Shown here one piece after another: positions 1-64,000 of a DNA stretch of 64,000 nt. Numbering within the stretch: the first letter of the stretch is position 1; every line of letters starts with the position of its first letter. The DNA is taken from positions 523,547 through 587,546 of the forward strand of contig AP024681.1 in the NCBI GenBank assembly GCA_025999335.1. The letters run 5' to 3'. A program made the translations under genes and the position numbers. The notes beneath the pieces were generated by a model. The model ran no database searches and was not told where the DNA came from. It saw only the letters and a program-made list of their open reading frames with translations. Source of the stretch: Candidatus Parcubacteria bacterium (lineage in GTDB: Bacteria > Patescibacteriota > Minisyncoccia > UBA6257 > HR35).

Positions 1-99
1 ATCGCCTAATTTTTTTGCTTCTTGGAAAAGTTTTAGATGACCCAAATGAGGAGGATCGAAACCGCCACTAACAGCTACAATAATTTTTTTCTTTTTCAT
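1..99 (-). CDS. Cytidylyltransferase-like nucleotidyltransferase, N-terminal fragment. The gene continues beyond the window's left edge.
   Basis: The reverse complement of 1-99 translates to MKKKKIIVAVSGGFDPPHLGHLKLFQEAKKLGD. The GGFDxxHxGH motif is the signature of the HxGH nucleotidyltransferase (cytidylyltransferase) superfamily. The ATG is at 97-99. Confidence 0.5.
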   Translation of the reverse strand, partial: MKKKKIIVAVSGGFDPPHLGHLKLFQEAKKLGD

Positions 100-225
100 T
101 TTTATTAAAAATTTTATTATTTTTCTAAAAATTTTTTGACTTTTTCTTAAAATTTTACTAAATTTGTTTCGTTTTATTAATCTAAAAAGGAACAGCAAAA
201 CTTTTTTATGTCTACAAAATTAATG

Positions 226-486
226 TCAAAATTGTTTTTTAACTGTACTTGCTAATTCAGGATTGTTTTTAATAGTTTTAGTTAATGTTTTATTTTGTTC
301 CAAAATAGTTGCTAATTGTGCTGTAAAACAAAAATAAATTTTAATCTTATTATGATACTCTGTTTCATTAATATATTTTTTATTGGTTATTTTATTTGTT
401 TTTAGCTTTGCTAAAATTTCATCAAGATTTTTTGAATTTAAAGCACTATTTTGTTTTTCTTGATAATTTTGTCTATAATTTTTCAT
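226..486 (-). CDS. Hypothetical small protein, 86 aa
   Basis: ORF from the six-frame track. No recognisable motif. Lys/Asn-rich. Confidence 0.25.
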   Translation of the reverse strand: MKNYRQNYQEKQNSALNSKNLDEILAKLKTNKITNKKYINETEYHNKIKIYFCFTAQLATILEQNKTLTKTIKNNPELASTVKKQF

Positions 487-490
487 TGCT

Positions 491-3142
491 TTGCATTGGT
501 TGGTTGACGATGATCTTAATATAATAAAATTATATTATATATTTGATTTTTTAAAACTTAGTTTAATGACAAAGGAACTTATTACTAAAATAATAATAGT
601 TATATTATTGATTGTTAATATTAATGTTTTTTATTTTATTTTTAGAAACAATGCTATCAAAAATTTTTCTTCCAATGATAATTTAATAGCTTCTTTAATA
701 GATGCTGAGAGCTATTTTTCGACTGTTTCTTCAAACTTTACGAACTACCAAAAATTAAGTTTAGATAAGCAAAAAGAAGATAATGAAAATAATCTTAGCA
801 ACAAAAAATATTTAGCTAATAATAAAACTCGCTACAATACAAACCAAGAACAGAGTTTAGACAGTGGTTTATTTTATTTTGAAGAAATACGAAAAAATTT
901 ATTAATCAATAAACAAAGCAGTAATTTTCTTCAAAATAATCAGTCATTGAATGCAAATATAGATTTTATAAATCAAAGTCAATTTTTTAATAAAGCTAAT
1001 AATCCATCAGCAGAAATAACTAATTTGCAATTTTCATCTAGTTCTGTTAAGGCAATTAACATTTTAAGTTCTTCAGTAATTATTAATTCTTCATCCGATA
1101 ATAACTTCCAAAATAATTATTATAATTACGCTTTTTTAAAGGCAACAATTAGCGCTCAAGATGATAAGAAAAATGATAATATTGTTTCATCGTTATCTCA
1201 TAAAAACGATATTTGTGAAGCGTATAAATCGAAAAATTATCCTAAAATTTTAATTTCCGAGATAAAATTTGAAGCAAAAGATAATCCTGATGATGAATAT
1301 ATAGAACTTTATAATCCAACTGATATAGAAATAGATTTGACCTGTTGGTCCTTAGAAAAATATGCTTCAAAACAAGACTCAAATTCATTGCCTAATGTGA
1401 CTATTTTATTGCCTGCTTCAAAATTTAACGGCGTCATAAGACCTTATTCGTTTTTTTTAATTACTTCTTCGTCGACAAAAGAAAAATATAAGGGTGATTT
1501 GGCTTATGCTCAAAGTTATTCTTTAGCTAAAAATAATACTATTATTCTTAAAAAACCTAACGGTGAAGTTGTCGATCTAATTGGTTATGGCGATAATAAA
1601 GAAAAAATTTATCAATATGAAGCAAATCCATTTTTAAGCCAAAATTTTTATAATAAATCAATTCAAAGAAAAAATTTACAAGATTCAGGCAATAATTCAG
1701 AAGATTTTTGGCTTAAAGATCCTAATCCTGAAAATTCAACTTTTCCTATTCGAAAACCAAGAGAAGATTTTATTGATTTAAGTAAAATAAACCTCGGTCA
1801 ACTTCAAGTTTTTATAATTACTAACGAAGAGAAAACATTATTAAAGTTAGTTCTTAATAGTCAACCATCTAATATTTTTTCGTCTAATTATGTTTACAAT
1901 CTTTTGATTGCAACTTCGGCTAATATTATGCGAATCGGTGAAAATCAATTAAATACGACAATGAATGTAAGTACTAACGGCGATTTGCTTGATAAGAATA
2001 TTAGTGTTTATTCGCATTTAGAAGATTTTGGTTCAACTTCAAGTTTGCTGTTATCGAAATTTGACTTTTCAACAACAGCTTTTGAAACAATAATCACTAA
2101 ATGTCCTTCAACTTCAACTTTATATTACTTTGCTATTTATCTTCAAGACTTGTTAGATAAAGAGAACAGAACAAGTTTTGCGATAGCTTCAACAACTTTG
2201 CCGGAACATTTGTGTAATCCTGAAGCTGAAGAAAAAATAACTTTTACTTCAACAACTACTTCAGCAACAGCGACGGTTAAAATTTTAATTTCCGAAGTAA
2301 GAGTTATTGAAGGAACATCTACGAACGAATATATTGAGCTTTATAATCCTAATAATACACCAATCAATTTAGCAGGATGGAAATTATTAAAATATAATAG
2401 TGAAAATAAAGCATCTACAATTATAAGTGATCGGACAAAATCTAAATTTAAGGATATTACTTTACAACCTTTTAGCTATTTGCTTCTTGCCAATACTTCA
2501 ACTTTATTGATTAATGGTAAAAATATTAATGTTGATTTGATTTATGCTTTATCTAATGATTTAGCTAAAAATAACTCGCTTGCTCTTGTTAATGATAAAG
2601 ATGTAATTGTTGATCAATTTTCTTGGGATAGGGCGAGTGATCATAAATCTTATTCAAGAAAAAAAATTGATGTTACTAGCGAAGATAATTATTTTACAGA
2701 TTTTACGGATTTAGGCAATGCTTATGATACTAACAATATTTCGGATTTTATTTTAGTTGATCCTAATCCTCAAAATTCATCAATCAGCAAACCCATTCCT
2801 CTTGATATTATAATGTCTAACTATGAATTGGAAAACAATAATTCTGAGGCTTTATTAAATATCATTCTTTCTTGGATAACGCCTTTTGTTTATGATAATG
2901 CTAATTATGAATATAGATTATTTTTTGCAACATCAGCAGATAACTTTTATTCTTTAGATGGCAAGGCTTCTTTTGTTTTGCCTCAATTTCAAGCTTTGTC
3001 TTTGCAGAAAGTTAAAATTACTAATTTAAATATCAATTCTTTAATTTCGGGAGATAGTTTTGATATCGCTGAATTAAAATTGAAATTAGAGTTATATAAA
3101 AATAATAATAAAATATCAGAAATAATCTATCGTAAAAATTGA
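491..3142 (+). CDS. Membrane-anchored or secreted protein with two lamin-tail-domain (LTD) repeats
   Basis: N-terminal hydrophobic segment (MTKELITKIIIVILLIVNINVFYFIF); the true start is probably the internal Met near 566. Two copies of the LTD signature: ILISEIKFEAKDNPDDEYIELYNPTDIEIDLTCWSL and ILISEVRVIEGTSTNEYIELYNPNNTPINLAGWKL. These follow the EFVELYNP...IDLSGW pattern of bacterial LTD proteins. Confidence 0.6.
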   Translation: MHWLVDDDLNIIKLYYIFDFLKLSLMTKELITKIIIVILLIVNINVFYFIFRNNAIKNFSSNDNLIASLIDAESYFSTVSSNFTNYQKLSLDKQKEDNENNLSNKKYLANNKTRYNTNQEQSLDSGLFYFEEIRKNLLINKQSSNFLQNNQSLNANIDFINQSQFFNKANNPSAEITNLQFSSSSVKAINILSSSVIINSSSDNNFQNNYYNYAFLKATISAQDDKKNDNIVSSLSHKNDICEAYKSKNYPKILISEIKFEAKDNPDDEYIELYNPTDIEIDLTCWSLEKYASKQDSNSLPNVTILLPASKFNGVIRPYSFFLITSSSTKEKYKGDLAYAQSYSLAKNNTIILKKPNGEVVDLIGYGDNKEKIYQYEANPFLSQNFYNKSIQRKNLQDSGNNSEDFWLKDPNPENSTFPIRKPREDFIDLSKINLGQLQVFIITNEEKTLLKLVLNSQPSNIFSSNYVYNLLIATSANIMRIGENQLNTTMNVSTNGDLLDKNISVYSHLEDFGSTSSLLLSKFDFSTTAFETIITKCPSTSTLYYFAIYLQDLLDKENRTSFAIASTTLPEHLCNPEAEEKITFTSTTTSATATVKILISEVRVIEGTSTNEYIELYNPNNTPINLAGWKLLKYNSENKASTIISDRTKSKFKDITLQPFSYLLLANTSTLLINGKNINVDLIYALSNDLAKNNSLALVNDKDVIVDQFSWDRASDHKSYSRKKIDVTSEDNYFTDFTDLGNAYDTNNISDFILVDPNPQNSSISKPIPLDIIMSNYELENNNSEALLNIILSWITPFVYDNANYEYRLFFATSADNFYSLDGKASFVLPQFQALSLQKVKITNLNINSLISGDSFDIAELKLKLELYKNNNKISEIIYRKN

Positions 3143-3242
3143 AATTTTTTATTAATGGTTTAAAGAATTTTGCAAGCGCTTAGGGTTATGAGATTTAAAT
3201 AATAATTATTAAAGCTTTTAGAATTTATAATATAGATTACCA

Positions 3243-4868
3243 ATGAAACTTCTTTTAGTTGAATCACCGATAAAAGCACGAACAATTAAAAAATTTTTAA
3301 AAGGTTATTTTGTCATTGCTACTTATGGACATTTTTTAGATTTACCGCAAAGAGAATTTGGAATTTATTTAAAAGATAATCAACTTGAAGCTAAATATGT
3401 GCCTTTAAAAGGAAAAAAGAAAATTATTGAAAAAATTAAAAAATTAGCTAAAAATAGCGAGGAAATTTTAATTGCCTCCGATCCTGATCGAGAAGGAGAA
3501 ATGATTGCTTATGAAATTAAAATGATTTTGCCGCAAAAAGAGCATAAAAAAATTAAAAGAATCAGTGTTCATGAAATTACTCAAAAAGCATTTTTAGAGG
3601 CTTTAAAAAATAAATCAGAAATTCTTGAAAGTTTAGTTAATGCTCAAAAAGGAAGAAGATATTTAGATAGAATTTTTGGTTATAAAATTTCACCACTTCT
3701 TTGGAGTTTTGGTAAAGCTTTATCAGCTGGAAGAGTTCAATCCGCAGCCCTGAGAATAATTATTGAGCGAGAAAAAGAGATTAGAGATTTCAAAAAAGAA
3801 GAATTTTTTGAGGTTTATTTAATTTTGGAAAACTTTTCTGCCTCTCGTCAGACAGGTCACTTAAAAGCTGTTTTAGTTGATAAAAATTTGCAAACCCTTA
3901 AGCTTAAAAAAGAAGACCTAGAAAAAGTTAAAAAAGATATTTTAAAAATTGAAAAGGTAAAACTAGAAACAATTATTGACGAAAAAAAGAAAATTTTTCC
4001 TCCTTTGCCTTTAGATACTGAGAATTTACAAAGATTAGCATATCGATTTTTAAAATTTCCACCTAAAAAGACAATGTTTTTAGCGCAAAAACTTTTTGAA
4101 ATGGGGCTGATTACATATCATCGTACTCAAAGCCATTTTATTAATAAAGATTTTTCCTTGAAATTGAAAAAATTTATTGAAGAGAATTATGGTAAAAAAT
4201 ATTTTTCTTTTCCTCGAAGCAAAAAAGAAAAATTCAGTTTTGAAGCTCATGAAGCTATAAGACCAACAAAAGTGGAAAAGCCCGATATTTATAATGATTT
4301 TTTGAAACTGTGGCAATTAATTTTAATGATAACGATTGCCTCTCATCTCAAACCTTTAGAATATTTAGAATCAAAATTTGTTTTCAAAAGCAATGATTTT
4401 TATTTTTTAGCAACTAATAAAGAACTTATTTTTGATGGTTTTGCGAAAGTTTTTCCAGTTAAAGAAAAGTTTACTCCGAAACCAAAAGTAAAAAAAGGCG
4501 CAGAATTTTCTATTTTAGATAAAGAATTTAAAAAAGTTGAAACTAAACCACCAGCAAGATTTACTGAAGCAAGTTTAATTAGAAAATTAAAAGAATTAGG
4601 AATTGGCAGACCTTCAACTTATGTGCAGACAATTGAAACTTTAAAAAAAAGAAGATATATAATTTTAGAAAAAAAGTATTTAAAGCCAACTGAACTTGGC
4701 GAGAAAGTTTATGAATATTTAAGCAAAAATTTTCCTGACCTAATTGATTTAAAATTTACAGCCTTAATGGAAGAAAATTTAGATAAAATTGCCCAAGATT
4801 TATTAGATTATCAAGAGTTTGTTATTAATTTTTTAAAAGAAGTAGAGAAAAAAATAAAACAAAATTGA
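3243..4868 (+). CDS. topA: DNA topoisomerase I (type IA), minimal form without C-terminal zinc fingers
   Basis: Toprim start LLVESPIKARTI and acidic motif ASDPDREGE. SAGRVQS box present. Catalytic-tyrosine motif LITYHRTQS present. Confidence 0.8.
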   Translation: MKLLLVESPIKARTIKKFLKGYFVIATYGHFLDLPQREFGIYLKDNQLEAKYVPLKGKKKIIEKIKKLAKNSEEILIASDPDREGEMIAYEIKMILPQKEHKKIKRISVHEITQKAFLEALKNKSEILESLVNAQKGRRYLDRIFGYKISPLLWSFGKALSAGRVQSAALRIIIEREKEIRDFKKEEFFEVYLILENFSASRQTGHLKAVLVDKNLQTLKLKKEDLEKVKKDILKIEKVKLETIIDEKKKIFPPLPLDTENLQRLAYRFLKFPPKKTMFLAQKLFEMGLITYHRTQSHFINKDFSLKLKKFIEENYGKKYFSFPRSKKEKFSFEAHEAIRPTKVEKPDIYNDFLKLWQLILMITIASHLKPLEYLESKFVFKSNDFYFLATNKELIFDGFAKVFPVKEKFTPKPKVKKGAEFSILDKEFKKVETKPPARFTEASLIRKLKELGIGRPSTYVQTIETLKKRRYIILEKKYLKPTELGEKVYEYLSKNFPDLIDLKFTALMEENLDKIAQDLLDYQEFVINFLKEVEKKIKQN

Positions 4869-5021
4869 TTTGAGATTTAATTTATTTTAATTAAATTTTT
4901 TATCCACTCGTATCATTGAATGTGATAAAATTTGCTAATATATTGTTAATATAAATTTTGTTATTATAATATAATTATACTTTTGTGTAACTAAGTAAAA
5001 CGCATAATTAAAAAATATTTA

Positions 5022-5738
5022 ATGAAGAAGATATTAAAATTAGTTAGCAAAAGAGAAATAGCCGAAAATACTTTGGAGTTTTGTTTTGAAAAGCCAGATG
5101 ATTTGAATTTTAAAAATGGTCAACATTTTGTAATAAAAATTGATAACTTATCTATGATTGACGAAAAAGGTAATGAGCGAGTTTTTTCTGTGGTTTCATC
5201 AGCTAATGATAAAAATTTATGTTTTGCCACAAGAATACGAGATTCTGCCTTTAAAAAAACTTTGAAAAGTTTAAACCAAGGAGATGAAGTGGAAGTTGAT
5301 GGTCCTTATGGCTATATGACATTACCTAAAAGTATTGACAAAGATTTAGTATTTATTGCCGGCGGGATAGGTATTACGCCTTTTATTGGAATGATTAGAT
5401 ACGCAATTCAAGAAAATTTACAATTTAGGATTTATCTTTTTTATTCTAATCGTCGTCCTGAAGATGCTGCTTATTTAGATGAACTTTTAAATTACAATAA
5501 AGAAGGCAAGATTAAATTAATAGCTACGATGACTCAATGGCAAGATTCTCGTATAAGCTGGGAAGGAGAGAAAGGTTATATTGATGAAACAATGTTAAAA
5601 AAATATATTCCTGATTTAAATAATGTTATTTTTTATATTGCTGGTCCTCCAGAAATGGTTTCAGCTATGCGTTCTTTACTTGAAAATCTTAATGTTGATG
5701 ATAGTAGCATTAAAAGTGAGGATTTTACTGGTTATTAA
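5022..5738 (+). CDS. FAD/NAD(P)-binding oxidoreductase of the ferredoxin-NADP reductase superfamily
   Basis: RxYS-type FAD motif (ERVFSVVSS). NAD-binding GGIGITPF motif. No C-terminal Fe-S cysteine cluster. Confidence 0.6.
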   Translation: MKKILKLVSKREIAENTLEFCFEKPDDLNFKNGQHFVIKIDNLSMIDEKGNERVFSVVSSANDKNLCFATRIRDSAFKKTLKSLNQGDEVEVDGPYGYMTLPKSIDKDLVFIAGGIGITPFIGMIRYAIQENLQFRIYLFYSNRRPEDAAYLDELLNYNKEGKIKLIATMTQWQDSRISWEGEKGYIDETMLKKYIPDLNNVIFYIAGPPEMVSAMRSLLENLNVDDSSIKSEDFTGY

Positions 5739-5808
5739 ATAGCTTATTATTTTAATAAATAATTGTTTTTATGTTTTAAAACTTCGATATTTGAAAGATA
5801 AATAAAAA

Positions 5809-6096
5809 TTGATAAAACCTAATAAATTAAATTTTTGTCATATTGTTTTCGGAAAATCAACTTATGCTCGTTGTGGTATTATTGTTAATGTTACACCTTT
5901 AGAGCCCCAGTGGGAAGGAACATTGGTTATCGAAATTTCTAACACAACCCCTCTGCCAGCAAAAATTTACGCTAATGAAGGAATTGCTCAACTAATCTTT
6001 TTAGAAGCTGATGAACCTTGCAAAATTTCTTATGCTGATCGTAAGGGAAAATATCAAAAACAAAAAAGTATAGTTTTACCAAAAGTTGAAAAATAA
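5809..6096 (+). CDS. dCTP deaminase/dUTPase-fold protein, C-terminal half only. Possibly a truncated gene.
   Basis: [57 protein letters not shown]...RKGKYQKQK aligns with the C-terminal ~95 residues of dCTP deaminase (GRSSLARLGL...GQLTLEL.N....I..G..I.QLVF.....P....Y....GSKYQGQ). Only 70 nt separate it from the upstream gene, so no N-terminal half is encoded. Confidence 0.5.
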
Positions 6097-6124
6097 TGTT
6101 CGAAATTAAAAAAATTTATAAAAA

Positions 6125-6817
6125 TTGAAATATATTTTTCTTCTTTCAAGGTTAATTTTAGGGTTTTATTTTTTATCGAATGCTTTTAACCATTTTAAGA
6201 ATTTGAGCATACTTGCTGAATATGCTAAAAGCAAAAATGTTCTAAAGCCGAAATTAGCTGTTATATTTACTGGCTTTCTTCTTTTAATAGGAGGCCTTTC
6301 GATTTTATTAGGAGTTTATATTGAAATTGGAGTTTTAGCTTTAACTTTATTCTTTTTACCGGTAAGTTTTATAATGCATAATTTTTGGAAAGTTCAAGAT
6401 CCGCAAATGAAAATGATTGAGATGGTAAATTTTACTAAAAATATGGCGATTTGGGCATGTATTTTGCTTTTACTTTTTGTTCCTCAACCTTTGAGTTATC
6501 TTGAACAATTAAAAATTTGCAAAGATTTGTCCGAAGAAGCCTGCTTTGCAAATGATAATTGTATCGGAATATACGGACCAAGTTATTGTTCTCCTTCTCC
6601 TTTGGAAATGTGTACAACAGATTTAGTTTTTAAGTACTGTTGGGCATCTGGTTTAAATGCTTATGAAATTCAACAAATAAAAAACGAATGTAGTAAAATC
6701 GGTGGCAAATTTAGAAAAGATAAAATTAGTGGTTATGAATGCCTTTGCGAGAAATCAGGTTATATTGGGGACTATGGATGTTTAGAAGATTTGATATATA
6801 AATTAGAATCGAACTAA
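6125..6817 (+). CDS. DoxX-family membrane protein fused to a C-terminal Cys-rich extracytoplasmic domain
   Basis: The N-terminal ~110 aa has DoxX-like hydrophobic helices (LILGFYFLSNAFNHF...FTGFLLLIGGLSILLG...FFLPVSFIMHNFW). The C-terminal ~110 aa contains 13 Cys. Confidence 0.5.
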   Translation: MKYIFLLSRLILGFYFLSNAFNHFKNLSILAEYAKSKNVLKPKLAVIFTGFLLLIGGLSILLGVYIEIGVLALTLFFLPVSFIMHNFWKVQDPQMKMIEMVNFTKNMAIWACILLLLFVPQPLSYLEQLKICKDLSEEACFANDNCIGIYGPSYCSPSPLEMCTTDLVFKYCWASGLNAYEIQQIKNECSKIGGKFRKDKISGYECLCEKSGYIGDYGCLEDLIYKLESN

Positions 6818-6943
6818 TTTTTGCTTTAAGTTTTTATTAATAATATAATATAATTTGAAAAAGAATTTAATTATTGTTTGCCTTCTGATAGCTTTCCGGT
6901 TAAATAAAACAAGTCGATATCCATTAAAACTAGAATATTAAAA

Positions 6944-7360
6944 ATGATTATCAAAAAGTTTAAGGGAAATTATCTTTTAAGAATTGAGCCAAACGAAGAA
7001 TTGTTTATTTCTTTATTAAATTTTAGTCGCAAGCATAACATTAAGTCAGGTTTTTTTTATGGTTTTGGCGCTTCAAAAAGTTGCATAATTGGAAGATATA
7101 ACGAAAAGAAAAAAGATTATGATTGGAAAAAAATTAATCAACAAATGGAAATTGGAAGCTTAACTGGCAATATAACTTACAAAGAAGGTCATCATTATTT
7201 ACACATCCATGCTGTTTTAGGAGATAAAAACTTAAAAACACTTTCGGGACACTTAAAAGAACTCGTTATTTTCCCAACCTGTGAAATAATGCTTTTTATT
7301 TTTAATAAGAAAATTGAAAGAAAATATGACCAATTAACAAATTTATTTTTGATTGATTAA
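6944..7360 (+). CDS. PPC/DUF296-family protein (predicted DNA-binding PCC domain)
   Basis: YLLRIEPNEELFISLLNF...GFGASKSC...MEIGSLTGNITYKEGHHYLHIHAVLGDKN...SGHLKELVIFPTCEIML matches the bacterial DUF296 pattern (y.lrl.pGe..GfG.a.....Ei.sL.G.i....H.Hl....d....GHL....v..T.Ei.l). Confidence 0.5.
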   Translation: MIIKKFKGNYLLRIEPNEELFISLLNFSRKHNIKSGFFYGFGASKSCIIGRYNEKKKDYDWKKINQQMEIGSLTGNITYKEGHHYLHIHAVLGDKNLKTLSGHLKELVIFPTCEIMLFIFNKKIERKYDQLTNLFLID

Positions 7361-8319
7361 TGTATCTTCTAGGAGATATTGGGGGAACAAAGACAAGGCT
7401 AATATTTTGTAAATCAGACGAAGATTTTAGAAAACAAAAATTGCAAATTTTCATAACACCTCAAAACTACAGAGAATTTTTAGAATTATTAAAAAGTATT
7501 CTTCATTCGTATAAATCAGCATCTATTACGCATTTATCTGCGTGTATTTTTGGTTTTGCAGGAATGTTGGATAAAAAGAAAGAAAAATTGATTTATGCTC
7601 CCAATCTAAGAAATTTTGAAAACAAAAATTTAAAAAGAGATTTAGAGAAAATTTTGAAGACAGAAGTTATTTTAGAAAATGATGCTGCTTTAGCTGGTTT
7701 AGGAGAAGGGAAATACGGAGTAGCTCGCCTGTCCGGCGGACAGGGGAAAAATTTTGATGTTTTTGGATATATAACTTTATCAACAGGAATAGGAGGAGTG
7801 AAGATTATTAAAGTTAAAATAAGCCGTCTGAATGAAGATCGAATAAATCACCTGAATGAAGATCGAATAAATTCGGTAAATATTCGAGTAAATAATTCGG
7901 TTTTTAATTCGGGTAATAATAATTCGGTAAATATTCGGGTAGATTTTAACACATTCGGTTTTGAGCCAGGACATTCTTTTTTGTTAACGGATAATTTTTT
8001 ATTCGAGGTAGAAGAACTGCTTGGTGGCGAAAATATTAGAAAAACTTTTGGTAAAAAACCTGAAGATATAAAAGATAAAAAGTTTTGGAACTTTTATCAT
8101 CAAATTCTTTCAATTTTTTTAATCAATGTTTCAATTTTCTGGTCTATTGATAAAATAATTTTAGGTGGTAGTGTAATAAAAAGTTTAGATTTTAAAAAAT
8201 TAAATTTATTGGTTAACAAACTTCACCCTTTACCGATCAAAATAAAAATAATAAAATCAAAACTCGGTGAAATGAGTGTTTTATATGGGGGATTGGCAAT
8301 AGTGAAGCAAAATTTATGA
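7360..8319 (+). CDS. Glucokinase/ROK-like sugar kinase (BadF/BadG/BcrA/BcrD ATPase fold) with an internal repeat insertion
   Basis: N-terminal LLGDIGGTKTRL resembles the glucokinase phosphate-1 motif. ENDAALAGLGEG motif present. ILGGS present. There is an in-frame insertion of short direct DNA repeats at ~7825-7945. Confidence 0.5.
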   Translation: MYLLGDIGGTKTRLIFCKSDEDFRKQKLQIFITPQNYREFLELLKSILHSYKSASITHLSACIFGFAGMLDKKKEKLIYAPNLRNFENKNLKRDLEKILKTEVILENDAALAGLGEGKYGVARLSGGQGKNFDVFGYITLSTGIGGVKIIKVKISRLNEDRINHLNEDRINSVNIRVNNSVFNSGNNNSVNIRVDFNTFGFEPGHSFLLTDNFLFEVEELLGGENIRKTFGKKPEDIKDKKFWNFYHQILSIFLINVSIFWSIDKIILGGSVIKSLDFKKLNLLVNKLHPLPIKIKIIKSKLGEMSVLYGGLAIVKQNL

Positions 8320-8331
8320 TATAATATAAAA

Positions 8332-8508
8332 ATGGGAACAAAACTTAGAGAAAAAATTTTAAATATTCAAAGTGAATTGGAGATTTTAAAAAGGGTTTTC
8401 TTGAAAAAGCCTGATTTTTCTATTGATGAAAAGAATTGGAAAAAGATTAGAACTGAGATTAAAAAACTTAGAAAAGAGCTTTCTAAAAAGATCTATGCAA
8501 AAAAATAA
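8332..8508 (+). CDS. Small 58-aa protein, candidate antitoxin. It overlaps the PIN gene start by 14 nt.
   Basis: Translates to MGTKLREKILNIQSELEILKRVFLKKPDFSIDEKNWKKIRTEIKKLRKELSKKIYAKK. Not in the supplied ORF track because it is under 60 aa. It sits immediately 5' of the PIN-domain ORF and overlaps it. Confidence 0.4.
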   Translation: MGTKLREKILNIQSELEILKRVFLKKPDFSIDEKNWKKIRTEIKKLRKELSKKIYAKK

Positions 8509-8938
8509 AGTCTTTTTAGATAGCAGTATTTTAATCACTGCTCTTCTTTTCTCTAAAGGTGTATCTTTCTATATACTGACAAACTTAAAAGACAAATTTC
8601 ACTTTCAAATTAACGATTATGTTTTAGAAGAAATTCTTAGAGTTTTGGATAAAAAATTTTCTGTAAAAAGAAAACTGAAAAATTACCTCTTTCTGCTTTT
8701 AGGTTTAGCTAAAGTAGAAATTTTACCTCTGCCTTCTAAAGCTTCTTTAAAAAATGTATCCAAAGTTCTTAACAAAGAAGATGCAATTATTTTAGCCTCT
8801 GCGGTTTATAATAGTAACTATCTTCTTACTTTAGATAAAGATTTTTTAACTGAAAAAGTTAGAAATTTTGCTAAGAATAATGACTGTTTAATTTTAACCC
8901 CTAAAGAATTTATTGAAGATTATCTCCCTAACGACTAG
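8495..8938 (+). CDS. PIN-domain ribonuclease (VapC-like toxin)
   Basis: Starting at MQKNKVFLDSSILITALL gives the canonical PIN N-terminal strand with its Asp. Further acidic residues lie at EEIL, EDAIILASA and TLDKDF. The track ORF begins 72 nt upstream at 8423, but that start overlaps the small upstream ORF. Confidence 0.6.
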   Translation: MQKNKVFLDSSILITALLFSKGVSFYILTNLKDKFHFQINDYVLEEILRVLDKKFSVKRKLKNYLFLLLGLAKVEILPLPSKASLKNVSKVLNKEDAIILASAVYNSNYLLTLDKDFLTEKVRNFAKNNDCLILTPKEFIEDYLPND

Positions 8939-8963
8939 GGGCTAGCGGTAAGAAACTGATATT

Positions 8964-9035
8964 CGGGCTGTGGTGCAGTGGTAGCACGCTGGCTTCGGGT
9001 GCCAGAGGTCGTGGGTTCAAGTCCCACCAGCCCGA
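8964..9035 (+). tRNA. tRNA-Pro(CGG)
   Basis: Hand-folded cloverleaf. Acceptor CGGGCTG/CAGCCCG. D-arm GTGC-AGTGGTA-GCAC. Anticodon stem CTGGC/GCCAG with loop TTCGGGT, giving anticodon CGG with G37. T-arm GTGGG-TTCAAGT-CCCAC. Discriminator A. CCA is not encoded. Confidence 0.85.
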
Positions 9036-9063
9036 CAGAATGACTTTTAGCTATTTAACAACG

Positions 9064-9133
9064 CTATTTTTTTTATAGATGTTTTTTTTGTATAATTATT
9101 TATTAATTGTAATTAATAGGTCGTTAATTTATT
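9064..9133 (+). promoter_or_regulatory. Conserved promoter module containing an extended -10 (TGTATAAT at 9089-9096), copy 1
   Basis: About 60 nt of near-identical sequence (ctattttttttatagatNtttttttgtataat...taataggtYgttaa) is found again at 10798-10854. Both copies lie upstream of secreted Cys-rich protein genes. Confidence 0.35.
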
Positions 9134-9312
9134 GCGATAAAAGTAATTGCTGATTTTATTAGTTATGGAAAATTAATTACAATTTTATTTTTAGTTAATT
9201 TCATTATTAAAAATTAATTGTTTTAAAGGTCAATCAATTAATTTAATAAATATTAAAGGTTAAAAATTATCAATTTTATAAAATAAGAAGTAAAAAATTT
9301 TTAATAATATTT

Positions 9313-10545
9313 ATGTTGAGTATGGCGATCTCGTTTTTAATATTTTCAACTGCAATTAACGCTCAAAGCACTAAAGATTCTGATCAGGATGGCATTTTTG
9401 ATGATAAAGATAACTGCCCTAATGTTTATAATCCTAAACAGGAAGATAAAAATCAAAACGGCATTGGTGATGCTTGTGAAGCAGTTCAATGTCCTGATAG
9501 CTCAACGATTGAGGGATATGTTATGCAATGCAAACAATCAGGTTTAGGTTATGAAACTTATCAAGATCAATCAGGTTGTACTCAAGTAAAATGCGTAACG
9601 ACTCAAAATATTTGTCCAAGCGAAACAGAGATAAATAATGCTGTTCAAAAATGTCAACAATCAGGTTCTGATTTTACTTATTACTATGACAACAATAAAT
9701 GCAAGCAAGTTCAATGTATCCCTAAGCAAAATACCTGTCCATCAGAAGCTGATGTTAATAAAAAAATTGAAACTTGCAGATCTCAAGGTTTAGATTATAA
9801 ATTAGAGTATGATAGTAATAAATGCAAGCAAGTTCAATGTATCCCTAAGCAAAATACCTGTCCATCAGAAGCTGATGTTAATAAAAAAATTGAAACTTGC
9901 AGATCTCAAGGTTTAGATTATAAATTAGAGTATGATAGTAATAAATGCAAGCAAGTTCAATGTATCCCTAAGCAAAATACCTGTTCAAGCTCAGAGACAT
10001 TAAATAGTATTATGGAAGATTGCAAGAAAAAAGGATTGGATTATGAATTTTATGAAGAGAATGGTTGTAAACAAGTAAAATGCAAGATACCCGAAAGAAA
10101 AGAATCAACTGAATGTAAAAAAACTGTACAGGGACAATGCATTACAATAACCTGTGGCGATGGTTATACTTTTAATTCTTGTGATGTTCAAAATATGTGT
10201 AAGAATGTTGAATGCAAAAAATTTACCAATGAAAAAGGTTGTTCAGTGTTAAAATGTTCAAATGGTTATGAAGAGTCAGAATGTCCATCAGAGCCTATCA
10301 AGCCAGAAAAACCAGATAAACCTAAGATAGAGTGCAAAACATTTAAAGATGAAAAAGGATGCACAGTTAAGAAATGTTCTGATGGTTCAGAAACTAAGGA
10401 TTGTCGCAATGTTAGGCCAACAAGAAATAAATGTAAAATTTCTACTTATCAATTAATTACTGGAAGACAGTGCGTGGTTAAAGAATGTACCAATGGTTAT
10501 CGCTCAGATAGTTGTAAGCCAAGCAAAAATAAGACAACGCAATAA
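9313..10545 (+). CDS. Secreted Cys-rich modular repeat protein with an N-terminal thrombospondin-type-3-like Ca-binding motif
   Basis: Signal-like N-terminus. DSDQDGIFDDKDNCPNVYNPKQEDKNQNGIGDAC matches the TSP3 DxDxDG...DNCP...Q.D.D.DG.GDAC pattern. It is followed by about six 41-aa four-Cys modules (KCKQVQCIPKQNTCPSEADVNKKIETCRSQGLDYKLEYDSN). Confidence 0.55.
   Translation: MLSMAISFLIFSTAINAQSTKDSDQDGIFDDKDNCPNVYNPKQEDKNQNGIGDACEAVQCPDSSTIEGYVMQCKQSGLGYETYQDQSGCTQVKCVTTQNICPSETEINNAVQKCQQSGSDFTYYYDNNKCKQVQCIPKQNTCPSEADVNKKIETCRSQGLDYKLEYDSNKCKQVQCIPKQNTCPSEADVNKKIETCRSQGLDYKLEYDSNKCKQVQCIPKQNTCSSSETLNSIMEDCKKKGLDYEFYEENGCKQVKCKIPERKESTECKKTVQGQCITITCGDGYTFNSCDVQNMCKNVECKKFTNEKGCSVLKCSNGYEESECPSEPIKPEKPDKPKIECKTFKDEKGCTVKKCSDGSETKDCRNVRPTRNKCKISTYQLITGRQCVVKECTNGYRSDSCKPSKNKTTQ
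9694..9985 (+). repeat. Perfect tandem repeat, 123-nt period, about 2.4 copies, in-frame inside CDS 9313-10545
   Basis: Units beginning at 9694, 9817 and 9940 are identical until divergence near 9985. Each unit encodes one 41-aa Cys module. Confidence 0.85.
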
Positions 10546-10630
10546 ATATTTAGTGATGTAATGATGTTTTTCATTTAAAAAGGTTAAGCAAATATAGAGA
10601 TTATAAATTTTTTAATAAACATTAAGCAAA

Positions 10631-10670
10631 AGTCTGTATCTATGTAAAATAGATACAGACTTTTTGTTTT
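10631..10670 (+). terminator. Rho-independent terminator
   Basis: 12-bp perfect stem agtctgtatcta / tagatacagact, 7-nt loop, then tttttgtttt. Confidence 0.6.
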
Positions 10671-10797
10671 TAAAAAACATTTTAAAATAATAACAATTAA
10701 AATTATTTTTTATTATAGTTTTTTATAAAAAGATTTTATTCGATTGAGTAAAAATATAATTGTTAATTCTAAAAAATATGCAACTAAATTAACAACA

Positions 10798-10854
10798 CTA
10801 TTTTTTTTATAGATATTTTTTTGTATAATTTATTTAATAGGTTGTTAAATAATT
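10798..10854 (+). promoter_or_regulatory. Conserved promoter module containing an extended -10 (TGTATAAT at 10822-10829), copy 2
   Basis: Near-identical to 9064-9133. It lies about 45 nt upstream of the start codon at 10874. Confidence 0.4.
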
Positions 10855-10873
10855 AATATATTTCTTATAAACA

Positions 10874-12208
10874 ATGAAAAAATTTTCTTTGTTAGCTCTA
10901 AGCGCTCTTTTAATCTTCAATTTTTCTTTTGCTCAACTGCAATCTTCAGAAGATGAAGAAGATTTGCTTTTTATTCAGTTATATAATTTAAGGGTTTTAA
11001 AAGTTGAGGAAGAAAATGACACTGATCTCAATTCTCAGCTAACTATTACCTCTAAAGTTTATAGATTTTCAAAATGTATAGTTTTTGAAGACGAAGAAGA
11101 CACAAAAGGTAAGATATGTCCTCCAGACATAAGAAAGAAAATTATCTCTAAAGAATTAAAAATAACAATATCAGATGAAACAAAAATTCTTGGAAAAGAT
11201 AGAAAACCATCTACGTTTGAAGATTTAAAAAATGCTTATAGAATTAATGTTTATGGCTATCTTGATTTAGAAGATAATTCACTTGAAGCTTTGGTTGTAA
11301 GAGTTATAGCTAAAAAAATAAAACCCTCTCCAAGTTTACCAAACACATCTGACACATCTGACGGTTATTTTGAAGTTATGGATGTCGATACGGGATTTGC
11401 TATTGATAATGTAAAGATAATAGCAAAATCTTTTCCTAAAATAACATTGGAAGAATGCAAAAAAATTGCTGATTGCAAAAAGCATTTATACAACCCAAAC
11501 CCGAGAGAACCTTCTCAAGAACCTGTGAGTCCTACAGAAGGGATGACTTTTACAAAAGAAGAGTTTAAAAAATACTTCAAAGAAGGACCAGAGGGATTAT
11601 ATTTTTATACCATCGAAGCAGAAGGGTATAAAAGAATGAATCTTCATAGAGTTAAATTAGATAAATCTGAGAAATTTAGTGACACAATAATGATGTCACC
11701 ACTATCGAGGAGTAATAATGGTAGATACAGGAATGATATACCAGAACTTCGCGAAGAATATATTCGTTCATTATTAAAACAAGGTACAGTTTTAGTTGTT
11801 GGTTTTGTGCACGACTCTTATTCGGGTGAACCAATTGCTGGAGTAAAAGTAAGAATACCAAAATTTAATTTAGTGACAACGACTAATGAACGAGGATTCT
11901 ATTTCTTTAATATTCCTGAATATTCATATTCAAATTCAGGCAAAAATAAAAATAATGTTATTGAAAATAAAAATAATGTTATTGATTATATGTGCAAAGA
12001 AATAATGAATACAGCCATAACATATATTTTTTCTAAGGACGGTTATAAAACCATTGAAAGACGCGAAGCATATCCTCTAAATTCTAATAATTATAATGAT
12101 GAGCTAGGACCATATTCTAAGTTAAATATAGAAATGGTTAAAGGAAAAGGCAAAATTTTCAATGATATTGTTCTTCCCGGCGCGTGTTTTCCGAAACCCT
12201 CTAATTAG
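10874..12208 (+). CDS. Secreted protein with a carboxypeptidase-regulatory-like (Cna-B/transthyretin-like) beta-sandwich domain
   Basis: Signal peptide MKKFSLLALSALLIFNFSFA. The segment VLVVGFVHDSYSGEPIAGVKVRIPKFNLVTTTNERGFYFF fits the G.V.D..G.PI.GA.V......TTTD..G.Y.F CarboxypepD_reg pattern. There is a short internal DNA direct repeat at ~11941-11990. Confidence 0.4.
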   Translation: MKKFSLLALSALLIFNFSFAQLQSSEDEEDLLFIQLYNLRVLKVEEENDTDLNSQLTITSKVYRFSKCIVFEDEEDTKGKICPPDIRKKIISKELKITISDETKILGKDRKPSTFEDLKNAYRINVYGYLDLEDNSLEALVVRVIAKKIKPSPSLPNTSDTSDGYFEVMDVDTGFAIDNVKIIAKSFPKITLEECKKIADCKKHLYNPNPREPSQEPVSPTEGMTFTKEEFKKYFKEGPEGLYFYTIEAEGYKRMNLHRVKLDKSEKFSDTIMMSPLSRSNNGRYRNDIPELREEYIRSLLKQGTVLVVGFVHDSYSGEPIAGVKVRIPKFNLVTTTNERGFYFFNIPEYSYSNSGKNKNNVIENKNNVIDYMCKEIMNTAITYIFSKDGYKTIERREAYPLNSNNYNDELGPYSKLNIEMVKGKGKIFNDIVLPGACFPKPSN

Positions 12209-12376
12209 GTTTTATTTCTTGTAATCACTGTTTTTTTACTAAATTTTTCTTAATAAAATTAATTTAATTTTAGATACTTTCTATTTTTTGTTGTTATTTT
12301 TATTGTTATTTTTTTGAATAGATGCTTTGATGAATTCATCTGGTTCTCTGTGATAGACGGCTGCTTGTTTAATTGT

Positions 12377-13216
12377 TCAGTCATCTATATGAGGATATTT
12401 TTGTTTTAGGCGTTGAATAGTCTTTAATACTTGCTTAATAAATTGATCCGTTGTACTGGGATGGTGAACAGCGGCGTGTTTAATTATCCAATCATCTATG
12501 TTGTATTTTTCTTTGAGACGCTCAATTTCTCTTAATACTTTTTCAATAAATTGATCGGGTGTTTCATCTTTAATATAATGAACAGCGGCATGTTTGATTA
12601 TTCGTTCATCTATTTGGGGATATTTTTCTTTTAAGCGTTCAATTTCAGTCATTACTTGTTGAATAAATTCATCTATTTTTTTTGGATAATTAATAATAGT
12701 ATGTTTAATAATCCATTCGTCTATAAGAGGATATTTTTTCTTTAATTCTTTTAGAATATTTGGACCTAAAAGATGTTGTCGTTTGGCAATATTAAGAATA
12801 AGCGATGGTGTTAGGCTACTGCCTTTTTTTATCTCGTTTTTTGCTTTTTTTAATACTGATCTAAAACTTAAACCATAAGCTCCAATTATTTTTTTTAATC
12901 TTTCTTTTTGTATTTGTATATTTTGTTTAGGATGTAGAATGCCTATTCTAAATGCAGCTTTGATATTTAATCTTAAACCATCTAAAAAAGTTTGTTCCAC
13001 ATCTTTTATTTCAAGGCCTAATTCTTGAGCAAGATTCAAGATTTTAATTTCATTTAATTTCACTTCAGGATCTGTTTGCCTTAATTCTTCCAAAATATTT
13101 TCAGCTATATTGATAAAACTCTCAACTTTTGCAGTATATTGACCTCTTATTTCTACTTTTTCTTCACGTATTTTTTGTTGTTGTTGCAATTCTTCTTTGG
13201 CTCTTTTTATATCCAT
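12377..13216 (-). CDS. Hypothetical protein built of about four diverged ~40-aa tandem modules
   Basis: The motif ...EKYPQIDERIIKHAAVHYIKDETPDQFIEKVLREIERLK... recurs with divergence about every 120 nt on the minus strand. Confidence 0.35.
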   Translation of the reverse strand: MDIKRAKEELQQQQKIREEKVEIRGQYTAKVESFINIAENILEELRQTDPEVKLNEIKILNLAQELGLEIKDVEQTFLDGLRLNIKAAFRIGILHPKQNIQIQKERLKKIIGAYGLSFRSVLKKAKNEIKKGSSLTPSLILNIAKRQHLLGPNILKELKKKYPLIDEWIIKHTIINYPKKIDEFIQQVMTEIERLKEKYPQIDERIIKHAAVHYIKDETPDQFIEKVLREIERLKEKYNIDDWIIKHAAVHHPSTTDQFIKQVLKTIQRLKQKYPHIDD

Positions 13217-13309
13217 TATTCATTATTATTTTAAGTTATTTTTTATTATTATTTAAAATAAATTTTTATTAATACAATTATTATCTTAAAATATATAAAA
13301 AATATTACA

Positions 13310-13720
13310 ATGACCGCCTTAGCATTAATTTTTACTTTAGCAGCGATTGGTATTAGCGAGACTGTTTATCTTATTCGTAAAAGAATTGCTTCAGAAAAAC
13401 CAGTGTGTATTATTGGCGAGGATTGCACAAAAGTTTTAACTAGTAAGTATAGTCGACTGTTTTTAATTCCTAATGATGTTTTAGGATTTTTAGCATACAT
13501 TGTTATAGCAACAATTTCAGCTTTTTTAGTTATCGGCGTTGAACCGGTTTCTTTTTGGAATTTTGTTCTTAAAATTTTAATTATTACTGCTTCTTTGATA
13601 TCTATCTTATTTACTTATCTTCAATGGCGAGTTATTAAAGCTTGGTGTTTTTGGTGTTTAATGTCAGCTTTTACGATTTGGCTAATGGGTGTTATAATAT
13701 TAGTGAGCCGAGTGATTTAA
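13310..13720 (+). CDS. Vitamin K epoxide reductase (VKOR)-family membrane thiol oxidoreductase
   Basis: Four hydrophobic segments. A loop Cys pair (CIIGEDC) follows TM1. A CXXC motif (CFWC) lies at the start of the last TM. This is the VKOR arrangement. Confidence 0.5.
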   Translation: MTALALIFTLAAIGISETVYLIRKRIASEKPVCIIGEDCTKVLTSKYSRLFLIPNDVLGFLAYIVIATISAFLVIGVEPVSFWNFVLKILIITASLISILFTYLQWRVIKAWCFWCLMSAFTIWLMGVIILVSRVI

Positions 13721-13733
13721 ATAATTATTTTCA

Positions 13734-14756
13734 ATGGGAAATTTTCAAGGAGGACAACCAACAATATCGACTCCAGATGATAATGAAAGATTTAAAAAAA
13801 TTGAAGAAGCGATTAATTTTCTTCGAGGAGTTAATATTGATTTTGAAGATGGAACAAAAATAACTTTTACTGATAAAGAATTGGAAGGAGTAAAAAAAAG
13901 TATTATTCAAAACCCAACATTTTTAAAAATATTTCTTGATATGATAAAACAACAATCAACTGAAGGCTTTGTCACAAAGTTTAAGCTTAATGTTCAAAAC
14001 CTACAAATTTCTCCTGAAGAGTGGAAAACTTGTGTTTTAGAACAACCATCACTTTTTGTTAGCTCACCAGAAACAATTAAATTCAATATCGAAGGAGTGG
14101 CTAGCTTTATAGCTGATATTTTACAAATATCTAAAGAAGAAGCTGAAAAACTTTATATTAGCAAAATTGCCTTGAAACATAGCTTTATAGCTGATATTTT
14201 ACAAATATCTAAAGAAGAAGCTGAAAAACTTTATATTAGCAAAATTGCCTTGAAACAACCATCACTTTTTACTCAATCTCCGGAAACAATAAAAACAAAA
14301 TTTGATCTTTATAATCTTTTTATAAATCAAGAAGAAAGTGGAATCACAGACTATTTGATTACCCAGCCTTCATATTTTACCCTTGCTTCCGAGAGAATAA
14401 TGGCTTTTTATGTTTTAGCAAAATTAATGAATAAAGAGTTAAGGTTTCGGATGTTAAAGGAAAATCCTCTTAATTTAGCTAGAGAAATGCTTTTTGGAGA
14501 AAATCGAGAAATTTTTGAGACATTATATGAATATTTCCGAAAACTTTTTGAACGAAGAAGAAGAATAAAAAGAAAAATAACTGACAGTGCTGAAATAGAA
14601 GCAAAAACAACCCTACGACATGCTGAAGTTCTTCTTAAATATTTTGGACCGAAGGAGCAAACGGGATTAACCCCAGAGCAGATTGAAAATATTAAAGAAT
14701 TAGTAACAAAAGTAAGAAATCATCTTAGAAAAGAGGAACTTAAAAAGAATAAATAA
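13734..14756 (+). CDS. Hypothetical helical-repeat protein (weakly mTERF-like) carrying a perfect in-frame 78-nt duplication
   Basis: Repeated QPSLF..SPETIK... motifs. DNA 14103-14180 is duplicated exactly at 14181-14258, encoding SFIADILQISKEEAEKLYISKIALK twice. Confidence 0.35.
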   Translation: MGNFQGGQPTISTPDDNERFKKIEEAINFLRGVNIDFEDGTKITFTDKELEGVKKSIIQNPTFLKIFLDMIKQQSTEGFVTKFKLNVQNLQISPEEWKTCVLEQPSLFVSSPETIKFNIEGVASFIADILQISKEEAEKLYISKIALKHSFIADILQISKEEAEKLYISKIALKQPSLFTQSPETIKTKFDLYNLFINQEESGITDYLITQPSYFTLASERIMAFYVLAKLMNKELRFRMLKENPLNLAREMLFGENREIFETLYEYFRKLFERRRRIKRKITDSAEIEAKTTLRHAEVLLKYFGPKEQTGLTPEQIENIKELVTKVRNHLRKEELKKNK

Positions 14757-14758
14757 AA

Positions 14759-15154
14759 ATGAAAAAAGCTTCATTTCATATTTTAAGAGTTGGTTTAGGG
14801 ATAACATTTTTGTGGATTGGAGTTTTAATTTTTAAACAACCTGAAGCTTGGGGTGGATATTTACAACCATGGGCAGCTGGTCTTTTGCCGGTTTCACTTT
14901 CTCAAGCGATGATGGGAACGGCAATTTTAGATATTATTATCGGCTTTTTGTTTCTTGTTGATACTTTAACTTGGTTAGCTTCTTTTTTAGCGATTTTACA
15001 TCTTGTTATTGTTTTAACTGTTAGCGGAATTACTGACATTACCGTAAGAGATATTGCTATTTTAGCTGCTGCTATTAGTATTATGCTTGATGCTTTGCCA
15101 CCAAAATTAATAGATAAATTAAAAATTTTGCATAAAGATAATAAAATTATATAA
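14759..15154 (+). CDS. Small integral membrane protein, hypothetical
   Basis: Three or four hydrophobic helices. No catalytic motif. Confidence 0.35.
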   Translation: MKKASFHILRVGLGITFLWIGVLIFKQPEAWGGYLQPWAAGLLPVSLSQAMMGTAILDIIIGFLFLVDTLTWLASFLAILHLVIVLTVSGITDITVRDIAILAAAISIMLDALPPKLIDKLKILHKDNKII

Positions 15155-15187
15155 TTATAAAAAGTCGTAATTTATTAAAAAGTTATT

Positions 15188-15763
15188 ATGTCAAATAAAA
15201 ATATTATTATTTTCGTTGTTTTGGCTATTGTTTTAGTAGTTGCTGCTTATTTTTTCTTTCAAAGTTCAGGTTTAAATTCAAGTTCTGAGTCATTATCGTT
15301 ACCACCGGTGAGTACTCCATCACCAACGGGAGAGTTCTCGACTGATTATTCAGCGCTTGAAACGACAACTAAAAAACCTTTAGAAACTGCTACTCAAACG
15401 CAAACAGAAAACACAACAACAAAATATACATCAACATCTTCAATGGAAACTCCAAAGGTGATTATTTATACTGATTCTGGTTATTCGCCAAATACTTTGA
15501 AAATAAAAGTCGGGGAATCGGTTACTTTTAAAAACCAGAGTTCACAAGCAATGTGGCCTGCTTCGGCTATGCATCCAAGTCATACAGTCTACAGCGGTAC
15601 ATCTTTAGTAGAGCACTGTCCTGATACCGCTGGAATTGCTTTTGATGCTTGCACGAGTATTCAACCAGGCAATTCTTGGAGTTTTACTTTTAATAAAAAA
15701 GGAAGCTGGAGATATCATGATCATTTAATTCCTTCTTTTACTGGAACAATTATTGTTGAATAA
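15188..15763 (+). CDS. Membrane-anchored protein with a Thr/Ser-rich linker and a C-terminal cupredoxin-like domain
   Basis: N-terminal TM segment, then a T/S-rich stretch. The C-terminal KVIIYTDSGYSPNTLKIKVGESVTFKNQ...SWSFTFNKKGSWRYHDHLIPSFTGTIIV follows the cupredoxin-fold pattern (F.P..l.v..G..V.f.N......H...........f.f...G.Y.Y.C..H..M.G.i.V). HDH replaces the usual Cys-His pair, and His-rich MHPSH and EHCPD segments are also present. Confidence 0.35.
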   Translation: MSNKNIIIFVVLAIVLVVAAYFFFQSSGLNSSSESLSLPPVSTPSPTGEFSTDYSALETTTKKPLETATQTQTENTTTKYTSTSSMETPKVIIYTDSGYSPNTLKIKVGESVTFKNQSSQAMWPASAMHPSHTVYSGTSLVEHCPDTAGIAFDACTSIQPGNSWSFTFNKKGSWRYHDHLIPSFTGTIIVE

Positions 15764-15802
15764 ATAAAGTTGAAAATTAATTAGATAGACAATTAAAATA
15801 AA

Positions 15803-16981
15803 ATGAATTACTTAAAAATAATTATCTTTAATCTAATAGGAGCTGTATTAATAATTGCATTTTTCCATATGCAATTATCTTTGGCTGAAGAAAATAATGG
15901 GTTAAGGAAAATTGTTGTTTTTCAAACAATTTTTAATGAATCTGCCAAAGATGAACTTATTGCTAAAGTTGGCGGTGTAAAACTTAAGAATCTTGATTTA
16001 ATTGGCGCTAAAGCTGTATGGTTGCCTGATCGAGCTGCGGTTGAAAAATTAAAATTACTACCAGGAGTTTTGCGTGTTGATGATGATGTGATTGTTGAAG
16101 CTCTTCAAAAAGGTTCAAATCAGTCAACTCAAATTTTACCTTGGGGAATTGACCGTATTGATGCTGAGTTAGTTTGGCCATTAGGAAATACAGCTGATTC
16201 AATAAAAGTTGGCATTATTGACACAGGCATTTCCAATAAACATCCAGATTTAACTTTAAATATTAGAGGCGGCTACAATGCTATTAATCCTCAAAAATCA
16301 TGGAATGATGATAATGGACATGGTTCGCATGTAGCTGGAATAGTTGCTGCCTTAAATAATACTATTGGCGTTGTTGGCGTTGGTCCACAAATAGATCTTT
16401 ATGCTATTAAAGTTTTAAATGCCAATGGTTCGGGTTATCTTTCTGATGTTATTGAAGGGATTCAATGGGCAATAGCTAACGGAATGCAAGTTGTTAATAT
16501 GAGTTTAGGCACAAGTCAAAATGTTCAATCATTGCATGATGCAGTTGTTGTCGCTAAAAATGCAGGCGTAATCATTGTAGCTGCTGCCGGTAATTCTGGT
16601 GGTTCGGTTTCATATCCAGCTGCTTATAATGAAGTAATTGCTGTTTCTGCCATTGATAAAAATAATCAAATTGCTTCTTGGTCGAGTAGAGGTCCAGAAG
16701 TTGATTTTGCTGCTCCCGGTGTATCTATTTATTCAACTTATAAAGGTACAAGTTATGCTACTCTTTCAGGCACATCAATGGCAGCGCCTCATGTTTCTGG
16801 AGCAATAGCTTTAGTTTTAAATACTTCTGTTGGTTCTTATGATATAAATAATAACGGAAAATGGGATCCTGATGAAATAAAAACAAAACTTTGTGATCGA
16901 GCGGTTGATTTAGGCGATCCAGGAGTAGATAATTTGTATGGTTGCGGTTTAGTTAATGCTTTTAACTCTATTCAGCCATAA
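15803..16981 (+). CDS. Subtilisin-like serine protease (peptidase S8) with an N-terminal propeptide
   Basis: Signal peptide, then an I9-like pro-region. Catalytic triad motifs VGIIDTGI (Asp), HGSHVAGIVAA (His) and GTSMAAPHVSGAIAL (Ser). Confidence 0.85.
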   Translation: MNYLKIIIFNLIGAVLIIAFFHMQLSLAEENNGLRKIVVFQTIFNESAKDELIAKVGGVKLKNLDLIGAKAVWLPDRAAVEKLKLLPGVLRVDDDVIVEALQKGSNQSTQILPWGIDRIDAELVWPLGNTADSIKVGIIDTGISNKHPDLTLNIRGGYNAINPQKSWNDDNGHGSHVAGIVAALNNTIGVVGVGPQIDLYAIKVLNANGSGYLSDVIEGIQWAIANGMQVVNMSLGTSQNVQSLHDAVVVAKNAGVIIVAAAGNSGGSVSYPAAYNEVIAVSAIDKNNQIASWSSRGPEVDFAAPGVSIYSTYKGTSYATLSGTSMAAPHVSGAIALVLNTSVGSYDINNNGKWDPDEIKTKLCDRAVDLGDPGVDNLYGCGLVNAFNSIQP

Positions 16982-17007
16982 GATAAGCAAACGATAAAAA
17001 ATTAATA

Positions 17008-19083
17008 ATGATAATATTTCATAAACAAGCAATGAAAAAATTTTTATCACTTTTTACACTTATTATTTTTATTTACCTTACCCCTATATTTGTTTTTGCT
17101 CAAGAAAGATTTAATTGGGAGCAAATTTTATTAGATAGAAAAAATACAGGAACTTTGTCAACAAGCTCCTTTTATTTTATGAAAGAAGGGGAAAAGGGGA
17201 AAAAATCTGTTAAGCTTGATCCTGTAAAAAAAGTTGAATTAGAACTAAAATATGGCGATGAAAAGTTAATTGAAATTCAAAAATTAGTAAAAGAGAAACC
17301 GATGAAAGGAAAAATAGTAGCTGTAGGCAGTGGTAAAAAATCTGAAGAAAAATTTATTAAAGCTTTAAAAAAAGCTTTTGACAATTATTTTAAATCTCAA
17401 GAGAGATTAACTGAAATATTAAAATCTTTACCCCAAAATAAAAATACCGAAGAATTAAAACAGAAGATTGCCGAAAGAGTAATTCTTCATCAGGCACTTT
17501 TTGATGAGATAACTGATCAGTTAGGAACAATTACGCAAGGTCAAGAAGTATTAAGAGGAATAGAAAAAAAAGATATTCGTCGCGGAATGGTGATAGCTAA
17601 ACCCGGAACGATAATAGCTCCTCGTTTTGAACAAGTGGTTAATAAACTTCCTTATCCTGAAGGTATTCGTGAGTTAAAAGCTTTAGAAATTTTAACCAGA
17701 ATAGAAGAAAATTTGCCTGAAAAAGCTAAAGAAGAAATCGAGACAGCAAAAAAAGCTATTCAAGAAAAGTTTATTAAAGGAAGAGAGACGCTAAAGCCAA
17801 CTGTGAGTGGGACGGCGGAAGCTGACGCGAAAATAGGAGAATTAAAAATAGAACAAGGAGCTTCGGGTTATCTTAAAGTTGAAGGCGTACCAGTAGAGAT
17901 AAAAGCATTCAATAAAGTCATTGAAGAATTAGAAAAAGAAGTCCAAAAACCTTCATTAGTTACTCAAAGACCAAATGTTGTTAATATTGAAGCATTAAGA
18001 TTATTAACAGAAAAAGTTAAAGAAGCAACTAAAGACGTGCGAAAAATTCAACAAACAACCGATAAATTAGAACAGACTAGAGTACGTTGGTTTAAGCTAA
18101 TAATAGATGATGTTGTCTTTGGCGAATTTAAAGAGATTTCAACAAATGGAGTAAAATCAGAAGGCGAAGATGGATATATTCTTTTGAAAAGCGGTTTTAT
18201 TTCTAAGGGCGGCAGAAAAGCAATGATAGATTGGATTAATGCTACAACCAGAAGAGAAGATCCAAGACGAACCGTTACAATACAACCACTTGATAGCAAT
18301 GGCAATCCTATAAAAACATATACATCCAAATGCGTAGTTATTAATAGCGAAAAAATTAATCTTAACGATAAAACAAAATCTACCATTGAAGAACTCAAAT
18401 TGAAATGCGAACAGAGAATAAAAATAAATGATGTTCCAAGTGAATCTGATTTTAAACAGAAATCAATGGATGAAAATGCCGGCGAGATAGAAAGAAGGTC
18501 TTGCCCCACAATTACTCCCGATATTTTAAAAGGAAAAGAAGAATGCTTAAAAGCAGCTAAGTATCTTGATGAAATATATCCGGGATGCGATTACACAAGT
18601 GCTTGTAAGGTAATGGATAATGATGCTGATGAAGTTCCAGGCTCTCAAAAACCATCTTTAGATTGCGGTCCCGCTCCAGGTGCTCCTGGAAATTGGAGGT
18701 GTATTGACGGCGCCTGGAAAGATGTAAGTCAATGTGGAAAAATTCAATGTATAAAATATTATCCGGTTTGTGGAAGCGATGGTAAAACTTATTCTTGCGG
18801 TGAAATTGATGCTGAATCTTGCGGCGTAAAAGTTGCTTATAAAGGAGAGTGTAAAAAAGAGGAACTTTTAACTCCACCTTTACCTTTGCCACGACAGCCA
18901 CCAGCAACATCGTCACTAAGCGTTCCAGCATTAAGATTACCTCAGGCAATTTTTTGTACCCAGGAATGGAATCCAGTTTGCGGAACAGATAATAAAACTT
19001 ATTCTAATGAATGCACTGCAAAAGCAGCCGAAGTTGGGATTCAATATAGAGGTGAATGTAGATCTTTTGTTTCTCCTTACTAA
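17008..19083 (+). CDS. Secreted protein with two C-terminal Kazal-type protease-inhibitor domains
   Basis: Signal peptide. The C-terminus contains CIKYYPVCGSDGKTYSCGEIDAESCGVKVAYKGEC and CTQEWNPVCGTDNKTYSNECTAKAAEVGIQYRGEC. Both match the Kazal C-x(n)-PVCG-xD-xTY-x(n)-C-x(n)-C pattern. Confidence 0.7.
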   Translation: MIIFHKQAMKKFLSLFTLIIFIYLTPIFVFAQERFNWEQILLDRKNTGTLSTSSFYFMKEGEKGKKSVKLDPVKKVELELKYGDEKLIEIQKLVKEKPMKGKIVAVGSGKKSEEKFIKALKKAFDNYFKSQERLTEILKSLPQNKNTEELKQKIAERVILHQALFDEITDQLGTITQGQEVLRGIEKKDIRRGMVIAKPGTIIAPRFEQVVNKLPYPEGIRELKALEILTRIEENLPEKAKEEIETAKKAIQEKFIKGRETLKPTVSGTAEADAKIGELKIEQGASGYLKVEGVPVEIKAFNKVIEELEKEVQKPSLVTQRPNVVNIEALRLLTEKVKEATKDVRKIQQTTDKLEQTRVRWFKLIIDDVVFGEFKEISTNGVKSEGEDGYILLKSGFISKGGRKAMIDWINATTRREDPRRTVTIQPLDSNGNPIKTYTSKCVVINSEKINLNDKTKSTIEELKLKCEQRIKINDVPSESDFKQKSMDENAGEIERRSCPTITPDILKGKEECLKAAKYLDEIYPGCDYTSACKVMDNDADEVPGSQKPSLDCGPAPGAPGNWRCIDGAWKDVSQCGKIQCIKYYPVCGSDGKTYSCGEIDAESCGVKVAYKGECKKEELLTPPLPLPRQPPATSSLSVPALRLPQAIFCTQEWNPVCGTDNKTYSNECTAKAAEVGIQYRGECRSFVSPY

Positions 19084-19141
19084 ATATATAAATTTTTTGA
19101 AATTTATATAATTTGATATTTTGAGTAATATATGTTAAAAT

Positions 19142-20704
19142 ATGATAGTCGCAAAAAGTTTTTTACTCATTATGAAAATTACAAAAACAATCCTGTTTAA
19201 TTTACTTTTTCTTATCGTCGCTTTATTATTTTCAATTGGCTTTAAACCTATTTTTAGCGCCAGCGTACCTCCTGAATTAGTTCAAGGCAATCCAACTTGT
19301 CAAAGCCTTGGTTATCAATATGAATTTAAAATAAGTCCTCCTAATAGTGGAACCTATTATCTTTTTGGAGATGTTGGTTCAATAACAGTGACCACCACTG
19401 GTCAAGGTACATTTGATTGGAGCTCTACTTTTGCTATTGATGCTGTTATTGCTAAGGGTGGTCCTAGCGCTAATGTTTATAAATATGATCCTCCTTCTGA
19501 ATCATTTAGCGATATAAATTTATCAACGCCTATTAACCAACAAAATAATAAACCTTATGGTTTGGGTCATATTAGTTTTTGTTTTGACATTGATCATCTT
19601 CAAATTTTTAAAACTGCTACTACTTCCTATGATAGAACTTGGAATTGGGATATAGAGAAAACAGCTAATCAATCAGATTTTGGAACAATTAATTTTGGAG
19701 AAATTAAAACAGCTACCTATACAGTAACACTTAGTGCGACTTCAACAGATAGTAACTGGAATGTTAGTGGAACAATAACCATTTTTAATGCCACCACAAA
19801 TCCAGCTGCAATTATTCAAAGTGTTTCTGATTTTCTTAACTTTTCAGGCACAGCGACAGTTACTTGCGGAGTAAGCTTCCCATATACTCTTCCAGGAGGG
19901 CAAACCTTAATTTGTACTTATTCTAAAAATGTTAACGGAACTAATGATAGTTTAAACACTGTTGAAGTTATGGCAATTACTTATTACGGTACTACTACCA
20001 ATAGTTCTGTTCTGATCGGTGGCGGAGTAACCGCTCCAGTAATTTGGGGAAATCCAAATCAAATTGATGAATGTGTGACTGTTAATGATTCTAATTCAAA
20101 TGGTCCTAAAAATCAAATAATTTGTAATACAGATTTAACTAATAATTCTTATACTTTTAATTATTCGGTAACGTTCAGCAAAGATCAAAACTCAGATGTT
20201 ATTTGGCAATGTAATCAAACCGAATATCAAAACACTGCTTCATTTATTGCTTCCGATACTTACACTGCTTCTTCGTCAAGTTGGATAATTAGAGGTAATA
20301 TTGAATGTCAAACTCAACAATTTTGTGCTTTCTCTCAAGGTTATTGGTTTGCTAAGCCTAATGTTGTTTGGCCAGATGTAAATGGTGGAAATTATGGACA
20401 AGTAACAATTGGTGGTTTCGATTATACCCAAAATGAGGGAAAAACAATCTGGAATACTTCTAATAAGGGAGGAATTAAAACAGTAAAGAAAGCTTTTTTA
20501 CAGGTTGCAGCAATTAAATTAAGCGGAGGTACGTCAAATAATTTGCCAGCCTCTGTTTGGGCAGATGTTCAACTTATAGAAAGTTGGCTTAATCAATTTG
20601 GTAAATTAAATCTTAATAATTTTCCTTCAATCAAAGATCAAGCAGTTTTTTCAGCTGCTGGTCGTTTGGGTGACTGGATTGACCAAAATCATTGCTCGGA
20701 CTAA
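19142..20704 (+). CDS. Secreted or membrane-anchored Thr/Ser/Asn-rich beta-rich protein, hypothetical
   Basis: N-terminal hydrophobic anchor. No catalytic motif. It is flanked by a 50-55-nt direct repeat (19004-19062 and 20726-20780). Confidence 0.35.
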   Translation: MIVAKSFLLIMKITKTILFNLLFLIVALLFSIGFKPIFSASVPPELVQGNPTCQSLGYQYEFKISPPNSGTYYLFGDVGSITVTTTGQGTFDWSSTFAIDAVIAKGGPSANVYKYDPPSESFSDINLSTPINQQNNKPYGLGHISFCFDIDHLQIFKTATTSYDRTWNWDIEKTANQSDFGTINFGEIKTATYTVTLSATSTDSNWNVSGTITIFNATTNPAAIIQSVSDFLNFSGTATVTCGVSFPYTLPGGQTLICTYSKNVNGTNDSLNTVEVMAITYYGTTTNSSVLIGGGVTAPVIWGNPNQIDECVTVNDSNSNGPKNQIICNTDLTNNSYTFNYSVTFSKDQNSDVIWQCNQTEYQNTASFIASDTYTASSSSWIIRGNIECQTQQFCAFSQGYWFAKPNVVWPDVNGGNYGQVTIGGFDYTQNEGKTIWNTSNKGGIKTVKKAFLQVAAIKLSGGTSNNLPASVWADVQLIESWLNQFGKLNLNNFPSIKDQAVFSAAGRLGDWIDQNHCSD

Positions 20705-20725
20705 AATATTTTTAATTTACTTTAA

Positions 20726-20780
20726 CTAATGCACTGCAAAAGCAGCCGAAGTTGGGATTCAATATAGAGGTGAATGTAGA
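20726..20780 (+). repeat. 55-nt duplicate of the 3' end of CDS 17008-19083. Direct-repeat partner of 19004-19062.
   Basis: ctaatgcactgcaaaagcagccgaagttgggattcaatatagaggtgaatgtaga is identical over a 50-nt core to 19013-19062. The two copies bracket gene 19142-20704. Confidence 0.8.
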
Positions 20781-20998
20781 CCATCAGTTAATTATTAATT
20801 CTTAAAATTATAAGCAATATAAACAGAAATAAAACATTCAATCCTTTAATGATAAATACCGATATCTGGTTATTTTGCTTTATTAGATTTGTCTTTATTA
20901 AGCAATGCTTTACCCAAGAAAAGATCTCTCTTTAAAAATTTATTCTTTTTAAAAAAGATTGTTAAAATTGAATTAATAAAAACTTTATTGTTATTTAA

Positions 20999-22762
20999 AT
21001 GAAAAAATTTTTATATCTGGGTATAGCTTTTTCTTTTTTATTATTGCCAACCGTTTTTGCAAATGTTGAGAATGCGTATGCTAACCCATATATTAAAGAT
21101 TTTGAAGCAAAAATTATCGTTAATAAGGATTCATCATTATTCATAACAGAAAAAATTGCTGTTTACTTTGGAGATAGTTTTGATAAAGGTATTTTATTGC
21201 GCGAATTACCAACCCAGATCAAAGTAGAGCAGGGAGTAATTAAAACGCCAGTTGAATTACTAATCGTAACTGATTTTGATACTAGAATTTTATATTATAA
21301 AGAAGATTATGATAATTTAAATCATGTAAAAATATTGAAAATTGAAAATCCTAATAAAACTACTAATGGTGTTAAATACTACAAAATATATTATTTAGTA
21401 AAGAATGCTATCGTTTCGCAAAATTCAGAATTCGATAAACTTTATTGGAATTTAAATGGTTACTTTGGTGACTTAATGATAGAAAATTTTAAAGCAGTAA
21501 TTACGTTTCCTAAAGAAATTAATTCACATAATACAAAAGTAGATTATTATATTGATTATTTTAATTTTAAAGACAAAAATTTGGTCAAATATCGTTGGTT
21601 GGATAATAATATTTTAGAATTTACTTCTTCAGCGATTCCTCAAAAAGGAAAAAGTATTATTGTTTCGTTAACTTTACCTAAAGGAATTTTTGCTTCACGT
21701 CAAATAAGTTTTTTTGAAAAATATAACGATTATTTAAATTATTTATCATTTTCAATCCCTCTAGTGACTTTAATTCTTTGCTTTTATTGGTGGTTAAAAT
21801 ATGGTAAAGATCCTATAGTCAGAAAACCCGTAGTTCCTGAATATGAACCTCCTGAAGGCTTATCTCCTCTAGAAATGGGAGTATTAATAATGAATGGAAG
21901 GTTTACTCCGGAATTGCTTGCTGCTGGAATTATGTATTTAGCTGGAAATGGATTAATAACGATTACAAGGTTGGAACAATCTTTGCTTGGTATTCCAGCA
22001 ACAGATTACAAAATTAAAAAAACAGAACTTGGGAAACAAAAAAGTAATATTGATATTAGCGATCAAAAAAATATTCTTCCCGAATTTGTGCTTCTTGCGA
22101 AACTTCCTGATGAATTTTTGATTTCATCTTTAAAGCATAAATTTAACAAAGAATTTATAGATATTCAAAATTATATTCATAATTCTTTAATAAAAAAGAA
22201 TATTTTTACTAGCGAAGGATTAAGATTAGTGAATTTTTGCTTTAGTATGGTTTTTGTTCTTTTTTTATTAGGAATTTTATCAACTTTTATATCGTTGGTA
22301 TTAGATGAAGTATTATTTACTATGATGATATTTGCAAGCGCTTTTATATTTTTTTTATTTGGACTAATTATGTCTAAAGTAACTCCAAAGGGTGCTGAAA
22401 TTTTATGGAGAATCAAAGGGTTTGAGCTTTATCTTGAAACTGCCGAACAATATCGTCAACAATTTTATGAACAGGAAAATGTTTTTGATAAATTTCTTCC
22501 CTATGCGATGGTCTTTGGTATTGCCCATTCGTGGGTTAGAACAATCAGTGAACTTTACGAAAAAAGTCCTGGCACAACTGATCCTTTGTGGTACCGTAAA
22601 TTCTATGATAACACGTCTAATGTTAATGTTGACGAATTTATTTCTACTTTAAATAATACTTCTTTAAGTGTTGCTTCTATTGTTGATATTAATAAAAGCG
22701 ATTCTAATGCCGACCGTAATGTTGGAGATAAGAAAGGGAAGGATAGTGAAGTTAAAATGTAA
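20999..22762 (+). CDS. DUF2207-like membrane protein: N-terminal extracytoplasmic domain, TM, soluble region, C-terminal TM pair
   Basis: Signal peptide. The size and topology match DUF2207. The conserved-looking segment LWRIKGFELYLETAEQYRQQF lies near the C-terminal TM helices. Confidence 0.4.
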   Translation: MKKFLYLGIAFSFLLLPTVFANVENAYANPYIKDFEAKIIVNKDSSLFITEKIAVYFGDSFDKGILLRELPTQIKVEQGVIKTPVELLIVTDFDTRILYYKEDYDNLNHVKILKIENPNKTTNGVKYYKIYYLVKNAIVSQNSEFDKLYWNLNGYFGDLMIENFKAVITFPKEINSHNTKVDYYIDYFNFKDKNLVKYRWLDNNILEFTSSAIPQKGKSIIVSLTLPKGIFASRQISFFEKYNDYLNYLSFSIPLVTLILCFYWWLKYGKDPIVRKPVVPEYEPPEGLSPLEMGVLIMNGRFTPELLAAGIMYLAGNGLITITRLEQSLLGIPATDYKIKKTELGKQKSNIDISDQKNILPEFVLLAKLPDEFLISSLKHKFNKEFIDIQNYIHNSLIKKNIFTSEGLRLVNFCFSMVFVLFLLGILSTFISLVLDEVLFTMMIFASAFIFFLFGLIMSKVTPKGAEILWRIKGFELYLETAEQYRQQFYEQENVFDKFLPYAMVFGIAHSWVRTISELYEKSPGTTDPLWYRKFYDNTSNVNVDEFISTLNNTSLSVASIVDINKSDSNADRNVGDKKGKDSEVKM

Positions 22763-23062
22763 AGAAGAATTTTTTGCTTTTGCCTTAATTATATTAAAGT
22801 GATGTTTTTTAAGCTTGTTAGAAGAAAAAGCAACTAAAGAGTTAGAAGATGATTTTGAAATTAAAACAAAAAAACTGAAAGAAAGTTGATAAAATAGTAA
22901 TTATGTAATTTTTAGTTTTTTATAATAAAGTTTTTTATTTCTAATTAAATTATTAAAAACTGTTAAACTATAAAAAATAGAATTTTGGCGATAAAACTCA
23001 ATTAGCTTTGAATAAAGTTAATTAAAATAATATTAACAATTAGCATAATCTTGCAAAAAATG

Positions 23063-23094
23063 ATATTCCAACATTCTTAAGAATGTTGGAATAT
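23063..23094. repeat. 32-nt perfect palindrome ATATTCCAACATTCTTAAGAATGTTGGAATAT, copy 1
   Basis: Perfect dyad symmetry read directly from the sequence. It lies 28 nt upstream of the ArsR-like gene. The 26-nt core TTCCAACATTCTTAAGAATGTTGGAA is shared with copies at 23404-23429 and 29576-29601. Confidence 0.9.
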
Positions 23095-23121
23095 TTTTTA
23101 TAGTAAAATAATAGTTAGAAG

Positions 23122-23418
23122 ATGAAAGATAAAGATAAAAAGGTAAAAACAGCAAAGCAATTAGAAAGATATTTTAAAGGAGTAGCTAATCATCGGAGGA
23201 TCGAAATTTTATATTTAATCGCTGAACAAGAAGGCATAACCCTTGATGGTATCGCCGGAATTTTAAATTGTAATTTTAAAACAGCTTCTGAACATACACG
23301 TCGATTGGTCCAAGCTGGTCTTGTTAAGAAAGAATATCAAGGAAGATGGGTTGTTCATTTTCTTACTCCTTATGGTAAGCGTTTTTTAGAATTCATAAAA
23401 ACATTCCAACATTCTTAA
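23122..23418 (+). CDS. ArsR/SmtB-like winged-helix transcriptional regulator
   Basis: 98 aa. An HTH-like core (ANHRRIEILYLIAEQEGITLDGIAGILNCNFKTASEHTRRLVQAGLV) is followed by a wing (KEYQGRWVVHF). The last codons and stop lie inside palindrome copy 2. Confidence 0.5.
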   Translation: MKDKDKKVKTAKQLERYFKGVANHRRIEILYLIAEQEGITLDGIAGILNCNFKTASEHTRRLVQAGLVKKEYQGRWVVHFLTPYGKRFLEFIKTFQHS

Positions 23419-23432
23419 GAATGTTGGAATGT
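23401..23432. repeat. 32-nt perfect palindrome ACATTCCAACATTCTTAAGAATGTTGGAATGT, copy 2
   Basis: Identical, including its 5' AAAA flank, to copy 3 at 29573-29604. It overlaps the ArsR-like stop codon and lies 20 nt upstream of rsmI. Confidence 0.9.
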
Positions 23433-23452
23433 TGTTTGTTATTTAATTCATT

Positions 23453-24109
23453 ATGAAACTTTATATTGTTCCAACGCCGATTGGAAATTTAAAGGATATT
23501 ACTTTGAGAGCTTTGGAGGTTTTAAGGTCAGTTAATTATATTGTTTGTGAAGACACCCGAAGAACAAAAATTTTACTTGATCATTATGACATTAAAGATA
23601 AAAAGTTAATTTCCTATTTTGCGCCAAGAGAAGAGAAGAAAATTCCAATGATTTTAGAAGTTTTAGAAAAAGAGGATATTGCTTTAGTTGTTGACGCCGG
23701 AATGCCAGGAATTTCTGACCCGGGATATAAATTGATTAAAACATCCTTAGAGCAGGGAATTGAAGTTGAAACTTTACCAGGACCGTCGGCATTTTTGACT
23801 GCTCTTATTGGTTCAGGATTGCCAACTGATAAGTTTTTATTTTTAGGATTTTTGCCAAAAAAAGGATTAGAAAATTATTTAAACAAATTTAAAGATTTAG
23901 AAGCTACAATAATTTTTTACGAATCGCCGCAAAGAATTTTAAAAACTTTAGATGTTATTGAAAATATTTTTGGAGATGGTTATCTTGTTATCGCTCGTGA
24001 GATTTCAAAAATCTATGAAGAATACATAAGAGGTAAGTTAAAAGAAATAAAAGAAAAATTAAAAGATAAAAAACTAAAAGGAGAGATGACGGTTGTTTTT
24101 AGAAGTTAA
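23453..24109 (+). CDS. rsmI: 16S rRNA (cytidine1402-2'-O)-methyltransferase RsmI
   Basis: MKLYIVPTPIGNLKDITLRALEVLRSVNYIVCEDTRRTKILL is the tetrapyrrole-methylase-fold RsmI N-terminal signature. ESPQR motif present. Confidence 0.8.
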   Translation: MKLYIVPTPIGNLKDITLRALEVLRSVNYIVCEDTRRTKILLDHYDIKDKKLISYFAPREEKKIPMILEVLEKEDIALVVDAGMPGISDPGYKLIKTSLEQGIEVETLPGPSAFLTALIGSGLPTDKFLFLGFLPKKGLENYLNKFKDLEATIIFYESPQRILKTLDVIENIFGDGYLVIAREISKIYEEYIRGKLKEIKEKLKDKKLKGEMTVVFRS

Positions 24110-24156
24110 GCTTTTGCAGGGAGGATAAATAAAATTATATGTTTTTTATTTTTTTT

Positions 24157-24200
24157 AAAGAAGAAAGCGACATTAATGTCGCTTCTTTCTTTTTTTCTTT
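24157..24200 (+). terminator. Rho-independent terminator
   Basis: A ~14-bp stem (aagaagaaagcgac / gtcgcttctttctt) with one mismatch, loop attaat, then a T-run. Confidence 0.6.
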
Positions 24201-24406
24201 CGCGGTGGTGGTGGTATGTATGGTTTTAGAGGAAAGAGCTTATAATAAATTATTCCTCCAATTATCACAAAAGAAAATCTTATAAGAACCACCGGAAAGA
24301 AAACATTCATAAAATAATCAAAATAGTTCATAACACACCTCCTTTAGTATTCTAACCTAAATTATAAAATATTTTTTATTAAATAGTGAATAGGTGAATA
24401 AATTTT

Positions 24407-24997
24407 TTATAAATATTCAGGTATTGAGAAACTAGCAAATTCTTTTAAGATATTCTTTTTGTATATTAATCTAGCCAATGCTTCTGCTTCTAATTTGGCA
24501 CCTGTAAGAGCATTGTGGGGTTTGGGTTCATCAGGTAAGCCAACATAGTTTAATATTTTGTCTAAATTTAAATCTGTGCGTCCATTTTTTATAGGTATAG
24601 GGATATTTTTTTGTAAACAATGAGCAAAACATATAGAATGTAAATCAATAATACGATGACCTAATTTCCAGTCAATGTTATATCTTAAAAAACTATGCCT
24701 TAAGAATTCTAAGTCAAAAAATGTGTTATGGCCAGCTAAAATTTTATTTTCAATTGGAGTTATCCATTCTATAAATAATTTAATAATTTCTTCTAAACTT
24801 TTTTTCTTAGGGTTTTTAATCTCGTTTTCAGTAAAGCCATTAATTGCTAAAGCCTCTAGAGATATTTCAGCTCCTTCAAATATATAGCATTCTTCATAAA
24901 ATTGATTTTCTGGTTGTTTAAAATCAATAGCTCCTATGCTTAAAATAGAATGTTTACGTGGATCAACTCCGCTTGTTTCTATGTCAACAACTATCAT
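24407..24997 (-). CDS. DEDDh-family 3'-5' exonuclease (DnaQ/RNase T-like)
   Basis: Exo I (VVDIETSG), Exo II (AGHNTFFDLEFL) and Exo III (H.ALTGAKLEAEALARL) motifs are present. Confidence 0.7.
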   Translation of the reverse strand: MIVVDIETSGVDPRKHSILSIGAIDFKQPENQFYEECYIFEGAEISLEALAINGFTENEIKNPKKKSLEEIIKLFIEWITPIENKILAGHNTFFDLEFLRHSFLRYNIDWKLGHRIIDLHSICFAHCLQKNIPIPIKNGRTDLNLDKILNYVGLPDEPKPHNALTGAKLEAEALARLIYKKNILKEFASFSIPEYL

Positions 24998-25101
24998 TTT
25001 TAAACAATCATAATTTAATTAAGGTAAAATAAATATCAAAATTGGGCATTTTTATATTATAACATAATATATAAATATATAATTTAAAATATATTAAATA
25101 A

Positions 25102-27777
25102 ATGAATTTTCATAGTTTATCAATCGAAGAAGCAATAAATAATTTAGAAAGTCATATAAAAGGTTTATCTTCCGAGGAAGCCGAGAAAAGATTAAAAAAA
25201 TTTGGTTTTAACATTTTGCCTGAAGAAAAAGAAGAATCTTATATATTTATATTTATAAAACAATTTAAAAATATTTTTAACATTGTTTTGGGATTAGTTT
25301 TAGTAATTTCTTTGTATCTTGGCAAAAATAACGATGCTTTAGTTGTTGCTGTTATAATGTTGATTAATGCTTTATTAGGTTTTGTATTTGAAATTAGAAC
25401 AAAAAATGCTTTGACTAAACTGCGGGCTTTATTTAGGCCCATGGCAAAAGTTTTTCGTGATCATGAATTGATTGAATTAGATGCTGCTTTTTTAGTTCCA
25501 GGTGACATTATTTTAGTTGAAGAAGGAGATTATTTGCCTGCAGATGTGAGATTTATAGAAGTTGATAGTTTAAAAATTGACGAGTCTACTTTAACGGGAG
25601 AATCTTTGCCAGTAGAAAAAAATATTGATAAGTTGCCAGAGGATACTAATATTGCCGATCAAAATAATATCGGTTTTATGGGAACTTATACGCTTGAAGG
25701 CAAAGGAAGGGGAATTGTTTTTAGAACCGGCGTTAATACTTATATAGGTACTATTTACGAGAAATATAAAGCTATCGAAGTACTTTCGCCTCATTTTCAA
25801 AAGTTATTTAGAGATTTGATATTAAAAATGATTTTAATTGCAGCTGCTTCGGGATTACTATTAATTTATTTTACTTTACGCAATCATTATACCTTTATTG
25901 ATTCTCTTGTTTTTATGTTAGCTGCTTTTGTTTCGGCAGTTCCCGAAGGTTTACCGGTGATAATTAGTGTTTTACTTGTTTTAAGCGCCTATAATTTGTA
26001 TAAAAAAAATGTTTTAGTAAAAAATTTACAGGCAACAGAAAACTTTTCAGTTATAAATTTACTTCTTTCTGATAAAACCGGTACTCTGACTAAAAATGTA
26101 ATGACGATACGAAAAATTTATGCAGATAACAAAGAAATAGAGGTTACTGGAGATGGTTATGATATGAAAGGTGACTTTATGATTGCTGATAAATATTTTG
26201 ATGTTTTAAATAATCAGGTTATGAAAAAACTTTTTGAAGCGATAGCTACGCTTGTTGAAGGTGAAATTATTAAAGATCATTCAGCGATTTTTAAAGGTAA
26301 TGCTCGTGACATAGCTTTATTAATTTTATTGGAGAAAGCTCGTCTTAAAAAGGAATTGCTTTTGGAAGATGTAACAATTACTAATAAAGAACCTTTTTCA
26401 CGAAGTAGTAAATTAAAATCAGTCACTATAAACAATAAAGGTGAGATTATTAATTATTATATAGGAGCGTTTGAAAATATTTTGCATCAAAGTCAAAAAG
26501 TGTTTACTTCTGAAGGTATTGTCGATTTTAATAACAAGGAGGCAATTTTGAATAAAGCTTTAGAGTATACTAATAAAGGTTTTTCTGTTTTAGGCATTAG
26601 TTTTAAAAACGAGGGTGCTGATCAACCTGTTGTATTTATTGGTTTATTAGCTTTTTATGATCCTCCCAAAGAAGAAGTTAAAGATGTTTTGCTTAAATTA
26701 AAAAGAGCGGGCATTGATGTGCGTATTTTAACCGGTGATCATAAAAACACAGCTATTGCTATAGCAAAAGAAATAGGTTTTGAAAATTGCAATGCTTTGA
26801 ATAACGAAGAAGTAGAACAATTATTGAACCATCCTGATAGTATAAATGATAAAAGAATTGTGCAACAGATGTTAGATACATATATTTTTGCACGTATTAC
26901 CCCTGAAACAAAAATGACGATTTTAGATTTTTATCAAAAACTGAATTTTTCTGTAGCTTACATAGGTGATGGCGTGAATGATGTTTTATGTCTTAAAAAA
27001 GCTGACATAGGAGTTAGTATGGGAAGTCGCAGCGCTGATATTGCTAAATCAGCTAGCGATATTATTTTAGTTGACGATAATCTGACGAGTTTGTTATCAG
27101 GCGTTGTTGAAGGTAGAAGAATTTTTGATAATTTAAGAAGAGTTGTTTTCTTTCTTATTACTACTAATGTCGCTGAAAGTTTAACGATTATTGGTGCTTT
27201 GTTTTTGGGTTATCCTTTTATTTTAAAACCTACACATATTTTATTTTTGAATTTTGTTACTGATACTTTAGTAGGAACAAGTTTAGCTTTTGAAAAAGGA
27301 TCAGGCAATGAATTAAAGTTACCTCCGCGTAATCCTAAAGAATCAATAATCACCTGGCAATTATTGCCGTTTCTTATTATTATGGCTTCATCGATGATGG
27401 TTTTAGCGATTTATACTTTTGATAGTTTCTATAGGATAACAGGTGACTATAATTTAGACACAGCGCGAACCTATGCTTTTTTAGTAATGAGCTTTACGCA
27501 ATTATATAATGCTATTAATTTACGAAGTTTGCATAACAGTTCACTTAAATTAAGTTTTAGACAAAATAAATATTTATTAACAGGCATAATTCTTTCATCT
27601 TTTTTACAAATTTTTGTTTTATATAATGAAAGATTAAGGAATTTTTTAGGTTTTGATTTTGTGAATATTTTTGATATAGTAATCATAATATTAATGAGTT
27701 CTATTGTTTTAGTTGTTGGCGAGTTATACAAATATACAAGGAAAAAGTTATACAATAGAACCAGCGAGAATAAATAA
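25102..27777 (+). CDS. Cation-transporting P-type ATPase, type II-like (Ca2+/Mg2+)
   Basis: DKTGTLT phosphorylation motif. TGDHKNTAIAIAKEIG and GDGVNDVLCLKKADIGVSMG hinge motifs. Ten predicted TM helices. Confidence 0.85.
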   Translation: MNFHSLSIEEAINNLESHIKGLSSEEAEKRLKKFGFNILPEEKEESYIFIFIKQFKNIFNIVLGLVLVISLYLGKNNDALVVAVIMLINALLGFVFEIRTKNALTKLRALFRPMAKVFRDHELIELDAAFLVPGDIILVEEGDYLPADVRFIEVDSLKIDESTLTGESLPVEKNIDKLPEDTNIADQNNIGFMGTYTLEGKGRGIVFRTGVNTYIGTIYEKYKAIEVLSPHFQKLFRDLILKMILIAAASGLLLIYFTLRNHYTFIDSLVFMLAAFVSAVPEGLPVIISVLLVLSAYNLYKKNVLVKNLQATENFSVINLLLSDKTGTLTKNVMTIRKIYADNKEIEVTGDGYDMKGDFMIADKYFDVLNNQVMKKLFEAIATLVEGEIIKDHSAIFKGNARDIALLILLEKARLKKELLLEDVTITNKEPFSRSSKLKSVTINNKGEIINYYIGAFENILHQSQKVFTSEGIVDFNNKEAILNKALEYTNKGFSVLGISFKNEGADQPVVFIGLLAFYDPPKEEVKDVLLKLKRAGIDVRILTGDHKNTAIAIAKEIGFENCNALNNEEVEQLLNHPDSINDKRIVQQMLDTYIFARITPETKMTILDFYQKLNFSVAYIGDGVNDVLCLKKADIGVSMGSRSADIAKSASDIILVDDNLTSLLSGVVEGRRIFDNLRRVVFFLITTNVAESLTIIGALFLGYPFILKPTHILFLNFVTDTLVGTSLAFEKGSGNELKLPPRNPKESIITWQLLPFLIIMASSMMVLAIYTFDSFYRITGDYNLDTARTYAFLVMSFTQLYNAINLRSLHNSSLKLSFRQNKYLLTGIILSSFLQIFVLYNERLRNFLGFDFVNIFDIVIIILMSSIVLVVGELYKYTRKKLYNRTSENK

Positions 27778-27823
27778 GTTTAGCGGTTTATTTAATTAAA
27801 ATATTAATTAAATATTTTTAATA

Positions 27824-29527
27824 ATGCTTAATAATTTTTTTTTAAAAAAGAAAAACGTTAAATATATTTTTGTTTGTGGCGGAGTTATGTCGGGCGTTGG
27901 TAAGGGAATAGCTACCTCATCTATTGCACGAATATTAGCTTGGCATGGCTATCAAACTACTTGTATCAAAATTGATCCTTATGTTAATGTTGATGCGGGG
28001 ACAATGAATCCGGTTGAACATGGCGAAGTTTTTGTTTTAAAAGATGGCACTGAATGTGATCAAGATATGGGACACTATGAAAGATTTTTAAATAAAGAAT
28101 TGACTAAGGAAAATTATATGACTACTGGCAGTGTTTATTTATCTTTAATCCAAAAAGAAAGAAGTTTATATTTTGATGGCAAGTGCGTTGAGGTTGTGCC
28201 GCATGTACCTCTTGAAGTTATTGATAAAATAAACAAAGCTCAAAAATTATCAAAAGCTGACATTGTTATTACCGAAATAGGTGGAACGATTGGCGAGTAT
28301 CAAAATCTTTTGTTTCTTGAAGCTGTTAGAATTTTAAAATTAAAATATCCCCAAGATGTTCTTTTGATTATGGTTAGCTATCTTCCTTATCAAGGCGAAG
28401 GTATGGAATTAAAAACTAAACCAACTCAATATGCTATTAGAAGTTTAAATTCCGCTGGTTTACAGCCAGATTTTATTTTAGCCCGCGCTATTATACCTCT
28501 TGACGATAATCGTAAGCAAAAAATTGCTTTTAATTGCAATTTAAATCCTGATGATGTTATTTCAGCTCCGGATGAGAATAATATTTATAAAATTCCCTTA
28601 AATTTTGAGAAAGATAAGCTTGGTATTAAAATTCTGTCTAAACTTAAGTTACGTCCTAAACGATCGCTTGCAAATGGTAGATCATTGTGGATTAAAAGAT
28701 TAGAGCAGATTAGACGAGCTACGAAAGAGATAAAAATTGGTATTGTTGGTAAATATTTTAAAACAGGCGATTTTGTTCTTTCTGATTCTTATATTTCAGT
28801 AATCGAGGCTATTAAGCATGCTAGTTGGTTTTTAGGTTATTTACCAAAAATTGATTGGTTAAATGCAGACGAGTTTGAAATAAATTCATCTAATTTATCG
28901 ATTTTAAAAAATTATCACGGTATTATTATCCCTGGTGGTTTTGGTAGTCGTGGCGTTGAAGGGAAGATTATGGCAATTAAATATTGTCGTCAAAATAAAA
29001 TTCCTTGTTTTGGTTTATGTTATGGTTTGCAGTTGATGATTGTTGAATTTGCTCGTAATATTTGTGGTTTGAAGGGTGCACACACAACCGAAGTTAATCC
29101 AAAAACAAAATATCCTGTTGTTGATATTTTAGAGGAACAAAAGAAATTGTTGAAGGAAAAACTTTATGGAGGTACTATGAGATTAGGAGATTGGGAATGC
29201 CAAATTAAAAAAGGGACAATTGCTTATGAAGCTTATAAAAAGATCTATGTTAATCAGCGTAAGCAACCTGCATTCATTAGTGTTCTTGAAAGACATCGTC
29301 ATCGTTATGAAATCAATCCTAAATATCATAAAATCTTACAAAAATACGGTTTTGTTTTTTCGGGTACGTCGCAAAAAGGTATTTTAGTGGAGATTGGTGA
29401 ACTTCCTCAAAAAATTCATCCTTTCTTTCTCGGTACTCAATTTCATCCTGAATTTAAGTCAAGATTTCTTCATCCTCATCCTTTATTTGTTGAATTTATC
29501 AGAGCTTCTAGTTTAAATGCAGCTTAA
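27824..29527 (+). CDS. pyrG: CTP synthase
   Basis: N-terminal synthetase domain (GGVMSGVGKGI). C-terminal class-I glutamine amidotransferase domain (GLCYGLQ). Confidence 0.9.
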   Translation: MLNNFFLKKKNVKYIFVCGGVMSGVGKGIATSSIARILAWHGYQTTCIKIDPYVNVDAGTMNPVEHGEVFVLKDGTECDQDMGHYERFLNKELTKENYMTTGSVYLSLIQKERSLYFDGKCVEVVPHVPLEVIDKINKAQKLSKADIVITEIGGTIGEYQNLLFLEAVRILKLKYPQDVLLIMVSYLPYQGEGMELKTKPTQYAIRSLNSAGLQPDFILARAIIPLDDNRKQKIAFNCNLNPDDVISAPDENNIYKIPLNFEKDKLGIKILSKLKLRPKRSLANGRSLWIKRLEQIRRATKEIKIGIVGKYFKTGDFVLSDSYISVIEAIKHASWFLGYLPKIDWLNADEFEINSSNLSILKNYHGIIIPGGFGSRGVEGKIMAIKYCRQNKIPCFGLCYGLQLMIVEFARNICGLKGAHTTEVNPKTKYPVVDILEEQKKLLKEKLYGGTMRLGDWECQIKKGTIAYEAYKKIYVNQRKQPAFISVLERHRHRYEINPKYHKILQKYGFVFSGTSQKGILVEIGELPQKIHPFFLGTQFHPEFKSRFLHPHPLFVEFIRASSLNAA

Positions 29528-29572
29528 TCTACATCGACGTACGCAAACTCAAACACACCATACCTTTTGAAA

Positions 29573-29604
29573 ACATTCCAACATTCTTAAGAATGTTGGA
29601 ATGT
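29573..29604. repeat. 32-nt perfect palindrome, copy 3. Probable bidirectional terminator between convergent genes.
   Basis: Identical to 23401-23432. It lies between the pyrG stop (29527) and the stop of the minus-strand gene ending at 29662. Confidence 0.9.
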
Positions 29605-29661
29605 CCTTAAAAATTACTTTTATTTTTTGTTTCTCTTGATTTCTTAAAAAATAAGAATAAA

Positions 29662-30993
29662 TTATCGGATTTTTTCAAATAAAAAAATTAAAGGATCAAT
29701 GTAACCATAATTTTGAGGACTATGAGGAGCATAGCCATAGCATTTAACTTTTTGACCTTTGATATTGCATTTAGCCGGCACTGGCGTTTCTAGTACAGGT
29801 TTAGTTTTAATTTCTAAATGTAAATGAGTATCCAAAGGGGTTTCTTTGTCGCATCCATCTTCTCCAATTCGCCAATAATTACAGCCAAAACCTGTTGCTC
29901 CAACCTTACCTAAAATTTGTCCAGCTTTTATAAAATCTTCTTCTTTAATTTTTGGATTAATTTCAGCCATATGACCATAAAGAGCATATAATTTTTCAGA
30001 TGTGAACTCTTGCGAACCTTCACGCGAACTTTTGCGAAAATCATTTTCAAACGCAAACTCCTGATATCTAGTTCGCACAGGTTCGCGATTATTATAGTTG
30101 TTTGCATCAGTTCGCGTCGCATTATTCTCTGTTTGCATTAGTTCGCGTTCGTTATAATTGTTCGCATTAGTTCGCGTTATTTCCACAATCACCGTATTTC
30201 CTAAGCCATGATCTTTTTCACCGTTTTTTATAATTTTTACAACTTTTCCGTCAGCTATTGAATAAACATTTAAATCTTTAGCTGACGGTAAAGGAGCAAT
30301 GTCAATGCCAGCATGTTGAATATAATCATTTTCTCTATCTTTTGAGTAAGTATAAGTTGTTCTTAAAGGATTGTTAAATTTTTGACGAATGAAGAATTCT
30401 TTAATATTTACTGGCTGATGAAATCCTTCTTTAATTTTAAAATTTTTGAAAGTTAAATAACTAATTACCAAATCTCCTGCTTTAGCAAGCTTGAAAAACT
30501 CTTGAGCATATTTATCTTCTAAACGGATACAACCACCTGTAAAATTTGAATTTACTCGTCTTCCATCGAGGTAATAAGGAATTTCATGGATGAAGAAATC
30601 TTCATACATTTGGACAGCATAATTCATATAAACAGGAAATAATGATGAAAAAAGCTTTTCTTTTTTGACGCCGATTCGAAAATAACCTGCTGGTGTTTGA
30701 TACCATTTTCCATAAGGAGCTTGATAAGCGATAGGAATTGTTTTTTTAAGTTCTCCGTTTTCAAAAAAATAAATTTTATTGTCAGTTAAATCGACTTCAA
30801 AAACCCTGTTTTCATTAATTTTTGGTTGTAAAACTTTATTTGTTTCTGTTAGGATGCTATTTTGGGGATCTCTATTATTAAAATTCAAAATAATTATTTT
30901 TGGTGTTAAGAATGAATCTAAATTATTAGTCGTTATTGCCGTTATATTGAAAATTGCTCCTAGTAATATAAAACTAAAAAATATATTTTGCAT
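29662..30993 (-). CDS. Bifunctional cell-wall enzyme: L,D-transpeptidase (YkuD) domain fused to a C-terminal M23/LytM peptidase domain
   Basis: Signal peptide. YkuD motifs FFIHEIPY...TGGCIRL are present. M23 motifs HAGIDIA, GATGFG and HLHLEI are present. A low-complexity Asn/Thr/Arg-rich repeat insertion (DNA repeats ~30036-30200) sits between the M23 motifs. Confidence 0.7.
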   Translation of the reverse strand: MQNIFFSFILLGAIFNITAITTNNLDSFLTPKIIILNFNNRDPQNSILTETNKVLQPKINENRVFEVDLTDNKIYFFENGELKKTIPIAYQAPYGKWYQTPAGYFRIGVKKEKLFSSLFPVYMNYAVQMYEDFFIHEIPYYLDGRRVNSNFTGGCIRLEDKYAQEFFKLAKAGDLVISYLTFKNFKIKEGFHQPVNIKEFFIRQKFNNPLRTTYTYSKDRENDYIQHAGIDIAPLPSAKDLNVYSIADGKVVKIIKNGEKDHGLGNTVIVEITRTNANNYNERELMQTENNATRTDANNYNNREPVRTRYQEFAFENDFRKSSREGSQEFTSEKLYALYGHMAEINPKIKEEDFIKAGQILGKVGATGFGCNYWRIGEDGCDKETPLDTHLHLEIKTKPVLETPVPAKCNIKGQKVKCYGYAPHSPQNYGYIDPLIFLFEKIR

Positions 30994-31179
30994 TTCTAAT
31001 CTTTATTAGATAATTTTAATTTTATTATTTTTCTTATTATATTATAATTATGTTAGTTTTACTTTGAATTTGTTAATTAGATATTGTATTTAATCAAAAT
31101 AATTTTCGATGTCTTTTATAATTTTGTATAAATTATATAATGTTATATAATAATATTTATAATTAATTTAATATTATAA

Positions 31180-31710
31180 ATGCAAAAAATTGCTTTTATT
31201 ATAGCTAAAAGATATTTTCGAGATGAAGAATTTTTTGTGCCAGCTAGGATGTTAGAAAATGCTGGTTATGAAGTAGTTGTTGTGAGTAATGCTAAGAAAG
31301 GAGAAAGTGCTGTTGGTGCAAATGGCGGTGAGGTTGTTGTTGATTTAGAATTAGAAAATTTAAATCCTGAAAATTTTGATATGGTAGTTTTTGTTGGTGG
31401 TCCAGGAGCTTTGGAAAATTTGGATAATGAAATTAGTTATAAAATTGCCCAAAAAACTGTTGAGTTGAAGAAAAAATTAGCAGCGATTTGCATTGCGCCA
31501 ACGATTTTAGCTAAAGCTGGAGTTTTGAAAGGCAAGAAAGCAACCTGTTGGTCAAGTGAAGAAAACAAAAAACCAATTAAAGTTTTAGAAGAAAATGGCG
31601 CAGAATATACTGGTGAAGATGTTGTTCGCGATGGGGATTTAGTTACTGCCAATGGTCCAGCAGCTGCTGAAAAATTTGGTAAAATATTATTAGAAATATT
31701 GAAAGAATAA
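31180..31710 (+). CDS. DJ-1/PfpI-family protein
   Basis: VVFVGGPGA motif. Nucleophile-elbow Cys in AAICIAPTILAKAG. Confidence 0.75.
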   Translation: MQKIAFIIAKRYFRDEEFFVPARMLENAGYEVVVVSNAKKGESAVGANGGEVVVDLELENLNPENFDMVVFVGGPGALENLDNEISYKIAQKTVELKKKLAAICIAPTILAKAGVLKGKKATCWSSEENKKPIKVLEENGAEYTGEDVVRDGDLVTANGPAAAEKFGKILLEILKE

Positions 31711-31752
31711 AGAAAAGAAAGTTCTCTACAAAATAAAAACAACAATCATTAT

Positions 31753-31805
31753 TCCGGGGTAGTTCAGTGGTACCTGCCTACCGGCAGGCAGGGAACGCGC
31801 GGCTG
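31753..31805 (+). pseudogene. Degenerate 5' half of tRNA-Asn, ending inside the anticodon and carrying a 20-nt palindromic insert in the D-loop
   Basis: tccggggtagttcagtggta + [cctgcctaccggcaggcagg] + gaacgcgcggctg matches nt 1-34 of the intact tRNA-Asn at 32052 apart from the insert. Sequence then diverges (cataat...). Confidence 0.7.
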
Positions 31806-31821
31806 CATAATATAAAATAAA

Positions 31822-32061
31822 ATGAATTATTACGTGTATGTTTTGAGAAGTTTGAAAACAGGAAAACATTATATAGGTATAAGCAAAAATCCAGAGAAGA
31901 GACTAAAAGAGCACAACAAAGGGGATAGTAAATTTACGAAAGGTCATAGACCATGGGTTTTGGTTTATAAAGAGTTTGTTGGTAATAGATTAAAAGCTAG
32001 AGTAAAAGAAAAAGAATTGAAAAGATCATACACAAAACGAAAAAATTTTATTCCGGGGTAG
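31822..32061 (+). CDS. GIY-YIG nuclease-superfamily small protein, 79 aa
   Basis: MNYYVYVLRSLKTGKHYIGISKNPEKRLKEHNKG is the classic GIY-YIG motif (YVY...YIG...R..EH). The stop codon lies inside the first 10 nt of the intact tRNA-Asn. Confidence 0.7.
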   Translation: MNYYVYVLRSLKTGKHYIGISKNPEKRLKEHNKGDSKFTKGHRPWVLVYKEFVGNRLKARVKEKELKRSYTKRKNFIPG

Positions 32062-32123
32062 TTCAGTGGTAGAACGCGCGGCTGTTAACCGCGATGTCGT
32101 AGGTTCGAATCCTACCCCCGGAG
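32052..32123 (+). tRNA. tRNA-Asn(GUU), intact
   Basis: Hand-folded. Acceptor TCCGGGG/CCCCGGA. D-arm GTTC-AGTGGTA-GAAC. Anticodon stem CGCGG/CCGCG with loop CTGTTAA, giving anticodon GTT with A37. T-arm GTAGG-TTCGAAT-CCTAC. Discriminator G. Confidence 0.85.
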
Positions 32124-33710
32124 CAAAGAGGACTGATTTTCGCTTAAATTCTCAAAATCCCTATTAAAATCTTGCTTTTCTTGATTTTTAGCTGGTTCGA
32201 ATACACCCTCTTTCTCTAACTCACCAGGAAGATCCATTATTCGAACCGTAAATATAGGCTCAATCTTTACATTCAGCTTTTTATCCTTTACTATAAATTC
32301 AGAACCTATACACTTTAAAATAGTCCTTTTAGTGGCAATATCTCCGTTAAGATAAGCTTCTTTTATCTTTCCCACGATATTTACATAGTCAATAGCATAA
32401 TCAATCCATCTATCATCTTCATATTCTTGTTCTCTTAACATAGTTTCAATAGCTTGCTTTCTTTTTCTTAGCGGTTCAATATTCCTTTGAAATTCCTCCT
32501 CAGTAATCTCTCCGCTTGATTTCATATTTATTAAGTTATCAATCTGATTAGTTATAGCAGAATACATTCTTTTATAATGACCTAAATTCTTTTCTCTTTC
32601 TTCTTTTCTTTTTCTTTGTTCTTCTTTCAAAGTACTAATAGCCCAGTTATGAATAGCTTCAGGAATGCTAATATTTGATAAAACTTCTAAAATTTCATTT
32701 TCTAACTCCTCCTCTCTTATTGGTTTTTGATGGCAAATTCCAGGATAATTTTTCTTTTTAGCACATTCATAATAAACATATCTCAGAACCCTACCATTTT
32801 TGTTTCTTTTCAATTTTTCATAGCTAGTTAAAACACCACCGCATTCACCACATCTTAATAAGCCTCTAAACATATGAACGATTTTCCTCTTTTTAGGACT
32901 TCCTTTTCTATTTAAAATTTCTTGAACCAATAACCAAGTTTCTTTATCAATAACAGGCTCATAATTTCCTTTATACCAATTACCAGAACCTTTAGGATAT
33001 TCAAACTCACCATAATAATCAGGACATCTTAACATTGCATAAAATTTACTCGGAGATAATCTTTTGCCATATCTATTTGTTAATCCCCACTCATCAACAG
33101 CTATTCTATAAACTTCTTTAGGAGTGTATTGACCACTTGCTAATGTTTCAAATACTTTTCTTATAATATGAAATCTTTCTGGATCAGGAAAATAGTTATG
33201 TTCGCCTTTAGGAGAATATTTGTTATTGAGATAACCCAAAGGAGCTAATCCTGGTTTAAATCCTTTTTCAGCTTTCTTTCTCAGCCCTCTTTTAGTATTA
33301 GTAGCGAGATCTCTAATATACTGGTTAGCCATTCCAGTTTCTACAGCCCATAATAAAGCGTTATCTTCTGGCTTATAAACTCTTTCTGGTGTTCTAATTT
33401 CTTTAATTATTTCTTTTTGTAAAAGCCATTGAATTGTTCCTGAATCAATAGGGTTCCTGCTAAGTCTATCAACTTTCCAACATAAAATAGCATTAGCCTC
33501 TCCTTTTTTAATTTTTTCAATCATTAAGTTAAAAATCTCCCTTCCCGGCTCTTTAGCACTTTTAGCTTCTGTTAAAATATCAACAACTTCTAAACCCTCT
33601 TTTTCTGCTAATTTTTGTAATTCTTCAACCTGAGATTCTAAAGATAAGACCTGTCTATCTTCTGACTCTGAACTTTTTCTAGCATATATAATGTATCTAA
33701 GTTTTCCCAT
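32112..33710 (-). CDS. Large serine recombinase/integrase
   Basis: The N-terminal resolvase catalytic domain has IIYARKSSESEDRQ (catalytic Ser) and VDRLSRN. A recombinase domain and a Cys-rich zinc ribbon (CGECGG...C..C) follow. The 3' end, including the stop, overlaps the last 12 nt of tRNA-Asn. Confidence 0.8.
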   Translation of the reverse strand: MGKLRYIIYARKSSESEDRQVLSLESQVEELQKLAEKEGLEVVDILTEAKSAKEPGREIFNLMIEKIKKGEANAILCWKVDRLSRNPIDSGTIQWLLQKEIIKEIRTPERVYKPEDNALLWAVETGMANQYIRDLATNTKRGLRKKAEKGFKPGLAPLGYLNNKYSPKGEHNYFPDPERFHIIRKVFETLASGQYTPKEVYRIAVDEWGLTNRYGKRLSPSKFYAMLRCPDYYGEFEYPKGSGNWYKGNYEPVIDKETWLLVQEILNRKGSPKKRKIVHMFRGLLRCGECGGVLTSYEKLKRNKNGRVLRYVYYECAKKKNYPGICHQKPIREEELENEILEVLSNISIPEAIHNWAISTLKEEQRKRKEEREKNLGHYKRMYSAITNQIDNLINMKSSGEITEEEFQRNIEPLRKRKQAIETMLREQEYEDDRWIDYAIDYVNIVGKIKEAYLNGDIATKRTILKCIGSEFIVKDKKLNVKIEPIFTVRIMDLPGELEKEGVFEPAKNQEKQDFNRDFENLSENQSSLLRG

Positions 33711-33799
33711 TATTTATGTGAATTATAATAAATTTTTCTTAAAATCGCTAAACTTTATTAAATTAATTTCGCCCATTTTTTCTATGTTTTTTGTATATA

Positions 33800-33960
33800 C
33801 CCCCTCAACGATGTCCCGAAATTCCAGTTACTTAACCTGACCTAACCAGGGGGTTCTTATATAGGACAGGTTAGGTTGAAAAAGGGTATTTAACGATGTC
33901 GGAAAATTCCAACCTGACCTGCCTATATAAACACCCCCTTAGGTAGGTTAGGTTGACAAC
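33800..33960. repeat. Iteron and inverted-repeat cluster in the non-coding gap between integrase and primase genes. Candidate att or ori.
   Basis: aacgatgtcSgAaaattcca occurs twice (33806-33826 and 33891-33911). aacctgacct occurs twice (33834-33843 and 33911-33920). aggttaggttga occurs twice (33868-33879 and 33945-33956). Three ccccct / aggggg runs also occur. Confidence 0.6.
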
Positions 33961-33980
33961 TTTTTCACATAACTAATAGG

Positions 33981-35924
33981 TTAGAACTGAATGTCTAAAA
34001 TTGATAAACTCTCTTTACTCGATACTTCTGCATCTTCACTCTTTTCGTTTAAAAACCAACGATATGTAGCTCCCTTTTTATTTTCTTTTGGGTTTCTGCA
34101 AATTGAACCCTTATCATAAAGGCGGTCTAATGAAGCTTTTAGTTTTTTTCTTGTTATTTTGATTCCTTCATTCTCGAGTTCTTCTTTTATTGCGCTATAG
34201 ATTTCTGATGTTGTTAGCTCTTTTCCAGAATTTTCCTGTAAAAAATTAATTACAGCTTCTTCAATTAAAATGTTTTCTTCTTCAGAGATGTTAATTGATT
34301 TCAATTTCCCATTTTCGTCGAATTCATAAACAAGCTCTTTTGGTTCAATTATTCTTCCCTGCGATCTTAAAATTCTTCTTTTTTTATTATTTTCATGAAT
34401 GTTTAGGGTAATAAGAATGTCAAACATACCAGCGAGTGCGTGTGTTCCTGCAATTGACTTAATCCCTTGTTCGCTTTTGATCGTATGATGCAGTACAATT
34501 AGCGTTGTCCTTCTTTCTTGAAGAAATCTCAAAAAATTTAGCAATAAATTGCTTACTTCACTAGCAGAGGTTTCGTCTCTAATGTCATTACCAACGATAC
34601 TTCTTAGAGTATCTATAATCAAGATATCGGGGCTTAAATTTTTCACAATCTCATTAACTCCTTCAATCCCTAACGCTAATGCTGGTAGTATCAAAAGATT
34701 CTCCTTAATCTTTTCGAAATCCAAGCCTTCAAATAGACCAAACTCTTCATAATTTTTGATTCTTTTCTTCCATAAACTTTTAGATTCTTCTGAGAGATAT
34801 AGAATTTTATAATTTTCAGCCCATCCTAAACAATTTCTAAAAATAAGCTCTGTTTTTCCAGTTTTAGGATACGCAGAAAGAATATGCGTCCACCCCTTAA
34901 CAATAAACCCATTTTCTCCAATTAAGGGTATGAACTCTAGTTGATCTTCTGTTTCGCTTAAGAGATCATCGATAGTAAAGAAGCCCTTCTTTAATTTTTC
35001 GATATAGTCATAATTTAATGTTTTTAAATCACCGCCCTGTTGGTAAAATTCGGTGACATCTTTCCCGCAGGGGAGATTTATTATATAAACATCGCTCACT
35101 GAAAGGCTTAATTTGTTTATTAGATTATTCAACCAAGTTTTTCCAGTCTCATCACGGTCTGGAATAAGAAAAATTTTCTTAAACCTCCTAATTATATCAA
35201 CCCATTCATCAAGCCATTTAGTTGTTCCGCCTCCTGCGATTGTCAGGACGTTGAAACCTTCTTGATTCAGTAAAATAGCATCCAATTCTCCTTCTACCAG
35301 ATATATTTCTTCCTTTTCAAAGTCAACACAGTTAATTGGAAATAAAGTTTTCTTTGTTCCCGATCTTAACCACTTATACTTTTCCAGGTTTGGATTTTCC
35401 TTTAAGGGATCACGCCTGATTTTATAGTTTACAATTTTTCCGCTTTCGTCAAAAATTGGGATCCCAATCCAATAATTTCCTTTTTTATCTTTAAAACAAC
35501 TAAAACCAAATTTAGCAATAGTTTCATCAGTTAGTTTTCTTTTCTTTAACCAATCCTTTAGCTCTTCCGTTAAATCAATCAATTTATAAAACCCTTCACT
35601 AGCTGCCTCTTCTGTTTTTTCTTCAATATCATCAATTTCTCTTAAATAATGTTTTTTTAGATACCTAATGGCATCTTTGGTTGTTAAATTATGACAAATT
35701 TTAATGAAAGAAATAACATTTCCGCCTTTTCCGCAACCAAAGCAATACCAACTATTGGTTTTAGGATATATAGTAAATGAAGGATGGTTATCGTTATGAA
35801 AAGGACATTTTATTTGAGGTGTTCTTCTATTAGGAATTGCAATATCAGTTTCTCTTTGAATTACTTCTTTAATATCGAGATTATTTATTTTTTCAAATAT
35901 GTTATAATTATTTTGTAAAGACAT
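33981..35924 (-). CDS. Bifunctional phage/plasmid-type primase-helicase (zf-CHC2 + Toprim primase fused to a RepA/DnaB-like P-loop ATPase)
   Basis: CHC2 zinc finger (CPFHNDNHPSFTIY...WYCFGCGKGGNVISF). Toprim (LVEGELDAILL). Walker A (AYPKTGKTEL) and Walker B (ILIIDTL) motifs. Confidence 0.75.
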   Translation of the reverse strand: MSLQNNYNIFEKINNLDIKEVIQRETDIAIPNRRTPQIKCPFHNDNHPSFTIYPKTNSWYCFGCGKGGNVISFIKICHNLTTKDAIRYLKKHYLREIDDIEEKTEEAASEGFYKLIDLTEELKDWLKKRKLTDETIAKFGFSCFKDKKGNYWIGIPIFDESGKIVNYKIRRDPLKENPNLEKYKWLRSGTKKTLFPINCVDFEKEEIYLVEGELDAILLNQEGFNVLTIAGGGTTKWLDEWVDIIRRFKKIFLIPDRDETGKTWLNNLINKLSLSVSDVYIINLPCGKDVTEFYQQGGDLKTLNYDYIEKLKKGFFTIDDLLSETEDQLEFIPLIGENGFIVKGWTHILSAYPKTGKTELIFRNCLGWAENYKILYLSEESKSLWKKRIKNYEEFGLFEGLDFEKIKENLLILPALALGIEGVNEIVKNLSPDILIIDTLRSIVGNDIRDETSASEVSNLLLNFLRFLQERRTTLIVLHHTIKSEQGIKSIAGTHALAGMFDILITLNIHENNKKRRILRSQGRIIEPKELVYEFDENGKLKSINISEEENILIEEAVINFLQENSGKELTTSEIYSAIKEELENEGIKITRKKLKASLDRLYDKGSICRNPKENKKGATYRWFLNEKSEDAEVSSKESLSILDIQF

Positions 35925-35976
35925 TTTGTATCATAAAGCCTCGCTACTCTAAAAAGATAGCGGGGCTTTTTCTTTT

Positions 35977-36150
35977 TTAATTTTGACCTTTAAGATGTTT
36001 AAGTACTTCTTCAATATCAAATCTTCTAATACTTCTTTCGTAACTTCTGATTGATTTCAGAACACCCATCTTCTCCCACCTTCTTAAAGTCTGTGGATGC
36101 ACGTTTAGGATTTTTGCAAGCTCTCCAATCTTGATAAATTTTTTCTCCAT
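35977..36150 (-). CDS. MerR/excisionase-family HTH protein, 57 aa. Candidate Xis or regulator.
   Basis: The reverse complement translates to MEKKFIKIGELAKILNVHPQTLRRWEKMGVLKSIRSYERSIRRFDIEEVLKHLKGQN. The I.ELA..L.V...TLRRWE..G.L pattern is the Xis/MerR HTH_17 signature. Not in the track because it is under 60 aa. It overlaps track ORF 36026-36313 in another frame. Confidence 0.5.
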   Translation of the reverse strand: MEKKFIKIGELAKILNVHPQTLRRWEKMGVLKSIRSYERSIRRFDIEEVLKHLKGQN

Positions 36151-36515
36151 TTTTTGCTTTATTTTTTAATGATCGACCTTTAATTTTTTCAAAATTGAAA
36201 ATAACTTTATAAAGCTCCAAAATTTTTATTTTCTGTCTTAAAACTTCATCTTCTTTTAGCTTCAAGCCCGTTTCTTTGAATGCCTTTTCAAATTCTTTTA
36301 AATCTCTTTCCATTTCTCTTAAATTCTTACATTTGCTATAGGGGGAGTAAGGGAGATTTTTTTAAATATTTACTCTCACCATAGCTAAAAAATGTAGAAA
36401 AAATTAGGCAAAATAAAAAAGGAGTCTAATTAGCCTTCTTAAATTTCTAGCTCTTGACAAGGTTTAATCAAAGCAAACAAATCTTATTAGTACTGTTGTT
36501 TTTTTATTAATTTTT

Positions 36516-38159
36516 CTAAAAACTTTTAACTGCTTTTATAAAATCTCTGTAATCCTCTTTATTAACACTCCCCAATTTTAAAAGAGAACATAGCTCATTT
36601 AACGCTCGCCATGATTTTTGAGATTTTTCTAATATTTTCAGTATTATTTCCTTTAACTGAGGTAAATCATCGAGAGCATCAGCCAACATCCATAACAAAT
36701 GAATTTTTTCTCCCTCGAATGGAGTCATATTTTGATCTGCAAAAACATCTGAATAATTGCTTTCAAACTTTTCTACAAAAATAATAGCCTCTTTTATCGA
36801 CTGAAATTCTGATAAAATTTTTGATTTAAGATCTTTTAATTCTTGCCTGTTTTTATTTAAGTGCCTTTGTCTTGTTCTAATTTCCTGTTGATTTCTTGTA
36901 TGAATAGGTGGGTTAACTTTTACTATACCACTTTTTACATAGTTAATTAATTGAGATTGTTTTTTAAGTTCTTTTATTTCTTTCTTCCCATTTTTAATCA
37001 GGCTATTAAATCTCATAAACAGTCTTATAGTGTGCCTCAACTCATATTCTTTAGAATTTTTTATCTCTAAAATAGTTTTTAATCTTTTTCTGAATTCATT
37101 GTTTTCAGTTAATAGATAGCAAAGAACCCTTTTAGTATATGTTTTTTCGTCTTTAAATACTTTTTTGTTTTTTATCCGTTCCCTCATATATAGCCTCCAA
37201 TCATCAGGGTTGAACTCATCATAAAAAACATAATTTTTTAGCAAAGAACCATAAATATCAGGAATTTTGAATTTTTCAATAAAGTTTTTGGTAATTATTT
37301 TATAAGGGACAATCCTGTTTTCTTTATAAGAGACCTCTAATAAAGCTAAATAACCATAAACATCTTCCGTGTTAATTTGTTGTCCCTTAAGTATGTTGAA
37401 GTTTGTAAGATTATCAATATAAACGAAAGTTTCGCTTAATGGAATTTCTAAAATGTTTCTAATTTTCCCTGCATTCTTTAATTTCTGGTTGTTATTCAGT
37501 TCATTAATTTTCTTTTCTAATATTTCTAATGTCCAAAACCTATAATCTCTAAAAACTTTTTCTAAAGAAAAATTTTCGTCTAATTTCTTATATTTTTCTT
37601 CAATTTTCTTTCTTAAATTTAAAAAATCTTGAACATTAATTTTATATTTTTTTCGAAACTTTGCTACCTCTTTTTTGAAATTGTCTAAATTATTAAAATC
37701 CCAGTAAGATAAATATCCATCAAAATAAAGAAGTAATTTTTCCTGAATTATTTCGAATTTATCTAAAGTAGCAGCTTTTTTAAAAAGACTAACTACTTCA
37801 TTCTCATTATTTTTTAAGTAATTTCTAATCACCCCCACAGCATCTCCAATTTTTTCATCTACATATTCCGTCTCTTCTTTTTTTCTAAAAAATTTTTCTG
37901 TATGACTTAACTCCCCGCCAATTTCTTTTATTTCATAATCTAAATCGAAACCGCATTTTTCTAAGAAAAAATTGGATGTTAAATAATCGATAATGTAATC
38001 CACTTGATCTTCTCTTAACTTTATTTCCTTCAATTCTTTAGGGTAAATAGGAAAATAATAAATATCATCAGGTAGTTTTTCGAATAATCTATAACCATTT
38101 CCGCTTTTCAATTGCTCTTTAATACCATTTTTAATTTTCTCTACTAGATTTTTTATCAT
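36516..38159 (-). CDS. Hypothetical 547-aa protein of unknown function. Island cargo.
   Basis: Long uninterrupted ORF, Lys/Glu/Asn-rich. I could not recognise any Walker, nuclease, HTH or transmembrane motif. Confidence 0.4.
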   Translation of the reverse strand: MIKNLVEKIKNGIKEQLKSGNGYRLFEKLPDDIYYFPIYPKELKEIKLREDQVDYIIDYLTSNFFLEKCGFDLDYEIKEIGGELSHTEKFFRKKEETEYVDEKIGDAVGVIRNYLKNNENEVVSLFKKAATLDKFEIIQEKLLLYFDGYLSYWDFNNLDNFKKEVAKFRKKYKINVQDFLNLRKKIEEKYKKLDENFSLEKVFRDYRFWTLEILEKKINELNNNQKLKNAGKIRNILEIPLSETFVYIDNLTNFNILKGQQINTEDVYGYLALLEVSYKENRIVPYKIITKNFIEKFKIPDIYGSLLKNYVFYDEFNPDDWRLYMRERIKNKKVFKDEKTYTKRVLCYLLTENNEFRKRLKTILEIKNSKEYELRHTIRLFMRFNSLIKNGKKEIKELKKQSQLINYVKSGIVKVNPPIHTRNQQEIRTRQRHLNKNRQELKDLKSKILSEFQSIKEAIIFVEKFESNYSDVFADQNMTPFEGEKIHLLWMLADALDDLPQLKEIILKILEKSQKSWRALNELCSLLKLGSVNKEDYRDFIKAVKSF

Positions 38160-38940
38160 TTTTGCTAAAATTTTATATTTCCTTATTAAAAAGTCAACTC
38201 TTAATTAAATTTTACCTAAAAGTTATAAAGCTTAAACCTTTTTAAAAGCTTACGGGCTTAAATGTATTTTGTGAAAATTTAAAAATTCCGCAGATTTTAC
38301 AAAAATTAAAAATCTTTATTATATTCACCACGAAGTCTATTCCTTGCTTTAAAAATAACTCCCTGTACCCCTCCCCTGGCTATGTTTAAACAAGCGCTCT
38401 TTACCACTATAGTTTCACTTTTTACTTTTTAAGTCATTCCATTATCTAACAAGAAGGAGATAATTTTTAAAGCAGAAATTTTTACTATAAAACACCATAA
38501 CACCATAACACTAAATTCTACAATCTGAATATTTAAATTAAATTTCAAAAATCCTCTCAAAAAACTAAGATTCCAAGCATAATTAAACCCTAAATTCCTT
38601 AAACAAAATTCACAATTTTTGATAAAATTTAATTAATAAAGGCTGAGAACAATGGTTGATAAAAATAATAAAAAGAATGATAAAAAATTTGTAGAGTTGA
38701 TCTGGCATGGAAAATATAAAGAATTTAATTTGAAAGATAAAATTTCTATCGAGAGACCAAATCTGCCGTTCCAGTTTATAGAAACAATTAATGAACCTAT
38801 ATAAATATGGAACAGCTTAAATATTTTCTAAATTAATTAAATTATACATAGCAACAGTTAGGTTATGAACAAGTTACTAGAAATTCGCATAAATTGCCCT
38901 AAGGAATATTTAAAAATAAATTAAAAAATAATGTTAAAAA

Positions 38941-41685
38941 ATGAGAAACTCGACAAACAATTGGAAGACGGTAGTATTAAAAAAGTTTGAGGAACTAGAT
39001 TATAAGAAAGAGATTCTTACAATTTTTGATGAAAGAACCAAAAAGATAGATTTTTCAAGTTGTATTAAGCAACATCAAAAACAGAACTTCGAAGACGAAG
39101 CTTACATAAGAGCCTATCTTGTTTTGAGACTCATAAAAGAGCTTAATTATCCATGTGAAGTGATAGAGTTAGAAAAAAAATATTCCATAGGTCATCCTTC
39201 TAAAAAAGAAGCCCGTTTAGATATTCTTGTTAAGACTAAAAGAGGAAATCCATTCATGTTATTAGAGTGCAAAACCCCAGATAACTTTATCAAAGAAAAA
39301 GATGATGCTCTAGAAAATCAACTTTTTGCAATTGCTAAGCACGAAATAAGAGGCGAAATAAAACCAAAATACTTAGTCTTATATACAATAGATATTGAAA
39401 ATGGAAAAGTTTTAGATAGAGCAATTATAATAGATTTCGAACAATACTCAACTTATGAAGATTGGAAAGAAGCAGGAGAATCTTCCTTGGATGAGATACC
39501 AGCAGATTATGGTATAGCAAAAAAATATACGTATGCCAACATAGAAAGACCAAATCCAAATGGTGGTTTAAAACCCCTAAGAAAAGATTATACTCTTGCA
39601 GATTTTGAAAAGCTAAGAGTAGATCTACATAACAAATTATGGGCTGGAGGTGAGGCTGATTACAACGATATCTTCTATCATCTAATAAAGATAATGCTCG
39701 TTAAAATATATGATGAGTTATTTACGCCCGAAGGAGGAATTTATGACTTTCAAATATTTTATAAGAATGGTGAACCAGAAACCCCAGAGGAACTAGCAGA
39801 AAGATTAGAAAAGAAATACAAAATCGCTTTAAAAGAACTTTTAAACTATGATGATGAAAAAATAAAGGAAATACCTTTGATTGAGAGAGATAAATTTACT
39901 TATGAAAAGTTATTCTATGCCGTAGAGAAACTCCAAGAAATTTCTTTAACAGAAAATATTCATAGCAAAGGAGAAGATGTTTTGGGCTTATTCTTTGAAA
40001 GCATATTACAAAACGAATTTAAACAAAGTAAAGGACAGTATTTCACTCATAAGAATATTGTAAGATTTTTAATTTATGCATTAGAATTAGATAAATTAGC
40101 GATAGACAAGTTGAATCAAACATATCCACACTTTCCATACATTATAGACCCTGCTGCTGGTAGTGGCACATTTCTTGTTGAAGCAATGAAAATTATTACA
40201 AAAGAAGTGTTGAGAAATAAAGATAAATTAAAACTTACTAGATCTTTAAAAGAAAAAATAAAGGACTTAGAAGACCCTAATAGGAAACATCGTTGGGCAG
40301 AAGATTATATTTATGGAATTGAGCCGAACGCCCGTTTAGGTTTAGCAACCAAACTAAACATGATTCTGCATGGCGATGGAAACATGAATATTTTTATTGA
40401 AGATGGTCTAATGCCTTTCAAAATAAAAGATGAAGCGTTTTACACGAGAAAGTGGAAAGGGAAGGATGTTGGTTTGTTGGCTGAGGGTGAAAATACGAGT
40501 ATTTACCCAAAACCAATAAATGGACGTTTTGATGTGGTACTATCAAACCCGCCTTTCTCTATGAAAATTGAGGCGATGAAAGCTTATAGGTACATAAAAG
40601 ATACCTTTGTTTTTTACGATAAGAAAAATTCAGAAAACTTATTTATAGAAAGATGGTTCCAGTTATTAGCCCCCAAAGGAAGATTAGGTGTTGTCTTGCC
40701 AGAAAGTGTTTTTGATACTAAAGAAAACCTATATATCAGGAATTTTCTTTATAAGTATTTCAAAATAAAGGCTATCATCAGCCTGCCTAAGGAAGCTTTT
40801 GAACCTTACACATCAACGAAGGTTAGTTTGTTAATTGCAGAAAAGAAAACCGATGAAGAAATTAAAGCATGGGAGGATAAATGGAGAGAGTATGCAAACA
40901 AATACAATAAATTAAGAAATTCAGAAATAATCCGGTTTTTCATAGAGAACGATAAAATTCTTAACTCTTTCAGAACACTTTTGGACAAACATAATATTGA
41001 AATAGATTATTCAAAAGTTTTGGTTCATGACTTGTTGGATGATAATTTGAAAGGTGAAATTGAAGCAAAAATATTACAAAATGATAAAAATAAATTTAAG
41101 GATTTGGTAAAGAAAATAAAATACTTTAAAGATAAATATAAACTGGACGAGTTAGATACTGAAGAAAATAAGAAAATTCTGAAGGAATTTCTGAAACAAT
41201 TTTATCCACAAGAGCAAGAGCTTAAGAGTTTTAAAGAACTCTTAGAATATGTTTATGATGATGTTCTGGAAATAGCCACTTTGGACTATCCACAAATTGA
41301 AGGGCAAAACAATTACTGTAATAGCTGGTGGGTTTTTGGAGAGGTATCTAAGCACTTTAATTATTCGATATTCTACGCTGAAGTTGAAAACATTGGGTAT
41401 AAGAGAACAAAGAGGGGCGAACAAGACAAAGACATTCCAATAAAAGATGAAAATGGAAATATCATCGCTTTTAAAAACGATTTCTTTAAAGTTAAAGCCG
41501 AGAAAGTGAAGAGAACATATTGGGTTAAGAAAGGGGATAAAGTAGTTCAGGAAGAAAAAGAGGAAATTATCAAAACCGACATAATAATAGATACAGAAAA
41601 TCCTGAAACTGTGCTTGACCATATAAGAAGTGCAAACATTTGGTCAGAAAATTCCAATTTTAATTTTGAGGTGAAAGAAAAATGA
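38941..41685 (+). CDS. Fused restriction endonuclease / N6-adenine DNA methyltransferase (Type IIG/IIB, BcgI-A-like)
   Basis: The N-terminal HSDR_N-like PD-(D/E)xK domain has RLDILVKTKRGNPFMLLECK. The central gamma-class MTase has motif X (GQYFTHKNIV), motif I (IDPAAGSGTFLVEA) and motif IV (VLSNPPFS). The C-terminal ~350 aa is helical and of unknown role. Confidence 0.7.
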   Translation: MRNSTNNWKTVVLKKFEELDYKKEILTIFDERTKKIDFSSCIKQHQKQNFEDEAYIRAYLVLRLIKELNYPCEVIELEKKYSIGHPSKKEARLDILVKTKRGNPFMLLECKTPDNFIKEKDDALENQLFAIAKHEIRGEIKPKYLVLYTIDIENGKVLDRAIIIDFEQYSTYEDWKEAGESSLDEIPADYGIAKKYTYANIERPNPNGGLKPLRKDYTLADFEKLRVDLHNKLWAGGEADYNDIFYHLIKIMLVKIYDELFTPEGGIYDFQIFYKNGEPETPEELAERLEKKYKIALKELLNYDDEKIKEIPLIERDKFTYEKLFYAVEKLQEISLTENIHSKGEDVLGLFFESILQNEFKQSKGQYFTHKNIVRFLIYALELDKLAIDKLNQTYPHFPYIIDPAAGSGTFLVEAMKIITKEVLRNKDKLKLTRSLKEKIKDLEDPNRKHRWAEDYIYGIEPNARLGLATKLNMILHGDGNMNIFIEDGLMPFKIKDEAFYTRKWKGKDVGLLAEGENTSIYPKPINGRFDVVLSNPPFSMKIEAMKAYRYIKDTFVFYDKKNSENLFIERWFQLLAPKGRLGVVLPESVFDTKENLYIRNFLYKYFKIKAIISLPKEAFEPYTSTKVSLLIAEKKTDEEIKAWEDKWREYANKYNKLRNSEIIRFFIENDKILNSFRTLLDKHNIEIDYSKVLVHDLLDDNLKGEIEAKILQNDKNKFKDLVKKIKYFKDKYKLDELDTEENKKILKEFLKQFYPQEQELKSFKELLEYVYDDVLEIATLDYPQIEGQNNYCNSWWVFGEVSKHFNYSIFYAEVENIGYKRTKRGEQDKDIPIKDENGNIIAFKNDFFKVKAEKVKRTYWVKKGDKVVQEEKEEIIKTDIIIDTENPETVLDHIRSANIWSENSNFNFEVKEK

Positions 41686-43076
41686 AAGTACAAAATATTA
41701 CTTTACAAAATATTTCTCGGAATTACTATCTGCGTTTAGATTATAAAATTAATGCGTATCATTCTCATATTAGAAAAGATTATAAAAATGGTTGGAAAGT
41801 AAAGGACTTCCTTAAAATTATCAAGGCAAATCAAACAAAACCAGAAAACTTTGATGAAGGATATTTAATAGAATTAGAACATATTTTAAGCGGAGATGTG
41901 GAATTGAATAATGTTAAAAAAGTTAATGAGATTGGTTCAGATAAAGTTATTCTTAATCAAGCTAATTTTGCTTATTGTAAACTGGAAACAGGTAAAGGCT
42001 ATTTTATAGCTCTTCCTGAGGACATTCCTGATTATGATGGTGTATCATTAATTGTTGGGTCTACAGAGCTAGTACCATGTAGAGTAAGCATTAATAACAA
42101 AATTGCGAAATATTATCTTACACACTTTAAAGAAATTTTTAATATGTTCCTTTCTGGAAAAACGCATAGAAGGATACATGAAATAGAATTCTTAAATATA
42201 GAACTTCCAAAAATAAAAATTAGCAATACTCTATTGGATAAGATAATTTCAATTGAGAAAGAAATCTCTAAACTTAAAACTCAAATCAAGGAACCTAAAA
42301 TTATTGTAGATGAAGTTTTCAGCAAATACTTTAAACTTGATCTGAAACAATATTCAAATTTAGAAAAGAAACATATATTTGGAGAAGATTTGTTTAACTT
42401 ATCTAAATCTGCACAACTCAGGAGTTCTCTAAAGTTTCATCATCCAAAATTTGATTTTGTTTTGAAAAAAATAAAAGAGTTCAAAACTGTAAAACTGAAA
42501 CAATTACTGAAAGAACCTGTAAGAAGAGGCGTTCAACCAGAATATGAAGAAGAAGGGGGAATCCTCGTAATAAAAACTATTAATGTAAATAAAGAAGGAT
42601 ACATTGATTTAACCGAAACCGAATTTGTTAGTGATGAGTTTTATAACAAAGTAAAAAAGAAGGCAGGAATTCAACAAGGAGACATTCTTATAACATCTAC
42701 AGGCGAAGGACGGGGGAAGGTAAGCTTATATGACTTAGATGAACCCGCAATTATAGATACTCACATATCAATAGTCAGGTGCAAAGAAGATGTGAATAAA
42801 AAATATTTAACCTACTTTTTGCTATCAAGTATGGGAGAGAACCAATTAAGTATTTTAGAGCAAGCCATTAAAGGAACCCCAGAAATTTATCCACGAGAAA
42901 TAGAAAAACTTATTGTAATCTATCCTCCCTCTGAAATTCAGAACAAAATAGTTGAAGAAATAGAGACAAAACTTAACGAACAAAGAAAAATTACCAGGCA
43001 AATAGAGAAACTAAAACAAGAAATAGATAAACTGATAGAAAAAGCAATTTTGGATAACAAACTAAAAAATGATTAA
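41682..43076 (+). CDS. Restriction-modification specificity (HsdS-like) subunit with two target-recognition domains
   Basis: The ATGA start/stop overlap with the upstream R-M gene suggests translational coupling. It is 464 aa with two variable halves separated and followed by conserved coiled-coil spacers (…ISKLKTQIKEP… and …ITRQIEKLKQEIDKLIEKAI…), as in Methylase_S. Confidence 0.6.
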   Translation: MKVQNITLQNISRNYYLRLDYKINAYHSHIRKDYKNGWKVKDFLKIIKANQTKPENFDEGYLIELEHILSGDVELNNVKKVNEIGSDKVILNQANFAYCKLETGKGYFIALPEDIPDYDGVSLIVGSTELVPCRVSINNKIAKYYLTHFKEIFNMFLSGKTHRRIHEIEFLNIELPKIKISNTLLDKIISIEKEISKLKTQIKEPKIIVDEVFSKYFKLDLKQYSNLEKKHIFGEDLFNLSKSAQLRSSLKFHHPKFDFVLKKIKEFKTVKLKQLLKEPVRRGVQPEYEEEGGILVIKTINVNKEGYIDLTETEFVSDEFYNKVKKKAGIQQGDILITSTGEGRGKVSLYDLDEPAIIDTHISIVRCKEDVNKKYLTYFLLSSMGENQLSILEQAIKGTPEIYPREIEKLIVIYPPSEIQNKIVEEIETKLNEQRKITRQIEKLKQEIDKLIEKAILDNKLKND

Positions 43077-43350
43077 GACTCTTGGGCGCGTGCGGGACTT
43101 TTTATTTAATTTTGTGAAGTTTATTTTTACAGTTCGCTAATAAACGAATATCTGATTCAAGCTTTTAGTCTTAGGTAAAATTATTCTAGAAATTTTAAAC
43201 ATTAATAATATTATTAAGTTGAAAGTAAAGAAGATGTCGAGAAGTCTAAAAGAAGGTTTTAATATCGCAAAACAACCCCAGCTGTATTCCTTATCTTCAA
43301 TTTCACTTTCCATTCTGTTTGTTTTATAATATTTTCAAGAGTTCGAATAA

Positions 43351-45144
43351 AATTTTCCCTGCGGAGGAGAAAGATTAGAAAAAGGAAAAACATACATCAT
43401 TAGATGGGAGTCCAATGGTGTTTCACATGTTTATCTTAAATTAAGAAAAGGTAATGATGCATACCCAGGACAGGAAGGAATGATATCCGGTATTATTTTT
43501 AATACAGGATTTTATCAGTGGACAGTTCCCAAAACATTACCATATGGAAATGATTACAAGATTAGGGTGATTGATGCTGATTTAATATCTTCAACAAATG
43601 TAGACACAGGACCTGTTATTGATGATAGCGATGCTTCATTTAGTATTGTCTCTTCAACAACTACTCCTTCAATCAGAGTTATTTCACCTAATGGAGGAGA
43701 AAATTGGACTATCGATTCTTATCAAAAAATAAAATGGAGCGCACTCAATGATAAAACAGTTAGTATTTATTTAAAAAGGTATATTTCTTGTCTTTATGCT
43801 CAGCCTAAGTGTCGATTAACAGAACCAATGCCTATAATTATTGCTGAGAATATTCCAAATATAGGTGAATATGATTGGCAAGTTGGGAATATTGTTAAAA
43901 AATTTGAATATCAAACTTTATCTTCAGGTAGTTATATTATTGAGATTAGAGGAAATAATTCAGGAGAAGTAGATGTTAGTGATAAACCGTTGCAAATTGT
44001 TTATACAAATAGTCCTTTAAATCCTTCAAAACAAGCTTGTATTCAGGCTACAACTTTTGCTTATGATCCTAAAAATCCATCAAAATGTCAAGAATTTTCA
44101 ACACCTTGCGATGTTCCCGAGGGTTGGCTAACAACAGATAAATGCCAACAAAAAAATACTTTCTTAGAACCTATGGAGGTGCCAGTATTGGTTATAAAAT
44201 ATTATCCTACTCAAAATGGACGAACTATTGATACTTCCATTACTTTGGATATTCCTCAAGGAAGAACTATCAAAGAACAAGATGAAATCACCAATAGTTT
44301 GAATAAAAAATTGATAAAAGCCCTAACTGAAGGAAGTAAATATCATGGTTATAAAAATTCTAATGCTTTACCTTTTTTAACTTATAAAGTGATTGCAGAA
44401 AAGACATTTTTGAAAAGATTACCTTTAACTGATAACAAAATAATAGATTACTTTAGTATTATGAAAGATCTTAATGTTTGTGATTATGTTGATAATAAAG
44501 GGGTTAAAGAAATTTGGATTTGGGCTTATGCTAGCAATTACGAAATAATGTGGGAATCTAATTTTTCATCTATTTATGGTGATATAAGTAATAGCAATCG
44601 AGACCCTAATGATTTGCCTGTTTGTAAAAAATCGTATACTGTTTACACTTATAATTATGGCAGAGAATATGCTACGGCTTTGGAGAATCATGGTCATCAA
44701 ATAGAGCATATCTTAAATTGGATTGATGGTCGAGATATAACACCAAATGATCAATGGGATAAGCTTTTATTCTGGGGTAAATTTGTTGGGCGAAATTTTG
44801 AAAATAAAATACTGCCTCCTGTTTCTGCTTGTGGTTGGATTCATTCTCCGCCAAATACAGAAAAAGATTATCATTGGTATGAGAAAACCCAAGTATTTTC
44901 AGACTGTGAGGATTGGAATCCAAATAGAACAGGCAAGAAAAAACCTGTAAACTGCGTTACCTGGACTGGTAATTCTGAATGTAAAGATGATGGCGGAGGA
45001 GAAATGTTTAAAATTTGGTGGATGCAAAATATTCCTGGCTATAAAAATGAGCTTTACTATAATAATATCAAACTAAGAAATTGGTGGGAATTTATTGGCG
45101 ATTTTGATGAAGCTTTGAAAATAGGGAAAAGTTTGACTTACTGA
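43351..45144 (+). CDS. Secreted Cys-rich beta-sandwich protein. Apparently 5'-truncated; the first ATG is at 43480.
   Basis: The reading frame is open from 43351 with no start codon. The upstream in-frame sequence …KTYIIRWESNGVSHVYLKLRKGNDAYPGQEGMISGIIFNTGFYQWTVPKTLPYGNDYKIRV is one coherent Ig-like 'Y.W.VP...G.DYKIRV' module, so coding sequence precedes the first Met. No signal peptide is present. A second Ig-like module follows, then a Cys-rich C-terminal region. Confidence 0.4.
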   Translation, partial: NFPCGGERLEKGKTYIIRWESNGVSHVYLKLRKGNDAYPGQEGMISGIIFNTGFYQWTVPKTLPYGNDYKIRVIDADLISSTNVDTGPVIDDSDASFSIVSSTTTPSIRVISPNGGENWTIDSYQKIKWSALNDKTVSIYLKRYISCLYAQPKCRLTEPMPIIIAENIPNIGEYDWQVGNIVKKFEYQTLSSGSYIIEIRGNNSGEVDVSDKPLQIVYTNSPLNPSKQACIQATTFAYDPKNPSKCQEFSTPCDVPEGWLTTDKCQQKNTFLEPMEVPVLVIKYYPTQNGRTIDTSITLDIPQGRTIKEQDEITNSLNKKLIKALTEGSKYHGYKNSNALPFLTYKVIAEKTFLKRLPLTDNKIIDYFSIMKDLNVCDYVDNKGVKEIWIWAYASNYEIMWESNFSSIYGDISNSNRDPNDLPVCKKSYTVYTYNYGREYATALENHGHQIEHILNWIDGRDITPNDQWDKLLFWGKFVGRNFENKILPPVSACGWIHSPPNTEKDYHWYEKTQVFSDCEDWNPNRTGKKKPVNCVTWTGNSECKDDGGGEMFKIWWMQNIPGYKNELYYNNIKLRNWWEFIGDFDEALKIGKSLTY

Positions 45145-45572
45145 ATAAATAATTTTTTTATTTTCAGTTAGATATTTTTTAATTAAATTTTGTTTCTAAA
45201 TTAGTTTTTAATTCATTAAGTAATCTTTTAGTTTCATCAAAAAATTTTCGTTGTTATTATAATTTTCAGTATAGAAAACAATTTTTAATTGATTTTGAGC
45301 AATTAGTTTTATAGTAAAAATTTCTTGAAGTTGAGAAGATATATTCAAATCTTTAGCTATCTTATTGTAAATATTTTCGATTTCATAAACAGATAATTTT
45401 TCAACTTCACCGCTAATATTAAAAAATGTTTTTTCTTTGAATTTCAGAAAAATTAAGTTTAATTTTTTTGTTTGTTTAATTTCGATTTCTTGAGATATTT
45501 GGCGTTTTTGTTTGTTTTTTTAAATAATTTTTCAAAAAATTTCATTTTTCATTTTTTATTTTAATAAGACTT

Positions 45573-46844
45573 TTATAATTTTAAAATAGTTTTTTTGAAA
45601 TTTGAAAACCTGTTTTCTTTAATTGACTTTCTAATTTCTTTAAATAAATTCAAAATCCAGAACACATTATGTTCAGTTAAAAGTATAATGCCGTAAATTT
45701 CTTTTTCGCGAAGCAGATGACAAATATATGCTCGTGAATATTTTCTACAAATATTACATTTGCATTTGGGATCAATAGGTTTTTTATCTGTTAAATATTT
45801 ACTTGCTTTTAAATTAATTCTTCCATTAAAACTAAATCCTGTTCCATGCCTTGCCCATCTGGTTGGAATTACACAATCAAATAAATCAATTCCTTGTTCA
45901 ATTGAATTCAAAATATCATCAATTTCTCCAATTCCCAAAAGATGTCGTGGTTTTTTATAATCAAGATAAGGCAAAGCCCAACTTAAAACTTTAATAATAT
46001 CTTTTTTACTTTTACCCAAACTTCCACCGATACCAAAACCAAAAAAGGGAAGTGAATTAATAAATTGAGCCGATTCTTTTCTTAAATCTTCATATTCTCC
46101 TCCTTGAACAATTCCAAACAAAACTTGATTTTTGGTTTTACCAAATTCATCCAAGCATTTAATTGCCCATTTATGAGTTCTTTTTAATGCTTCTTTTGTG
46201 TATTTATAATCAGACAAAGGGGAAGTGCATTCATCAAAAGCAAAAATAATATCTGCGCCCAAAATTTTTTGAACTTTAATTGAAATTTTTGGAGATAAAA
46301 ATAATTTTTGTCCATTGTAAGGATCAATAAATTCAACACCATCATCATAAATTCTAACCAGATTCTTTTTTAATGCAGATAAACGCGGATTTTTATCACG
46401 CGGATTTACGCCGATATTATTTTCTGTGTATATCCCGTTTTTTTTATTTTCCGCGTAGTTCCGCGTTAGTTCTGCAGAGTTTTTCATTTCCTCAGGAAAA
46501 ATATCTGCCACTTTTCCAACCCCATGTTCCATTCCGAAACCCAAACTAAAAACCTGAAATCCTCCACTATCAGTCATTAAAGGATAATTAATATTTAAAA
46601 ATTTATGCAAACTACCAAATTTTTTAATAATTTTATATTTTTCCTGACGAAAAAAATGAAAAGTATTAATCATAAAAATTTCAGCACCAAATTTTTTAGC
46701 TTGTTCAAAACTTAAACCTCGAATACCACCTTTTGTTGCAACAATTGCTAAATTAGGAGTTTTAATTAAACCATGAGGTGTTTTAAAAATTCCTAATCTT
46801 GCTTTTGTTGTTTTGTCTTTCTTTAATATTTTAAATTTAAACAT
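45573..46844 (-). CDS. tgt: tRNA-guanine transglycosylase (queuine tRNA-ribosyltransferase)
   Basis: LMTDSGGFQ catalytic motif. Zn site CKCNICRKYSRAYICHL (CxCxxC...H). A low-complexity repeat insertion lies around 46380-46470. Confidence 0.8.
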   Translation of the reverse strand: MFKFKILKKDKTTKARLGIFKTPHGLIKTPNLAIVATKGGIRGLSFEQAKKFGAEIFMINTFHFFRQEKYKIIKKFGSLHKFLNINYPLMTDSGGFQVFSLGFGMEHGVGKVADIFPEEMKNSAELTRNYAENKKNGIYTENNIGVNPRDKNPRLSALKKNLVRIYDDGVEFIDPYNGQKLFLSPKISIKVQKILGADIIFAFDECTSPLSDYKYTKEALKRTHKWAIKCLDEFGKTKNQVLFGIVQGGEYEDLRKESAQFINSLPFFGFGIGGSLGKSKKDIIKVLSWALPYLDYKKPRHLLGIGEIDDILNSIEQGIDLFDCVIPTRWARHGTGFSFNGRINLKASKYLTDKKPIDPKCKCNICRKYSRAYICHLLREKEIYGIILLTEHNVFWILNLFKEIRKSIKENRFSNFKKTILKL

Positions 46845-46845
46845 T

Positions 46846-47724
46846 TTAGTAAAATATTGTTTTAATTTTTGGATAAGGAATCTTAAATTTAATTTTATGA
46901 GCCAAATTCCAAATTAAATTATCAACTAAATAAGACGGCAAAGCTAATTTTTTTGATAAATTTTCTCCTAAAATAATACTTGCCCACCTTAATTCATTTT
47001 CCAAGATTGAATGTGTTTTGATATTTTTTTTATTTTTTATTTTATTTAAAATGTTTTTTGGCAAAGAAATTAGGTTAAAGTTTATAAACAATTGTGGTAA
47101 TTTATAATCAACAAAAACAGTTAATTCTTCTAACTCAGTTTTGAATTTTTTATCTAGTTTATTACCAATAATAAATTCAAAATATAAAAGTTGGTTTGGT
47201 TTTAAAAAATAAAAATTTCGATAATAATCTTTAAATTTTTTCAAATAAAAAAGATTTAAACAAAATTTTAATGGATTTTTGTTTTCTTCAAAGTAATTTA
47301 AAAAATCACCATCATAATTTTTATTGAGCCAAGCTAAAGCTTGTTTGAAAATTTTATATCTTAAATTAGCTAAATTATAATTTTCTTTTGGTGAAATTAA
47401 TTTTCTAAAAATATCAAAATCTATTTTATTAAAATTAATATTGAATAAATTTTTTGTTTTTAACAAAAGTCCATAGAATCCTTTTTCGTTTTTAAATTGC
47501 CAATTTTTAGGAAATTCCCATAATCTAAAATCTAAAACTCTAAGAAAAAATAAGAAATTACTTAATTTTTTAAGCTCAATATTTTTTAAATATTTTTTAA
47601 ATTTATCAAAATCTTGTTTTTCTTTTTTTATTAACTTAAAAAAGTCTGTATTAATTTCATTTGTTTCTATAATCCTAAATTGATAATTTTTATTTTTGTC
47701 TAATATAAAATTTTTCAAACTCAT
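46846..47724 (-). CDS. Hypothetical protein, 292 aa, immediately downstream of tgt
   Basis: ORF only. Lys/Asn/Phe-rich. No recognisable motif. Confidence 0.3.
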   Translation of the reverse strand: MSLKNFILDKNKNYQFRIIETNEINTDFFKLIKKEKQDFDKFKKYLKNIELKKLSNFLFFLRVLDFRLWEFPKNWQFKNEKGFYGLLLKTKNLFNINFNKIDFDIFRKLISPKENYNLANLRYKIFKQALAWLNKNYDGDFLNYFEENKNPLKFCLNLFYLKKFKDYYRNFYFLKPNQLLYFEFIIGNKLDKKFKTELEELTVFVDYKLPQLFINFNLISLPKNILNKIKNKKNIKTHSILENELRWASIILGENLSKKLALPSYLVDNLIWNLAHKIKFKIPYPKIKTIFY

Positions 47725-47744
47725 TTATAATAATTATAAATATA

Positions 47745-49079
47745 ATGAAAAACTATTTAACTATTTTGGAAAAATTAATATCTTTTAAAACAGTTTCAGC
47801 TGATAGTTGCAAGATTAATGAATTTAAAAGAATTATTAATTTTATCAAAAGTATTTTAATAAAAGAAGGTTTTAAAATTGACATAATTGGCAAGCAACAT
47901 CCTCTTTTTATAGCTTCGAAATTTATTTCTACTTCTTCAAAAACTATTGGTGTTTATTGTCATTATGATGTTCAACCTGTTGAACCATTAGACCAATGGA
48001 ATTGCGATCCTTTTAAGATGGTAATTAAAAATAATAAAATTTATGGTCGTGGTGTTGCTGATGACAAAGGACATTTATCTCAAAATATTTCTGCTGTATT
48101 AGATTTATTAAAAGAAAAAAAATTAAAAAATAATATTATTTTTATATTTGAAGGGGAAGAGGAACTTGGCTCACTAAATTTTGAAAAATATGTTAATGAA
48201 GTTAAGAATCATTTAAATAAAGTTGATTTATTTTTATTAAATGATGTAGGTATGATAAAAAATAATGTACCAACAATTTATTATGCTTTAAGAGGAATTA
48301 TTTATTTTGAACTTGAAATTTGGACAGGTAGTAGGGATTTACATTCAGGAGTTTATGGTAATTTAGTTTATAATCCTATTCAAATATTAATTGAACTTTT
48401 TTATAGAATCAGAAATCTAAAAGGTAATTTGAAAATACCGAAATTTTATAATCAATGTAGAAAAATTTCTATAAAAGAAAAAAAAATGTTGATAACAGAA
48501 GAAAAGGATTTAAATACTATTAAAAAAGCAAGTGGAGTATTTGCCTTAAATCCTTTAGATAAAAATTTTCCTTTAATATCTTCCAAAATTCATCCATCTT
48601 TGGAGGTAAATGGTTTTATTTCTGGTTATACAGCAGAAGGACCAAAAACAATTATTCCAAATTATGCCAAAATTAAATTTTCCATAAGATTAATTGAATA
48701 TCAAGATCCAAAAAATATTATCAGTTTAGTGAAGGATTTTATTCATAACAATTTGCCATCACAAATTAAGTATTCCTTAAAAGTTTTATCAGCATCTAAA
48801 CCTTTTTATTGTGATTATAAAAATTATTATTTTAAAAAAGTTTCAAAAATTTTGGAAGAAGAATTTGGCAATAAATGTGTTTTTACTCGAGAAGGTGGTA
48901 GTATTCCTGCTGCTGAAATTTTGTTGACAAAATTTAACAAACCAATAATTTTAACAGGTTTTATTTTGCCTGGTTCAAACATTCATGCTCCTAACGAAAA
49001 TTTTGATTTAAAAAATTTCTTAAAAGGTATAAATGTATTAAAAAAAATTTATAGTTTTTATTTTTCAGAAAATGATTAA
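47745..49079 (+). CDS. M20-family metallopeptidase (ArgE/DapE/CPG2-like)
   Basis: Metal-binding motifs HYDVQPV, GRGVADDKG and EGEEELGS are present. Confidence 0.7.
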   Translation: MKNYLTILEKLISFKTVSADSCKINEFKRIINFIKSILIKEGFKIDIIGKQHPLFIASKFISTSSKTIGVYCHYDVQPVEPLDQWNCDPFKMVIKNNKIYGRGVADDKGHLSQNISAVLDLLKEKKLKNNIIFIFEGEEELGSLNFEKYVNEVKNHLNKVDLFLLNDVGMIKNNVPTIYYALRGIIYFELEIWTGSRDLHSGVYGNLVYNPIQILIELFYRIRNLKGNLKIPKFYNQCRKISIKEKKMLITEEKDLNTIKKASGVFALNPLDKNFPLISSKIHPSLEVNGFISGYTAEGPKTIIPNYAKIKFSIRLIEYQDPKNIISLVKDFIHNNLPSQIKYSLKVLSASKPFYCDYKNYYFKKVSKILEEEFGNKCVFTREGGSIPAAEILLTKFNKPIILTGFILPGSNIHAPNENFDLKNFLKGINVLKKIYSFYFSEND

Positions 49080-49986
49080 TAAAAGATTAAAAATTATTGC
49101 CGGACCTTGTTCTGTAAATAAAAACAATATTAAAGATATTTATGAAATTGCTGATTTGAAAATAAATAATCAAAAAGTTATTTGGGGATTAAGGGTTGTT
49201 GGTTTGAAATCAAGAACTAATTTTGTTAAAGATGGCAAAGGGATGGGCATTGATTTTAAAGATTATATTAATAACTTGCGACAAATAATTAAAAGTAAAA
49301 ATTTTAAAAATTTAAAGATTTTCAAAAGTATTAAGTTAGCCCAAAAAATTTATCAAGAGACAAAAATGTTGGTTGCCACAGAGGTAATGGATCCTTTAAT
49401 TCAGCCTTATTTATATGAAAAAATAATACCTGCTTATAAATTATTACTTTGGAATCCTGCTGTTAATCAACTTGGCTGGCCTATTTTTCTGATGAGTCAA
49501 TATATTAAAAAGAATAAATGGTATTTAGGCCTGAAAAATCCAAAATGGGTTGGTGATTATTTGAAAAATGTTGATAATCTAAACTATTCAGAACGAACAA
49601 CGATGGAAAGAACTTGGGAGGGTTTGGTAAGTTATGCTAATTTAGCAAAAGAAAGAATTATTTTAATTCATCGTGGTGTTGATGTGCCTGAAAAGAAAAA
49701 TTATCGTAATGCTCCTGTTCATTATTTAGCCTGGAGAGTAAAAAAACATACGGGATGTTTATTATTTTTTGACCCATCACATTCTCATGGGCCTCGAATG
49801 AGAGAAAAAATATTGCCAGCAACAATTAAGGCAATGAAAATTATGATTGATAATCAATATCTTTATGATGGCATTTTAATTGAAGTAGGTCATTCAGAAA
49901 CTGATACCGAACAACATATAAGTTTAGAAGAATTTAAAAATTTATGTCAAGAATTATCAAAATTTAGGGAGCTTGAATCACAATGA
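49072..49986 (+). CDS. 3-deoxy-7-phosphoheptulonate (DAHP) synthase-family TIM-barrel enzyme, short Thermotoga/Pyrococcus-like type
   Basis: KIIAGPCSV (metal Cys), KSRTN (compare KPRTS) and LLFFDPSHSHGPRMRE...DGILIEVGHSE (compare ILVDPSHSGGRRDLV...GIIVEVHPEP) are present in the same order as in class Ibeta DAHPS/KDO8PS. Confidence 0.55.
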   Translation: MINKRLKIIAGPCSVNKNNIKDIYEIADLKINNQKVIWGLRVVGLKSRTNFVKDGKGMGIDFKDYINNLRQIIKSKNFKNLKIFKSIKLAQKIYQETKMLVATEVMDPLIQPYLYEKIIPAYKLLLWNPAVNQLGWPIFLMSQYIKKNKWYLGLKNPKWVGDYLKNVDNLNYSERTTMERTWEGLVSYANLAKERIILIHRGVDVPEKKNYRNAPVHYLAWRVKKHTGCLLFFDPSHSHGPRMREKILPATIKAMKIMIDNQYLYDGILIEVGHSETDTEQHISLEEFKNLCQELSKFRELESQ

Positions 49987-50738
49987 TTTATGTTATTTCT
50001 TTAGGAGGTAGTATTTTAGTTCCTGAAGAAATAAATATTGGTTTTTTAAGAAAATTTAAAAATTTAATTTTAAAAGAAATTAATAAAAACAAAAAATTTA
50101 TTATTATTGTTGGTGGAGGTAAAACAGCAAGAAAATATCAAGAAGTAGCCAAAAAACTAACCAAAATTTCAAATGAACATTTTTATGATCCTTTCAAAAA
50201 TGCTATGGTATGTTATACAGGATTATTGAAAAAAGAATCAGTTAAAATTTTTAATGAAGATCTTGATTGGTTGGGAATTCATGCAACAAGAATCAATGCT
50301 CATCTTCTTTTGACTATTTTTAGAAAATATGCTTATTACAGAATTATCAAAAACCCAAAAGAAAAAGTTAACTTCAAAGAAAAAATTTTAATTGCTGCTG
50401 GTTGGAAACCTGGTTTTTCAACTGATTATGATGCTGTTTTATTAGCCAAAACTTATAAATCAGATACTGTAATAAACCTAACTAATGTTGACTATGTCTA
50501 TGATAAAGATCCAAACAAATTTAAGAATGCCCAACCTTTAAAAGAAATAAACTGGAAAGATTACTTAAAATTAATTGAAAATAAATGGATTCCTGGTATG
50601 TCAGCGCCTTTTGACCCAATCGCTTCAAAAATCGCTCAAAAATTTGGAATAAAATGTATCATTATTAATGGTAATAAATTAAATGAATTTCAAAGATTTT
50701 TAGAAGGCAGAAAATTTAGAGGAACAGTAATTAAGTAG
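49983..50738 (+). CDS. pyrH: Archaeal-type UMP kinase (amino-acid kinase family)
   Basis: YVISLGGSILVPEEINIGFLRKF...FIIIVGGGKTARKYQEVAKK closely parallels archaeal UMPK ([22 protein letters not shown]...[20 protein letters not shown]). Its start overlaps the upstream gene's end by 4 nt. Confidence 0.7.
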   Translation: MIYVISLGGSILVPEEINIGFLRKFKNLILKEINKNKKFIIIVGGGKTARKYQEVAKKLTKISNEHFYDPFKNAMVCYTGLLKKESVKIFNEDLDWLGIHATRINAHLLLTIFRKYAYYRIIKNPKEKVNFKEKILIAAGWKPGFSTDYDAVLLAKTYKSDTVINLTNVDYVYDKDPNKFKNAQPLKEINWKDYLKLIENKWIPGMSAPFDPIASKIAQKFGIKCIIINGNKLNEFQRFLEGRKFRGTVIK

Positions 50739-50807
50739 TACTTCCTTCTTAGATTTATCCACATTTTCAATTTGACATTAATAAAAAAATATATTATAAT
50801 TTGAGTA

Positions 50808-52025
50808 ATGGTAATAGAAAGTTTTAAAGGACAACACCAGCAAAAAAAGATAGAGGAATATAAGAAAACTGCTGAAGCAACCCCTTCAACTGTTGAGGAA
50901 ATTTTAAAAGATAAATCAAGCGCAGAGTTATTTTTGAAAATTTTAAGCAGATATGAAATTGGTAAAGATGGGCAGATGACAGCAAGAGAAACCGGTGATA
51001 ATCCTTTGGCCCAAAAAATTCTTAAAGGAGAAACATTGGAAGAAAATGAGCTTAATCAATTAATAGAATATCAAAAAAAAATTAAAGAAATAACAGACAG
51101 CAGTAAAGAAACATTTGACTTAATAAAAAAAGAAGGAGGAGTTGAATATTTAGCATCTTTGTCTCCAGAATTTAGTAAGATTATTCAACTGGTAGGACCT
51201 GCCAAAGCTTCTCAATTATTAGAAAATTATTTAGCTTCAGTTTTAGTAGAACAACCTGAAAAATCTGAAAATCTAGCTCAACAAATAAAAAATGTTAATG
51301 AGAAGAGACAAGAATTAAAAGAACTTGATCAAGAAATTACTAAGTTAGCAAAGCAATATGGAATTCCAGAAGAAGAGATAAAAAAATTTTATGAATTAGC
51401 TCCTATTAATTACACTGAAGCTTGGCGATATCTTAAACAGGTAGTTGATAAGCATAGATCTTGGTTTGACAAGATTCTTTTATGGCGAAAAAACGAAATT
51501 ATTGAAGAGAGAATGATAAAATTAAACAAAGTTAATGACATAAAAAAATTATTAGAAGGTACAGTAAGATTCAACACAGAGAGTCGTAAGCTTGAAAAAA
51601 TTAACGGTATTAATCAATATATAGAAGAAATAGGTAAGATAATTGGAAGCGCTTTTTTAGAAACAAATGAGGGACGGGAATTATTAATCAAAGCCGTAGG
51701 AGGAAAAGAAATTCCAACGGAGAAAAGCAAAGAAGCATTGGAGATAAGTTTTCAAGAAGCTGGTAAAGAGTATCAAAACTTAACGAATAAAGAATATTTA
51801 GAAGAAGAATGGTATAAATTTTTAAAACAGGCGAGAAAAGGATGGGAGAGTATGACTTATGAACAAGTAAAAAATGAGTTTGACAAAATAGAGAACCAAC
51901 AAGAAAAAGAAAATTTAAAAAGCCAATTTAAAGAATCTCTTAAAAAGAAAAGAAAAGGGTCATTATTTAATTTCTTATGGAGCTTATTGGAGAACAAGAT
52001 TAACACAATTTTATGGAACCAATAA
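50808..52025 (+). CDS. Hypothetical coiled-coil protein, 405 aa
   Basis: Glu/Lys-rich predicted helical protein. No catalytic motif. Confidence 0.3.
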   Translation: MVIESFKGQHQQKKIEEYKKTAEATPSTVEEILKDKSSAELFLKILSRYEIGKDGQMTARETGDNPLAQKILKGETLEENELNQLIEYQKKIKEITDSSKETFDLIKKEGGVEYLASLSPEFSKIIQLVGPAKASQLLENYLASVLVEQPEKSENLAQQIKNVNEKRQELKELDQEITKLAKQYGIPEEEIKKFYELAPINYTEAWRYLKQVVDKHRSWFDKILLWRKNEIIEERMIKLNKVNDIKKLLEGTVRFNTESRKLEKINGINQYIEEIGKIIGSAFLETNEGRELLIKAVGGKEIPTEKSKEALEISFQEAGKEYQNLTNKEYLEEEWYKFLKQARKGWESMTYEQVKNEFDKIENQQEKENLKSQFKESLKKKRKGSLFNFLWSLLENKINTILWNQ

Positions 52026-52300
52026 CCGAAGAATTTATAAAAATATTGACAACAGAGAGTGAAGAGAATATAAGAAATTGGATAGTTAATAATTTTGATA
52101 AATTGCCAGAAGATTTGCAAACAGCTATCTTAGGAACATTTTTTGAAGAGGCATTAAATACTGCCTCTCAAGATTTATCTGAAAGAACTGATTACTTTCA
52201 GCAGATTTTGGATACCCATCAAAATTTAATTTCTCTAAAGAAAAGATTAGAAGATAAAATAAGAGAATTACAGATAAAAGAAGAAATAGATAAACTGTAG
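52013..52300 (+). CDS. Hypothetical small protein, 95 aa, overlapping the previous gene by 13 nt
   Basis: ORF only. Confidence 0.3.
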   Translation: MEPITEEFIKILTTESEENIRNWIVNNFDKLPEDLQTAILGTFFEEALNTASQDLSERTDYFQQILDTHQNLISLKKRLEDKIRELQIKEEIDKL

Positions 52301-52465
52301 TTGGTATTCATTTATTTTTACAATTTCAAATTGATAATTTTTATTTTCACTTAAAATTTTCTCTTTCAGTTCCTTTGATGATTCTTTCAAAAACGCTATA
52401 GCGTATTATAGAGGATTATTAACAGAGAAACGATTATTAAATAAAAATTTTTATCTGAAAGTTTT

Positions 52466-52475
52466 TTGGTATAAT
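52466..52475 (+). promoter_or_regulatory. Extended -10 promoter element (TTGGTATAAT; TG at 52467-52468, TATAAT at 52470-52475) upstream of the intron-containing tRNA-Asn
   Basis: TGnTATAAT about 45 nt upstream of the tRNA 5' end at 52522. Confidence 0.4.
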
Positions 52476-52521
52476 AATTTATATAGACAAAGAAAGCACT
52501 CTAAAATTTTTTTTTAAACAC

Positions 52522-52818
52522 TCCGGGGTAGTTCAGTGGTAGAACGCGCGGCTGTACTTAGTGCAGCTTCCATCCGTAAGGATGGATGAAAAACAGGGTG
52601 AAAACGGTGAAGCCCTCTAAAGGGTAATACCGTGCCAGCCTAAGCTGAAAAGCTTTGGAAGGTGTAGAGACTATTCCTTAATGGAAGTAGGCTTAGTAAT
52701 TTTACTAAGTCGAAGCACCCCGCCCCAGTAAAACTGGGTGAAGATATAGTCCACTCCTTAAGGAAACTTAAGGGAAAGTGTAACCGCGATGTCGCAGGTT
52801 CGAATCCTGCCCCCGGAG
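52522..52818 (+). tRNA. tRNA-Asn(GUU) interrupted by a group I intron in the anticodon loop. Exons are 52522-52555 and 52781-52818.
   Basis: The 5' exon is identical to nt 1-35 of the tRNA-Asn at 32052. The 3' exon taaccgcgatgtcgcaggttcgaatcctgcccccggag completes the anticodon loop CTGT|TAA. It differs from the other copy only by a compensatory T-stem pair (GCAGG/CCTGC versus GTAGG/CCTAC). Confidence 0.8.
52556..52780 (+). ncRNA. Group I self-splicing intron, 225 nt, no ORF
   Basis: The 5' exon ends in U and the intron ends in G (omega-G). The internal guide sequence GCAGC at intron nt 8-12 pairs with exon GCUGU (P1, with a U·G wobble). R-like element AGAGACUA and S element AAGAUAUAGUCC form P7 (GACUA/UAGUC). 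P/Q-like GGGUGAAA and GCCCUCUAAAGGG segments are present. Confidence 0.7.
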
Positions 52819-52859
52819 CACAGAAGAATAATTTTCATCCTCTTTTTCAAAAATTTTAA

Positions 52860-53777
52860 TTAATAAGGTTTTAAAAATTTTTCGCTTAGCCATTTTAAAA
52901 GTTCTTTTAAATATGGTAGAAATTGTGTAATAGTATCAACGACTGGGGCGAAGATATTTATTTTCTCAATAATAAGATTATTTAAACGATTAGTCCTATT
53001 AAGCTCTCTAATTAGATAGTTGTTTAATCTTGGAAGCCACTCTTCTTTATAAAGTTCTATAGTTTCGGGTTTTCCTTCTACATAAGATAAAGCTACTTTT
53101 TCTGGATTTAAGATCGAGCCATCAAGTATTTTTTTAATTCTTTCTTCTTTCATAACATAAATAATCCAAGAGTCTCCGTATAATTTTTTCAGCTCTTCAT
53201 CGCTGTAGCCACCTTTTATGATTTGAGAAGTTTCATAGAGTTGAGACCAGAAAGTAAATTCATGATTAAGTTTTGCTGCTCGCAACCTTTCTTTAGCATT
53301 CGTATATTCTTTAAAATACGGAAAGCTGATTAGATTTTCAATGTTCTTTCTAATCGGCGAATCGCTAGGAATTTTAGCCAATACATGATTGGCGATTTCT
53401 AAAACTATTAATTCATACCGCTTCTCTATTATATCCACCGGAGCCTTCTCTAATTTTTGAAAATCTTTAATGTAAATTTCAACTAATTCGTCATTAACAC
53501 CATATTGATTCAAAAGTTCCAATAATTTATATTTATCCAGTTTGTTTTTAGTTTCATCATTCGCTTTTTTCTCGTGTTTCTTTAACTCGGCTATTAATTT
53601 TTTTTCTTCAGTTTTCCAACCTTTTTCTAATCTTCTGATAATGTTTGCCAATCCAGGTGTGTTTAGTATGAAATTAATATAACTTGGCAATATATTTAAA
53701 AATGTTCTAGCATCTCCGTCTTTTAATTCATAATAATATCTTTCTAAAGTTTCTTTAATTGAATTTTTATAATTCAT
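52860..53777 (-). CDS. Hypothetical protein, 305 aa
   Basis: ORF only. Helical, Glu/Lys-rich. Confidence 0.3.
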   Translation of the reverse strand: MNYKNSIKETLERYYYELKDGDARTFLNILPSYINFILNTPGLANIIRRLEKGWKTEEKKLIAELKKHEKKANDETKNKLDKYKLLELLNQYGVNDELVEIYIKDFQKLEKAPVDIIEKRYELIVLEIANHVLAKIPSDSPIRKNIENLISFPYFKEYTNAKERLRAAKLNHEFTFWSQLYETSQIIKGGYSDEELKKLYGDSWIIYVMKEERIKKILDGSILNPEKVALSYVEGKPETIELYKEEWLPRLNNYLIRELNRTNRLNNLIIEKINIFAPVVDTITQFLPYLKELLKWLSEKFLKPY

Positions 53778-54178
53778 TTTTTAATTCTCATAATCTCAAT
53801 ATATTTTAGCAAAATTCAAAATCGTTCTATACAGCAACAACAATTTTTCCTTTGAAGTTTCGTTTAGATCGGGAACGTTCTTTACTACAATTTTCTTTTT
53901 TGACATCCTCAATGCTTTTAATTACGACGACCAAACCAAAAAATCTTCAATTTTCTTTTCTGATTCAATCTCAAAATCTTTTTAAGCTTAGAACCAGTTA
54001 CAAGCTCTGTATCAAAGTAACTTTTTAAACAGAAAATCAGTTAAAAATCTTTTAAATCGTTAATTTTTTCATCTTTGTTGAGCCCCATTATACTAAATTT
54101 CCGCAACTTGTCAAGATCTTTAAAGATATTGAATTTTTGGTAAAATTTAATCATAATTAATTTTAAAGACCTAAGATA

Positions 54179-54874
54179 ATGGAAAAAGAAAATTTTATTA
54201 GTTTTATTAGAGAAAATTGGCTTAGGTTACTTATTAGTATCCTGTTATTTGTTGCAGTTTCAGGAATTATAGCTGGATTTTTTATGAGGATGTCCCAAAA
54301 TAAACAATTTGAAGAATTAAAAAACGAAATGAATCAATCATTTGTAGAATTATTTCAGGCATCACAAGAGGCAAAATTTTGTTTGCAGTCAGAATTTTTA
54401 GAAGATAAAAAATTAATTGAAGAGTGCTATACGAGTTTAAAAAATTACAAAGAAAAATTTAATGAAGTTCAGTTGCTTTTAGGTAAAATAACAGATTACT
54501 TTAAAAAATACCAAAAGAGCATTTCCGATGAAAGAGATAAAAAATTTATTGGAGATTTTATTCGTTTTTTTGAATCAAATTATTATAAAGATATGCGAGA
54601 TGGAATATTAATTTATGCTGGAGTTCTAATTAATTTTTTTGATTATTTAAGAACCAAAGATTTAGATAATCTTACAAACCCTGAGAAAGCAGAATTACGA
54701 GAACTTATTGATGATGTGGCGAACACTGAGAATTCTTTAATTATTAAAGCTAAAAGATTGAAAAATTTTCTTTATGAAAACTTCGATGAAGAATTTATAA
54801 ATTACGCTAAAAAATATATGCCACAAATACTTAGCATAGAAGATACATTAGAAACAGAAAAGCGAGATAATTAA
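54179..54874 (+). CDS. Hypothetical membrane-anchored protein, 231 aa
   Basis: One N-terminal TM segment (LLISILLFVAVSGIIAGFFM), then a helical domain. Confidence 0.3.
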   Translation: MEKENFISFIRENWLRLLISILLFVAVSGIIAGFFMRMSQNKQFEELKNEMNQSFVELFQASQEAKFCLQSEFLEDKKLIEECYTSLKNYKEKFNEVQLLLGKITDYFKKYQKSISDERDKKFIGDFIRFFESNYYKDMRDGILIYAGVLINFFDYLRTKDLDNLTNPEKAELRELIDDVANTENSLIIKAKRLKNFLYENFDEEFINYAKKYMPQILSIEDTLETEKRDN

Positions 54875-54939
54875 ATCTAGAAAAATATTAGGTAGGGGGC
54901 AAATAACGCAGAAATTCGATTTTACTATAACATTTCCAA

Positions 54940-56073
54940 ATGCAACGCGAAGATGAAATCAATAATAAAAATTTATACAATGAAAATCAAGATTTAAATT
55001 TTAAAGAATTCTTAGCTTATTTAATAGATTGTTTAATCTTAGCTATTATTTTCTTGTTTGTTTTGTTTGAGTTTATTTATACTGTTATCCCTGATCATCC
55101 ACAGCGGATCAGCAAAATAGATTTAAAAGAAATTTACCGCGAGCAACAAGAGCAGCTAGACAGACAAATATTTTTTAGCAATACACAAGAATATGAATAT
55201 GATAAACAATCCAACCAAGATTTAGTTCAACTTAAACAAGAACTTGAAAAAATTAAAAAAACGCTTATAGAAACCAAAAAAATAGTTGAGAAAGATAAAG
55301 AAAAAAGAATAGAAATAGAATTACAAAAAAATTATCTTTTAAGTATATCAAAAGATATAAATCAAAAACCAGTAGACGAGACAAATCAAGATTATACAAC
55401 AGAATATCTTATAGAAAAGGCAAAAATTTTCATAGTGAAAGTAGATTGTTTTGATAAACATGGAAACATAGTAGAGGGTTCGGGCATTTTGTATGGTTTG
55501 AATTCTAATAATCAAAGTATAGTTCTGACAAATAATCACATCACAAGGGATGCAGATTTTTGTATTATATCTTATTCTACCGATCCAACAAGAGGCTTAA
55601 TTGATTTTTATATTGCATATTCCGTTTATTACCCATCTGTTATACCTTTAAATATAATGGAACTAATAGATTTTGATTTTCTAAGAATAGAAGCAAAGTT
55701 TAGATTTAACGATGAAGGTAAAATAGAAATAATTCCCGATGCCTCTTTAAAAATCATTAACCATTCACCAACGGTTTGCAGAAGTGATCAAATAAAACTG
55801 GGAGATGGAATAATTGTATTTGGTTATCCTGGGGCTGGGGGGACTTATCTTACTGTCACCGAAGGAATAATTAGTGGTTACGATGGAGATTTTTATCTTG
55901 TTACTTCTGCTAAAATCGATAAAGGAAATTCTGGTGGCGGAGCATTTAGTAAAACGCGTCTTTGTTTAGTCGGGATGCCCACTTTTGCCATAAGAGGAAG
56001 AATGGAAAGCTTTGGTAGGTTAATAAATATGGCTTATATTGAACAAAATTTTCTTTCAAAGATATTTCAATAA
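54940..56073 (+). CDS. Membrane-anchored trypsin-like serine protease (chymotrypsin fold, S1 family)
   Basis: N-terminal TM segment and coiled-coil. The C-terminal protease domain has a His region (VLTNNHITRD), a glycine-rich IVFGYPGAGG segment and a catalytic Ser in the GNSGG-type motif (DKGNSGGGAF). Confidence 0.55.
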   Translation: MQREDEINNKNLYNENQDLNFKEFLAYLIDCLILAIIFLFVLFEFIYTVIPDHPQRISKIDLKEIYREQQEQLDRQIFFSNTQEYEYDKQSNQDLVQLKQELEKIKKTLIETKKIVEKDKEKRIEIELQKNYLLSISKDINQKPVDETNQDYTTEYLIEKAKIFIVKVDCFDKHGNIVEGSGILYGLNSNNQSIVLTNNHITRDADFCIISYSTDPTRGLIDFYIAYSVYYPSVIPLNIMELIDFDFLRIEAKFRFNDEGKIEIIPDASLKIINHSPTVCRSDQIKLGDGIIVFGYPGAGGTYLTVTEGIISGYDGDFYLVTSAKIDKGNSGGGAFSKTRLCLVGMPTFAIRGRMESFGRLINMAYIEQNFLSKIFQ

Positions 56074-56193
56074 GTAAATTCAATTTTTTTTAATAAGTAC
56101 TTTTACTTTTTAGACTTTTTATTTTTGAAGTTACTAAAGAGATGAAAAAAATTAAAGAACAACAAAGGTCGGAATTATTAACAACAAAATAAG

Positions 56194-56466
56194 ATGAACA
56201 AAGATAAAACGATAATTTGGTCAATAGTTATTTTGATTGTTTATTTAATTTTGGTATCTGCTTTTGTTGTTTATTGGCAATTGGTAAGACCAGCAATGAT
56301 TGTTAAAAAATGTTGGGGAGATGCCGAAAAAGTAATGGAAGAAATAAAAGGAGAAGAAAACTCAAGCGAAAGGATTAGGTTGATTTGGGATGTTCGTTTT
56401 AAAAGATTTTGTTTAGCTAAACAGGGGTTGTTACAATCAATTTTCACTGGAGATTTAAGCGAATAA
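56194..56466 (+). CDS. Small membrane protein, 90 aa, hypothetical
   Basis: One TM helix. ORF only. Confidence 0.3.
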   Translation: MNKDKTIIWSIVILIVYLILVSAFVVYWQLVRPAMIVKKCWGDAEKVMEEIKGEENSSERIRLIWDVRFKRFCLAKQGLLQSIFTGDLSE

Positions 56467-56593
56467 TTACCAATGAAATTTGTTTTATTTACTTATAGCG
56501 GAGAAGGACTTCCAATTGCTTATAAAATGCCGGTTTAATTATATTTCAAATAATTTTTTAAAAGTTGATTAATTTTAGATTTTCGAATAAAAT

Positions 56594-56854
56594 TTGAATA
56601 AGATTAATATTAACCTGCCAAAAATGAAAAAGATATTTACCGTCGGTTTAATAGTCCTATTATTAAACTTTCTCTTTTTTAATTTTGCCGAAGCTTATGT
56701 TAGAGTAAGAGGTTATTCTAGGAAAGATGGAACTTATGTAATGCCTCATTATAGAACTTATCCCAATAGATATAAATGGGATAACTGGTCAAGCAGGGAT
56801 AATTATAATCCATTTACTGGTAAAAAAGGATATAAAAGATTGTATTCATGGTAA
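56594..56854 (+). CDS. Small secreted protein, 86 aa, hypothetical
   Basis: Signal-like N-terminus. Tyr/Arg/Trp-rich. Confidence 0.3.
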   Translation: MNKININLPKMKKIFTVGLIVLLLNFLFFNFAEAYVRVRGYSRKDGTYVMPHYRTYPNRYKWDNWSSRDNYNPFTGKKGYKRLYSW

Positions 56855-57804
56855 AACACGAAGAAGCAAAAGAAGTAAAATCTAAAATTATGAGAACAGT
56901 GTTTAATAAATTTATCGTGTTGATAGTTGTATCAAGTTTTATTTTCAGTATAAATATTGGTTACGCTCATCCAGGTAGAACTGATAAATATGGTTGCTAC
57001 GTATGTAGAACCAATTGTTCACGATGGGGGTTGCAATACGGTGAATACCATTGCCATAATAAGAAATTAATGGGTGGTAATAAGAAAAAATCCTCAGAGT
57101 TGAACAAGGAAAATAGCGTAGACAAAGATAAACTTACTAAGCTCTTGCTTGACTTTATAGATTTAAATAAAAGAGTTAGAGATGTCCAAACAAACCTGGA
57201 GAAAGTTAATGCCCAATTAAGTGATATAGAAGAAAAATTTAATTTTTTGAAGAACGAATATAATCTTGAACCGAAAGACGAAGACTCCTTGATAGAGTTA
57301 ATAAATATATTAAAACCTCATATAGAAGAAATGAATAAAAAACTTCCTATAGCTATTGATGTTATAAATAGCTCTTTTAAATTAATATCCGATATTAAGA
57401 CGCAGCAAGAATATTCTGATGTTTTGGGGGTTTATATTACCACTGAAGCTTTTGTAAGTAGTGCCGAAATTCGATTAAAGGATCTCCCTAAAATCCTCAA
57501 TGACCTTACAAAATTGTTAGATATGACCATAAATGCATATGAGCACCGAAAACAATATGAACAATTTCGCCAAGGTGAATACGAAACATTGCAACGATGT
57601 AATAGATTATTATCAGAAATAGATAATCTACGTAGTCAGATAAATAGCATAAGACAAATGGCTTTAGATGAGGCAGCTAAGGCTGGTGGGATTGTGACGC
57701 AATCACAAGTTGAGGAGATTGTTTATAATAGGACTCGAGAAATTTATAATAAAATTCAAGACAAGATTTTAGAAATGAAAATGGCGGGATGCGATGTTTT
57801 TTAA
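56848..57804 (+). CDS. Membrane-anchored protein with an N-terminal Cys/His motif and a long coiled-coil, hypothetical
   Basis: TM segment, then HPGRTDKYGCYVCRTNCSRWGLQYGEYHCH (Cys/His-rich, possibly metal-binding), then about 230 aa of coiled-coil. Confidence 0.3.
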   Translation: MVKHEEAKEVKSKIMRTVFNKFIVLIVVSSFIFSINIGYAHPGRTDKYGCYVCRTNCSRWGLQYGEYHCHNKKLMGGNKKKSSELNKENSVDKDKLTKLLLDFIDLNKRVRDVQTNLEKVNAQLSDIEEKFNFLKNEYNLEPKDEDSLIELINILKPHIEEMNKKLPIAIDVINSSFKLISDIKTQQEYSDVLGVYITTEAFVSSAEIRLKDLPKILNDLTKLLDMTINAYEHRKQYEQFRQGEYETLQRCNRLLSEIDNLRSQINSIRQMALDEAAKAGGIVTQSQVEEIVYNRTREIYNKIQDKILEMKMAGCDVF

Positions 57805-57836
57805 ACTCAGTTTGTTTCTATACGTACAATGGATTT

Positions 57837-58190
57837 TTAATCTTCCTCATCCAGCACAATCAAAGGCTTTCTTTCTATCTCTACCTCTTGCTTTTCAGTA
57901 TACCCTTGCTTAGACGAAAGAAGTTTAGCTATAGCAATGTTTACCTTATTCAATAACCCAGCATTGATTAATAACTTAGTTTGTTTAAGGTTCAAAATCT
58001 CAAGCGTGTCGGAAAATTCTTTATATTGTCTTTTCCATTCATAAATCGTATCTCTGTTAACGCCTAATACCAAAGCCAATCCCTCAATTGAGGGAATAAC
58101 ATCGCCGTATTTTTGATGATTCTCAACATAATCTTTTGCTATTTTTACTACATCCTGACTATATTTTGTTGGTCTTCCTCTTTTAGCCAT
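57837..58190 (-). CDS. Phage terminase small-subunit-like HTH protein. No other phage genes are adjacent.
   Basis: MAKRGRPTKYSQDVV...IPSIEGLALVLGVNRDTIYEWKRQY...LL.AGLLNKVN resembles the N-terminal HTH and core of small-terminase (Terminase_5/P27-like) proteins. Confidence 0.45.
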   Translation of the reverse strand: MAKRGRPTKYSQDVVKIAKDYVENHQKYGDVIPSIEGLALVLGVNRDTIYEWKRQYKEFSDTLEILNLKQTKLLINAGLLNKVNIAIAKLLSSKQGYTEKQEVEIERKPLIVLDEED

Positions 58191-58591
58191 GATCGGTTAT
58201 TAATTTTATCACAAACTAATTTAACCAAAATATATAAAGTAGTAGTGGGGGTTGTTGAAAATATATAAAGTTAAGGTGTGGGTATTAATATTTCATCGCC
58301 AATACCTTCATTTTCATTATCTGTGTTATACTATAACTATCCAAGGTTCGCAATGAATTAATATAGGCGAGCCACGTGCCAGAGTTTGCTTCACAAACAC
58401 GGTACATTGCCGTGAACCGTACTATGCTCTGGTTCACGGTCGTACCAGAGCGAAGCACGGTTTACAGCTCCGCAACAGAGATTAAATTTTTTATCGGTGC
58501 TTTGAGTTTTCGGGTTTTTATTTTGTGAAATTTAATTTGGTAAATTTTTAATTGCCGAGTAGATTATTTTTTAGTAAAATAAAATTGAGAT

Positions 58592-59554
58592 ATGGTAATA
58601 AAAGATAAAGTATACGGAAAAATAAAAATTAAAGAACCTGTTTTGTTAGAATTATTGAAGTCCCCATCGGTTTTGAGATTGAAAAATATTGCTCAATTTG
58701 GCATTCCCGATAAATATTATCACCTTAAAAATTTTAATCGGTACGAACATAGTGTTGGGGTTATGATTCTTTTAAAGAAATTGGGAGCGACGCTAGAAGA
58801 ACAAATCGCGGGTCTTTTACATGATGTTTCAGTTCTGGCTTTTTCTCACATTTCTGATTGGGTTTTCGGAGAGGGACAAAAAGGAATAGAAGATTATCAT
58901 GATAAACTACATAAAATTTTTGTTAAAAATACAGAAATACCGAAAATTTTGGTAAAGCACGATTTTGATCTAGAAAGGATTTTAGATCAGCGTAATTTTA
59001 GTTTACTGGAAAGAAGCGCACCCGATTTATGTGCCGATAGAGTTGATTATTCTTTAAGAGAATTTAAGCATTGGTTAAATCCAAAAATAGTAAGCCTTTG
59101 TATCAAAGGGTTGGTAAATTACAATGGCGAAATGGTTTTCTCAAATCAAAAAACGGCTTTTAATTTTGCAGTTAATTATTTAAAACTTCAAACTCAACAC
59201 TGGGGAGGATATGAAGCTATGATGAGATACTACTTGTTTTCTAGTATTTTGAAAATTGCGATAGAAGAAAAAACTTTGGTAGAAAAAGATTTTTGGAAAG
59301 ACGATAGATGGGTATTAAATAAATTAGAAAGGAGTAAAAAACAAAAAATAAAAGAAGTTTTAAAAGTGTTAAAAAACAAGAGATTAAAAAGAATAAAGAA
59401 CAGTTCAGGTGATAAAATTATTAAAAAATTTAGATACGTTGATCCGAAAGTAATATCAAATGGAAAATTAATTAGATTAAGTCAGTTACTTCCTAAATTT
59501 AAAACAATAATTGATAAACACCGAAAAATAAACGAAAGAGGATTAATTGTATAA
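58592..59554 (+). CDS. HD-domain metal-dependent phosphohydrolase
   Basis: H...HD signature in RYEHSVGVMILL...IAGLLHDVS. A downstream Asp is present. Confidence 0.6.
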   Translation: MVIKDKVYGKIKIKEPVLLELLKSPSVLRLKNIAQFGIPDKYYHLKNFNRYEHSVGVMILLKKLGATLEEQIAGLLHDVSVLAFSHISDWVFGEGQKGIEDYHDKLHKIFVKNTEIPKILVKHDFDLERILDQRNFSLLERSAPDLCADRVDYSLREFKHWLNPKIVSLCIKGLVNYNGEMVFSNQKTAFNFAVNYLKLQTQHWGGYEAMMRYYLFSSILKIAIEEKTLVEKDFWKDDRWVLNKLERSKKQKIKEVLKVLKNKRLKRIKNSSGDKIIKKFRYVDPKVISNGKLIRLSQLLPKFKTIIDKHRKINERGLIV

Positions 59555-59887
59555 ATTTTCGAAAAATACTTTTTATTGAATTAAATTTCAAAAAGTGAGT
59601 CCGCCGAATAGTAGGCGAGTGAAAATTACAGTTGTTTTAAATTTCTCTTTTTTGATTTGCAAATTAAATTAGGTAAAATTACAGTAAAAGTTTGAAACAA
59701 GCTTGATTGCAAAGCACAGAGACTAATTTTCGCTTTTTTCAAAATCACTATTAATTTCTTCGTTTTTCTTTAGTTTTTGCTGGTTTGATAAATTTTTGAG
59801 ATATTTTTAGATTTATCATTTTGTTTAAATAATTTTTATCCACACATTGTATTTGCTGTTCTAAGATTAATTAACTATAATGAAATT

Positions 59888-61897
59888 ATGAATAGATTAT
59901 TAAAATTATTATTTATAATATTTGTCTTTGTGTTGATGATTGTTGGAATAATAAATGTTAAAGCGGAGAAATTATCTATAAAAAATTCCTTAACAAATCA
60001 TTCATTCTATTCTATAAATTCTACAAAAGACATTTTTGGAAATAAAATCGCCTTTTTTAGTTTTAAGAAAGACAATAAAACTAATTTAACAAGCAAACAA
60101 GATATGATGACAAAAATTTCTGTGCCGCAAGTATTAGCTTTAAATGTTAATAAACAAAATCTTGTAAATAAAAATTTACAAACTTCAAAGAAAAAACAAC
60201 CCTTACGACTTCAAAAAAAATCACGAACCATAAAACAAAATAAAAATGCACCGAAACCAATAAATAAAAATTTAAATAAAAGACAATTACAACAAGATGA
60301 TCAAATTTTTAAAGCAATAAGTCAATATCAAGGAAGTGATTCGTTTGGACAATGCGATTCTTTTTCTCCTCAGGTTATTATCAAGGATATTCAAGATACA
60401 AAGGCGCTGGGTTTTGGTTGGGCAAGGCCTATTGGCGATGTATTTGCCCAAGAAACAGTTGAAAGACAGAATGGTAATTACGATTTTTCTACTCCTGATG
60501 CTGCAGTTAGAAAATTGCAAGCGGCAGGTTTAAGGATTTTTGGCACTCTTTTTCCAACAGGTATGCCTAGAATACCACAATCTGTTGATATAAAAAGTTT
60601 TGAAAATTATGTCAAAGTAATAGTTGATCGTTATAATGGCGATGGCAAAAATGATATGCCAGGACTTGTTACTAAAATTACTCATTGGCAAGTTGGCATA
60701 GAACCATTTTGCACTACTGCTGGCGAGAGTTGTTACAAAAATTTCTTTGATTTAGTGAAAACTGCTTACCAAGCAGCAAAAAGTGTTGATACATCGTTAA
60801 TGATTTCTCCTGGAGGACCAGCTCCTATTTTTGATCCTAACGGCAATGAGGATAGAATGGCTGCTGGTATTTTTGGTTATTTTTTTGAAAATGGTGGCGC
60901 AAATTATATGGACTTTTTCAACTTTCATTATCTTGTTGGAGCAAAAAATCATGATATTAAAAGATACATTGATTATTGGAGAAAGTATATTCCTCAAAAT
61001 AAAGAAATTTGGCTCTCGGAAACTGGTAGTCGTGATGTTGGTGATCGACACACTATATCTTCAAATGTTCAAGAAGAAGCGGATTGGGTAAGAAAACATA
61101 TTAATGATTCTTTCCAAGGTGGCATTGCTAAGATTTTTTGGTGTCGCGCTGAACATTCTTATTCTGATATGCCCGAAGTTGTAAAAGTACTTCAAGAATT
61201 CGCAAAGCAATACGGCGGTAATCCTATATGTTCTGTAACTAAAAGGCAAACTCAACCAATATCTATGCAGTCTAATCAGCAAGGAGTAGTTATGCAAGGA
61301 GGTAACATTCAGGAAGGAAATATGCAGCAATTTGGTGGAACAATACCAGCAACTGGAATGGTTCAACAGGGAGGACAATCCCAGATGTTTGGTATGCCTA
61401 ATTTTTCTCAACAACAAAGTGGAAGTATGATGTCTCCTGGAGGTATGCCAATGCAGGGCAATCAAACGCAAGGAGGACAAACGCAAGGTGGGCAACAACA
61501 ATTTGGAGGTATGATGCAACAATCATTAGGAGGGTTTCAGCAATTTGGAGGCAGTTTTCAACAGCCCGGTGGTATGATGCAACAACAAGTTGGTAGTTTT
61601 CAACAGCCCGGTAATTTTCAGCAATTTGGAGGATTTAGTGGCGGAGGTTATTGTGGCGACAATCAATGCGATTTAATCGAACAACAAACTGGAGGTTGTC
61701 CCCAAGATTGTCGTCAGAATAGTGGGACTTTTAAATCTGGTAGTTTTCAACAATTTAGTACTATGATGCAAACAGATGGAAAAACGCAACCTGTTAATAC
61801 TTTTCAACAAATTAAAAATAATTTGCAGCAACCCGAAAGTTTTAGCTCAGATTGTATTCAGGAATTAAATAGGCAAAATACTAGTTTTCAACAATAG
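59888..61897 (+). CDS. Secreted clan-A-like TIM-barrel glycoside hydrolase candidate with a long Gln/Gly-rich low-complexity C-terminus
   Basis: Signal/TM N-terminus. HWQVGIEPF resembles the W.vGNEP acid/base region. IWLSETGS resembles the (I/V)TE(T/L)G nucleophile region of GH5/30/39-type enzymes. The C-terminal ~250 aa consist of QQFGG/MMQQ repeats and end in a Cys-rich tail. Confidence 0.4.
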   Translation: MNRLLKLLFIIFVFVLMIVGIINVKAEKLSIKNSLTNHSFYSINSTKDIFGNKIAFFSFKKDNKTNLTSKQDMMTKISVPQVLALNVNKQNLVNKNLQTSKKKQPLRLQKKSRTIKQNKNAPKPINKNLNKRQLQQDDQIFKAISQYQGSDSFGQCDSFSPQVIIKDIQDTKALGFGWARPIGDVFAQETVERQNGNYDFSTPDAAVRKLQAAGLRIFGTLFPTGMPRIPQSVDIKSFENYVKVIVDRYNGDGKNDMPGLVTKITHWQVGIEPFCTTAGESCYKNFFDLVKTAYQAAKSVDTSLMISPGGPAPIFDPNGNEDRMAAGIFGYFFENGGANYMDFFNFHYLVGAKNHDIKRYIDYWRKYIPQNKEIWLSETGSRDVGDRHTISSNVQEEADWVRKHINDSFQGGIAKIFWCRAEHSYSDMPEVVKVLQEFAKQYGGNPICSVTKRQTQPISMQSNQQGVVMQGGNIQEGNMQQFGGTIPATGMVQQGGQSQMFGMPNFSQQQSGSMMSPGGMPMQGNQTQGGQTQGGQQQFGGMMQQSLGGFQQFGGSFQQPGGMMQQQVGSFQQPGNFQQFGGFSGGGYCGDNQCDLIEQQTGGCPQDCRQNSGTFKSGSFQQFSTMMQTDGKTQPVNTFQQIKNNLQQPESFSSDCIQELNRQNTSFQQ

Positions 61898-61955
61898 AAT
61901 AACGTGATGCAAACTATATTATAATTTTAAATATTAATTAGTTCTTTATTAAAAC

Positions 61956-62363
61956 ATGAACGATTGTGTTTTTTGTAAAATTGTTCGGAGAGAAGAACCT
62001 GCAAAAATAATCTATGAAAATGAAGATGTTATCTGTTTTTTGCCGAAGACAATTCAAGTTTATGGACATACTTTGGTTGTTCCTAAGAAGCACTTTCAAG
62101 ATCTTTATGATATTCCGGAAAATTTACTATGCGAGTTAATTAAAATTGTTCAATTTTTAACTAAAGAGTACAAAACAAAAATTGGAGCTACCGGAATGAA
62201 TGTTTTGCATGCTAGCGGCAAAGACGGTCAACAATCTGTATTTCACTTCCACTTCCATTTATTCCCGCGCTTCAAAGATGATGGTTTAGACACTTGGCCT
62301 CAATTGCCTAAAAAAGATTTTGATGCTGATGAGATGTGGCAGAAACTAAAAATAACTAATTAA
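61956..62363 (+). CDS. HIT-family (histidine triad) nucleotide hydrolase
   Basis: CVFCKIV at the N-terminus. Histidine-triad motif HFHFHLFPR. Confidence 0.8.
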   Translation: MNDCVFCKIVRREEPAKIIYENEDVICFLPKTIQVYGHTLVVPKKHFQDLYDIPENLLCELIKIVQFLTKEYKTKIGATGMNVLHASGKDGQQSVFHFHFHLFPRFKDDGLDTWPQLPKKDFDADEMWQKLKITN

Positions 62364-62893
62364 ATTTATTGTGCTCAAATATATTTTGAAATGAAATATA
62401 TATGAGGCTATAACCTTCATAAAAATCGTAAGTCTCGAAGCGAAGAGGAATAGATTTAGTGTTCAGAGAGAAAAATAAGTTACGATGATTGGCGGGGGAT
62501 AAAGGATAAAGTATATTGAATAAGCGATACAGTTGTAATAAAACGCTTGTTTTAACAGAAAGACACGAACTTCAAGATGCTGTGATATTTGTTTTTTGCT
62601 TACGAAAAGAAATTTTACATCATTTAAGCTTTTAAATTTTGTTCAAAAAATTTAACACAAAGTTTAGTATTCAAATATTTTAGTCTCTATATCTTTTAGC
62701 AATAAAAACCTAAAATTCATTGAACATCTTTTAATAGACATAGAAGAAAAAAGAAAAATTGTATAAAATATTATAAAGTATATCGAAGACGAATCCGCTA
62801 AAACTGTTAGAAAGTTATTAAAATAGAAGTTTGATTTTTAAAAATTATTTAGTGAGGTGACCATTGAGTTTGTTGGAATAAGGATTAAATTTT

Positions 62894-63928
62894 ATGAAAA
62901 CATATTTTTCAACATTTATAACTGGCGCACAAGAAATAATAAAAGAATTTCTTGAAAAAAGAGGATGTAAAGTTAAATTATTGCTTGATGGTTTGGTTGT
63001 GTTCGAGTCTAATCGCCCCGCAAACGAAATTAGGCGCTTCCTGATTTTTAATAATACATTTATATTGCTGCGTTCCTTTAGCAACTTTAAGCCAAACATT
63101 AAATCTTTGGAGAGGATACTTGTTATTATTAGCCATAGCAAAGATTTGCTATCAAAAATTGCAAACAATCTTCCTTCGGGCCGAAGGAATTTTAAAATTA
63201 TATGTTCACTAGAGAATCGAATGGTTTCAGTCCGACGTTCTTTATTAAAAGCACTCGAAGCGATTATTTTAAAAATATATGGCATGAGATTAAACATCAA
63301 AAATCCAGATCTTGAATTTTGGTTTCTTTTAAGGCGCGAAGGGTATGGATTTTTTGGTATAAGAATTACTTATCAATCTAGAAAGGAAAAATATCGTGAG
63401 AGAGGTGAACTTAGAAAAGAAATTGCGTATATTATGAGCTTAATATCTGATCCGAGCCCAGAAGATATTGTAATCGATCCATTTGCTGGGTATGGAAGTA
63501 TACCATTAGAACGAGCAAAGAATTTTTCTTATAAGGAAATTATAGCTGTGGATAAAGATAAAAATCTAGTTTCCCGGCTTAAGGAAAAAGTAAAAACTTT
63601 TAAAAGAAAGATAACTATAATTTGGGGTGATGCGTTAGCTTTGGATGAGACACCCGATTTTTATGTTACTAAAATTATTTCTGATCCACCTTGGGGAGAA
63701 TATAAGAAAATTCCGAATCTAGAGAAATTTTATGAAGCTATGCTTAGAGAATTTAACCGAATTTTAAAACCAAACGGTATTATTGTTCTTCTTATTGGTG
63801 CTAAAGAAATTTTTGAGAAGGTTCTACAAGCTAAATTCTCTCGTGTTTTATTGCTTAAAAGAAAATACGACATTCTTGTATCTGGCAAAAAGGCAGCTAT
63901 TTATTGTTTAGTTAAAAATATTTTATAA
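62894..63928 (+). CDS. THUMP-domain RNA methyltransferase (RlmL/Trm14-like, m2G or m6A class)
   Basis: N-terminal THUMP-like region. Class I SAM-dependent MTase motif I (IVIDPFAGYGSIPLERA) and motif IV (ISDPPWG). Confidence 0.7.
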   Translation: MKTYFSTFITGAQEIIKEFLEKRGCKVKLLLDGLVVFESNRPANEIRRFLIFNNTFILLRSFSNFKPNIKSLERILVIISHSKDLLSKIANNLPSGRRNFKIICSLENRMVSVRRSLLKALEAIILKIYGMRLNIKNPDLEFWFLLRREGYGFFGIRITYQSRKEKYRERGELRKEIAYIMSLISDPSPEDIVIDPFAGYGSIPLERAKNFSYKEIIAVDKDKNLVSRLKEKVKTFKRKITIIWGDALALDETPDFYVTKIISDPPWGEYKKIPNLEKFYEAMLREFNRILKPNGIIVLLIGAKEIFEKVLQAKFSRVLLLKRKYDILVSGKKAAIYCLVKNIL

Positions 63929-64000
63929 AGATTAAGCCTAACCTATATATTAGTTTAAGAATTATTATATTTCTTATATATTATAAAATTCAATAAGATA

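Follow-up and report, generated by a model that had tools for sequence, protein, structure and literature searches.

The broken tRNA-Asn half and the small open reading frame (ORF) that follows it in the 64,000-nucleotide stretch analysed here (the window) are best explained as a single instance of a cassette, about 300 bp long, that recurs in tRNA genes and is probably selfish and mobile. We put the probability of this reading at roughly 0.6. The proposed cassette has three parts: a gene of about 80 codons for a minimal UPF0213/SLX1-like GIY-YIG nuclease, a duplicated tRNA half, sometimes together with some of the flanking sequence, and at least one GC-rich palindrome, which breaks into the D loop (or, in a mirror-image version, the T loop) of the displaced, non-functional half. 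Duplication of the tRNA half leaves an intact tRNA gene to one side of the ORF. In the window, it is the 5' half of the intact tRNA-Asn that is the replacement copy adjoining the ORF (Table 1).

Table 1. Features of the two tRNA-Asn loci in the window (window coordinates)
Feature	Position	Strand	Details
Displaced (pseudo) tRNA-Asn 5' half, part A	31753..31772	+	canonical nt 1-21; TCCGGGGTAGTTCAGTGGTA
GC-rich palindrome, 20 nt	31773..31792	.	CCTGCCTACCGGCAGGCAGG; between D loop and D stem 3' strand
Displaced 5' half, part B	31793..31805	+	canonical positions 22-34; GAACGCGCGGCTG
AT-rich spacer, 16 nt	31806..31821	+	CATAATATAAAATAAA; from broken half to start codon
GIY-YIG nuclease ORF, 79 aa	31822..32061	+	assigned to the minimal UPF0213/SLX1-like type
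Intact intron-less tRNA-Asn(GTT)	32052..32124	+	ARAGORN; Rfam 73.7 bits
Large serine recombinase gene	32112-33710	-	abuts or runs into the tRNA-Asn 3' end
Second tRNA-Asn(GTT), without cassette	52522..52818	+	exon 1 52522-52555, exon 2 52781-52818
Group I intron of second tRNA-Asn, 225 nt	52556-52780		ORF-less; splits the tRNA at 35/36

Part A of the displaced half comprises the 5' strands of the acceptor and D stems and the D loop, that is the first 20 nt of the tRNA, and it is identical at 20/20 positions both to 32052-32071 in the intact gene and to 52522-52541 in the second tRNA-Asn gene. Part B comprises the 3' strand of the D stem, nt 26, the 5' strand of the anticodon stem and the loop up to G34, and matches 32072-32084 at 13/13 positions. 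The displaced half as a whole thus matches the intact tRNA-Asn at 33/33 tRNA positions with 0 mismatches, and an exact 20+13-nt tRNA copy within 64 kb is beyond chance. The initial annotation had described this broken 5' half with a 20-nt palindromic insert in its D loop, and had also placed after it a 79-aa GIY-YIG protein ending inside the intact tRNA; both descriptions are accurate. The last 10 nt of the ORF, including its TAG stop, overlap the intact tRNA-Asn, the TAG being tRNA nt 8-10, and the ORF product is 100% identical to the NCBI protein KatS3mg097_540. The 16-nt spacer contains no Shine-Dalgarno sequence, which is uninformative because only 6 of the 46 genes in the window have one. 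A promoter and terminator scan of 31600-32300 gave hits that were no more frequent than in shuffled sequences. The cassette-bearing tRNA-Asn is the DJ-1-linked copy in the window.

The same architecture is shared by at least 14 further distinct tRNA-Asn loci from genomes and metagenomes: L001, L002, L003 (also L008, L009), L004, L010, L011, L012, L013, L014-16, L017, L064, L069 and L070. They involve three tRNA-Asn backbones, with the intron present or absent and the cassette single or in tandem. On all three backbones the displaced half differs from its local tRNA by only 0-2 mismatches, and the match extends to a compensatory 7:66 difference between L004 and L015. The spacers of the relatives are about 0-16 nt long, with the exception of the degenerate L017, and the tandem cassettes of L014-16 repeat with a 296-nt period and 100% identity. 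The end of the broken half varies among the relatives from position 33 to 38. That the break lies one nucleotide from the intron site, as initially noted, is therefore literally true of the window (G34 against 35/36), but it is not a fixed property of the architecture.

The architecture is also found on other tRNA genes, which are intron-less. There are tRNA-Ser(TGA) arrays containing units with and without the ORF (L021, L022), tRNA-Gln versions (L029, L031), and a tRNA-Glu mirror image (L027), in which the full tRNA is followed by the ORF and then by a 3' half whose T loop contains the palindrome; about 65 nt of flank are duplicated there as well. Judged from these sequence comparisons, the broken half and the GIY-YIG ORF form a recurrent unit and not a one-off scar. 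Of the origins suggested initially, a very small tRNA-targeting insertion is the one that fits the evidence, since copies of the unit, some of them arrayed in tandem, turn up in many unrelated contigs, in either orientation and on several tRNA species. The bacteria that harbour it are mostly Patescibacteria. Relatives are rare and their distribution is patchy: fixed-pattern searches found 36 protein clusters among 5.8 billion sequences, and 2 cassettes among 185,579 species genomes. No description of such a cassette was found in the literature (open-access papers and bioRxiv).

The window contains one occupied and one empty tRNA-Asn gene, and the empty one can be compared with an occupied counterpart. 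In L001, the cassette is at a tRNA-Asn linked to TGT, a queuosine-salvage gene and an amino-acid kinase gene; the tRNA-Asn at 52522 in the window has the same neighbourhood as that of L001, and the cassette is absent from it. The promoter/leader sequence TGGTATAATAAT...AGCACTCTAAAA stands before the displaced half in L001 and before the bare tRNA in the window, and BLAST aligns the inner leader of L001 to the leader of the second tRNA-Asn of the window. In the leader of L001 there is an exact repeat of 10 nt. The signal for a duplicated leader upstream of the tRNA is weak, with p of about 0.008 in L002 and about 0.02 in the window, and is not significant elsewhere. The outer and inner tRNA copies are identical in most loci; in L001, position 17 is T in the outer copy, as at the empty site of the window, and C in the inner one, as in the cassettes of L002 and L010, this being a difference of a single nucleotide. 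L002 and L010 have the cassette in common and diverge from the anticodon stem onward, and L003 and L010 have CGCGG in the displaced half and CCTGG in the live tRNA. Both comparisons point to recombination breakpoints inside the tRNA. In L069, the GIY-YIG ORF has decayed: it is interrupted where about 55 nt have been deleted. A distribution that is patchy, polymorphic and spread over several targets argues for mobility rather than for a fixed housekeeping locus.

The palindrome of the window has one mismatch and is one base off the perfect palindrome CCTGCCTGCCGGCAGGCAGG, which its relatives carry at the same position. Displaced halves often carry exactly CCTGCCTGCCGGCAGGCAGG, the identical 20-nt palindrome occupying this position in L001, L004, L012, L013, L014-16 and L064. 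GC-rich palindromes occur in the D loop or T loop of every displaced half, the insertion point is the same on the three tRNA-Asn backbones, and clades that are saturated at synonymous sites still share an identical 20-nt palindrome. The MFE and centroid folds both show the copy in the window as a hairpin. The motif occurs once in the 64-kb window, where 0.01 matches are expected, and across 190 kb of cassette loci palindrome motifs lie almost only inside cassettes and displaced halves; on these counts a REP-like genome-wide repeat was rejected. The number and sequence of the palindromes shift fast between close cassettes (the window and L003; L002 and L011), to the point that the D-arm hairpin region is completely remodelled between the window and L003, whose proteins are 97% identical.

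The protein scores 55.9 bits with the Pfam GIY-YIG family PF01541, for which the cut-off is 22.6 (E=5.3e-15, residues 2-73), and only GIY-YIG-type Pfam families match it, over its whole length. Y6, Y17, G19, H31 and E63 are invariant in 28 homologues, and R27 is nearly invariant; the two tyrosines (of the GIY and YIG motifs), the arginine and the metal-binding glutamate are what we take to be the catalytic residues. Compared with PDB entries, the family profile finds 1zg2 (E=4.5e-15) and 1ywl (E=2.3e-13), SLX1 chains at 8e-9 to 6e-6, and I-TevI at 1e-3. The group I intron endonuclease model TIGR01453 gives 23.9 bits against a cut-off of 56.05, and this over residues 5-35 only. Neither Pfam nor the ORF translation reveals a second or DNA-binding domain, as the protein ends at residue 79. 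The profile matches thus place it with the minimal UPF0213/SLX1-like GIY-YIG proteins and not with the I-TevI homing type, and they do not support the initial suggestion of a classic intron homing endonuclease.

The ORF is under purifying selection, with dN/dS of 0.05-0.2 (about 0.1), and of the 13 tRNA-Asn-linked ORFs covered over their whole length, 12 are intact and one, in L069, is not. Such strong constraint would fit a host-beneficial gene equally well, and counts against a mobile element. It is one reason for considering an unlikely but serious alternative, in which a vertically inherited UPF0213 gene of the host has been domesticated within the tRNA-Asn transcription unit. The tRNA-like leader and GC hairpin would then be a cis-acting RNA element, with a role in processing or stability or as a switch between mature tRNA and translatable mRNA. 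This alternative would also account for the conservation of the pseudo-half (0-2 mismatches) and of the hairpin, for the close abutment of ORF and pseudo-half, and for the stop codon, which lies within the tRNA at most loci. A fold of the whole unit can pair the 5' strand of the pseudo-half with the 3' acceptor strand of the tRNA; this pairing is trivial and the fold uninformative, because the two 5' strands are identical. A selected alternative fold between the pseudo-half and the 3' half of the tRNA was rejected, as the CGCGG of L003 and L010 cannot pair with the CCAGG of the live tRNA. What a domesticated gene does not explain is the patchy distribution, with tandem arrays, solo units that have no ORF and a mirror image on another tRNA, nor the lack of a cassette at the second tRNA-Asn of the window itself. 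The remodelling of the D-arm hairpin between nearly identical proteins is equally hard to reconcile with a conserved RNA element, and the decayed ORF of L069 shows that the gene is dispensable. The initial annotation had allowed for a non-homing UPF0213 gene conserved at this locus across the lineage: the protein is indeed UPF0213-like and recurrently beside tRNA-Asn, but its occurrence is patchy, polymorphic and on several targets.

A second alternative, to which we give only a small chance, is that the palindrome is the primary mobile mini-element, inserting into exposed loops of dispensable copies of RNA genes, and that its association with the ORF and the half-tRNA is secondary. The palindrome does occur by itself. 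It is found exactly in 35 stretches of viral contigs, mostly high-GC, with a GIY-YIG gene nearby only in L064; scans of viral contigs for the cassette proteins found essentially nothing. One exact 20-mer lies in the variable loop of a tRNA-Met (L057), and hairpins resembling the palindrome are present in the P1 regions of introns in L013 and L017. The fast change of the palindrome between close cassettes is likewise consistent with an element of its own, and since the 35 viral stretches have no GIY-YIG gene nearby with that one exception, it may be an independent element. Some instances have short direct repeats: 4 of the 39 palindrome instances in viral contigs are flanked by direct repeats of at least 7 nt, compared with about 1% of controls, so that such repeats are not a consistent feature. 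The near confinement of the motifs to displaced halves, with a single occurrence in the window, and the constant insertion point on three backbones also speak against a palindrome that moves independently, which in addition would account for neither the duplication nor the ORF.

The second tRNA-Asn of the window was missed by ARAGORN and by the default Rfam scan. The initial annotation was right that it contains a group I intron, which scores 54.3 bits against Rfam RF00028 (gathering score 50), with the exon junction ...GGCTGT followed by TAACCGCG.... Group I introns at 35/36 of Patescibacteria tRNA-Asn and tRNA-Asp have been described (Nakagawa et al. 2026, PMC13011429), including tRNA-Asn introns with their own HNH endonuclease ORFs; GIY-YIG proteins and duplications go unmentioned in that paper. 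Among the loci compared here, the tRNA-Asn introns of L064 and L069 encode HNH endonuclease ORFs. The tRNA-Asn adjacent to the cassette has an intron in about 8 loci and none in about 6. In L002 the GIY-YIG ORF is intact beside an HNH remnant, in L069 the GIY-YIG ORF is broken and the HNH ORF of the intron is intact, and in L010 the GIY-YIG ORF is intact and the intron absent, which suggests that the GIY-YIG cassette and the HNH intron cycle independently at one locus.

These loci bear on a third alternative, that the GIY-YIG protein is a free-standing endonuclease serving the ORF-less 35/36 intron (collaborative homing) and that the broken half is a repair scar. It is attractive in that about 8 of 14 tRNA-Asn cassettes adjoin an intron-bearing tRNA, that the broken half stops in the anticodon loop near 35/36, and that cassette loci alike in all else can differ in the intron, with co-conversion of the anticodon stem (L002 and L010). 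There is also a precedent in phage T4, where the free-standing endonuclease of mobE drives homing of the I-TevIII intron in trans (PMC2790892). We nevertheless consider it highly improbable. The same architecture sits on intron-less tRNA-Ser, tRNA-Gln and tRNA-Glu genes, the end of the broken half wanders over positions 33 to 38, the introns have HNH ORFs of their own, and the protein is of UPF0213 type with no DNA-binding domain. Moreover, six cassette loci, including that of the window, lie beside an uninterrupted target, and the unit is conserved and recurring where a scar would be found once. The same observations, with the approximately 6 intron-free tRNA-Asn loci, leave the initial proposal of a homing or gene-conversion scar between intron-containing and intron-less alleles unsupported.

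The junction of a serine recombinase island lies about 80 nt 3' of the tRNA-Asn. Partial tRNA duplicates are commonly left by integrative elements, a large serine recombinase gene immediately downstream runs into the 3' end of the tRNA, and similar recombinases adjoin tRNA-Asn in L064, L069 and L070; that the half-tRNA is an att remnant of such an element is nonetheless extremely unlikely, as the duplicated part is the 5' half and lies upstream of the tRNA, with the island boundary on the other side, and L001, L002, L003, L004, L008 and L009 have the half and the ORF with no recombinase downstream of the tRNA.

We therefore return to the small mobile cassette, which is probably selfish. It would spread among tRNA genes by homologous recombination stimulated by the nuclease, with conserved tRNA sequence as portable homology, either by homing or by insertion-duplication from a circular or linear copy. 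The promoter of the tRNA, which precedes the displaced half, would probably drive transcription of the ORF. Cleavage by RNase P at the 5' end of the tRNA would strip the ORF of its stop codon, and this would limit expression of the nuclease. The palindrome could be a cruciform substrate or binding site of the nuclease; alternatively, it could serve to break up the direct repeat, so that the cassette escapes deletion. Other observations sit uneasily with the mobile cassette in addition to the constraint on its ORF. The protein lacks a DNA-binding domain that would account for a sequence specificity for tRNA genes. An intact, intron-less tRNA adjoins the cassette in the window and in 5 other loci, and a true homing enzyme would cut its own copy. 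Finally, a simple model of homing or target duplication leaves the fixed position of the palindrome, in the middle of the half, unaccounted for.

A joint reading of nuclease and palindrome can be offered tentatively. The UPF0213/SLX1-like GIY-YIG nuclease and the palindrome might together make up a self-mobilising "tRNA half-replacement cassette" of about 300 bp, the palindrome being a cruciform or hairpin that is recognised or cut to start recombination. If so, it would have spread across tRNA genes for Asn, Gln, Glu and Ser by means of tRNA homology, few described mobile elements that encode a protein would be as small, it would provide the first biological role for part of the large UPF0213 family, and tRNA-Asn would be a triple hotspot for the cassette, the group I intron and the serine-recombinase island.

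If the cassette is mobile at all, it would give a role to a clade of minimal GIY-YIG proteins of the function-unknown UPF0213 type, and would represent a class of bacterial selfish elements of extremely small size, which make use of tRNA genes while sparing them. It would explain the half-tRNA pseudogenes and odd small ORFs entering tRNA genes in Patescibacteria assemblies; both have an effect on tRNA annotation, which is already influenced by the 35/36 introns. The conservation of a 20-nt palindrome across lineages makes an interaction between nuclease and palindrome directly testable. One essential gene of 73 nt here hosts three independent elements, namely the cassette, the intron with or without HNH ORF, and the serine-recombinase island, and this makes tRNA-Asn a compact natural system for studying the coexistence of selfish elements in very reduced genomes.

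Several known systems share features with the cassette. Integrative islands with tyrosine or serine recombinases also target tRNA genes, keep the tRNA intact by means of a replacement segment and are flanked by direct repeats. The cassette, in contrast, has no recombinase and is about 100 times smaller, and its duplicate is a half that ends in the anticodon arm, usually the 5' half, whereas islands duplicate the 3' end; the serine-recombinase island on the 3' side of the same tRNA-Asn is a separate element. In the split tRNAs of Nanoarchaeum and related archaea, a 5' half extending to the anticodon loop likewise lies by a GC-rich, structure-forming sequence. The cassette locus differs in having a complete tRNA gene, a half with no separate 3' partner, and a GC-rich element that is self-complementary and inside the D loop. 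A split tRNA gene was rejected for the window, as an intact tRNA-Asn lies directly downstream and the GC element is self-complementary in the D loop. The 35/36 introns occupy the same host gene and the same region of it, the anticodon loop, and many loci hold both; unlike the intron, the cassette is not spliced from a continuous tRNA, lies upstream of the intact gene and also occurs intron-free.

Among GIY-YIG proteins, the free-standing homing endonucleases of T-even phages, such as SegB in the T4 tRNA gene cluster (PMC2330249, PMC13096335), are similarly encoded among or beside tRNA genes. They spread by a double-strand break and recombination with co-conversion of the flanks, which we count as a likeness, and the segmental amplification that SegB is reported to promote is reminiscent of the tandem cassettes. 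The Seg proteins are however longer than 200 aa and have DNA-binding domains, whereas the cassette protein has 79 aa and groups with UPF0213/SLX1; it does not have the I-TevI/Seg layout of an N-terminal GIY-YIG domain, a linker and a C-terminal DNA-binding domain, and Seg genes have neither the duplication of a tRNA half nor the palindrome. By sequence family, by its length (these proteins have about 80-100 aa) and by its absence of auxiliary domains, the protein resembles UPF0213 and prokaryotic SLX1-like proteins (1zg2 BH0048, 1ywl EF2693). The family has been described as nucleases of repair type and unknown function whose inheritance is probably vertical (PMC1564403), and in the searchable papers no link of UPF0213 to tRNA-gene half duplications or to mobility is reported.

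In our best reading the cassette is analogous to the mobile ORFs (mORFs) of fungal mitochondria, a documented system. These carry a replacement end for the gene that they enter, the native end staying behind as a downstream duplicate (PMC3630166). Examples are known in atp6, atp9, cox2 and nad3 of Glomus (PMC3630166) and in atp6 of Allomyces macrogynus, for which that paper cites the original report. The cassette differs from them in several respects. Its host gene is a tRNA and not protein-coding, it is about 300 bp long against 1 kb or more, its nuclease is of the domain-only UPF0213 type, its displaced copy is usually a 5' half, its conserved GC-rich palindrome has no counterpart in mORFs, and its hosts are bacterial. 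In both systems, an endonuclease ORF (GIY-YIG or LAGLIDADG in mORFs) is inserted along with a duplicate of the stretch of gene that it pushes aside. The host gene keeps its function, and the native segment remains next to it as a second copy; a further likeness is that some mORFs are read in frame with the host gene. The window and at least 14 other loci have the ORF between duplicated segments of the host gene, one of them continuous with the gene, and the presence/absence polymorphism characteristic of mORFs is seen as well, in the occupied L001 site, the empty site at 52522 and the decayed ORF of L069.

The cassette, a unit of about 300 bp made up of a displaced tRNA half with a GC-rich palindrome and a small GIY-YIG ORF, beside an intact tRNA, is a recurrent unit, and the idea of a private scar is not supported. 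The layout given for 31753-32123 in the initial annotation (half-copy, palindromic insert, GIY-YIG ORF, stop codon within the tRNA) was confirmed. All 33 tRNA positions of the displaced half are identical to those of the intact tRNA-Asn, an AT-rich spacer of 16 nt separates this half from the ORF, and the final 10 nt of the ORF, including its TAG stop, are nt 1-10 of the intact tRNA. The GC content of the window is about 29%. The ORF is 100% identical to KatS3mg097_540, a protein of a Candidatus Parcubacteria MAG.

Table. Features of the window, and related loci (L numbers: genomes, metagenomes and IMG/VR viral contigs)
Feature	Position	Strand	Details
Displaced 5' half, part A	31753-31772		TCCGGGGTAGTTCAGTGGTA, tRNA-Asn nt 1-20
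Near-perfect palindrome	31773-31792		CCTGCCTACCGGCAGGCAGG, 20 nt
Displaced 5' half, part B	31793-31805		GAACGCGCGGCTG, tRNA resumed as far as anticodon G34
GIY-YIG ORF	31822-32061		79 codons; Pfam GIY-YIG E=5.3e-15
Intact tRNA-Asn(GTT)	32052-32124		no intron
Large serine recombinase	32112-33710	minus	532 aa, XisF/Ccr-like
DnaG-Toprim-AAA primase-helicase	33981-35924	minus	
Restriction-modification module	38941-41685; 41682-43076		methylase; specificity-like subunit
Second tRNA-Asn(GTT)	52522-52818		intron at 35/36 (52556-52780, 225 nt, ORF-less)
tRNA-Asn cassette loci			L001, L002, L003 (also L008, L009), L004, L010, L011, L012, L013, L014-16, L017, L064, L069, L070
Viral-contig palindrome examples	L057 2239-2330; L041 8396		also L053/L060/L061

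Relatives were found by tracing close homologues of the window protein to their contigs. Every locus whose protein is at least 60% identical has the same architecture. The shared order opens with a tRNA-Asn 5' half bearing a GC-rich palindrome; a spacer of about 0-16 nt leads to the ORF, and a full tRNA-Asn follows, into which the ORF extends in most cases. At least 14 distinct loci of this kind exist besides the window, on three tRNA-Asn backbones (TCCGGGG..., TCCCCC(G/T)... and TCCCCGG...). The displaced half has 0-2 mismatches to the local tRNA in every case; the agreement extends to tRNA position 7, at which, along with its pairing partner 66, L004 and L015 differ. In the tandem set L014-16 the cassettes repeat with a period of 296 nt and 100% identity.

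More distant protein relatives (about 48-59% identical) have the same design on other tRNAs, and the ORFs there, as in L014-16, are all GIY-YIG. On tRNA-Ser(TGA) (L021 and L022) the unit is built from a promoter/leader of about 38 nt, the first 20 nt of the tRNA, two GC hairpins and GAACGCGGC, and forms arrays of ORF-bearing units (period about 392 nt) and ORF-less units (about 116 nt), with the real tRNA after them. On tRNA-Gln(TTG) (L029 and L031) the hairpin-containing 5' halves are located upstream of the ORF; those of L031 are arranged in tandem. The arrangement on tRNA-Glu(TTC) (L027 and L028) is mirrored, the full tRNA being followed by the ORF and then by a 3' copy that starts at the anticodon stem, takes in the rest of the tRNA and about 65 nt of flank, and holds CCTGCCTGACTGGCGTCAGGTAGGCAGG in its T loop. 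The relatives L005-L007, L018-L020, L023-L025 and L032 show no half-tRNA duplication of this kind. It is worth adding that a GIY-YIG gene of the UPF0213 type, a minimal SLX1-like family, lies directly downstream of tRNA-Met in a Fidelibacterota MAG (L005, 58-455) and, in a Parcubacteria MAG (L007, about 2820-3290), of a T-arm/acceptor-like end, with no obvious half-duplication beside either gene, which hints at a wider link of tRNA genes with this family.

On the reading with most support, the cassette is probably (with a probability of roughly 0.6) a small selfish mobile element built like the mobile ORFs (mORFs) of fungal mitochondria. The suggestion of a very small tRNA-targeting insertion, offered as an alternative in the initial annotation, fits this reading, and the cassette recurs on several tRNAs.

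The family profile of the nuclease matches the two solved UPF0213 proteins (1zg2, E=4.5e-15; 1ywl, 2.3e-13) and next eukaryotic SLX1, with I-TevI only at 1e-3, and the NCBIfam intron-endonuclease model is not reached (score 23.9 bits, cut-off 56). These results, with the HNH genes of the introns, speak against an intron homing endonuclease, as the protein had initially been read. The window protein is a bare catalytic domain; the bare-domain group has been named prokaryotic Slx1-like and viewed as a minimal, ancestral form (PMC1564403). Y6, Y17, G19, H31 and E63 are invariant, and comparisons between cassettes give a dN/dS of 0.05-0.2 (from clade to clade the synonymous sites are saturated), so the enzyme is maintained in a functional state. 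Relatives are rare, with 36 clusters among 5.8 billion proteins and, from a scan of 185,579 species genomes, five loci, of which two have cassettes; these counts are lower bounds from searches with fixed patterns. The strong constraint on the ORF counts against the mobile-element reading in that it is equally expected of a host-beneficial gene. It fits a domesticated gene whose leader has an RNA-level role, an explanation that we consider rather unlikely. The mobile-element reading must also accommodate a nuclease without a DNA-binding domain and an intron-less tRNA that stays uncut beside many cassettes, and it does not explain the fixed position of the palindrome.

A perfect 20-mer, CCTGCCTGCCGGCAGGCAGG, is found in the D loop after GGTA in L001, L004, L012, L013, L014-16 and L064; it is conserved across loci whose ORFs differ at saturated synonymous sites, and the window copy has one mismatch to it. 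Other cassettes have expanded or different GC palindromes, with two recurring types (CCTGCC...GGCAGG and CCGCC-N3-5-GGCGG), and L002 and L010 have three each. The window protein and that of L003 are 97% identical; between these two cassettes, remodelling of the D arm has produced a nested hairpin of 61 nt. In 190 kb of loci together with the window, the motifs are, with one exception, confined to displaced halves or cassette-adjacent structured RNA. Exact copies of the 20-mer also occur in 35 IMG/VR contig stretches (L033-L067), mostly of 54-68% GC, and the UPF0213 gene is absent from the DNA fetched around them, except in L064. One copy, in L057, occupies a tRNA-Met variable loop, where it forms a long variable arm, six lie within longer repeats in one 29.5-kb viral contig, and a few have direct repeats of 7-14 nt on either side. 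In the viral contigs the 20-mer may represent a mini-element in its own right or a site bound by protein; its sequence was not found in the open-access literature searched.

The second tRNA-Asn of the window, split after ...GGCTGT, was not detected by ARAGORN or the default Rfam scan. Its insert scores 54.3 bits against the Rfam group I intron (gathering score 50), which bears out the initial report of an intron in this gene. Its T stem is GCAGG/CCTGC, against GTAGG/CCTAC in the intron-less copy, a compensatory pair being different. Group I introns at 35/36 that are self-splicing, a few of which contain HNH genes, have been described for tRNA-Asn as well as tRNA-Asp of Patescibacteria (Nakagawa et al. 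2026, PMC13011429). The window intron is of the same type, and is in this sense already published; that paper makes no mention of GIY-YIG or duplications. The tRNA downstream of the cassette has an intron in L001, L002, L011 (called by homology to the window intron), L012, L017 (Rfam), L013, L064 and L069 (by reading the sequence), and none in the window, L003, L004, L010, L015 and L070. The introns of relatives also contain GC-rich hairpins, inserted near their 5' end (P1 region); those of L013 and L017 sit shortly after the 5' splice site.

L002, L069 and L010 are near-identical loci with the GIY ORF and the intron in differing combinations. In L002 the GIY ORF is intact and the intron keeps a 40-aa HNH remnant (5280-5450); in L069 an internal deletion of about 55 nt, removing E63 and K67, has broken the GIY ORF, and the intron has an intact HNH-type ORF of 130 aa (2761-3153); in L010 the GIY ORF is intact, the intron is absent and the anticodon stem is CCTGG/CCAGG instead of CGCGG/CCGCG. 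The intron ORF of L064 (907-1392) is intact, and its weak HNH match agrees with the HNH genes described in PMC13011429. Decay of the HNH-type ORFs has thus gone to different lengths: L069 and L064 keep them intact, and L002 has a remnant. From these combinations, together with the L064 ORF, it follows that the intron possesses an endonuclease lineage of its own and that cassette and intron are gained and lost independently; the intron is an element separate from the cassette. The displaced half in the window does end beside the intron site, at G34, as first noted, but this is not a general feature: across loci the endpoint of the half varies from canonical position 33 to 38, so the window is one case of a general anticodon-arm breakpoint. 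Given this independence, and the same architecture at the other loci, the scar of intron homing or gene conversion proposed in the initial annotation is very improbable.

In one related genome (L003/L008/L009) DJ-1 is followed by the cassette, tRNA-Asn, about 80 nt of conserved flank and a HIT-family gene, in that order, and the flank leads directly to a homologue of window 61956-62363. In the window the flank (32125-32205) is repeated at 59713-59790, with a partial third copy at 52819-52836, and the intervening 27.5 kb or so (about 32206-59712), absent from the related genome, points to one or more islands, or to rearrangement. An integrated element (32112-45144) begins at the 3' end of tRNA-Asn, the last 30 or so codons of its recombinase reading through the conserved flank into the tRNA; after the recombinase come the primase-helicase and the restriction-modification module. 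The 27.5-kb segment also holds TGT (queuine tRNA-ribosyltransferase), a queuosine-salvage gene, an amino-acid kinase gene and the intron-bearing tRNA-Asn; the housekeeping-looking genes are odd content for it. In L001 the cassette is present in the TGT/queuosine-salvage/kinase neighbourhood, and a homologous promoter/leader precedes the displaced half. TGT and the queuosine-salvage gene (45573-47724, minus strand) lie a few kb from tRNA-Asn(GUU), a linkage kept in L001 (15-4172) and L069. tRNA-Asn(GUU) is among the tRNAs modified by TGT at G34, and the linkage may be coincidence. A 47-nt direct repeat (83% identity, 2.2 kb apart; consensus TTT.ATGAT.CTTTCAAAAA.GCTAT.G..T.TTATA.AGGATTATT) lies in the kinase gene region (50181-50227) and upstream of the intron-bearing tRNA-Asn (52374-52420). 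L070 has the same order as the window (cassette, tRNA-Asn, recombinase, primase), and a serine recombinase also adjoins tRNA-Asn in L064 and, frameshifted, in L069. That the broken half is a recombinase att remnant is nevertheless extremely improbable, since recombinase-free relatives have it too. Evidently, elements of three kinds share the tRNA-Asn gene as a hotspot.

Every observed layout, including the 5' and 3' types, the duplicated leader or flank, the tandems and the solo units that lack the ORF, is what would result from one crossover, or from repair of a double-strand break, between a tRNA gene and a unit copy carrying a tRNA fragment. A working tRNA would remain only in products whose truncated copy has the palindrome. 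The nuclease would start the recombination, in a putative initiating role and at a presumed target; the ORF would be co-transcribed from the tRNA promoter, and RNase P processing would remove its stop codon.

No description of the cassette was found in the literature searched, which covered open-access papers alone. Fungal mORFs insert into a gene and supply a replacement segment, the native segment staying as an adjacent duplicate (PMC3630166); in the present case a tRNA gene plays host, and the replaced segment is a tRNA half. In principle the cassette is a variant of homing-type/mORF elements; its size, the logic of replacing a tRNA half, the UPF0213 nuclease and the conserved palindrome appear to be new.

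Follow-up and report, generated by a model that had tools for sequence, protein, structure and literature searches.

An integrative element with a large serine integrase and a Type IIB restriction-modification system adjoins a tRNA-Asn gene in a Parcubacteria genome

Large serine integrases (A118/LI, phiC31, Bxb1, SPbeta SprA, CcrAB and XisF) are built in the order Resolvase, Recombinase and zinc ribbon with conserved catalytic residues, and the integrase gene lies at one end of the element. Within their attachment sites the motif for the zinc-ribbon domain is shifted by 5 bp, being positioned nearer the centre in attB than in attP (PMC3783163). Serine integrases are 'not known for targeting tRNA genes' (14 of 297 predicted cases, with none of them tested; PMC7192596). 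Small islands adjoining tRNA genes are known as Islander-type elements (P4-like, pSAM2-like), in which a tyrosine integrase is encoded next to the tRNA gene, a tRNA-like repeat that is a displaced tRNA fragment marks the far end, and a replication module is combined with variable cargo. Related in content are PICI- or P4-like phage satellites and integrative mobilizable elements, which have an integrase, an excisionase-type HTH protein, a primase-helicase and a slot for defence cargo, and which lack structural genes. Here we compare with these systems a locus from a member of the Patescibacteria.

The locus was found in a 64,000-nucleotide stretch of DNA (the window) from Candidatus Parcubacteria bacterium KatS3mg097, in which an element of ~11.2 kb lies directly after the tRNA-Asn gene (Table 1). 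We conclude with good, though not full, confidence that the segment from ~32123 to 43365 is an integrated, potentially self-replicating element belonging to a family that is resident in Parcubacteria (Patescibacteria); this degree of confidence applies to the full explanation, i.e. insertion at tRNA-Asn by a serine integrase, the gene content, and a slot for restriction-modification (R-M) systems. Two findings support this reading: related elements with other cargo are located at tRNA-Asn in other genomes, and a conserved terminal site is present at the far end. The initial annotation had described a block with mobile-element functions at this tRNA gene, flanked by host genes; all of its named components are present and both flanks are as described, but the end that it placed at 43480 is moved to about 43365. 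The block does not stand out in base composition: parts of the island have GC contents of 0.25-0.34 as compared to 0.29 for the window. In the proposed organization, one operon would encode the 547-aa protein, a small ORF, the MerR/excisionase-type HTH protein, the primase-helicase and the integrase, while a cargo slot for R-M systems would diverge from it across a conserved 480-nt control region.

Table 1. Features of the element and its surroundings (positions in the window).
Feature	Position	Strand	Evidence or remark
DJ-1 (left host flank)	31180-31710		Pfam
tRNA-Asn(GUU)	32052-32124	+	ARAGORN, Rfam
Proposed B-type half-site of attL, tRNA 3' end	32102-32125	+	GGTTCGAAT-8 nt-CGGAGCA
Large serine integrase, 532 aa	32112-33710	-	Pfam Resolvase, Recombinase, Zn_ribbon_recom; phrog_95 2.6e-76
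Non-coding gap, two composite repeat units	33711-33980	.	Repeat analysis
Primase-helicase, 647 aa	33981-35924	-	zf-CHC2 + Toprim_2 + AAA_25 (Pfam); phrog_239 DNA primase/helicase 1.8e-38
MerR/HTH_17 excisionase-type protein, 57 aa	35977-36150	-	MerR 2.1e-10; HTH_17 above cut-off
95-aa ORF	36026-36313	-	N-terminal part resembles 71-aa ORF of L085; 3' part overlaps HTH gene
547-aa alpha-helical protein, very rare family	36516-38159	-	Four relatives found
Intergenic control region, about 480 nt	38160-38641	.	Counterpart in the KatS3mg094/095 element: 89% BLAST identity, about 90% when aligned
Type III methyltransferase N-terminal stub, 50 aa	38652-38804	+	PADLOC MTase_III 1.2e-4
Type IIB RM fusion, 914 aa, PD-(D/E)XK nuclease + gamma N6-adenine methyltransferase	38941-41685	+	HSDR_N_2, N6_Mtase/Eco57I; PADLOC; RM.BsaXI
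Specificity (S) subunit, HsdS-like, 464 aa	41682-43076	+	PADLOC Specificity_I 1.4e-21; S.BsaXI 2.3e-10
Conserved int-distal terminus, ~90 nt	43284-43372	+	79-81% identical to far ends of L100, L102, L103
P-type half-site (attR)	43340-43368	+	AGTTCGAAT-13 nt-CGGAGGA
tgt (right host flank)	45573-46844		Pfam
GP3_package gene	57837-58190		Outside the element

The assignment of the integrase to the serine-recombinase family, which had been set beforehand as a test of the element, is borne out by strong profile matches and by the retention of its catalytic residues. Its resolvase catalytic domain matches PF00239 at 4.8e-20, its C-terminal part matches PF07508 (1.6e-7) and PF13408 (4.6e-14), and the C-terminal domain of the A118 integrase (PDB 4kis) is matched at 3.3e-6. 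R11 and S13 (within YARKSS), as well as D81-R82-L83-S84-R85, are invariant among three members of the integrase cluster (catalytic residues as listed in PMC12884075). No ORF of the island matches the tyrosine integrase family Phage_integrase in Pfam, and the island thus differs from Islander-type islands in its recombinase family. At the protein level the integrase is 96% identical to that of KatS3mg094/095. Known phage integrases share no more than about 29% identity with it, and no close relatives were found in viral or phage collections. The protein is predicted to integrate the element by attP x attB recombination and to excise it in a reaction that depends on a recombination directionality factor (RDF). 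It departs from known large serine integrases in its target, a tRNA gene that is entered at its 3' end and left intact, and in a reading frame that runs into the tRNA gene so that the stop codon lies inside the acceptor stem.

The element also has a replication module. The primase-helicase has the three domains claimed for it; PADLOC also offered it as a defence-associated reverse transcriptase (DRT), a candidate that we rejected, as the matches cover only residues 6-147 of the zinc-finger, DnaG-like part and Pfam gives primase, Toprim and AAA_25 domains with no reverse transcriptase domain. A MerR/Xis-like HTH protein is indeed encoded here, by the 57-aa ORF and not by the 95-aa ORF to which it had been assigned, which overlaps it in another frame and has no family match in Pfam or PHROGs. 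The 57-aa protein has homologues in L086 and L117 and is likely an RDF or a regulator. The operon begins with the gene for the 547-aa protein, which, as originally reported, has no recognizable domain (0 matches in Pfam, PADLOC, PHROGs and NCBIfam); no fold was assigned to it, and no close relatives were found in viral or phage collections. Only four relatives are detectable among 1.84 billion representatives, and the family has conserved motifs. It fills one and the same slot of related elements in each of the five loci in which it was detected (the window, L117, L101, L104 and L119); it is a recurrent member of the element family rather than arbitrary cargo, and may have a role in the element. 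The gap between the integrase and primase genes had been called 'iteron-rich', but a composite unit occurs in it only twice. Each unit comprises a 20-nt direct repeat (AACGATGTCnnnAAATTCCA) and a palindrome (AACCTGACCT...AGGTnAGGTT) that encloses TATATA and GGGGG boxes. The gap lies upstream of int, shows partial conservation in L085 and HR35, and may be an operator or an origin.

This gene content could also be that of a phage satellite (PICI- or P4-like) that excises and replicates upon helper infection and is packaged in helper capsids, rather than that of an autonomous, plasmid-like element. An int-distal GP3_package gene, which is small-terminase-like, occurs together with a helicase and an integrase in L100 and L103, two smaller relatives of 4.9-5.6 kb, and in the HR35 remnant; a GP3_package gene is also present in the window. 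As in satellites, structural genes are lacking: no capsid, tail, terminase or lysis genes, as would mark a prophage, were detected in 32.1-43.4 kb by PHROG and Pfam searches, and Pfam finds no relaxase, oriT or type IV secretion genes, as would mark an ICE or IME; this copy has no transfer machinery. However, Pfam and PHROGs reveal no GP3_package or other packaging-redirection gene (small terminase or similar) inside the ends of the window element, no helper phage is known, and neither the integrase nor the 547-aa protein has close relatives among the viral or phage collections. The window copy further differs from satellites and mobilizable elements in its integrase, which is of the serine and not the tyrosine type, in lacking the packaging gene of the former and the relaxase and oriT of the latter, and in its host, an ultra-small episymbiotic-type bacterium. 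We consider the satellite interpretation possible but doubtful.

The ends of the island bear on how an integrated element would have entered. Its right terminus contains a pseudo-copy of the 3' end of tRNA-Asn, in which the 9-nt T-loop motif and CGGAG are all that is shared with the tRNA, and these two motifs are separated by an unrelated spacer that is exactly 5 nt longer. In each of the three complete elements (the window, L100 and L103) the tRNA has a spacer of 8 nt and the far-end copy one of 13 nt, and the pattern GTTCGAAT-N5-16-GGAG occurs three times as compared to 0.02 expected. The added 5 nt match the difference in spacing by which large serine integrases tell attP from attB half-sites. 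This match concerns the left half-sites; by eye, P' and B' on the right are only weakly symmetric with their left counterparts. The far-end repeat is therefore a look-alike with altered spacing, in contrast to the displaced tRNA fragment of Islander-type islands. In the proposed mechanism, the serine integrase would insert the element at the extreme 3' end of the tRNA-Asn gene, where the T-loop motif GGTTCGAAT and the acceptor end CGGAG would form the host-side B half-site; the P half-site of the element would present the same two motifs 5 bp wider apart and, after integration, would reside at the far end in attR. Following the site geometry in PMC3783163, crossover would occur at GA 32121-32122 in attL and GA 43364-43365 in attR. 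The predicted attP then reads ...TTTTCCCTGCG GA GCAAAGAGGACTG... and the predicted attB ...CCTACCCCCG GA GGAGAAAGATTAG..., and exchange at the GA of CGGAG would keep the tRNA intact in both states.

A crossover elsewhere appears unlikely. It could lie in the T-loop TTCGAA, in the style of tyrosine-integrase islands with the tRNA 3' end duplicated, or at a second GGTTCGAAT at 32194-32202, which is inside the 3' end of the integrase gene, such that the last 29 int codons would be host DNA. Copies of the motif do lie at 32102 and 32194, plus one at 43340 that has a single mismatch; moreover, homology between the window and the island-free locus L089 ends exactly after GGTT(C/T)GAAT at 32202, and the next 8 nt in L089 resemble those following the motif in L100 and L103. 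However, given the observed attR, excision after a T-loop exchange would disrupt the tRNA, and in the distal copy the sequence between the motifs has no base in common with the tRNA although both motifs are kept, which is not like a decayed duplicate. In addition, the 78 nt at issue are wholly absent in L094 and are thus not general host sequence, and only the half-site model accounts for the +5 spacing.

Integration at the tRNA 3' end agrees with the placement of the relatives of the integrase, which abut a tRNA gene in about 17 loci. They adjoin tRNA-Asn in KatS3mg094/095, HR35, and metagenome loci L100, L101, L103-L108 and L112, and, for more distant relatives, tRNA-Gly in L109-L111 and tRNA-Ser in L116. 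Island-free counterparts, a second test set beforehand, were also found: L089-L094 have DJ-1/GIY-YIG/tRNA-Asn without the island, at about 83% DNA identity to the window over these genes. The 'empty' tRNA-Asn sites in L089 and at 52820-52900 of the window retain 35-78 nt of the 3' side of the integrase gene, indicative of loss by deletion and not of clean excision. For the KatS3mg097 strain itself, neither a circular nor an empty-site junction was observed; the sole relative that is nearly identical, GCA_041640215.1 (98.3% identity), has a contig that ends within the GIY-YIG gene. As compared to other MAGs, the integrase DNA is 94.5% identical, the control region 89%, and the primase 70%, with the host flank genes tgt, Q_salvage and AA_kinase at 77-85%; the element is therefore a mosaic.

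These identities also bear on whether the island is an old, immobile resident of tRNA-Asn, inherited vertically in a Parcubacteria clade, with its cargo swapped by ordinary recombination and its integrase a relic or repurposed. Many related genomes have a member of the family at tRNA-Asn, and parts of the neighbourhood (tgt, AA_kinase, CTP synthase) are conserved among them. Decay is frequent, as in the HR35 integrase, which is truncated to 391 aa, and in the scars that persist in L089 and at window 52820, and the far-end motif is alike in L100, L103 and the window, as common descent predicts. Vertical inheritance is nevertheless improbable in view of an integrase more alike across genomes than their housekeeping genes are and a primase less so. 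Moreover, the genes for the integrase, the primase-helicase and the HTH protein are undamaged, closer relatives of the DJ-1/GIY-YIG locus lack the element, and the exact +5 spacing kept at the far-end site suggests selection on a working site. The element may still be mobile.

Logan contigs of run DRR290133 match 29576-32078, 33796-38279 and 38603-43343 at 100% identity, and as the breaks between them fall in segments shared with co-occurring relatives, the linkage of the modules rests on the depositors' assembly. It is very improbable, however, that the island is a chimera of modules from co-occurring related elements joined through common segments, even though the unitigs break at the tRNA (32078), the int-primase gap (33796), the control region (38279/38603) and the terminal site (43343) and L085/L086 have the same 7.9 kb on different flanks in two MAGs: the source record is one 680-kb contig, the module order recurs in L085/L086, L101 and L117 from other samples, and breaks at strain-shared sequences are expected whether the assembly is right or wrong.

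The cargo of the integrated element is reached across the control region, whose limits coincide exactly with the start codons of the divergent, non-homologous genes that adjoin it. The region has no Rfam match and probably contains divergent promoters, a cis-acting site, or both. The initial annotation spoke of a mobile defence island with undescribed cargo; 'defence' is fair for the R-M part only. Its BcgI-like endonuclease-methyltransferase with an HsdS-like subunit was recovered and is best likened to BsaXI, BcgI-like and BsaXI-like being the same class, Type IIB. As in these enzymes, an RM fusion is paired with a separate S subunit, whose gene overlaps the RM gene by 4 nt. The RM protein matches RM.BsaXI (PDB 8w0p) at 1.9e-179, and the nuclease residues D94/E109/K111 and the motif NPPF535-539 are invariant in seven homologues; the pair is predicted to cut on both sides of a bipartite site. 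The window system differs from BsaXI and BcgI in residing on a mobile element of a Patescibacterium. Over exactly its own length, the RM gene has 87.5% DNA identity to a Caldicellulosiruptor gene, and its protein falls in a 90%-identity cluster with Caldicellulosiruptor, Koleobacter, Thermosediminibacterales and Desulfofervidaceae. Conserved segments of S are 80-84% identical to Caldicellulosiruptor, whereas the recognition domains differ, so that the target sequence is probably different.

Between the control region and the RM gene, the 50-aa stub is, by its sequence match, a remnant of a Type III system. Such systems are carried by L085, L116 and L117, and in L085 and L117 they are still held at the place of the stub; the intact L085 gene matches MTase_III at 4.8e-94 in PADLOC, and L117 has both Mod and Res. 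In the window copy, the BsaXI-like Type IIB pair, shared with unrelated thermophilic Firmicutes, has replaced this Type III system. The element family has not been described previously, and its large serine integrase at tRNA genes is a rarely seen combination.

Domain searches support the initial annotation's claim that a contiguous block directly 3' of a tRNA-Asn(GUU) gene is an integrative mobile element with a serine integrase and restriction-modification (R-M) cargo. Its gene inventory was correct, as both the domains and the flanking genes were recovered using ARAGORN, Rfam, Pfam, PADLOC, PHROGs and NCBIfam (see table), and the mobile element reading is supported by the mosaic identities of its modules, the association of related integrases with tRNA genes, an island-free version of the locus and a conserved far end. 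Parts of the description required revision. The MerR/Xis-like helix-turn-helix (HTH) is present, but it is located in a 57-aa ORF and not in the 95-aa ORF whose 3' part it overlaps in a different frame; homologues of the 57-aa protein are found at the same position in two related elements (L086 and L117). The gap at 33711-33980, which had been described as iteron-rich, does contain repeats, but these form two composite units rather than an array, each comprising a 20-nt direct repeat and a palindrome with AACCTGACCT-type arms. Comparing the composition of the block with that of its flanks did not mark the island (the window source is ~29% GC): GC content and GC skew track gene orientation. Searches of Pfam and PHROGs revealed no capsid, tail, lysis, relaxase or secretion genes in the island. 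PADLOC hits identifying the primase as 'DRT' were ruled out, as they span only its zinc-finger part.

Features of the element and its flanks (window positions)
Feature	Position	Strand	Evidence or location
DJ-1	31180-31710		left flank
tRNA-Asn(GUU)	32052-32124	+	ARAGORN and Rfam
Integrase, 532 aa	32112-33710	-	Resolvase, Recombinase, Zn_ribbon_recom; phrog_95 'integrase' 2.6e-76
Primase-helicase, 647 aa	33981-35924	-	zf-CHC2, Toprim_2, AAA_25
MerR/Xis-like HTH, 57 aa	35977-36150	-	MerR 2.1e-10; HTH_17 29.7 bits (cut-off 27)
95-aa ORF	36026-36313	-	
547-aa protein	36516-38159	-	family match in none of the libraries
RM protein, 914 aa	38941-41685	+	HSDR_N_2, N6_Mtase/Eco57I
HsdS-like protein, 464 aa	41682-43076	+	
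Kre9_KNH-domain protein	43480-45144		right flank
tgt	45573-46844		right flank

The 90%-identity cluster of the integrase includes proteins of the Parcubacteria metagenome-assembled genomes KatS3mg094/095 and of 'bacterium HR35'. In every one of the loci L085-L088 the integrase converges on tRNA-Asn, and the KatS3mg094/095 elements (L085 and L086) share the gene order 482-aa protein, 71-aa ORF, MerR HTH, primase-helicase, integrase and tRNA-Asn. DNA identity between these elements and the window is 94.5% for the integrase and tRNA, 89% for the region upstream of the first operon gene and 70% for the primase, and the host genes tgt, Q_salvage and AA_kinase are 77-85% identical to the window. The integrase is therefore closer than the housekeeping genes and adjoining modules are more divergent than them, a mosaic of the kind that characterises mobile elements. 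Scanning metagenomes with the integrase returned 17 loci. Integrases that are 63-71% identical adjoin tRNA-Asn in L100, L103, L104, L112 and L101 (the tRNA-Asn of L101 is interrupted by a group I intron), those that are 45% identical sit ~130 nt from tRNA-Asn (L105-L108), and those that are 36-38% identical adjoin tRNA-Gly (L109-L111) or sit 170 nt from tRNA-Ser (L116). IMG/VR contains no relative of the window integrase, and exact-protein look-ups with the integrase and tgt returned no match. L085 1-7878 and L086 1-7875 (GCA_026004495.1, GCA_026004515.1) are 99.9% identical in DNA over the element, tRNA-Asn and 29 nt; past this common 7.9 kb they run into different host genes, and both contigs stop at one point within a gene for a Type III methyltransferase. 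Either two tRNA-Asn loci carry the element, or it was joined differently by the assemblies.

An island-free version of the locus was located using the 79-aa GIY-YIG protein encoded to the left of the tRNA, a relative of which (at least 90% identical) is present on 19 contigs. Loci L089-L093 have the order DJ-1, GIY-YIG, tRNA-Asn, HIT and Peptidase_S66, lack the integrase and are 82.6% identical in DNA to window 31159-32202, and in L094 unrelated DNA lies directly 3' of the tRNA. In L089, 78 nt located 3' of the tRNA (10304-10381) match the last codons of the window integrase gene, and the match halts directly after GGTTTGAAT; similarly, 3' of a second tRNA-Asn in the window (52820-52900), ~35 nt match the integrase 3' end with no adjacent integrase. 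As L094 has none, these retained 35-78 nt are probably scars of lost elements, and the scars at L089 and window 52820-52900 indicate that elements are probably lost via deletion as well as excision. A 305-aa ORF after the second tRNA-Asn was considered as an integrase remnant and rejected. In a tgt scan using one genome per species, the closest tgt was 57% identical and showed no tgt/tRNA-Asn synteny, so that this route yielded no empty site. No excision product was seen. The sole near-identical strain (GCA_041640215.1) is uninformative, as its contig is interrupted within the GIY-YIG gene. In run DRR290133, independent Logan unitigs terminate at 32078, 33796, 38279/38603 and 43343, which are module boundaries in segments common to co-occurring relatives; the linkage of the modules thus rests on the deposited assembly, and the unitig ends suggest that the sample contains several coexisting related elements or strains. 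Gene order around tRNA-Asn is different in each related genome compared (window 27.8-32.1 kb and 43.4-64 kb versus L087, L089, L094 and L100), with CTP synthase, YkuD, DJ-1, HIT, tgt, AA_kinase and Trypsin being shuffled, and rearrangements in the clade appear to be concentrated at the tRNA-Asn sites.

The far, integrase-distal end of the element is conserved, as window 43284-43372 is 79-81% identical to the corresponding ends of L100, L102 and L103, and the similarity ceases beyond a motif mimicking the 3' end of the tRNA. In the tRNA, this end reads GGTTCGAAT-CCTACCCC-CGGAGCA, and the distal copies, in the same orientation as the tRNA, consist of (A/G)GTTCGAAT, 13 unrelated nt and CGGAG(G/C)A. 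Within the window, GTTCGAAT-N5-16-GGAG is matched at three sites (both tRNA-Asn genes and the far-end site) as compared to 0.02 expected, and all three elements with a complete far end have a 13-nt spacer at that end versus 8 nt in the tRNA. As Rutherford et al. showed for large serine integrases, attB half-sites hold the zinc-ribbon-domain motif 5 bp nearer the centre than attP half-sites do (PMC3783163). Assuming that GGTTCGAAT is the zinc-ribbon-domain motif, and using the published numbering (positions 16-24 in P and 11-19 in B; PMC3783163), we infer by analogy that crossover would occur on the GA of CGGAG in both sites (32121-32122 and 43364-43365). Crossover could instead take place at a second GGTTCGAAT at 32194, the point at which homology with L089 ends, or at the T-loop. 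With crossover on the GA dinucleotide, the element would span 11,243 bp (32123-43365) and the tRNA would be intact with or without it; the predicted attP is ...AAAATTTTCCCTGCG-GA-GCAAAGAGGACTGATTTTCGC... and the predicted attB is ...GGTTCGAATCCTACCCCCG-GA-GGAGAAAGATTAGAAAAAGG.... The right half-sites match weakly, with TTCG in register in P' by our own reading. Beyond the junction, the annotated ATG of the Kre9_KNH-domain gene (43480) falls within its first Ig-like domain, which is thereby cut. The open frame extends back as far as 43351, and further upstream reaches Met 43234 via two TAA stops (43327 and 43348) that belong to the conserved terminus of the element. At the attR junction the gene appears to have lost its 5' end. 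That the insertion itself cut a Kre9-like gene was considered and rejected, as the in-frame 'signal peptide' upstream is part of the conserved terminus and probably arose by chance.

The cargo of the element is an R-M system. The 914-aa protein matches RM.BsaXI (PDB 8w0p, 1.9e-179) and the adjoining gene matches S.BsaXI; judged from these matches, the 914-aa and 464-aa pair belongs to Type IIB, as does BcgI. The nuclease residues D94, E109 and K111 and the NPPF motif are invariant among homologues. The 90%-identity cluster of the RM protein comprises Caldicellulosiruptor hydrothermalis, Koleobacter methoxysyntrophicus, Thermosediminibacterales and Desulfofervidaceae, and the protein is 87-89% identical to the cluster members compared. 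At the DNA level, identity to the Caldicellulosiruptor gene is 87.5% over 38941-41692, which coincides exactly with the gene, and in the S gene similarity to Caldicellulosiruptor is confined to conserved segments. On the sequence evidence, the RM gene has undergone recent cross-phylum exchange among thermophiles. Just upstream of it (38652-38804), a 50-aa ORF is an N-terminal stub derived from a Type III methyltransferase; in L085 this position is occupied by a Type III Mod gene (4.8e-94) and in L117 by Mod and Res genes, and in L116 Mod and Res lie beside the integrase. The stub, together with these Type III genes, identifies the slot divergent from the main operon as an R-M slot, and in the window copy one R-M system replaced another. 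The 480-nt intergenic region separating slot and operon is bounded exactly by the two start codons and is 89% identical between the window and L085 (by BLAST; identity is about 90% when aligned). This control region has no Rfam match, and a promoter scan of it did not rise above chance.

The 547-aa protein is rare. A word-indexed search of 5.8 billion proteins returned the protein itself alone, and exhaustive HMMER searching of 1.84 billion representatives revealed four relatives, the best of which (P0149) is 31% identical over its full length (E = 3.4e-42). Conserved motifs in the family include LNFWDFNDFxNFKKEIxKFRKR and IPExFxCLLKDFIFYDDFNxxDW. In L117, whose integrase is 70.6% identical to that of the window, a MerR HTH and Type III Res and Mod genes (-) are followed by the homologue (+), 53-aa and 136-aa ORFs, an AAA_25 helicase and the integrase; in L101 a 561-aa full-length homologue is accompanied by primase-helicase, integrase and tRNA-Asn; in L104 the homologue lies upstream of the integrase; and in L119 two methyltransferase genes and a 465-aa ORF are divergent from it. 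These contexts establish the protein as a recurrent first gene of the operon. The family diverges much faster than the integrase (about 30% versus about 70% identity). The 482-aa protein of L085, which occupies the same slot, was rejected as a family member, as relatedness is undetectable and there is no DNA identity. A single-sequence structure model had a pLDDT of 38.8 and was useless, and a five-sequence model reached 60. The structure model has no match in BFVD, the profile has none among PDB sequences and PHROGs, and no relative was found in phage records. Our guess is that the protein works alongside the primase-helicase, as a replication initiator or as a regulator; alternatively, it may have a defence or counter-defence role.

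The second tRNA-Asn(GUU) of the window (52522-52819, +) carries a group I intron of ~225 nt in its anticodon loop, at position 35/36 (RF00028, 54.3 bits, cut-off 50, E = 4e-13); neither ARAGORN nor the whole-window Rfam scan detected this gene. Group I introns in Patescibacteria tRNA-Asn were published in 2026 (PMC13011429). The gene lies in the context AA_kinase...Trypsin, where the integrase-linked tRNA-Asn sits in HR35 and KatS3mg094. In addition, a pseudo 5' half of tRNA-Asn is located upstream of the 79-aa GIY-YIG gene (window 31748-32061, +; L089 9900-10240). It is composed of TCCGGGGTAGTTCAGTGGTA, a 20-nt GC hairpin and GAACGCGCGGCTG, and ends exactly at the intron-insertion position; 3' of it are a -10-like box (CATAAT; TATAAT in L089) and the GIY-YIG gene, the end of which overlaps the full tRNA-Asn. 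L089 keeps this layout with a longer hairpin, and DJ-1 and GIY-YIG recur as neighbours across contigs, with the GIY-YIG protein read on 19. The arrangement appears to reflect insertion of a homing-endonuclease gene into the intron site, in which the 5' exon was duplicated, and we found no published description of it.

A GP3_package (small-terminase-like) gene is present at the far end of the small relatives L100 and L103 and in the HR35 remnant, which points to satellite-like spread for at least part of the family. The window element has no such gene, and one is found outside it at 57837-58190 (-). There, window 56848-58190 contains this gene and a 318-aa gene that resemble the integrase-distal module of L100/L103 and the gene beside the HR35 integrase remnant, and this segment may be what is left of a second element, located 3' of the tRNA-Asn that bears the intron. 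We tentatively propose, at somewhat less than even confidence, that this is the first well-supported large serine integrase family to use the 3' end of a tRNA gene as its natural attB, with the T-loop and acceptor end read as the B half-site and the tRNA mimic with +5-bp spacing as the P half-site; that it drives small replicative elements, possibly phage satellites, which shuttle restriction systems into Patescibacteria from other phyla; and that the rare 547-aa family provides a new essential element function, e.g. in initiating replication or as a regulator. Genomic islands with R-M cargo are a familiar class; what sets this element apart is the type of recombinase at a tRNA site with its recognisable attB/attP half-site relation, as well as its host phylum, an R-M gene shared across phyla and the rare conserved protein.

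A survey of 2168 complete genomes described serine integrases as 'not known for targeting tRNA genes', and of its 14 predicted cases at t(m)RNA genes among 297 stated that 'experimental proof will be required' (PMC7192596). Within limited literature coverage, we found no later paper on such a serine-integrase/tRNA family or on integrative elements of this kind in Patescibacteria. The family offers a testable, family-wide case of what the largest survey predicted but flagged as unproven (PMC7192596). The predicted 40-50-bp att sites are a possible engineering tool, with an attB in any genome that has a similar tRNA-Asn, and the 547-aa family, from an almost unique protein, is now linked to a defined genetic context. 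Patescibacteria/CPR bacteria have very small genomes, and to our knowledge few mobile elements have been described in them and no conjugation systems are known there. An R-M gene that is 87.5% identical in DNA to that of a Firmicutes thermophile, carried on this element, provides a concrete vehicle and route by which Patescibacteria gain defence genes.

Follow-up and report, generated by a model that had tools for sequence, protein, structure and literature searches.

The locus described here raises the question of whether a large orphan protein encoded beside R-M genes is itself a defence protein or a working part of the mobile element that carries them. It lies in a 64-kb window of a Candidatus Parcubacteria bacterium genome (assembly GCA_025999335.1, contig AP024681.1, positions 523,547-587,546); the window is the whole stretch of DNA that was analysed, and all positions are relative to it. 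The orphan, here called X, had originally been predicted to be the largest cargo gene at the centre of a defence island and a candidate immunity or abortive-infection (Abi) gene. In this study, the comparison of X with its relatives suggested that it probably belongs to the backbone of a small integrative element of Parcubacteria (10.5-11.2 kb) and not to the defence cargo.

36516-38159, minus strand: X, orphan protein of 547 aa, ATG start (ORF call)

The 547-aa ORF is real, and the original prediction was right that its product has no recognisable motif: no entry of Pfam, NCBIfam, PHROGs, PADLOC, the PDB or a fold library matched X. Contrary to its description as the largest cargo ORF, X is exceeded in length within the element by an R-M gene (914 aa) and the primase-helicase gene (647 aa). 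Pfam and PHROG scans of seven X family members gave scattered single-member noise only, and a PDB-sequence profile search with X gave nothing at E values up to 10. Rep, DnaD/DnaB-loader and ParA/ParB families were matched neither by the seven members in Pfam at E values up to 5 nor by X in the NCBIfam or PDB profile searches. Against the defence models of PADLOC-DB 2.0, no match was obtained for X, its homologue in locus L002 or the family member P0003, and the sole match of P0002 was to Cmr5 (E=0.027, not significant). A word-indexed protein search of 5.8 billion clusters returned the query alone, whether the sequence or a five-sequence profile was used, and an exhaustive search of 1.84 billion representatives yielded only four relatives; the alignment of X with P0002 was full-length (E=3e-42). 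The X lineages are four, independent and all metagenomic. Every relative lies on a low-GC contig (22-30% GC), and the taxonomic labels on the loci of two relatives are both Parcubacteria/Paceibacterota. Moreover, phage and plasmid collections contained no tblastn match to X, and viral contigs, scanned for X as well as for the recombinase and the primase-helicase, yielded either no match or distant phage primases only. Keyword searches listed no paper on the genome or its element family among their top matches, nor did the locus-tag prefix lead to one.

X was predicted to be mostly alpha-helical, with long helices at residues 354-468. Its AF2 model had a pLDDT of 60 and no fold match, and a single-sequence AlphaFold model (pLDDT 39) was uninformative; the fold comparison that the original prediction had proposed, run with Foldseek against the PDB and BFVD, returned generic long-helix proteins with TM scores below 0.15. 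The protein has a pI of 9.2, rising to 10.1 in its basic central part (residues 346-470), and a low-complexity-like composition rich in K, E, I, L and N. The motifs FWxFN, an xFRK block and IPxxxxxLxKxxxFY are invariant. In an alignment of five sequences the invariant columns are mainly aromatic or aliphatic, with no His, Cys or Asp, and an alignment of seven added one invariant Asp. No P-loop, no conserved catalytic-type residues and no signature of a nuclease, NTPase, TIR, SIR2 or transmembrane effector were seen in X, and P0003 carries a zinc-ribbon-like insert (CxxC...CxxxxC). An intact ORF of 547-582 aa was present in at least five distinct sequences, the L003 copy being frameshifted, and omega was 0.18-0.24 over 546 codons; X is under purifying and not diversifying selection. 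Identity between the window and the L002 type is 69-71% for the large serine recombinase (LSR; the range includes L007 and L003), 40% for the primase-helicase (likewise for L007) and about 30% for X, which diverges faster than both. Between L002 and L007, synonymous divergence is 0.66 for X and 0.12 for the primase-helicase; the two genes recombine independently.

The element that carries X is bounded by a tRNA gene at one end and a detached recombinase tail at the other.

32052-32124, plus strand: tRNA-Asn(GTT), the integration target, with the core CGGAG at 32119-32123
32112-33710, minus strand: LSR, ORF of the integrated state, with Resolvase, Recombinase and Zn_ribbon_recom domains
33981-35924, minus strand: primase-helicase of 647 aa, with a DnaG zinc finger, Toprim and AAA_25 domains
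35977-36150, minus strand: excisionase-like protein of 57 aa (MerR/HTH_17), overlapping the end of Y in the +1 frame
36026-36313, minus strand: ORF Y of 95 aa, with the conserved motif ILxLYxxIFxFEK, found after X in every locus
38941-41685, plus strand: Type IIG-like nuclease-methyltransferase of 914 aa, with HSDR_N_2, N6_Mtase and Eco57I domains fused
41682-43076, plus strand: specificity (S) subunit, Type I-like
43262-43369, minus strand: distal element end, with a 36-codon LSR tail (LLRRENFIRTLENIIKQTEWKVKLKIRNTAGVVLRY) and the core CGGAG at 43362-43366

The window element spans about 32119-43366 (~11.24 kb). The LSR integrates the element into the last 3' nucleotides of a tRNA gene, which is tRNA-Asn, or tRNA-His in one lineage; in the window the 3' end of the LSR gene overlaps the tRNA-Asn gene by 13 nt. 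The tail at the distal end, which is conserved in L002 and L009, would extend the LSR ORF in the excised form. The reconstructed attP of the window element, in which AATCAGTCCTCTTTGCTCCG is joined to CAGGGAAAATTTTATTCG at the junction, is in frame inside the LSR ORF. Compared with L002, the window has 7 synonymous and 3 non-synonymous codon differences there. Because attP sits inside the recombinase ORF, only the 5-bp core is repeated and not a partial tRNA; because attP is thereby placed within coding sequence, the recombinase C-terminus (the last ~30 codons) is exchanged upon integration. The related 10.5-kb contig L009 is circularly permuted with its attP uninterrupted, since LSR residues 1-456 are encoded at its end, and at its start the tail is joined to the C-terminal LSR sequence; the permutation may reflect a tandem array instead of a circle. 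These junctions give the element defined ends and a likely excised form in public reads, and it very likely also replicates. Other boundaries were considered and rejected: an element reaching the second tRNA-Asn at 52.5 kb, which carries a group I intron, because the genes from 45.5 kb are housekeeping genes, and a boundary marked by a second, displaced tRNA 3' half, since no such copy exists; the recombinase tail located the boundary instead.

The order X, Y, replication gene and LSR beside a tRNA gene was found in the window element, in L002, L012, L013 and L014, in L007, in L003 and in L009. Wherever the context is visible, X lies just upstream of Y, the replication gene and the LSR; the contig of L008 ends after X, Y and the start of an HTH ORF. 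The position and orientation of X are identical in every element. The replication module of L009 consists of an AAA_25 helicase only, and its homologue of the 57-aa HTH protein lies at the distal end, whereas elsewhere an Xis-like HTH protein lies within the backbone run. The backbone comprises five genes, namely the LSR, a primase-helicase or helicase, the Xis-like HTH protein, Y and X. Near its C-terminus (residues 557-624) the primase-helicase gave weak matches to DNA-binding-type families, and the Sta1 and ORF80 families matched at E ~0.05.

Each element has one variable slot, extending from X to the distal end. A Type IIG/IIB-like R-M system occupies it in the window, a Type III R-M system in L009 and a Type II R-M system with a membrane protein in L008, and the slot of L002-type elements holds a 638-aa membrane protein (with HExxH seen by eye) and Zn-ribbon proteins, none of them a known defence gene by PADLOC. 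The 914-aa protein and the S subunit of the window give a BcgI-like (Type IIB) two-gene architecture, and X is divergent from both genes, as had been described. In tblastx comparisons of the window element with the others, homology was confined to 32051-38048 and 43271-43354, and nothing in the R-M region was common to the window element and its relatives. The slot genes are unrelated between elements, with X homologous throughout. Accordingly, the description of X as cargo at the centre of the island was not borne out: X is the last gene common to related elements and stands at the boundary of backbone and cargo. The neighbourhood survey that had been proposed did find R-M genes adjoining X in the window, L009 and L008, three of the four lineages whose context is visible, and this co-occurrence is most simply explained by X flanking the cargo slot. 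As a hotspot test, X was not variable between conserved flanks but was itself the conserved flank. Since X is not cargo, its candidacy as an immunity or Abi gene was not supported; its position and orientation are fixed while the genes on its other side are swapped.

The stretch that separates X from the R-M genes and the sequences next to X hold the following features.

36400-36461, minus strand: CTTGTCAAG motif and T-run, with CTTGTCAAG at 36453-36461, directly past the X stop
38160-38940, no strand: ORF-free stretch of 781 bp
38170-38197, minus strand: promoter-like site for X (TTGACT, 16 nt, TAAAAT), a consensus match only
38491-38511, no strand: tandem 8-mer AACACCAT, 2.6 copies, TRF score 42
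38652-38804, plus strand: 50-aa ORF, what remains of the 5' end of a Type III mod (methyltransferase) gene

The stretch is non-coding as predicted, with no ORF of at least 90 aa, and no other gap in the window reaches its 781 bp (the runner-up has 559 bp); the same intergenic space in L009 is only 112 bp. It contains the X promoter-like site, the mod relic and the upstream region of the R-M gene, and ~420 bp match none of these. The short repeat reported there exists but is not notable: its TRF score is at background level, since the window has 56 TRF rows at scores of at least 40. The predicted 50-aa ORF was also found. It matched the PADLOC MTase_III model PDLC03633 at E=1.2e-4 over profile positions 20-55 (the intact L009 Mod matches at 1.3e-104), and in BLASTP it was 42% identical to residues 9-36 of the L009 Mod (E=5e-7), with a tblastn match at 38691-38798. 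Nothing beyond Mod residues 9-36 was detectable, and no Res remnant was found. The ORF is a relic of a Type III mod gene and not a gene, and the window slot once held a Type III R-M system, since replaced by the Type IIG/IIB-like system with its S subunit. The relic is direct evidence of R-M replacement in the slot, and part of the non-coding stretch is owed to this turnover; the stretch is most likely for the most part the wreck of the replaced restriction system. A structured RNA (no Rfam match; folding z ~0.4 on both strands) and iterons or an origin (no significant repeats, no motif common to the equivalents in relatives) were rejected for this stretch.

The promoter-like site ends 10 nt ahead of the X ATG, and the 75 bp adjoining X (38156-38230) share 72% identity with their counterpart in L009. 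Past the X stop, an alignment of six loci, plus L008 and L009, showed the conserved CTTGTCAAG motif and, in relatives, a terminator-like G+C hairpin standing between it and the T-run, the stem being weak in the window. The CTTGTCAAG motif was rejected as a repeated operator, as it is not enriched elsewhere in the window. X forms a unit of its own in that a promoter-like site precedes it and, in relatives, a terminator-like element follows it; the latter parts X from the downstream operon, so that co-regulation of the two would be putative.

According to PMC12286644 and PMC11795197, large serine recombinases require an element-encoded directionality factor for excision, and such factors have no common fold or family and may be moonlighting proteins. 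If the element excises, X, Y or the small HTH protein must supply this factor. Characterised directionality factors have about 50-260 residues. X, in comparison, has 547, and as an excision factor the small HTH protein would be the more conventional candidate. We suggest that X may be a non-enzymatic binding protein in the life cycle of the element, most likely a regulator or adaptor that would control or assist the excision-replication operon starting just downstream, and it could act as, or alongside, the directionality factor for LSR excision. X is not obviously required for either job, because the primase-helicase has its weak DNA-binding-type matches and the HTH protein exists.

The rapid divergence of X and its adjacency to R-M genes in three lineages would also fit a conflict-related function. 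An unlikely joint reading is that X represents a new protein family coupling the mobility switch to restriction cargo, as a large directionality factor of a new kind or a master regulator for a serine-recombinase episome of ultra-small bacteria; in the other form of this reading, held with the same doubt, X would be an element-borne immunity or exclusion factor beside whichever R-M system fills the slot. A novel defence, abortive-infection or exclusion function of X, which would be carried alongside the R-M systems and shield host or element from phages or rival elements, is unlikely, and less likely than a backbone role. X does adjoin R-M genes divergently in the window, L009 and L008, is self-contained with its promoter-like site and (in relatives) terminator-like element, evolves faster than the other backbone genes and matches no housekeeping or structural family. 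However, it is equally placed in L002-type elements, whose slot has no known defence gene, and homology of X across swapped R-M neighbours is the pattern of a flanking core gene and not of hotspot content. Furthermore, no PADLOC model fits any family member tested, the effector signatures listed above are absent, and selection is purifying (omega ~0.2), not diversifying.

It is quite unlikely that X serves to replicate or maintain the episomal form together with the primase-helicase, for instance as an origin-binding initiator, a helicase partner, or a partition or multimer-handling protein. The constant company of a replication gene (the primase-helicase, or the AAA_25 helicase in L009), the basic central region with long helices, the zinc-ribbon-like insert of P0003 and the far greater divergence of both X and the primase-helicase than of the recombinase between lineages are consistent with such a role. 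Nevertheless, X is unlike any Rep, DnaD/DnaB-loader, ParA/ParB or primase family, its type is constant while the architecture of the replication module differs, and the independent recombination of X and the primase-helicase (0.66 against 0.12) also argues against it. Nor is it likely that the non-coding region next to X is a cognate origin, because this region is not conserved, being 112 bp in L009 and sharing no motif with L002-type elements. Finally, it is very improbable that X is a decaying or functionless ORF whose family merely reflects compositional likeness among lysine-rich proteins from AT-rich genomes. The low-complexity-like composition and the frameshifted L003 copy would suit such an ORF, but the full-length alignment with P0002, the invariant aromatic motifs, the omega of ~0.2 over 546 codons and the ORF kept intact in at least five distinct sequences do not, and the selection analysis already contradicts it. 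A backbone gene remains the preferred reading of X.

Among known systems, the element resembles tycheposons and other tRNA-targeting, integrative and self-replicating cargo elements (Hackl et al., bioRxiv 10.1101/2020.12.28.424599), as well as PICI-like satellites, in its tRNA-site-specific integration. The likeness extends to an integrase, an excisionase-like HTH protein and a primase/helicase module, a cargo region in which defence genes can reside, hallmark genes that include conserved ones of unknown function, and degenerate copies left at the same tRNA, as with L003 here. The host phylum is different, here Parcubacteria, and the integrase is a large serine recombinase, whereas 910 of 937 tycheposons have a tyrosine recombinase (bioRxiv 10.1101/2020.12.28.424599). 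The present element also differs in its attP inside the recombinase ORF, with a repeated 5-bp core in place of a partial tRNA, and in being without capsid or packaging genes. X has no counterpart in those described hallmark sets that could be compared. An attP within coding sequence and a changed C-terminus are also known from the SSV1-type split integrase of archaeal fuselloviruses and from the integration-dependent immunity of BPs and Brujita. Those systems use tyrosine recombinases, and the split gene of the mycobacteriophages is a repressor. The change of the C-terminus on integration is the point of likeness here, and it concerns the recombinase and not X. In defence-carrying platforms, for example pipolins (PMC11551731) and mobile forms of R-M systems (PMC2853133), a fixed mobility and replication backbone likewise flanks an exchangeable R-M slot. 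The present element has no primer-independent PolB and, at ~11 kb and usually with one R-M system, is far smaller.

In conclusion, the locus serves as a warning for annotation that an orphan beside an R-M system need not be a defence candidate, and synteny across relatives tells backbone from cargo. The recombinase with its integration-dependent C-terminus may interest serine-integrase engineers. Little has been described of the mobile elements of the Candidate Phyla Radiation, whose bacteria lean heavily on R-M systems. The locus is a precisely delimited and very small element of ~11 kb, with five backbone genes and one cargo slot, which appears to shuttle different R-M types between Parcubacteria. 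Because X is one of the five backbone genes, its function would lie near the core of the regulation, excision, copying or upkeep of the element.

The protein studied here, designated X, is encoded in the AT-rich window (G+C of ~28%) by the following feature:

36516-38159, minus strand, ORF of 547 residues (X)

X was identical to the hypothetical protein KatS3mg097_544 of a Candidatus Parcubacteria MAG (680-kb contig). In agreement with the original prediction that the protein is motif-less, no match was found in Pfam, PADLOC, PHROGs or NCBIfam, and the X family contained no P-loop. A word-indexed search of 5.8 billion clusters matched X only to itself, and HMMER, run exhaustively over 1.84 billion representatives, retrieved four relatives, one of which (P0002) aligned over the full length with 31% identity (E=3e-42); P0003, P0004 and P0005 matched with E values between 1e-5 and 1e-8. 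The family formed three clades that shared the motifs FWDFN and FRK (residues ~153-170), EN (280-281), IPxxxxxLxKxxxFY followed by W321 (299-321), and an aromatic pattern at the C-terminus. The invariant residues were for the most part aromatic or aliphatic, with no invariant His, Cys or Asp in the 5-sequence alignment and one invariant Asp added in the 7-sequence alignment. The AlphaFold model obtained from the 5-sequence alignment (pLDDT 60, pTM 0.43) predicted a chiefly helical fold that includes two small hairpins and, at 354-468, very long helices. Foldseek found no meaningful match for it in PDB or BFVD (best E 0.07 and 0.014, TM-scores <0.15). X has a basic pI of 9.2, and its basic character peaks in residues 346-470. 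Within the clade of the related locus L002, omega was 0.18-0.24 over 546 codons, which indicated that X is coding and under constraint. The X family is uncharacterised.

Loci carrying X relatives were gathered by genome and metagenome scans and exact look-ups. In the window, X is followed on the same strand by four genes, namely Y (95 aa), a 57-aa MerR/HTH_17 excisionase-like ORF overlapping Y, a primase-helicase (647 aa; DnaG zinc finger, Toprim and AAA_25 domains), and a large serine recombinase (LSR, 532 aa) that overlaps tRNA-Asn 32052-32124 at its 3' end. The order X, Y, HTH, primase-helicase, LSR and tRNA was also found in L002, L012, L013, L014 and L007, with tRNA-His as the tRNA of L002 and a tRNA-Asn interrupted by an intron as that of L007. 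L003, from a related host, has the same arrangement at tRNA-Asn (positions 135-3783) with X and the helicase frameshifted and the recombinase ORF intact; this copy is decaying. L009 carries X, Y, a 136-aa ORF, an AAA_25 helicase and the LSR, and L008, cut short by the end of its contig, shows X, Y and the first part of the HTH ORF. By tblastx, the window element resembled all others from LSR to X (32051-38048) and in a short segment at 43271-43354, and no similarity was found in the R-M region. The backbone thus consists of only five genes, X among them.

Several smaller features accompany this backbone. Y carries the motif ILxLYxxIFxFEK. In the window (both ORFs at 35977-36313), in L002 (11188-11545) and in the equivalents of L005, L006, L007 and L008, the Xis-like HTH ORF comes after Y, shifted to the +1 frame and overlapping it by 47-125 nt; L009 is the exception, its HTH gene having moved to the element's distal end. 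Directly 3' of the X stop, a TTGTCAA motif within the near-palindrome CTTGTCAAG (window 36453-36461) was present in all eight loci examined (window, L002, L003, L005-L009), followed in the relatives by a G+C hairpin and T-run. Upstream of X, the L002 clade showed 82% mean conservation (L002 9021-9414, L007 9184-9577, L005 966-1384, L006 1-420). This region, which had no counterpart in the window, includes two hairpins immediately before the X promoter, and their stems show compensatory substitutions (two base pairs of a ~16-bp stem, for instance, switch from GC to CG).

A conserved segment at 43262-43369 (minus strand; LLRRENFIRTLENIIKQTEWKVKLKIRNTAGVVLRY) was also found in L002 and L009; between the window and L002 it differed by 7 synonymous and 3 non-synonymous codons, with an identical stop. 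In L009 (Logan SRR27730026, 10,513 bp), this tail is immediately preceded by the recombinase C-terminal sequence ...ESENYSSVLRK, and recombinase residues 1-456 lie at the opposite end of the 10.5-kb contig (the end of the gene at 1-133, its beginning at 9146-10513), so the contig is circularly permuted; ~200 nt are missing and the termini have no exact overlap. The contig holds an uninterrupted attP within the recombinase ORF and is consistent with either a circle released by excision or a tandem array of an element whose sole cargo is a Type III R-M system. Joining the ends of the window element likewise gave an in-frame ORF (NQSSLLR joined to RENFIRT), with attP inside the 3' end of the LSR ORF (32112-33710 plus 43262-43369, both minus strand). 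The two ends share a 5-bp core, CGGAG, which falls within the acceptor end of tRNA-Asn on one side (32119-32123) and at 43362-43366 on the other, and the element measures ~11.24 kb. Integration at the tRNA swaps the conserved ~33-residue tail (RENFIRTLENIIKQTEWKVKLKIRNT...) for 1-11 tRNA-antisense codons, so that the recombinase has one C-terminus when excised and another when integrated. Just past the distal end, and not part of the element, is an ORF of 554 aa with a Kre9/KNH-like Ig domain (43480-45144), and housekeeping genes (tgt, queuosine salvage, M20 peptidase and others) follow from 45573 on.

The region between X and the distal end is a variable cargo slot. In the window, it holds a Type IIG/IIB-like pair, a 914-aa fused nuclease-methyltransferase (HSDR_N_2, N6_Mtase and Eco57I domains; top PADLOC model Type IIG) and a 464-aa S subunit, and X is indeed divergent from these R-M genes, as originally described. 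The slot of L009 carries Type III Mod (PDLC03633, 1.3e-104) and Res (1.4e-20) just 112 bp from X, and that of L008 a Cys-rich membrane protein, two Type II methyltransferases and a Type II endonuclease (4e-74). L002-type loci carry a 638-aa membrane protein with an HExxH motif plus Zn-ribbon proteins, none with a PADLOC match. Since the contents differ and X is constant, X is a conserved gene bordering an exchangeable slot. A DUF5681 protein of 113-115 aa, 78% identical between clades, is encoded just inside the distal end in L002 (509-856) and L013 (1095-1442) and at a comparable position in L008 (2817-3158), a locus for which no distal end was identified; the window and L009 lack the protein.

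The ORF-free stretch reported between X and the R-M genes was confirmed, 38160-38940 being the longest gap in the window without an ORF of at least 90 aa. The short repeats noted there exist (an 8-mer in 2.6 copies) and are not special, because the window yields 56 tandem-repeat rows at that score. A 50-aa ORF (38652-38804) matched the N-terminal part of the MTase_III model PDLC03633 (E=1.2e-4) and residues 9-36 of the L009 Mod (42% identity, E=5e-7; also by tblastn), and it occupies the position of the intact mod in L009, divergent from X. The slot of the window was therefore formerly occupied by a Type III R-M system, since replaced. The 75 bp adjoining X are homologous to the upstream region of the L009 X and contain a promoter-like site (TTGACT-16-TAAAAT). 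The ~420 bp at 38231-38650, which neither the promoter region nor the mod relic explains, showed no Rfam match, excess folding energy, repeats or similarity to the other X loci. A perfect 20-nt inverted repeat, AGAAATTTTTACTATAAAAC, pairs 38474-38493 of this 781-bp gap with 45306-45325, an intergenic region before tgt outside the element; this length was reached in 1/300 shuffles.

Identity between the window and L002 types was 69-71% for the recombinase, 40% for the primase-helicase and ~30% for X. Synonymous divergence between L002 and L007 was 0.66 for X, 0.12 for the primase-helicase, 1.36 for the recombinase and 0.15 for the 638-aa neighbour; these unequal values indicated that the elements are mosaics.

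Elsewhere in the window, a 225-nt group I intron (Rfam RF00028, 54.3 bits, 52546-52773) is inserted behind position 34 of a second tRNA-Asn (52522-52820), which ARAGORN did not call, and the tRNA-Asn next to the L007 element has a related, longer intron. The stretch immediately 5' of the intact tRNA-Asn, at 31749-32061, comprises a partial tRNA-Asn 5'-half copy (31749-31772 and 31793-31805, separated by a G+C hairpin) and then a 79-aa GIY-YIG nuclease ORF (31822-32061). Tandem repeats of 100% identity were found at 9694-9984 (123-bp unit, 2.4 copies) and 14102-14257 (78-bp unit, 2.0 copies).

In its mode of action the element is akin to tycheposons, PICI-like islands and further integrative replicative elements that target tRNA genes (10.1101/2020.12.28.424599), and among platforms that carry defence genes it resembles pipolins (PMC11551731). 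Its host phylum, its serine recombinase with an attP inside the ORF, its very small size and the presence of X set it apart from these systems.

The original prediction proposed X as a candidate immunity or abortive-infection gene beside R-M. The R-M genes truly adjoin X, but the slot accounts for this adjacency and X is retained where no known defence gene occurs, which makes a defence protein improbable. It is also quite unlikely that X, next to an excision-replication operon, is itself a replication or partition factor. With good confidence, X is a gene of the element backbone. The favoured reading is that X would act as a non-enzymatic regulator or adaptor of the excision-replication operon, which starts just past its terminator-like region. 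Because LSRs require an element-encoded directionality factor and such factors have no fold in common (PMC12286644; PMC11795197), the role of X may extend to recombination directionality.
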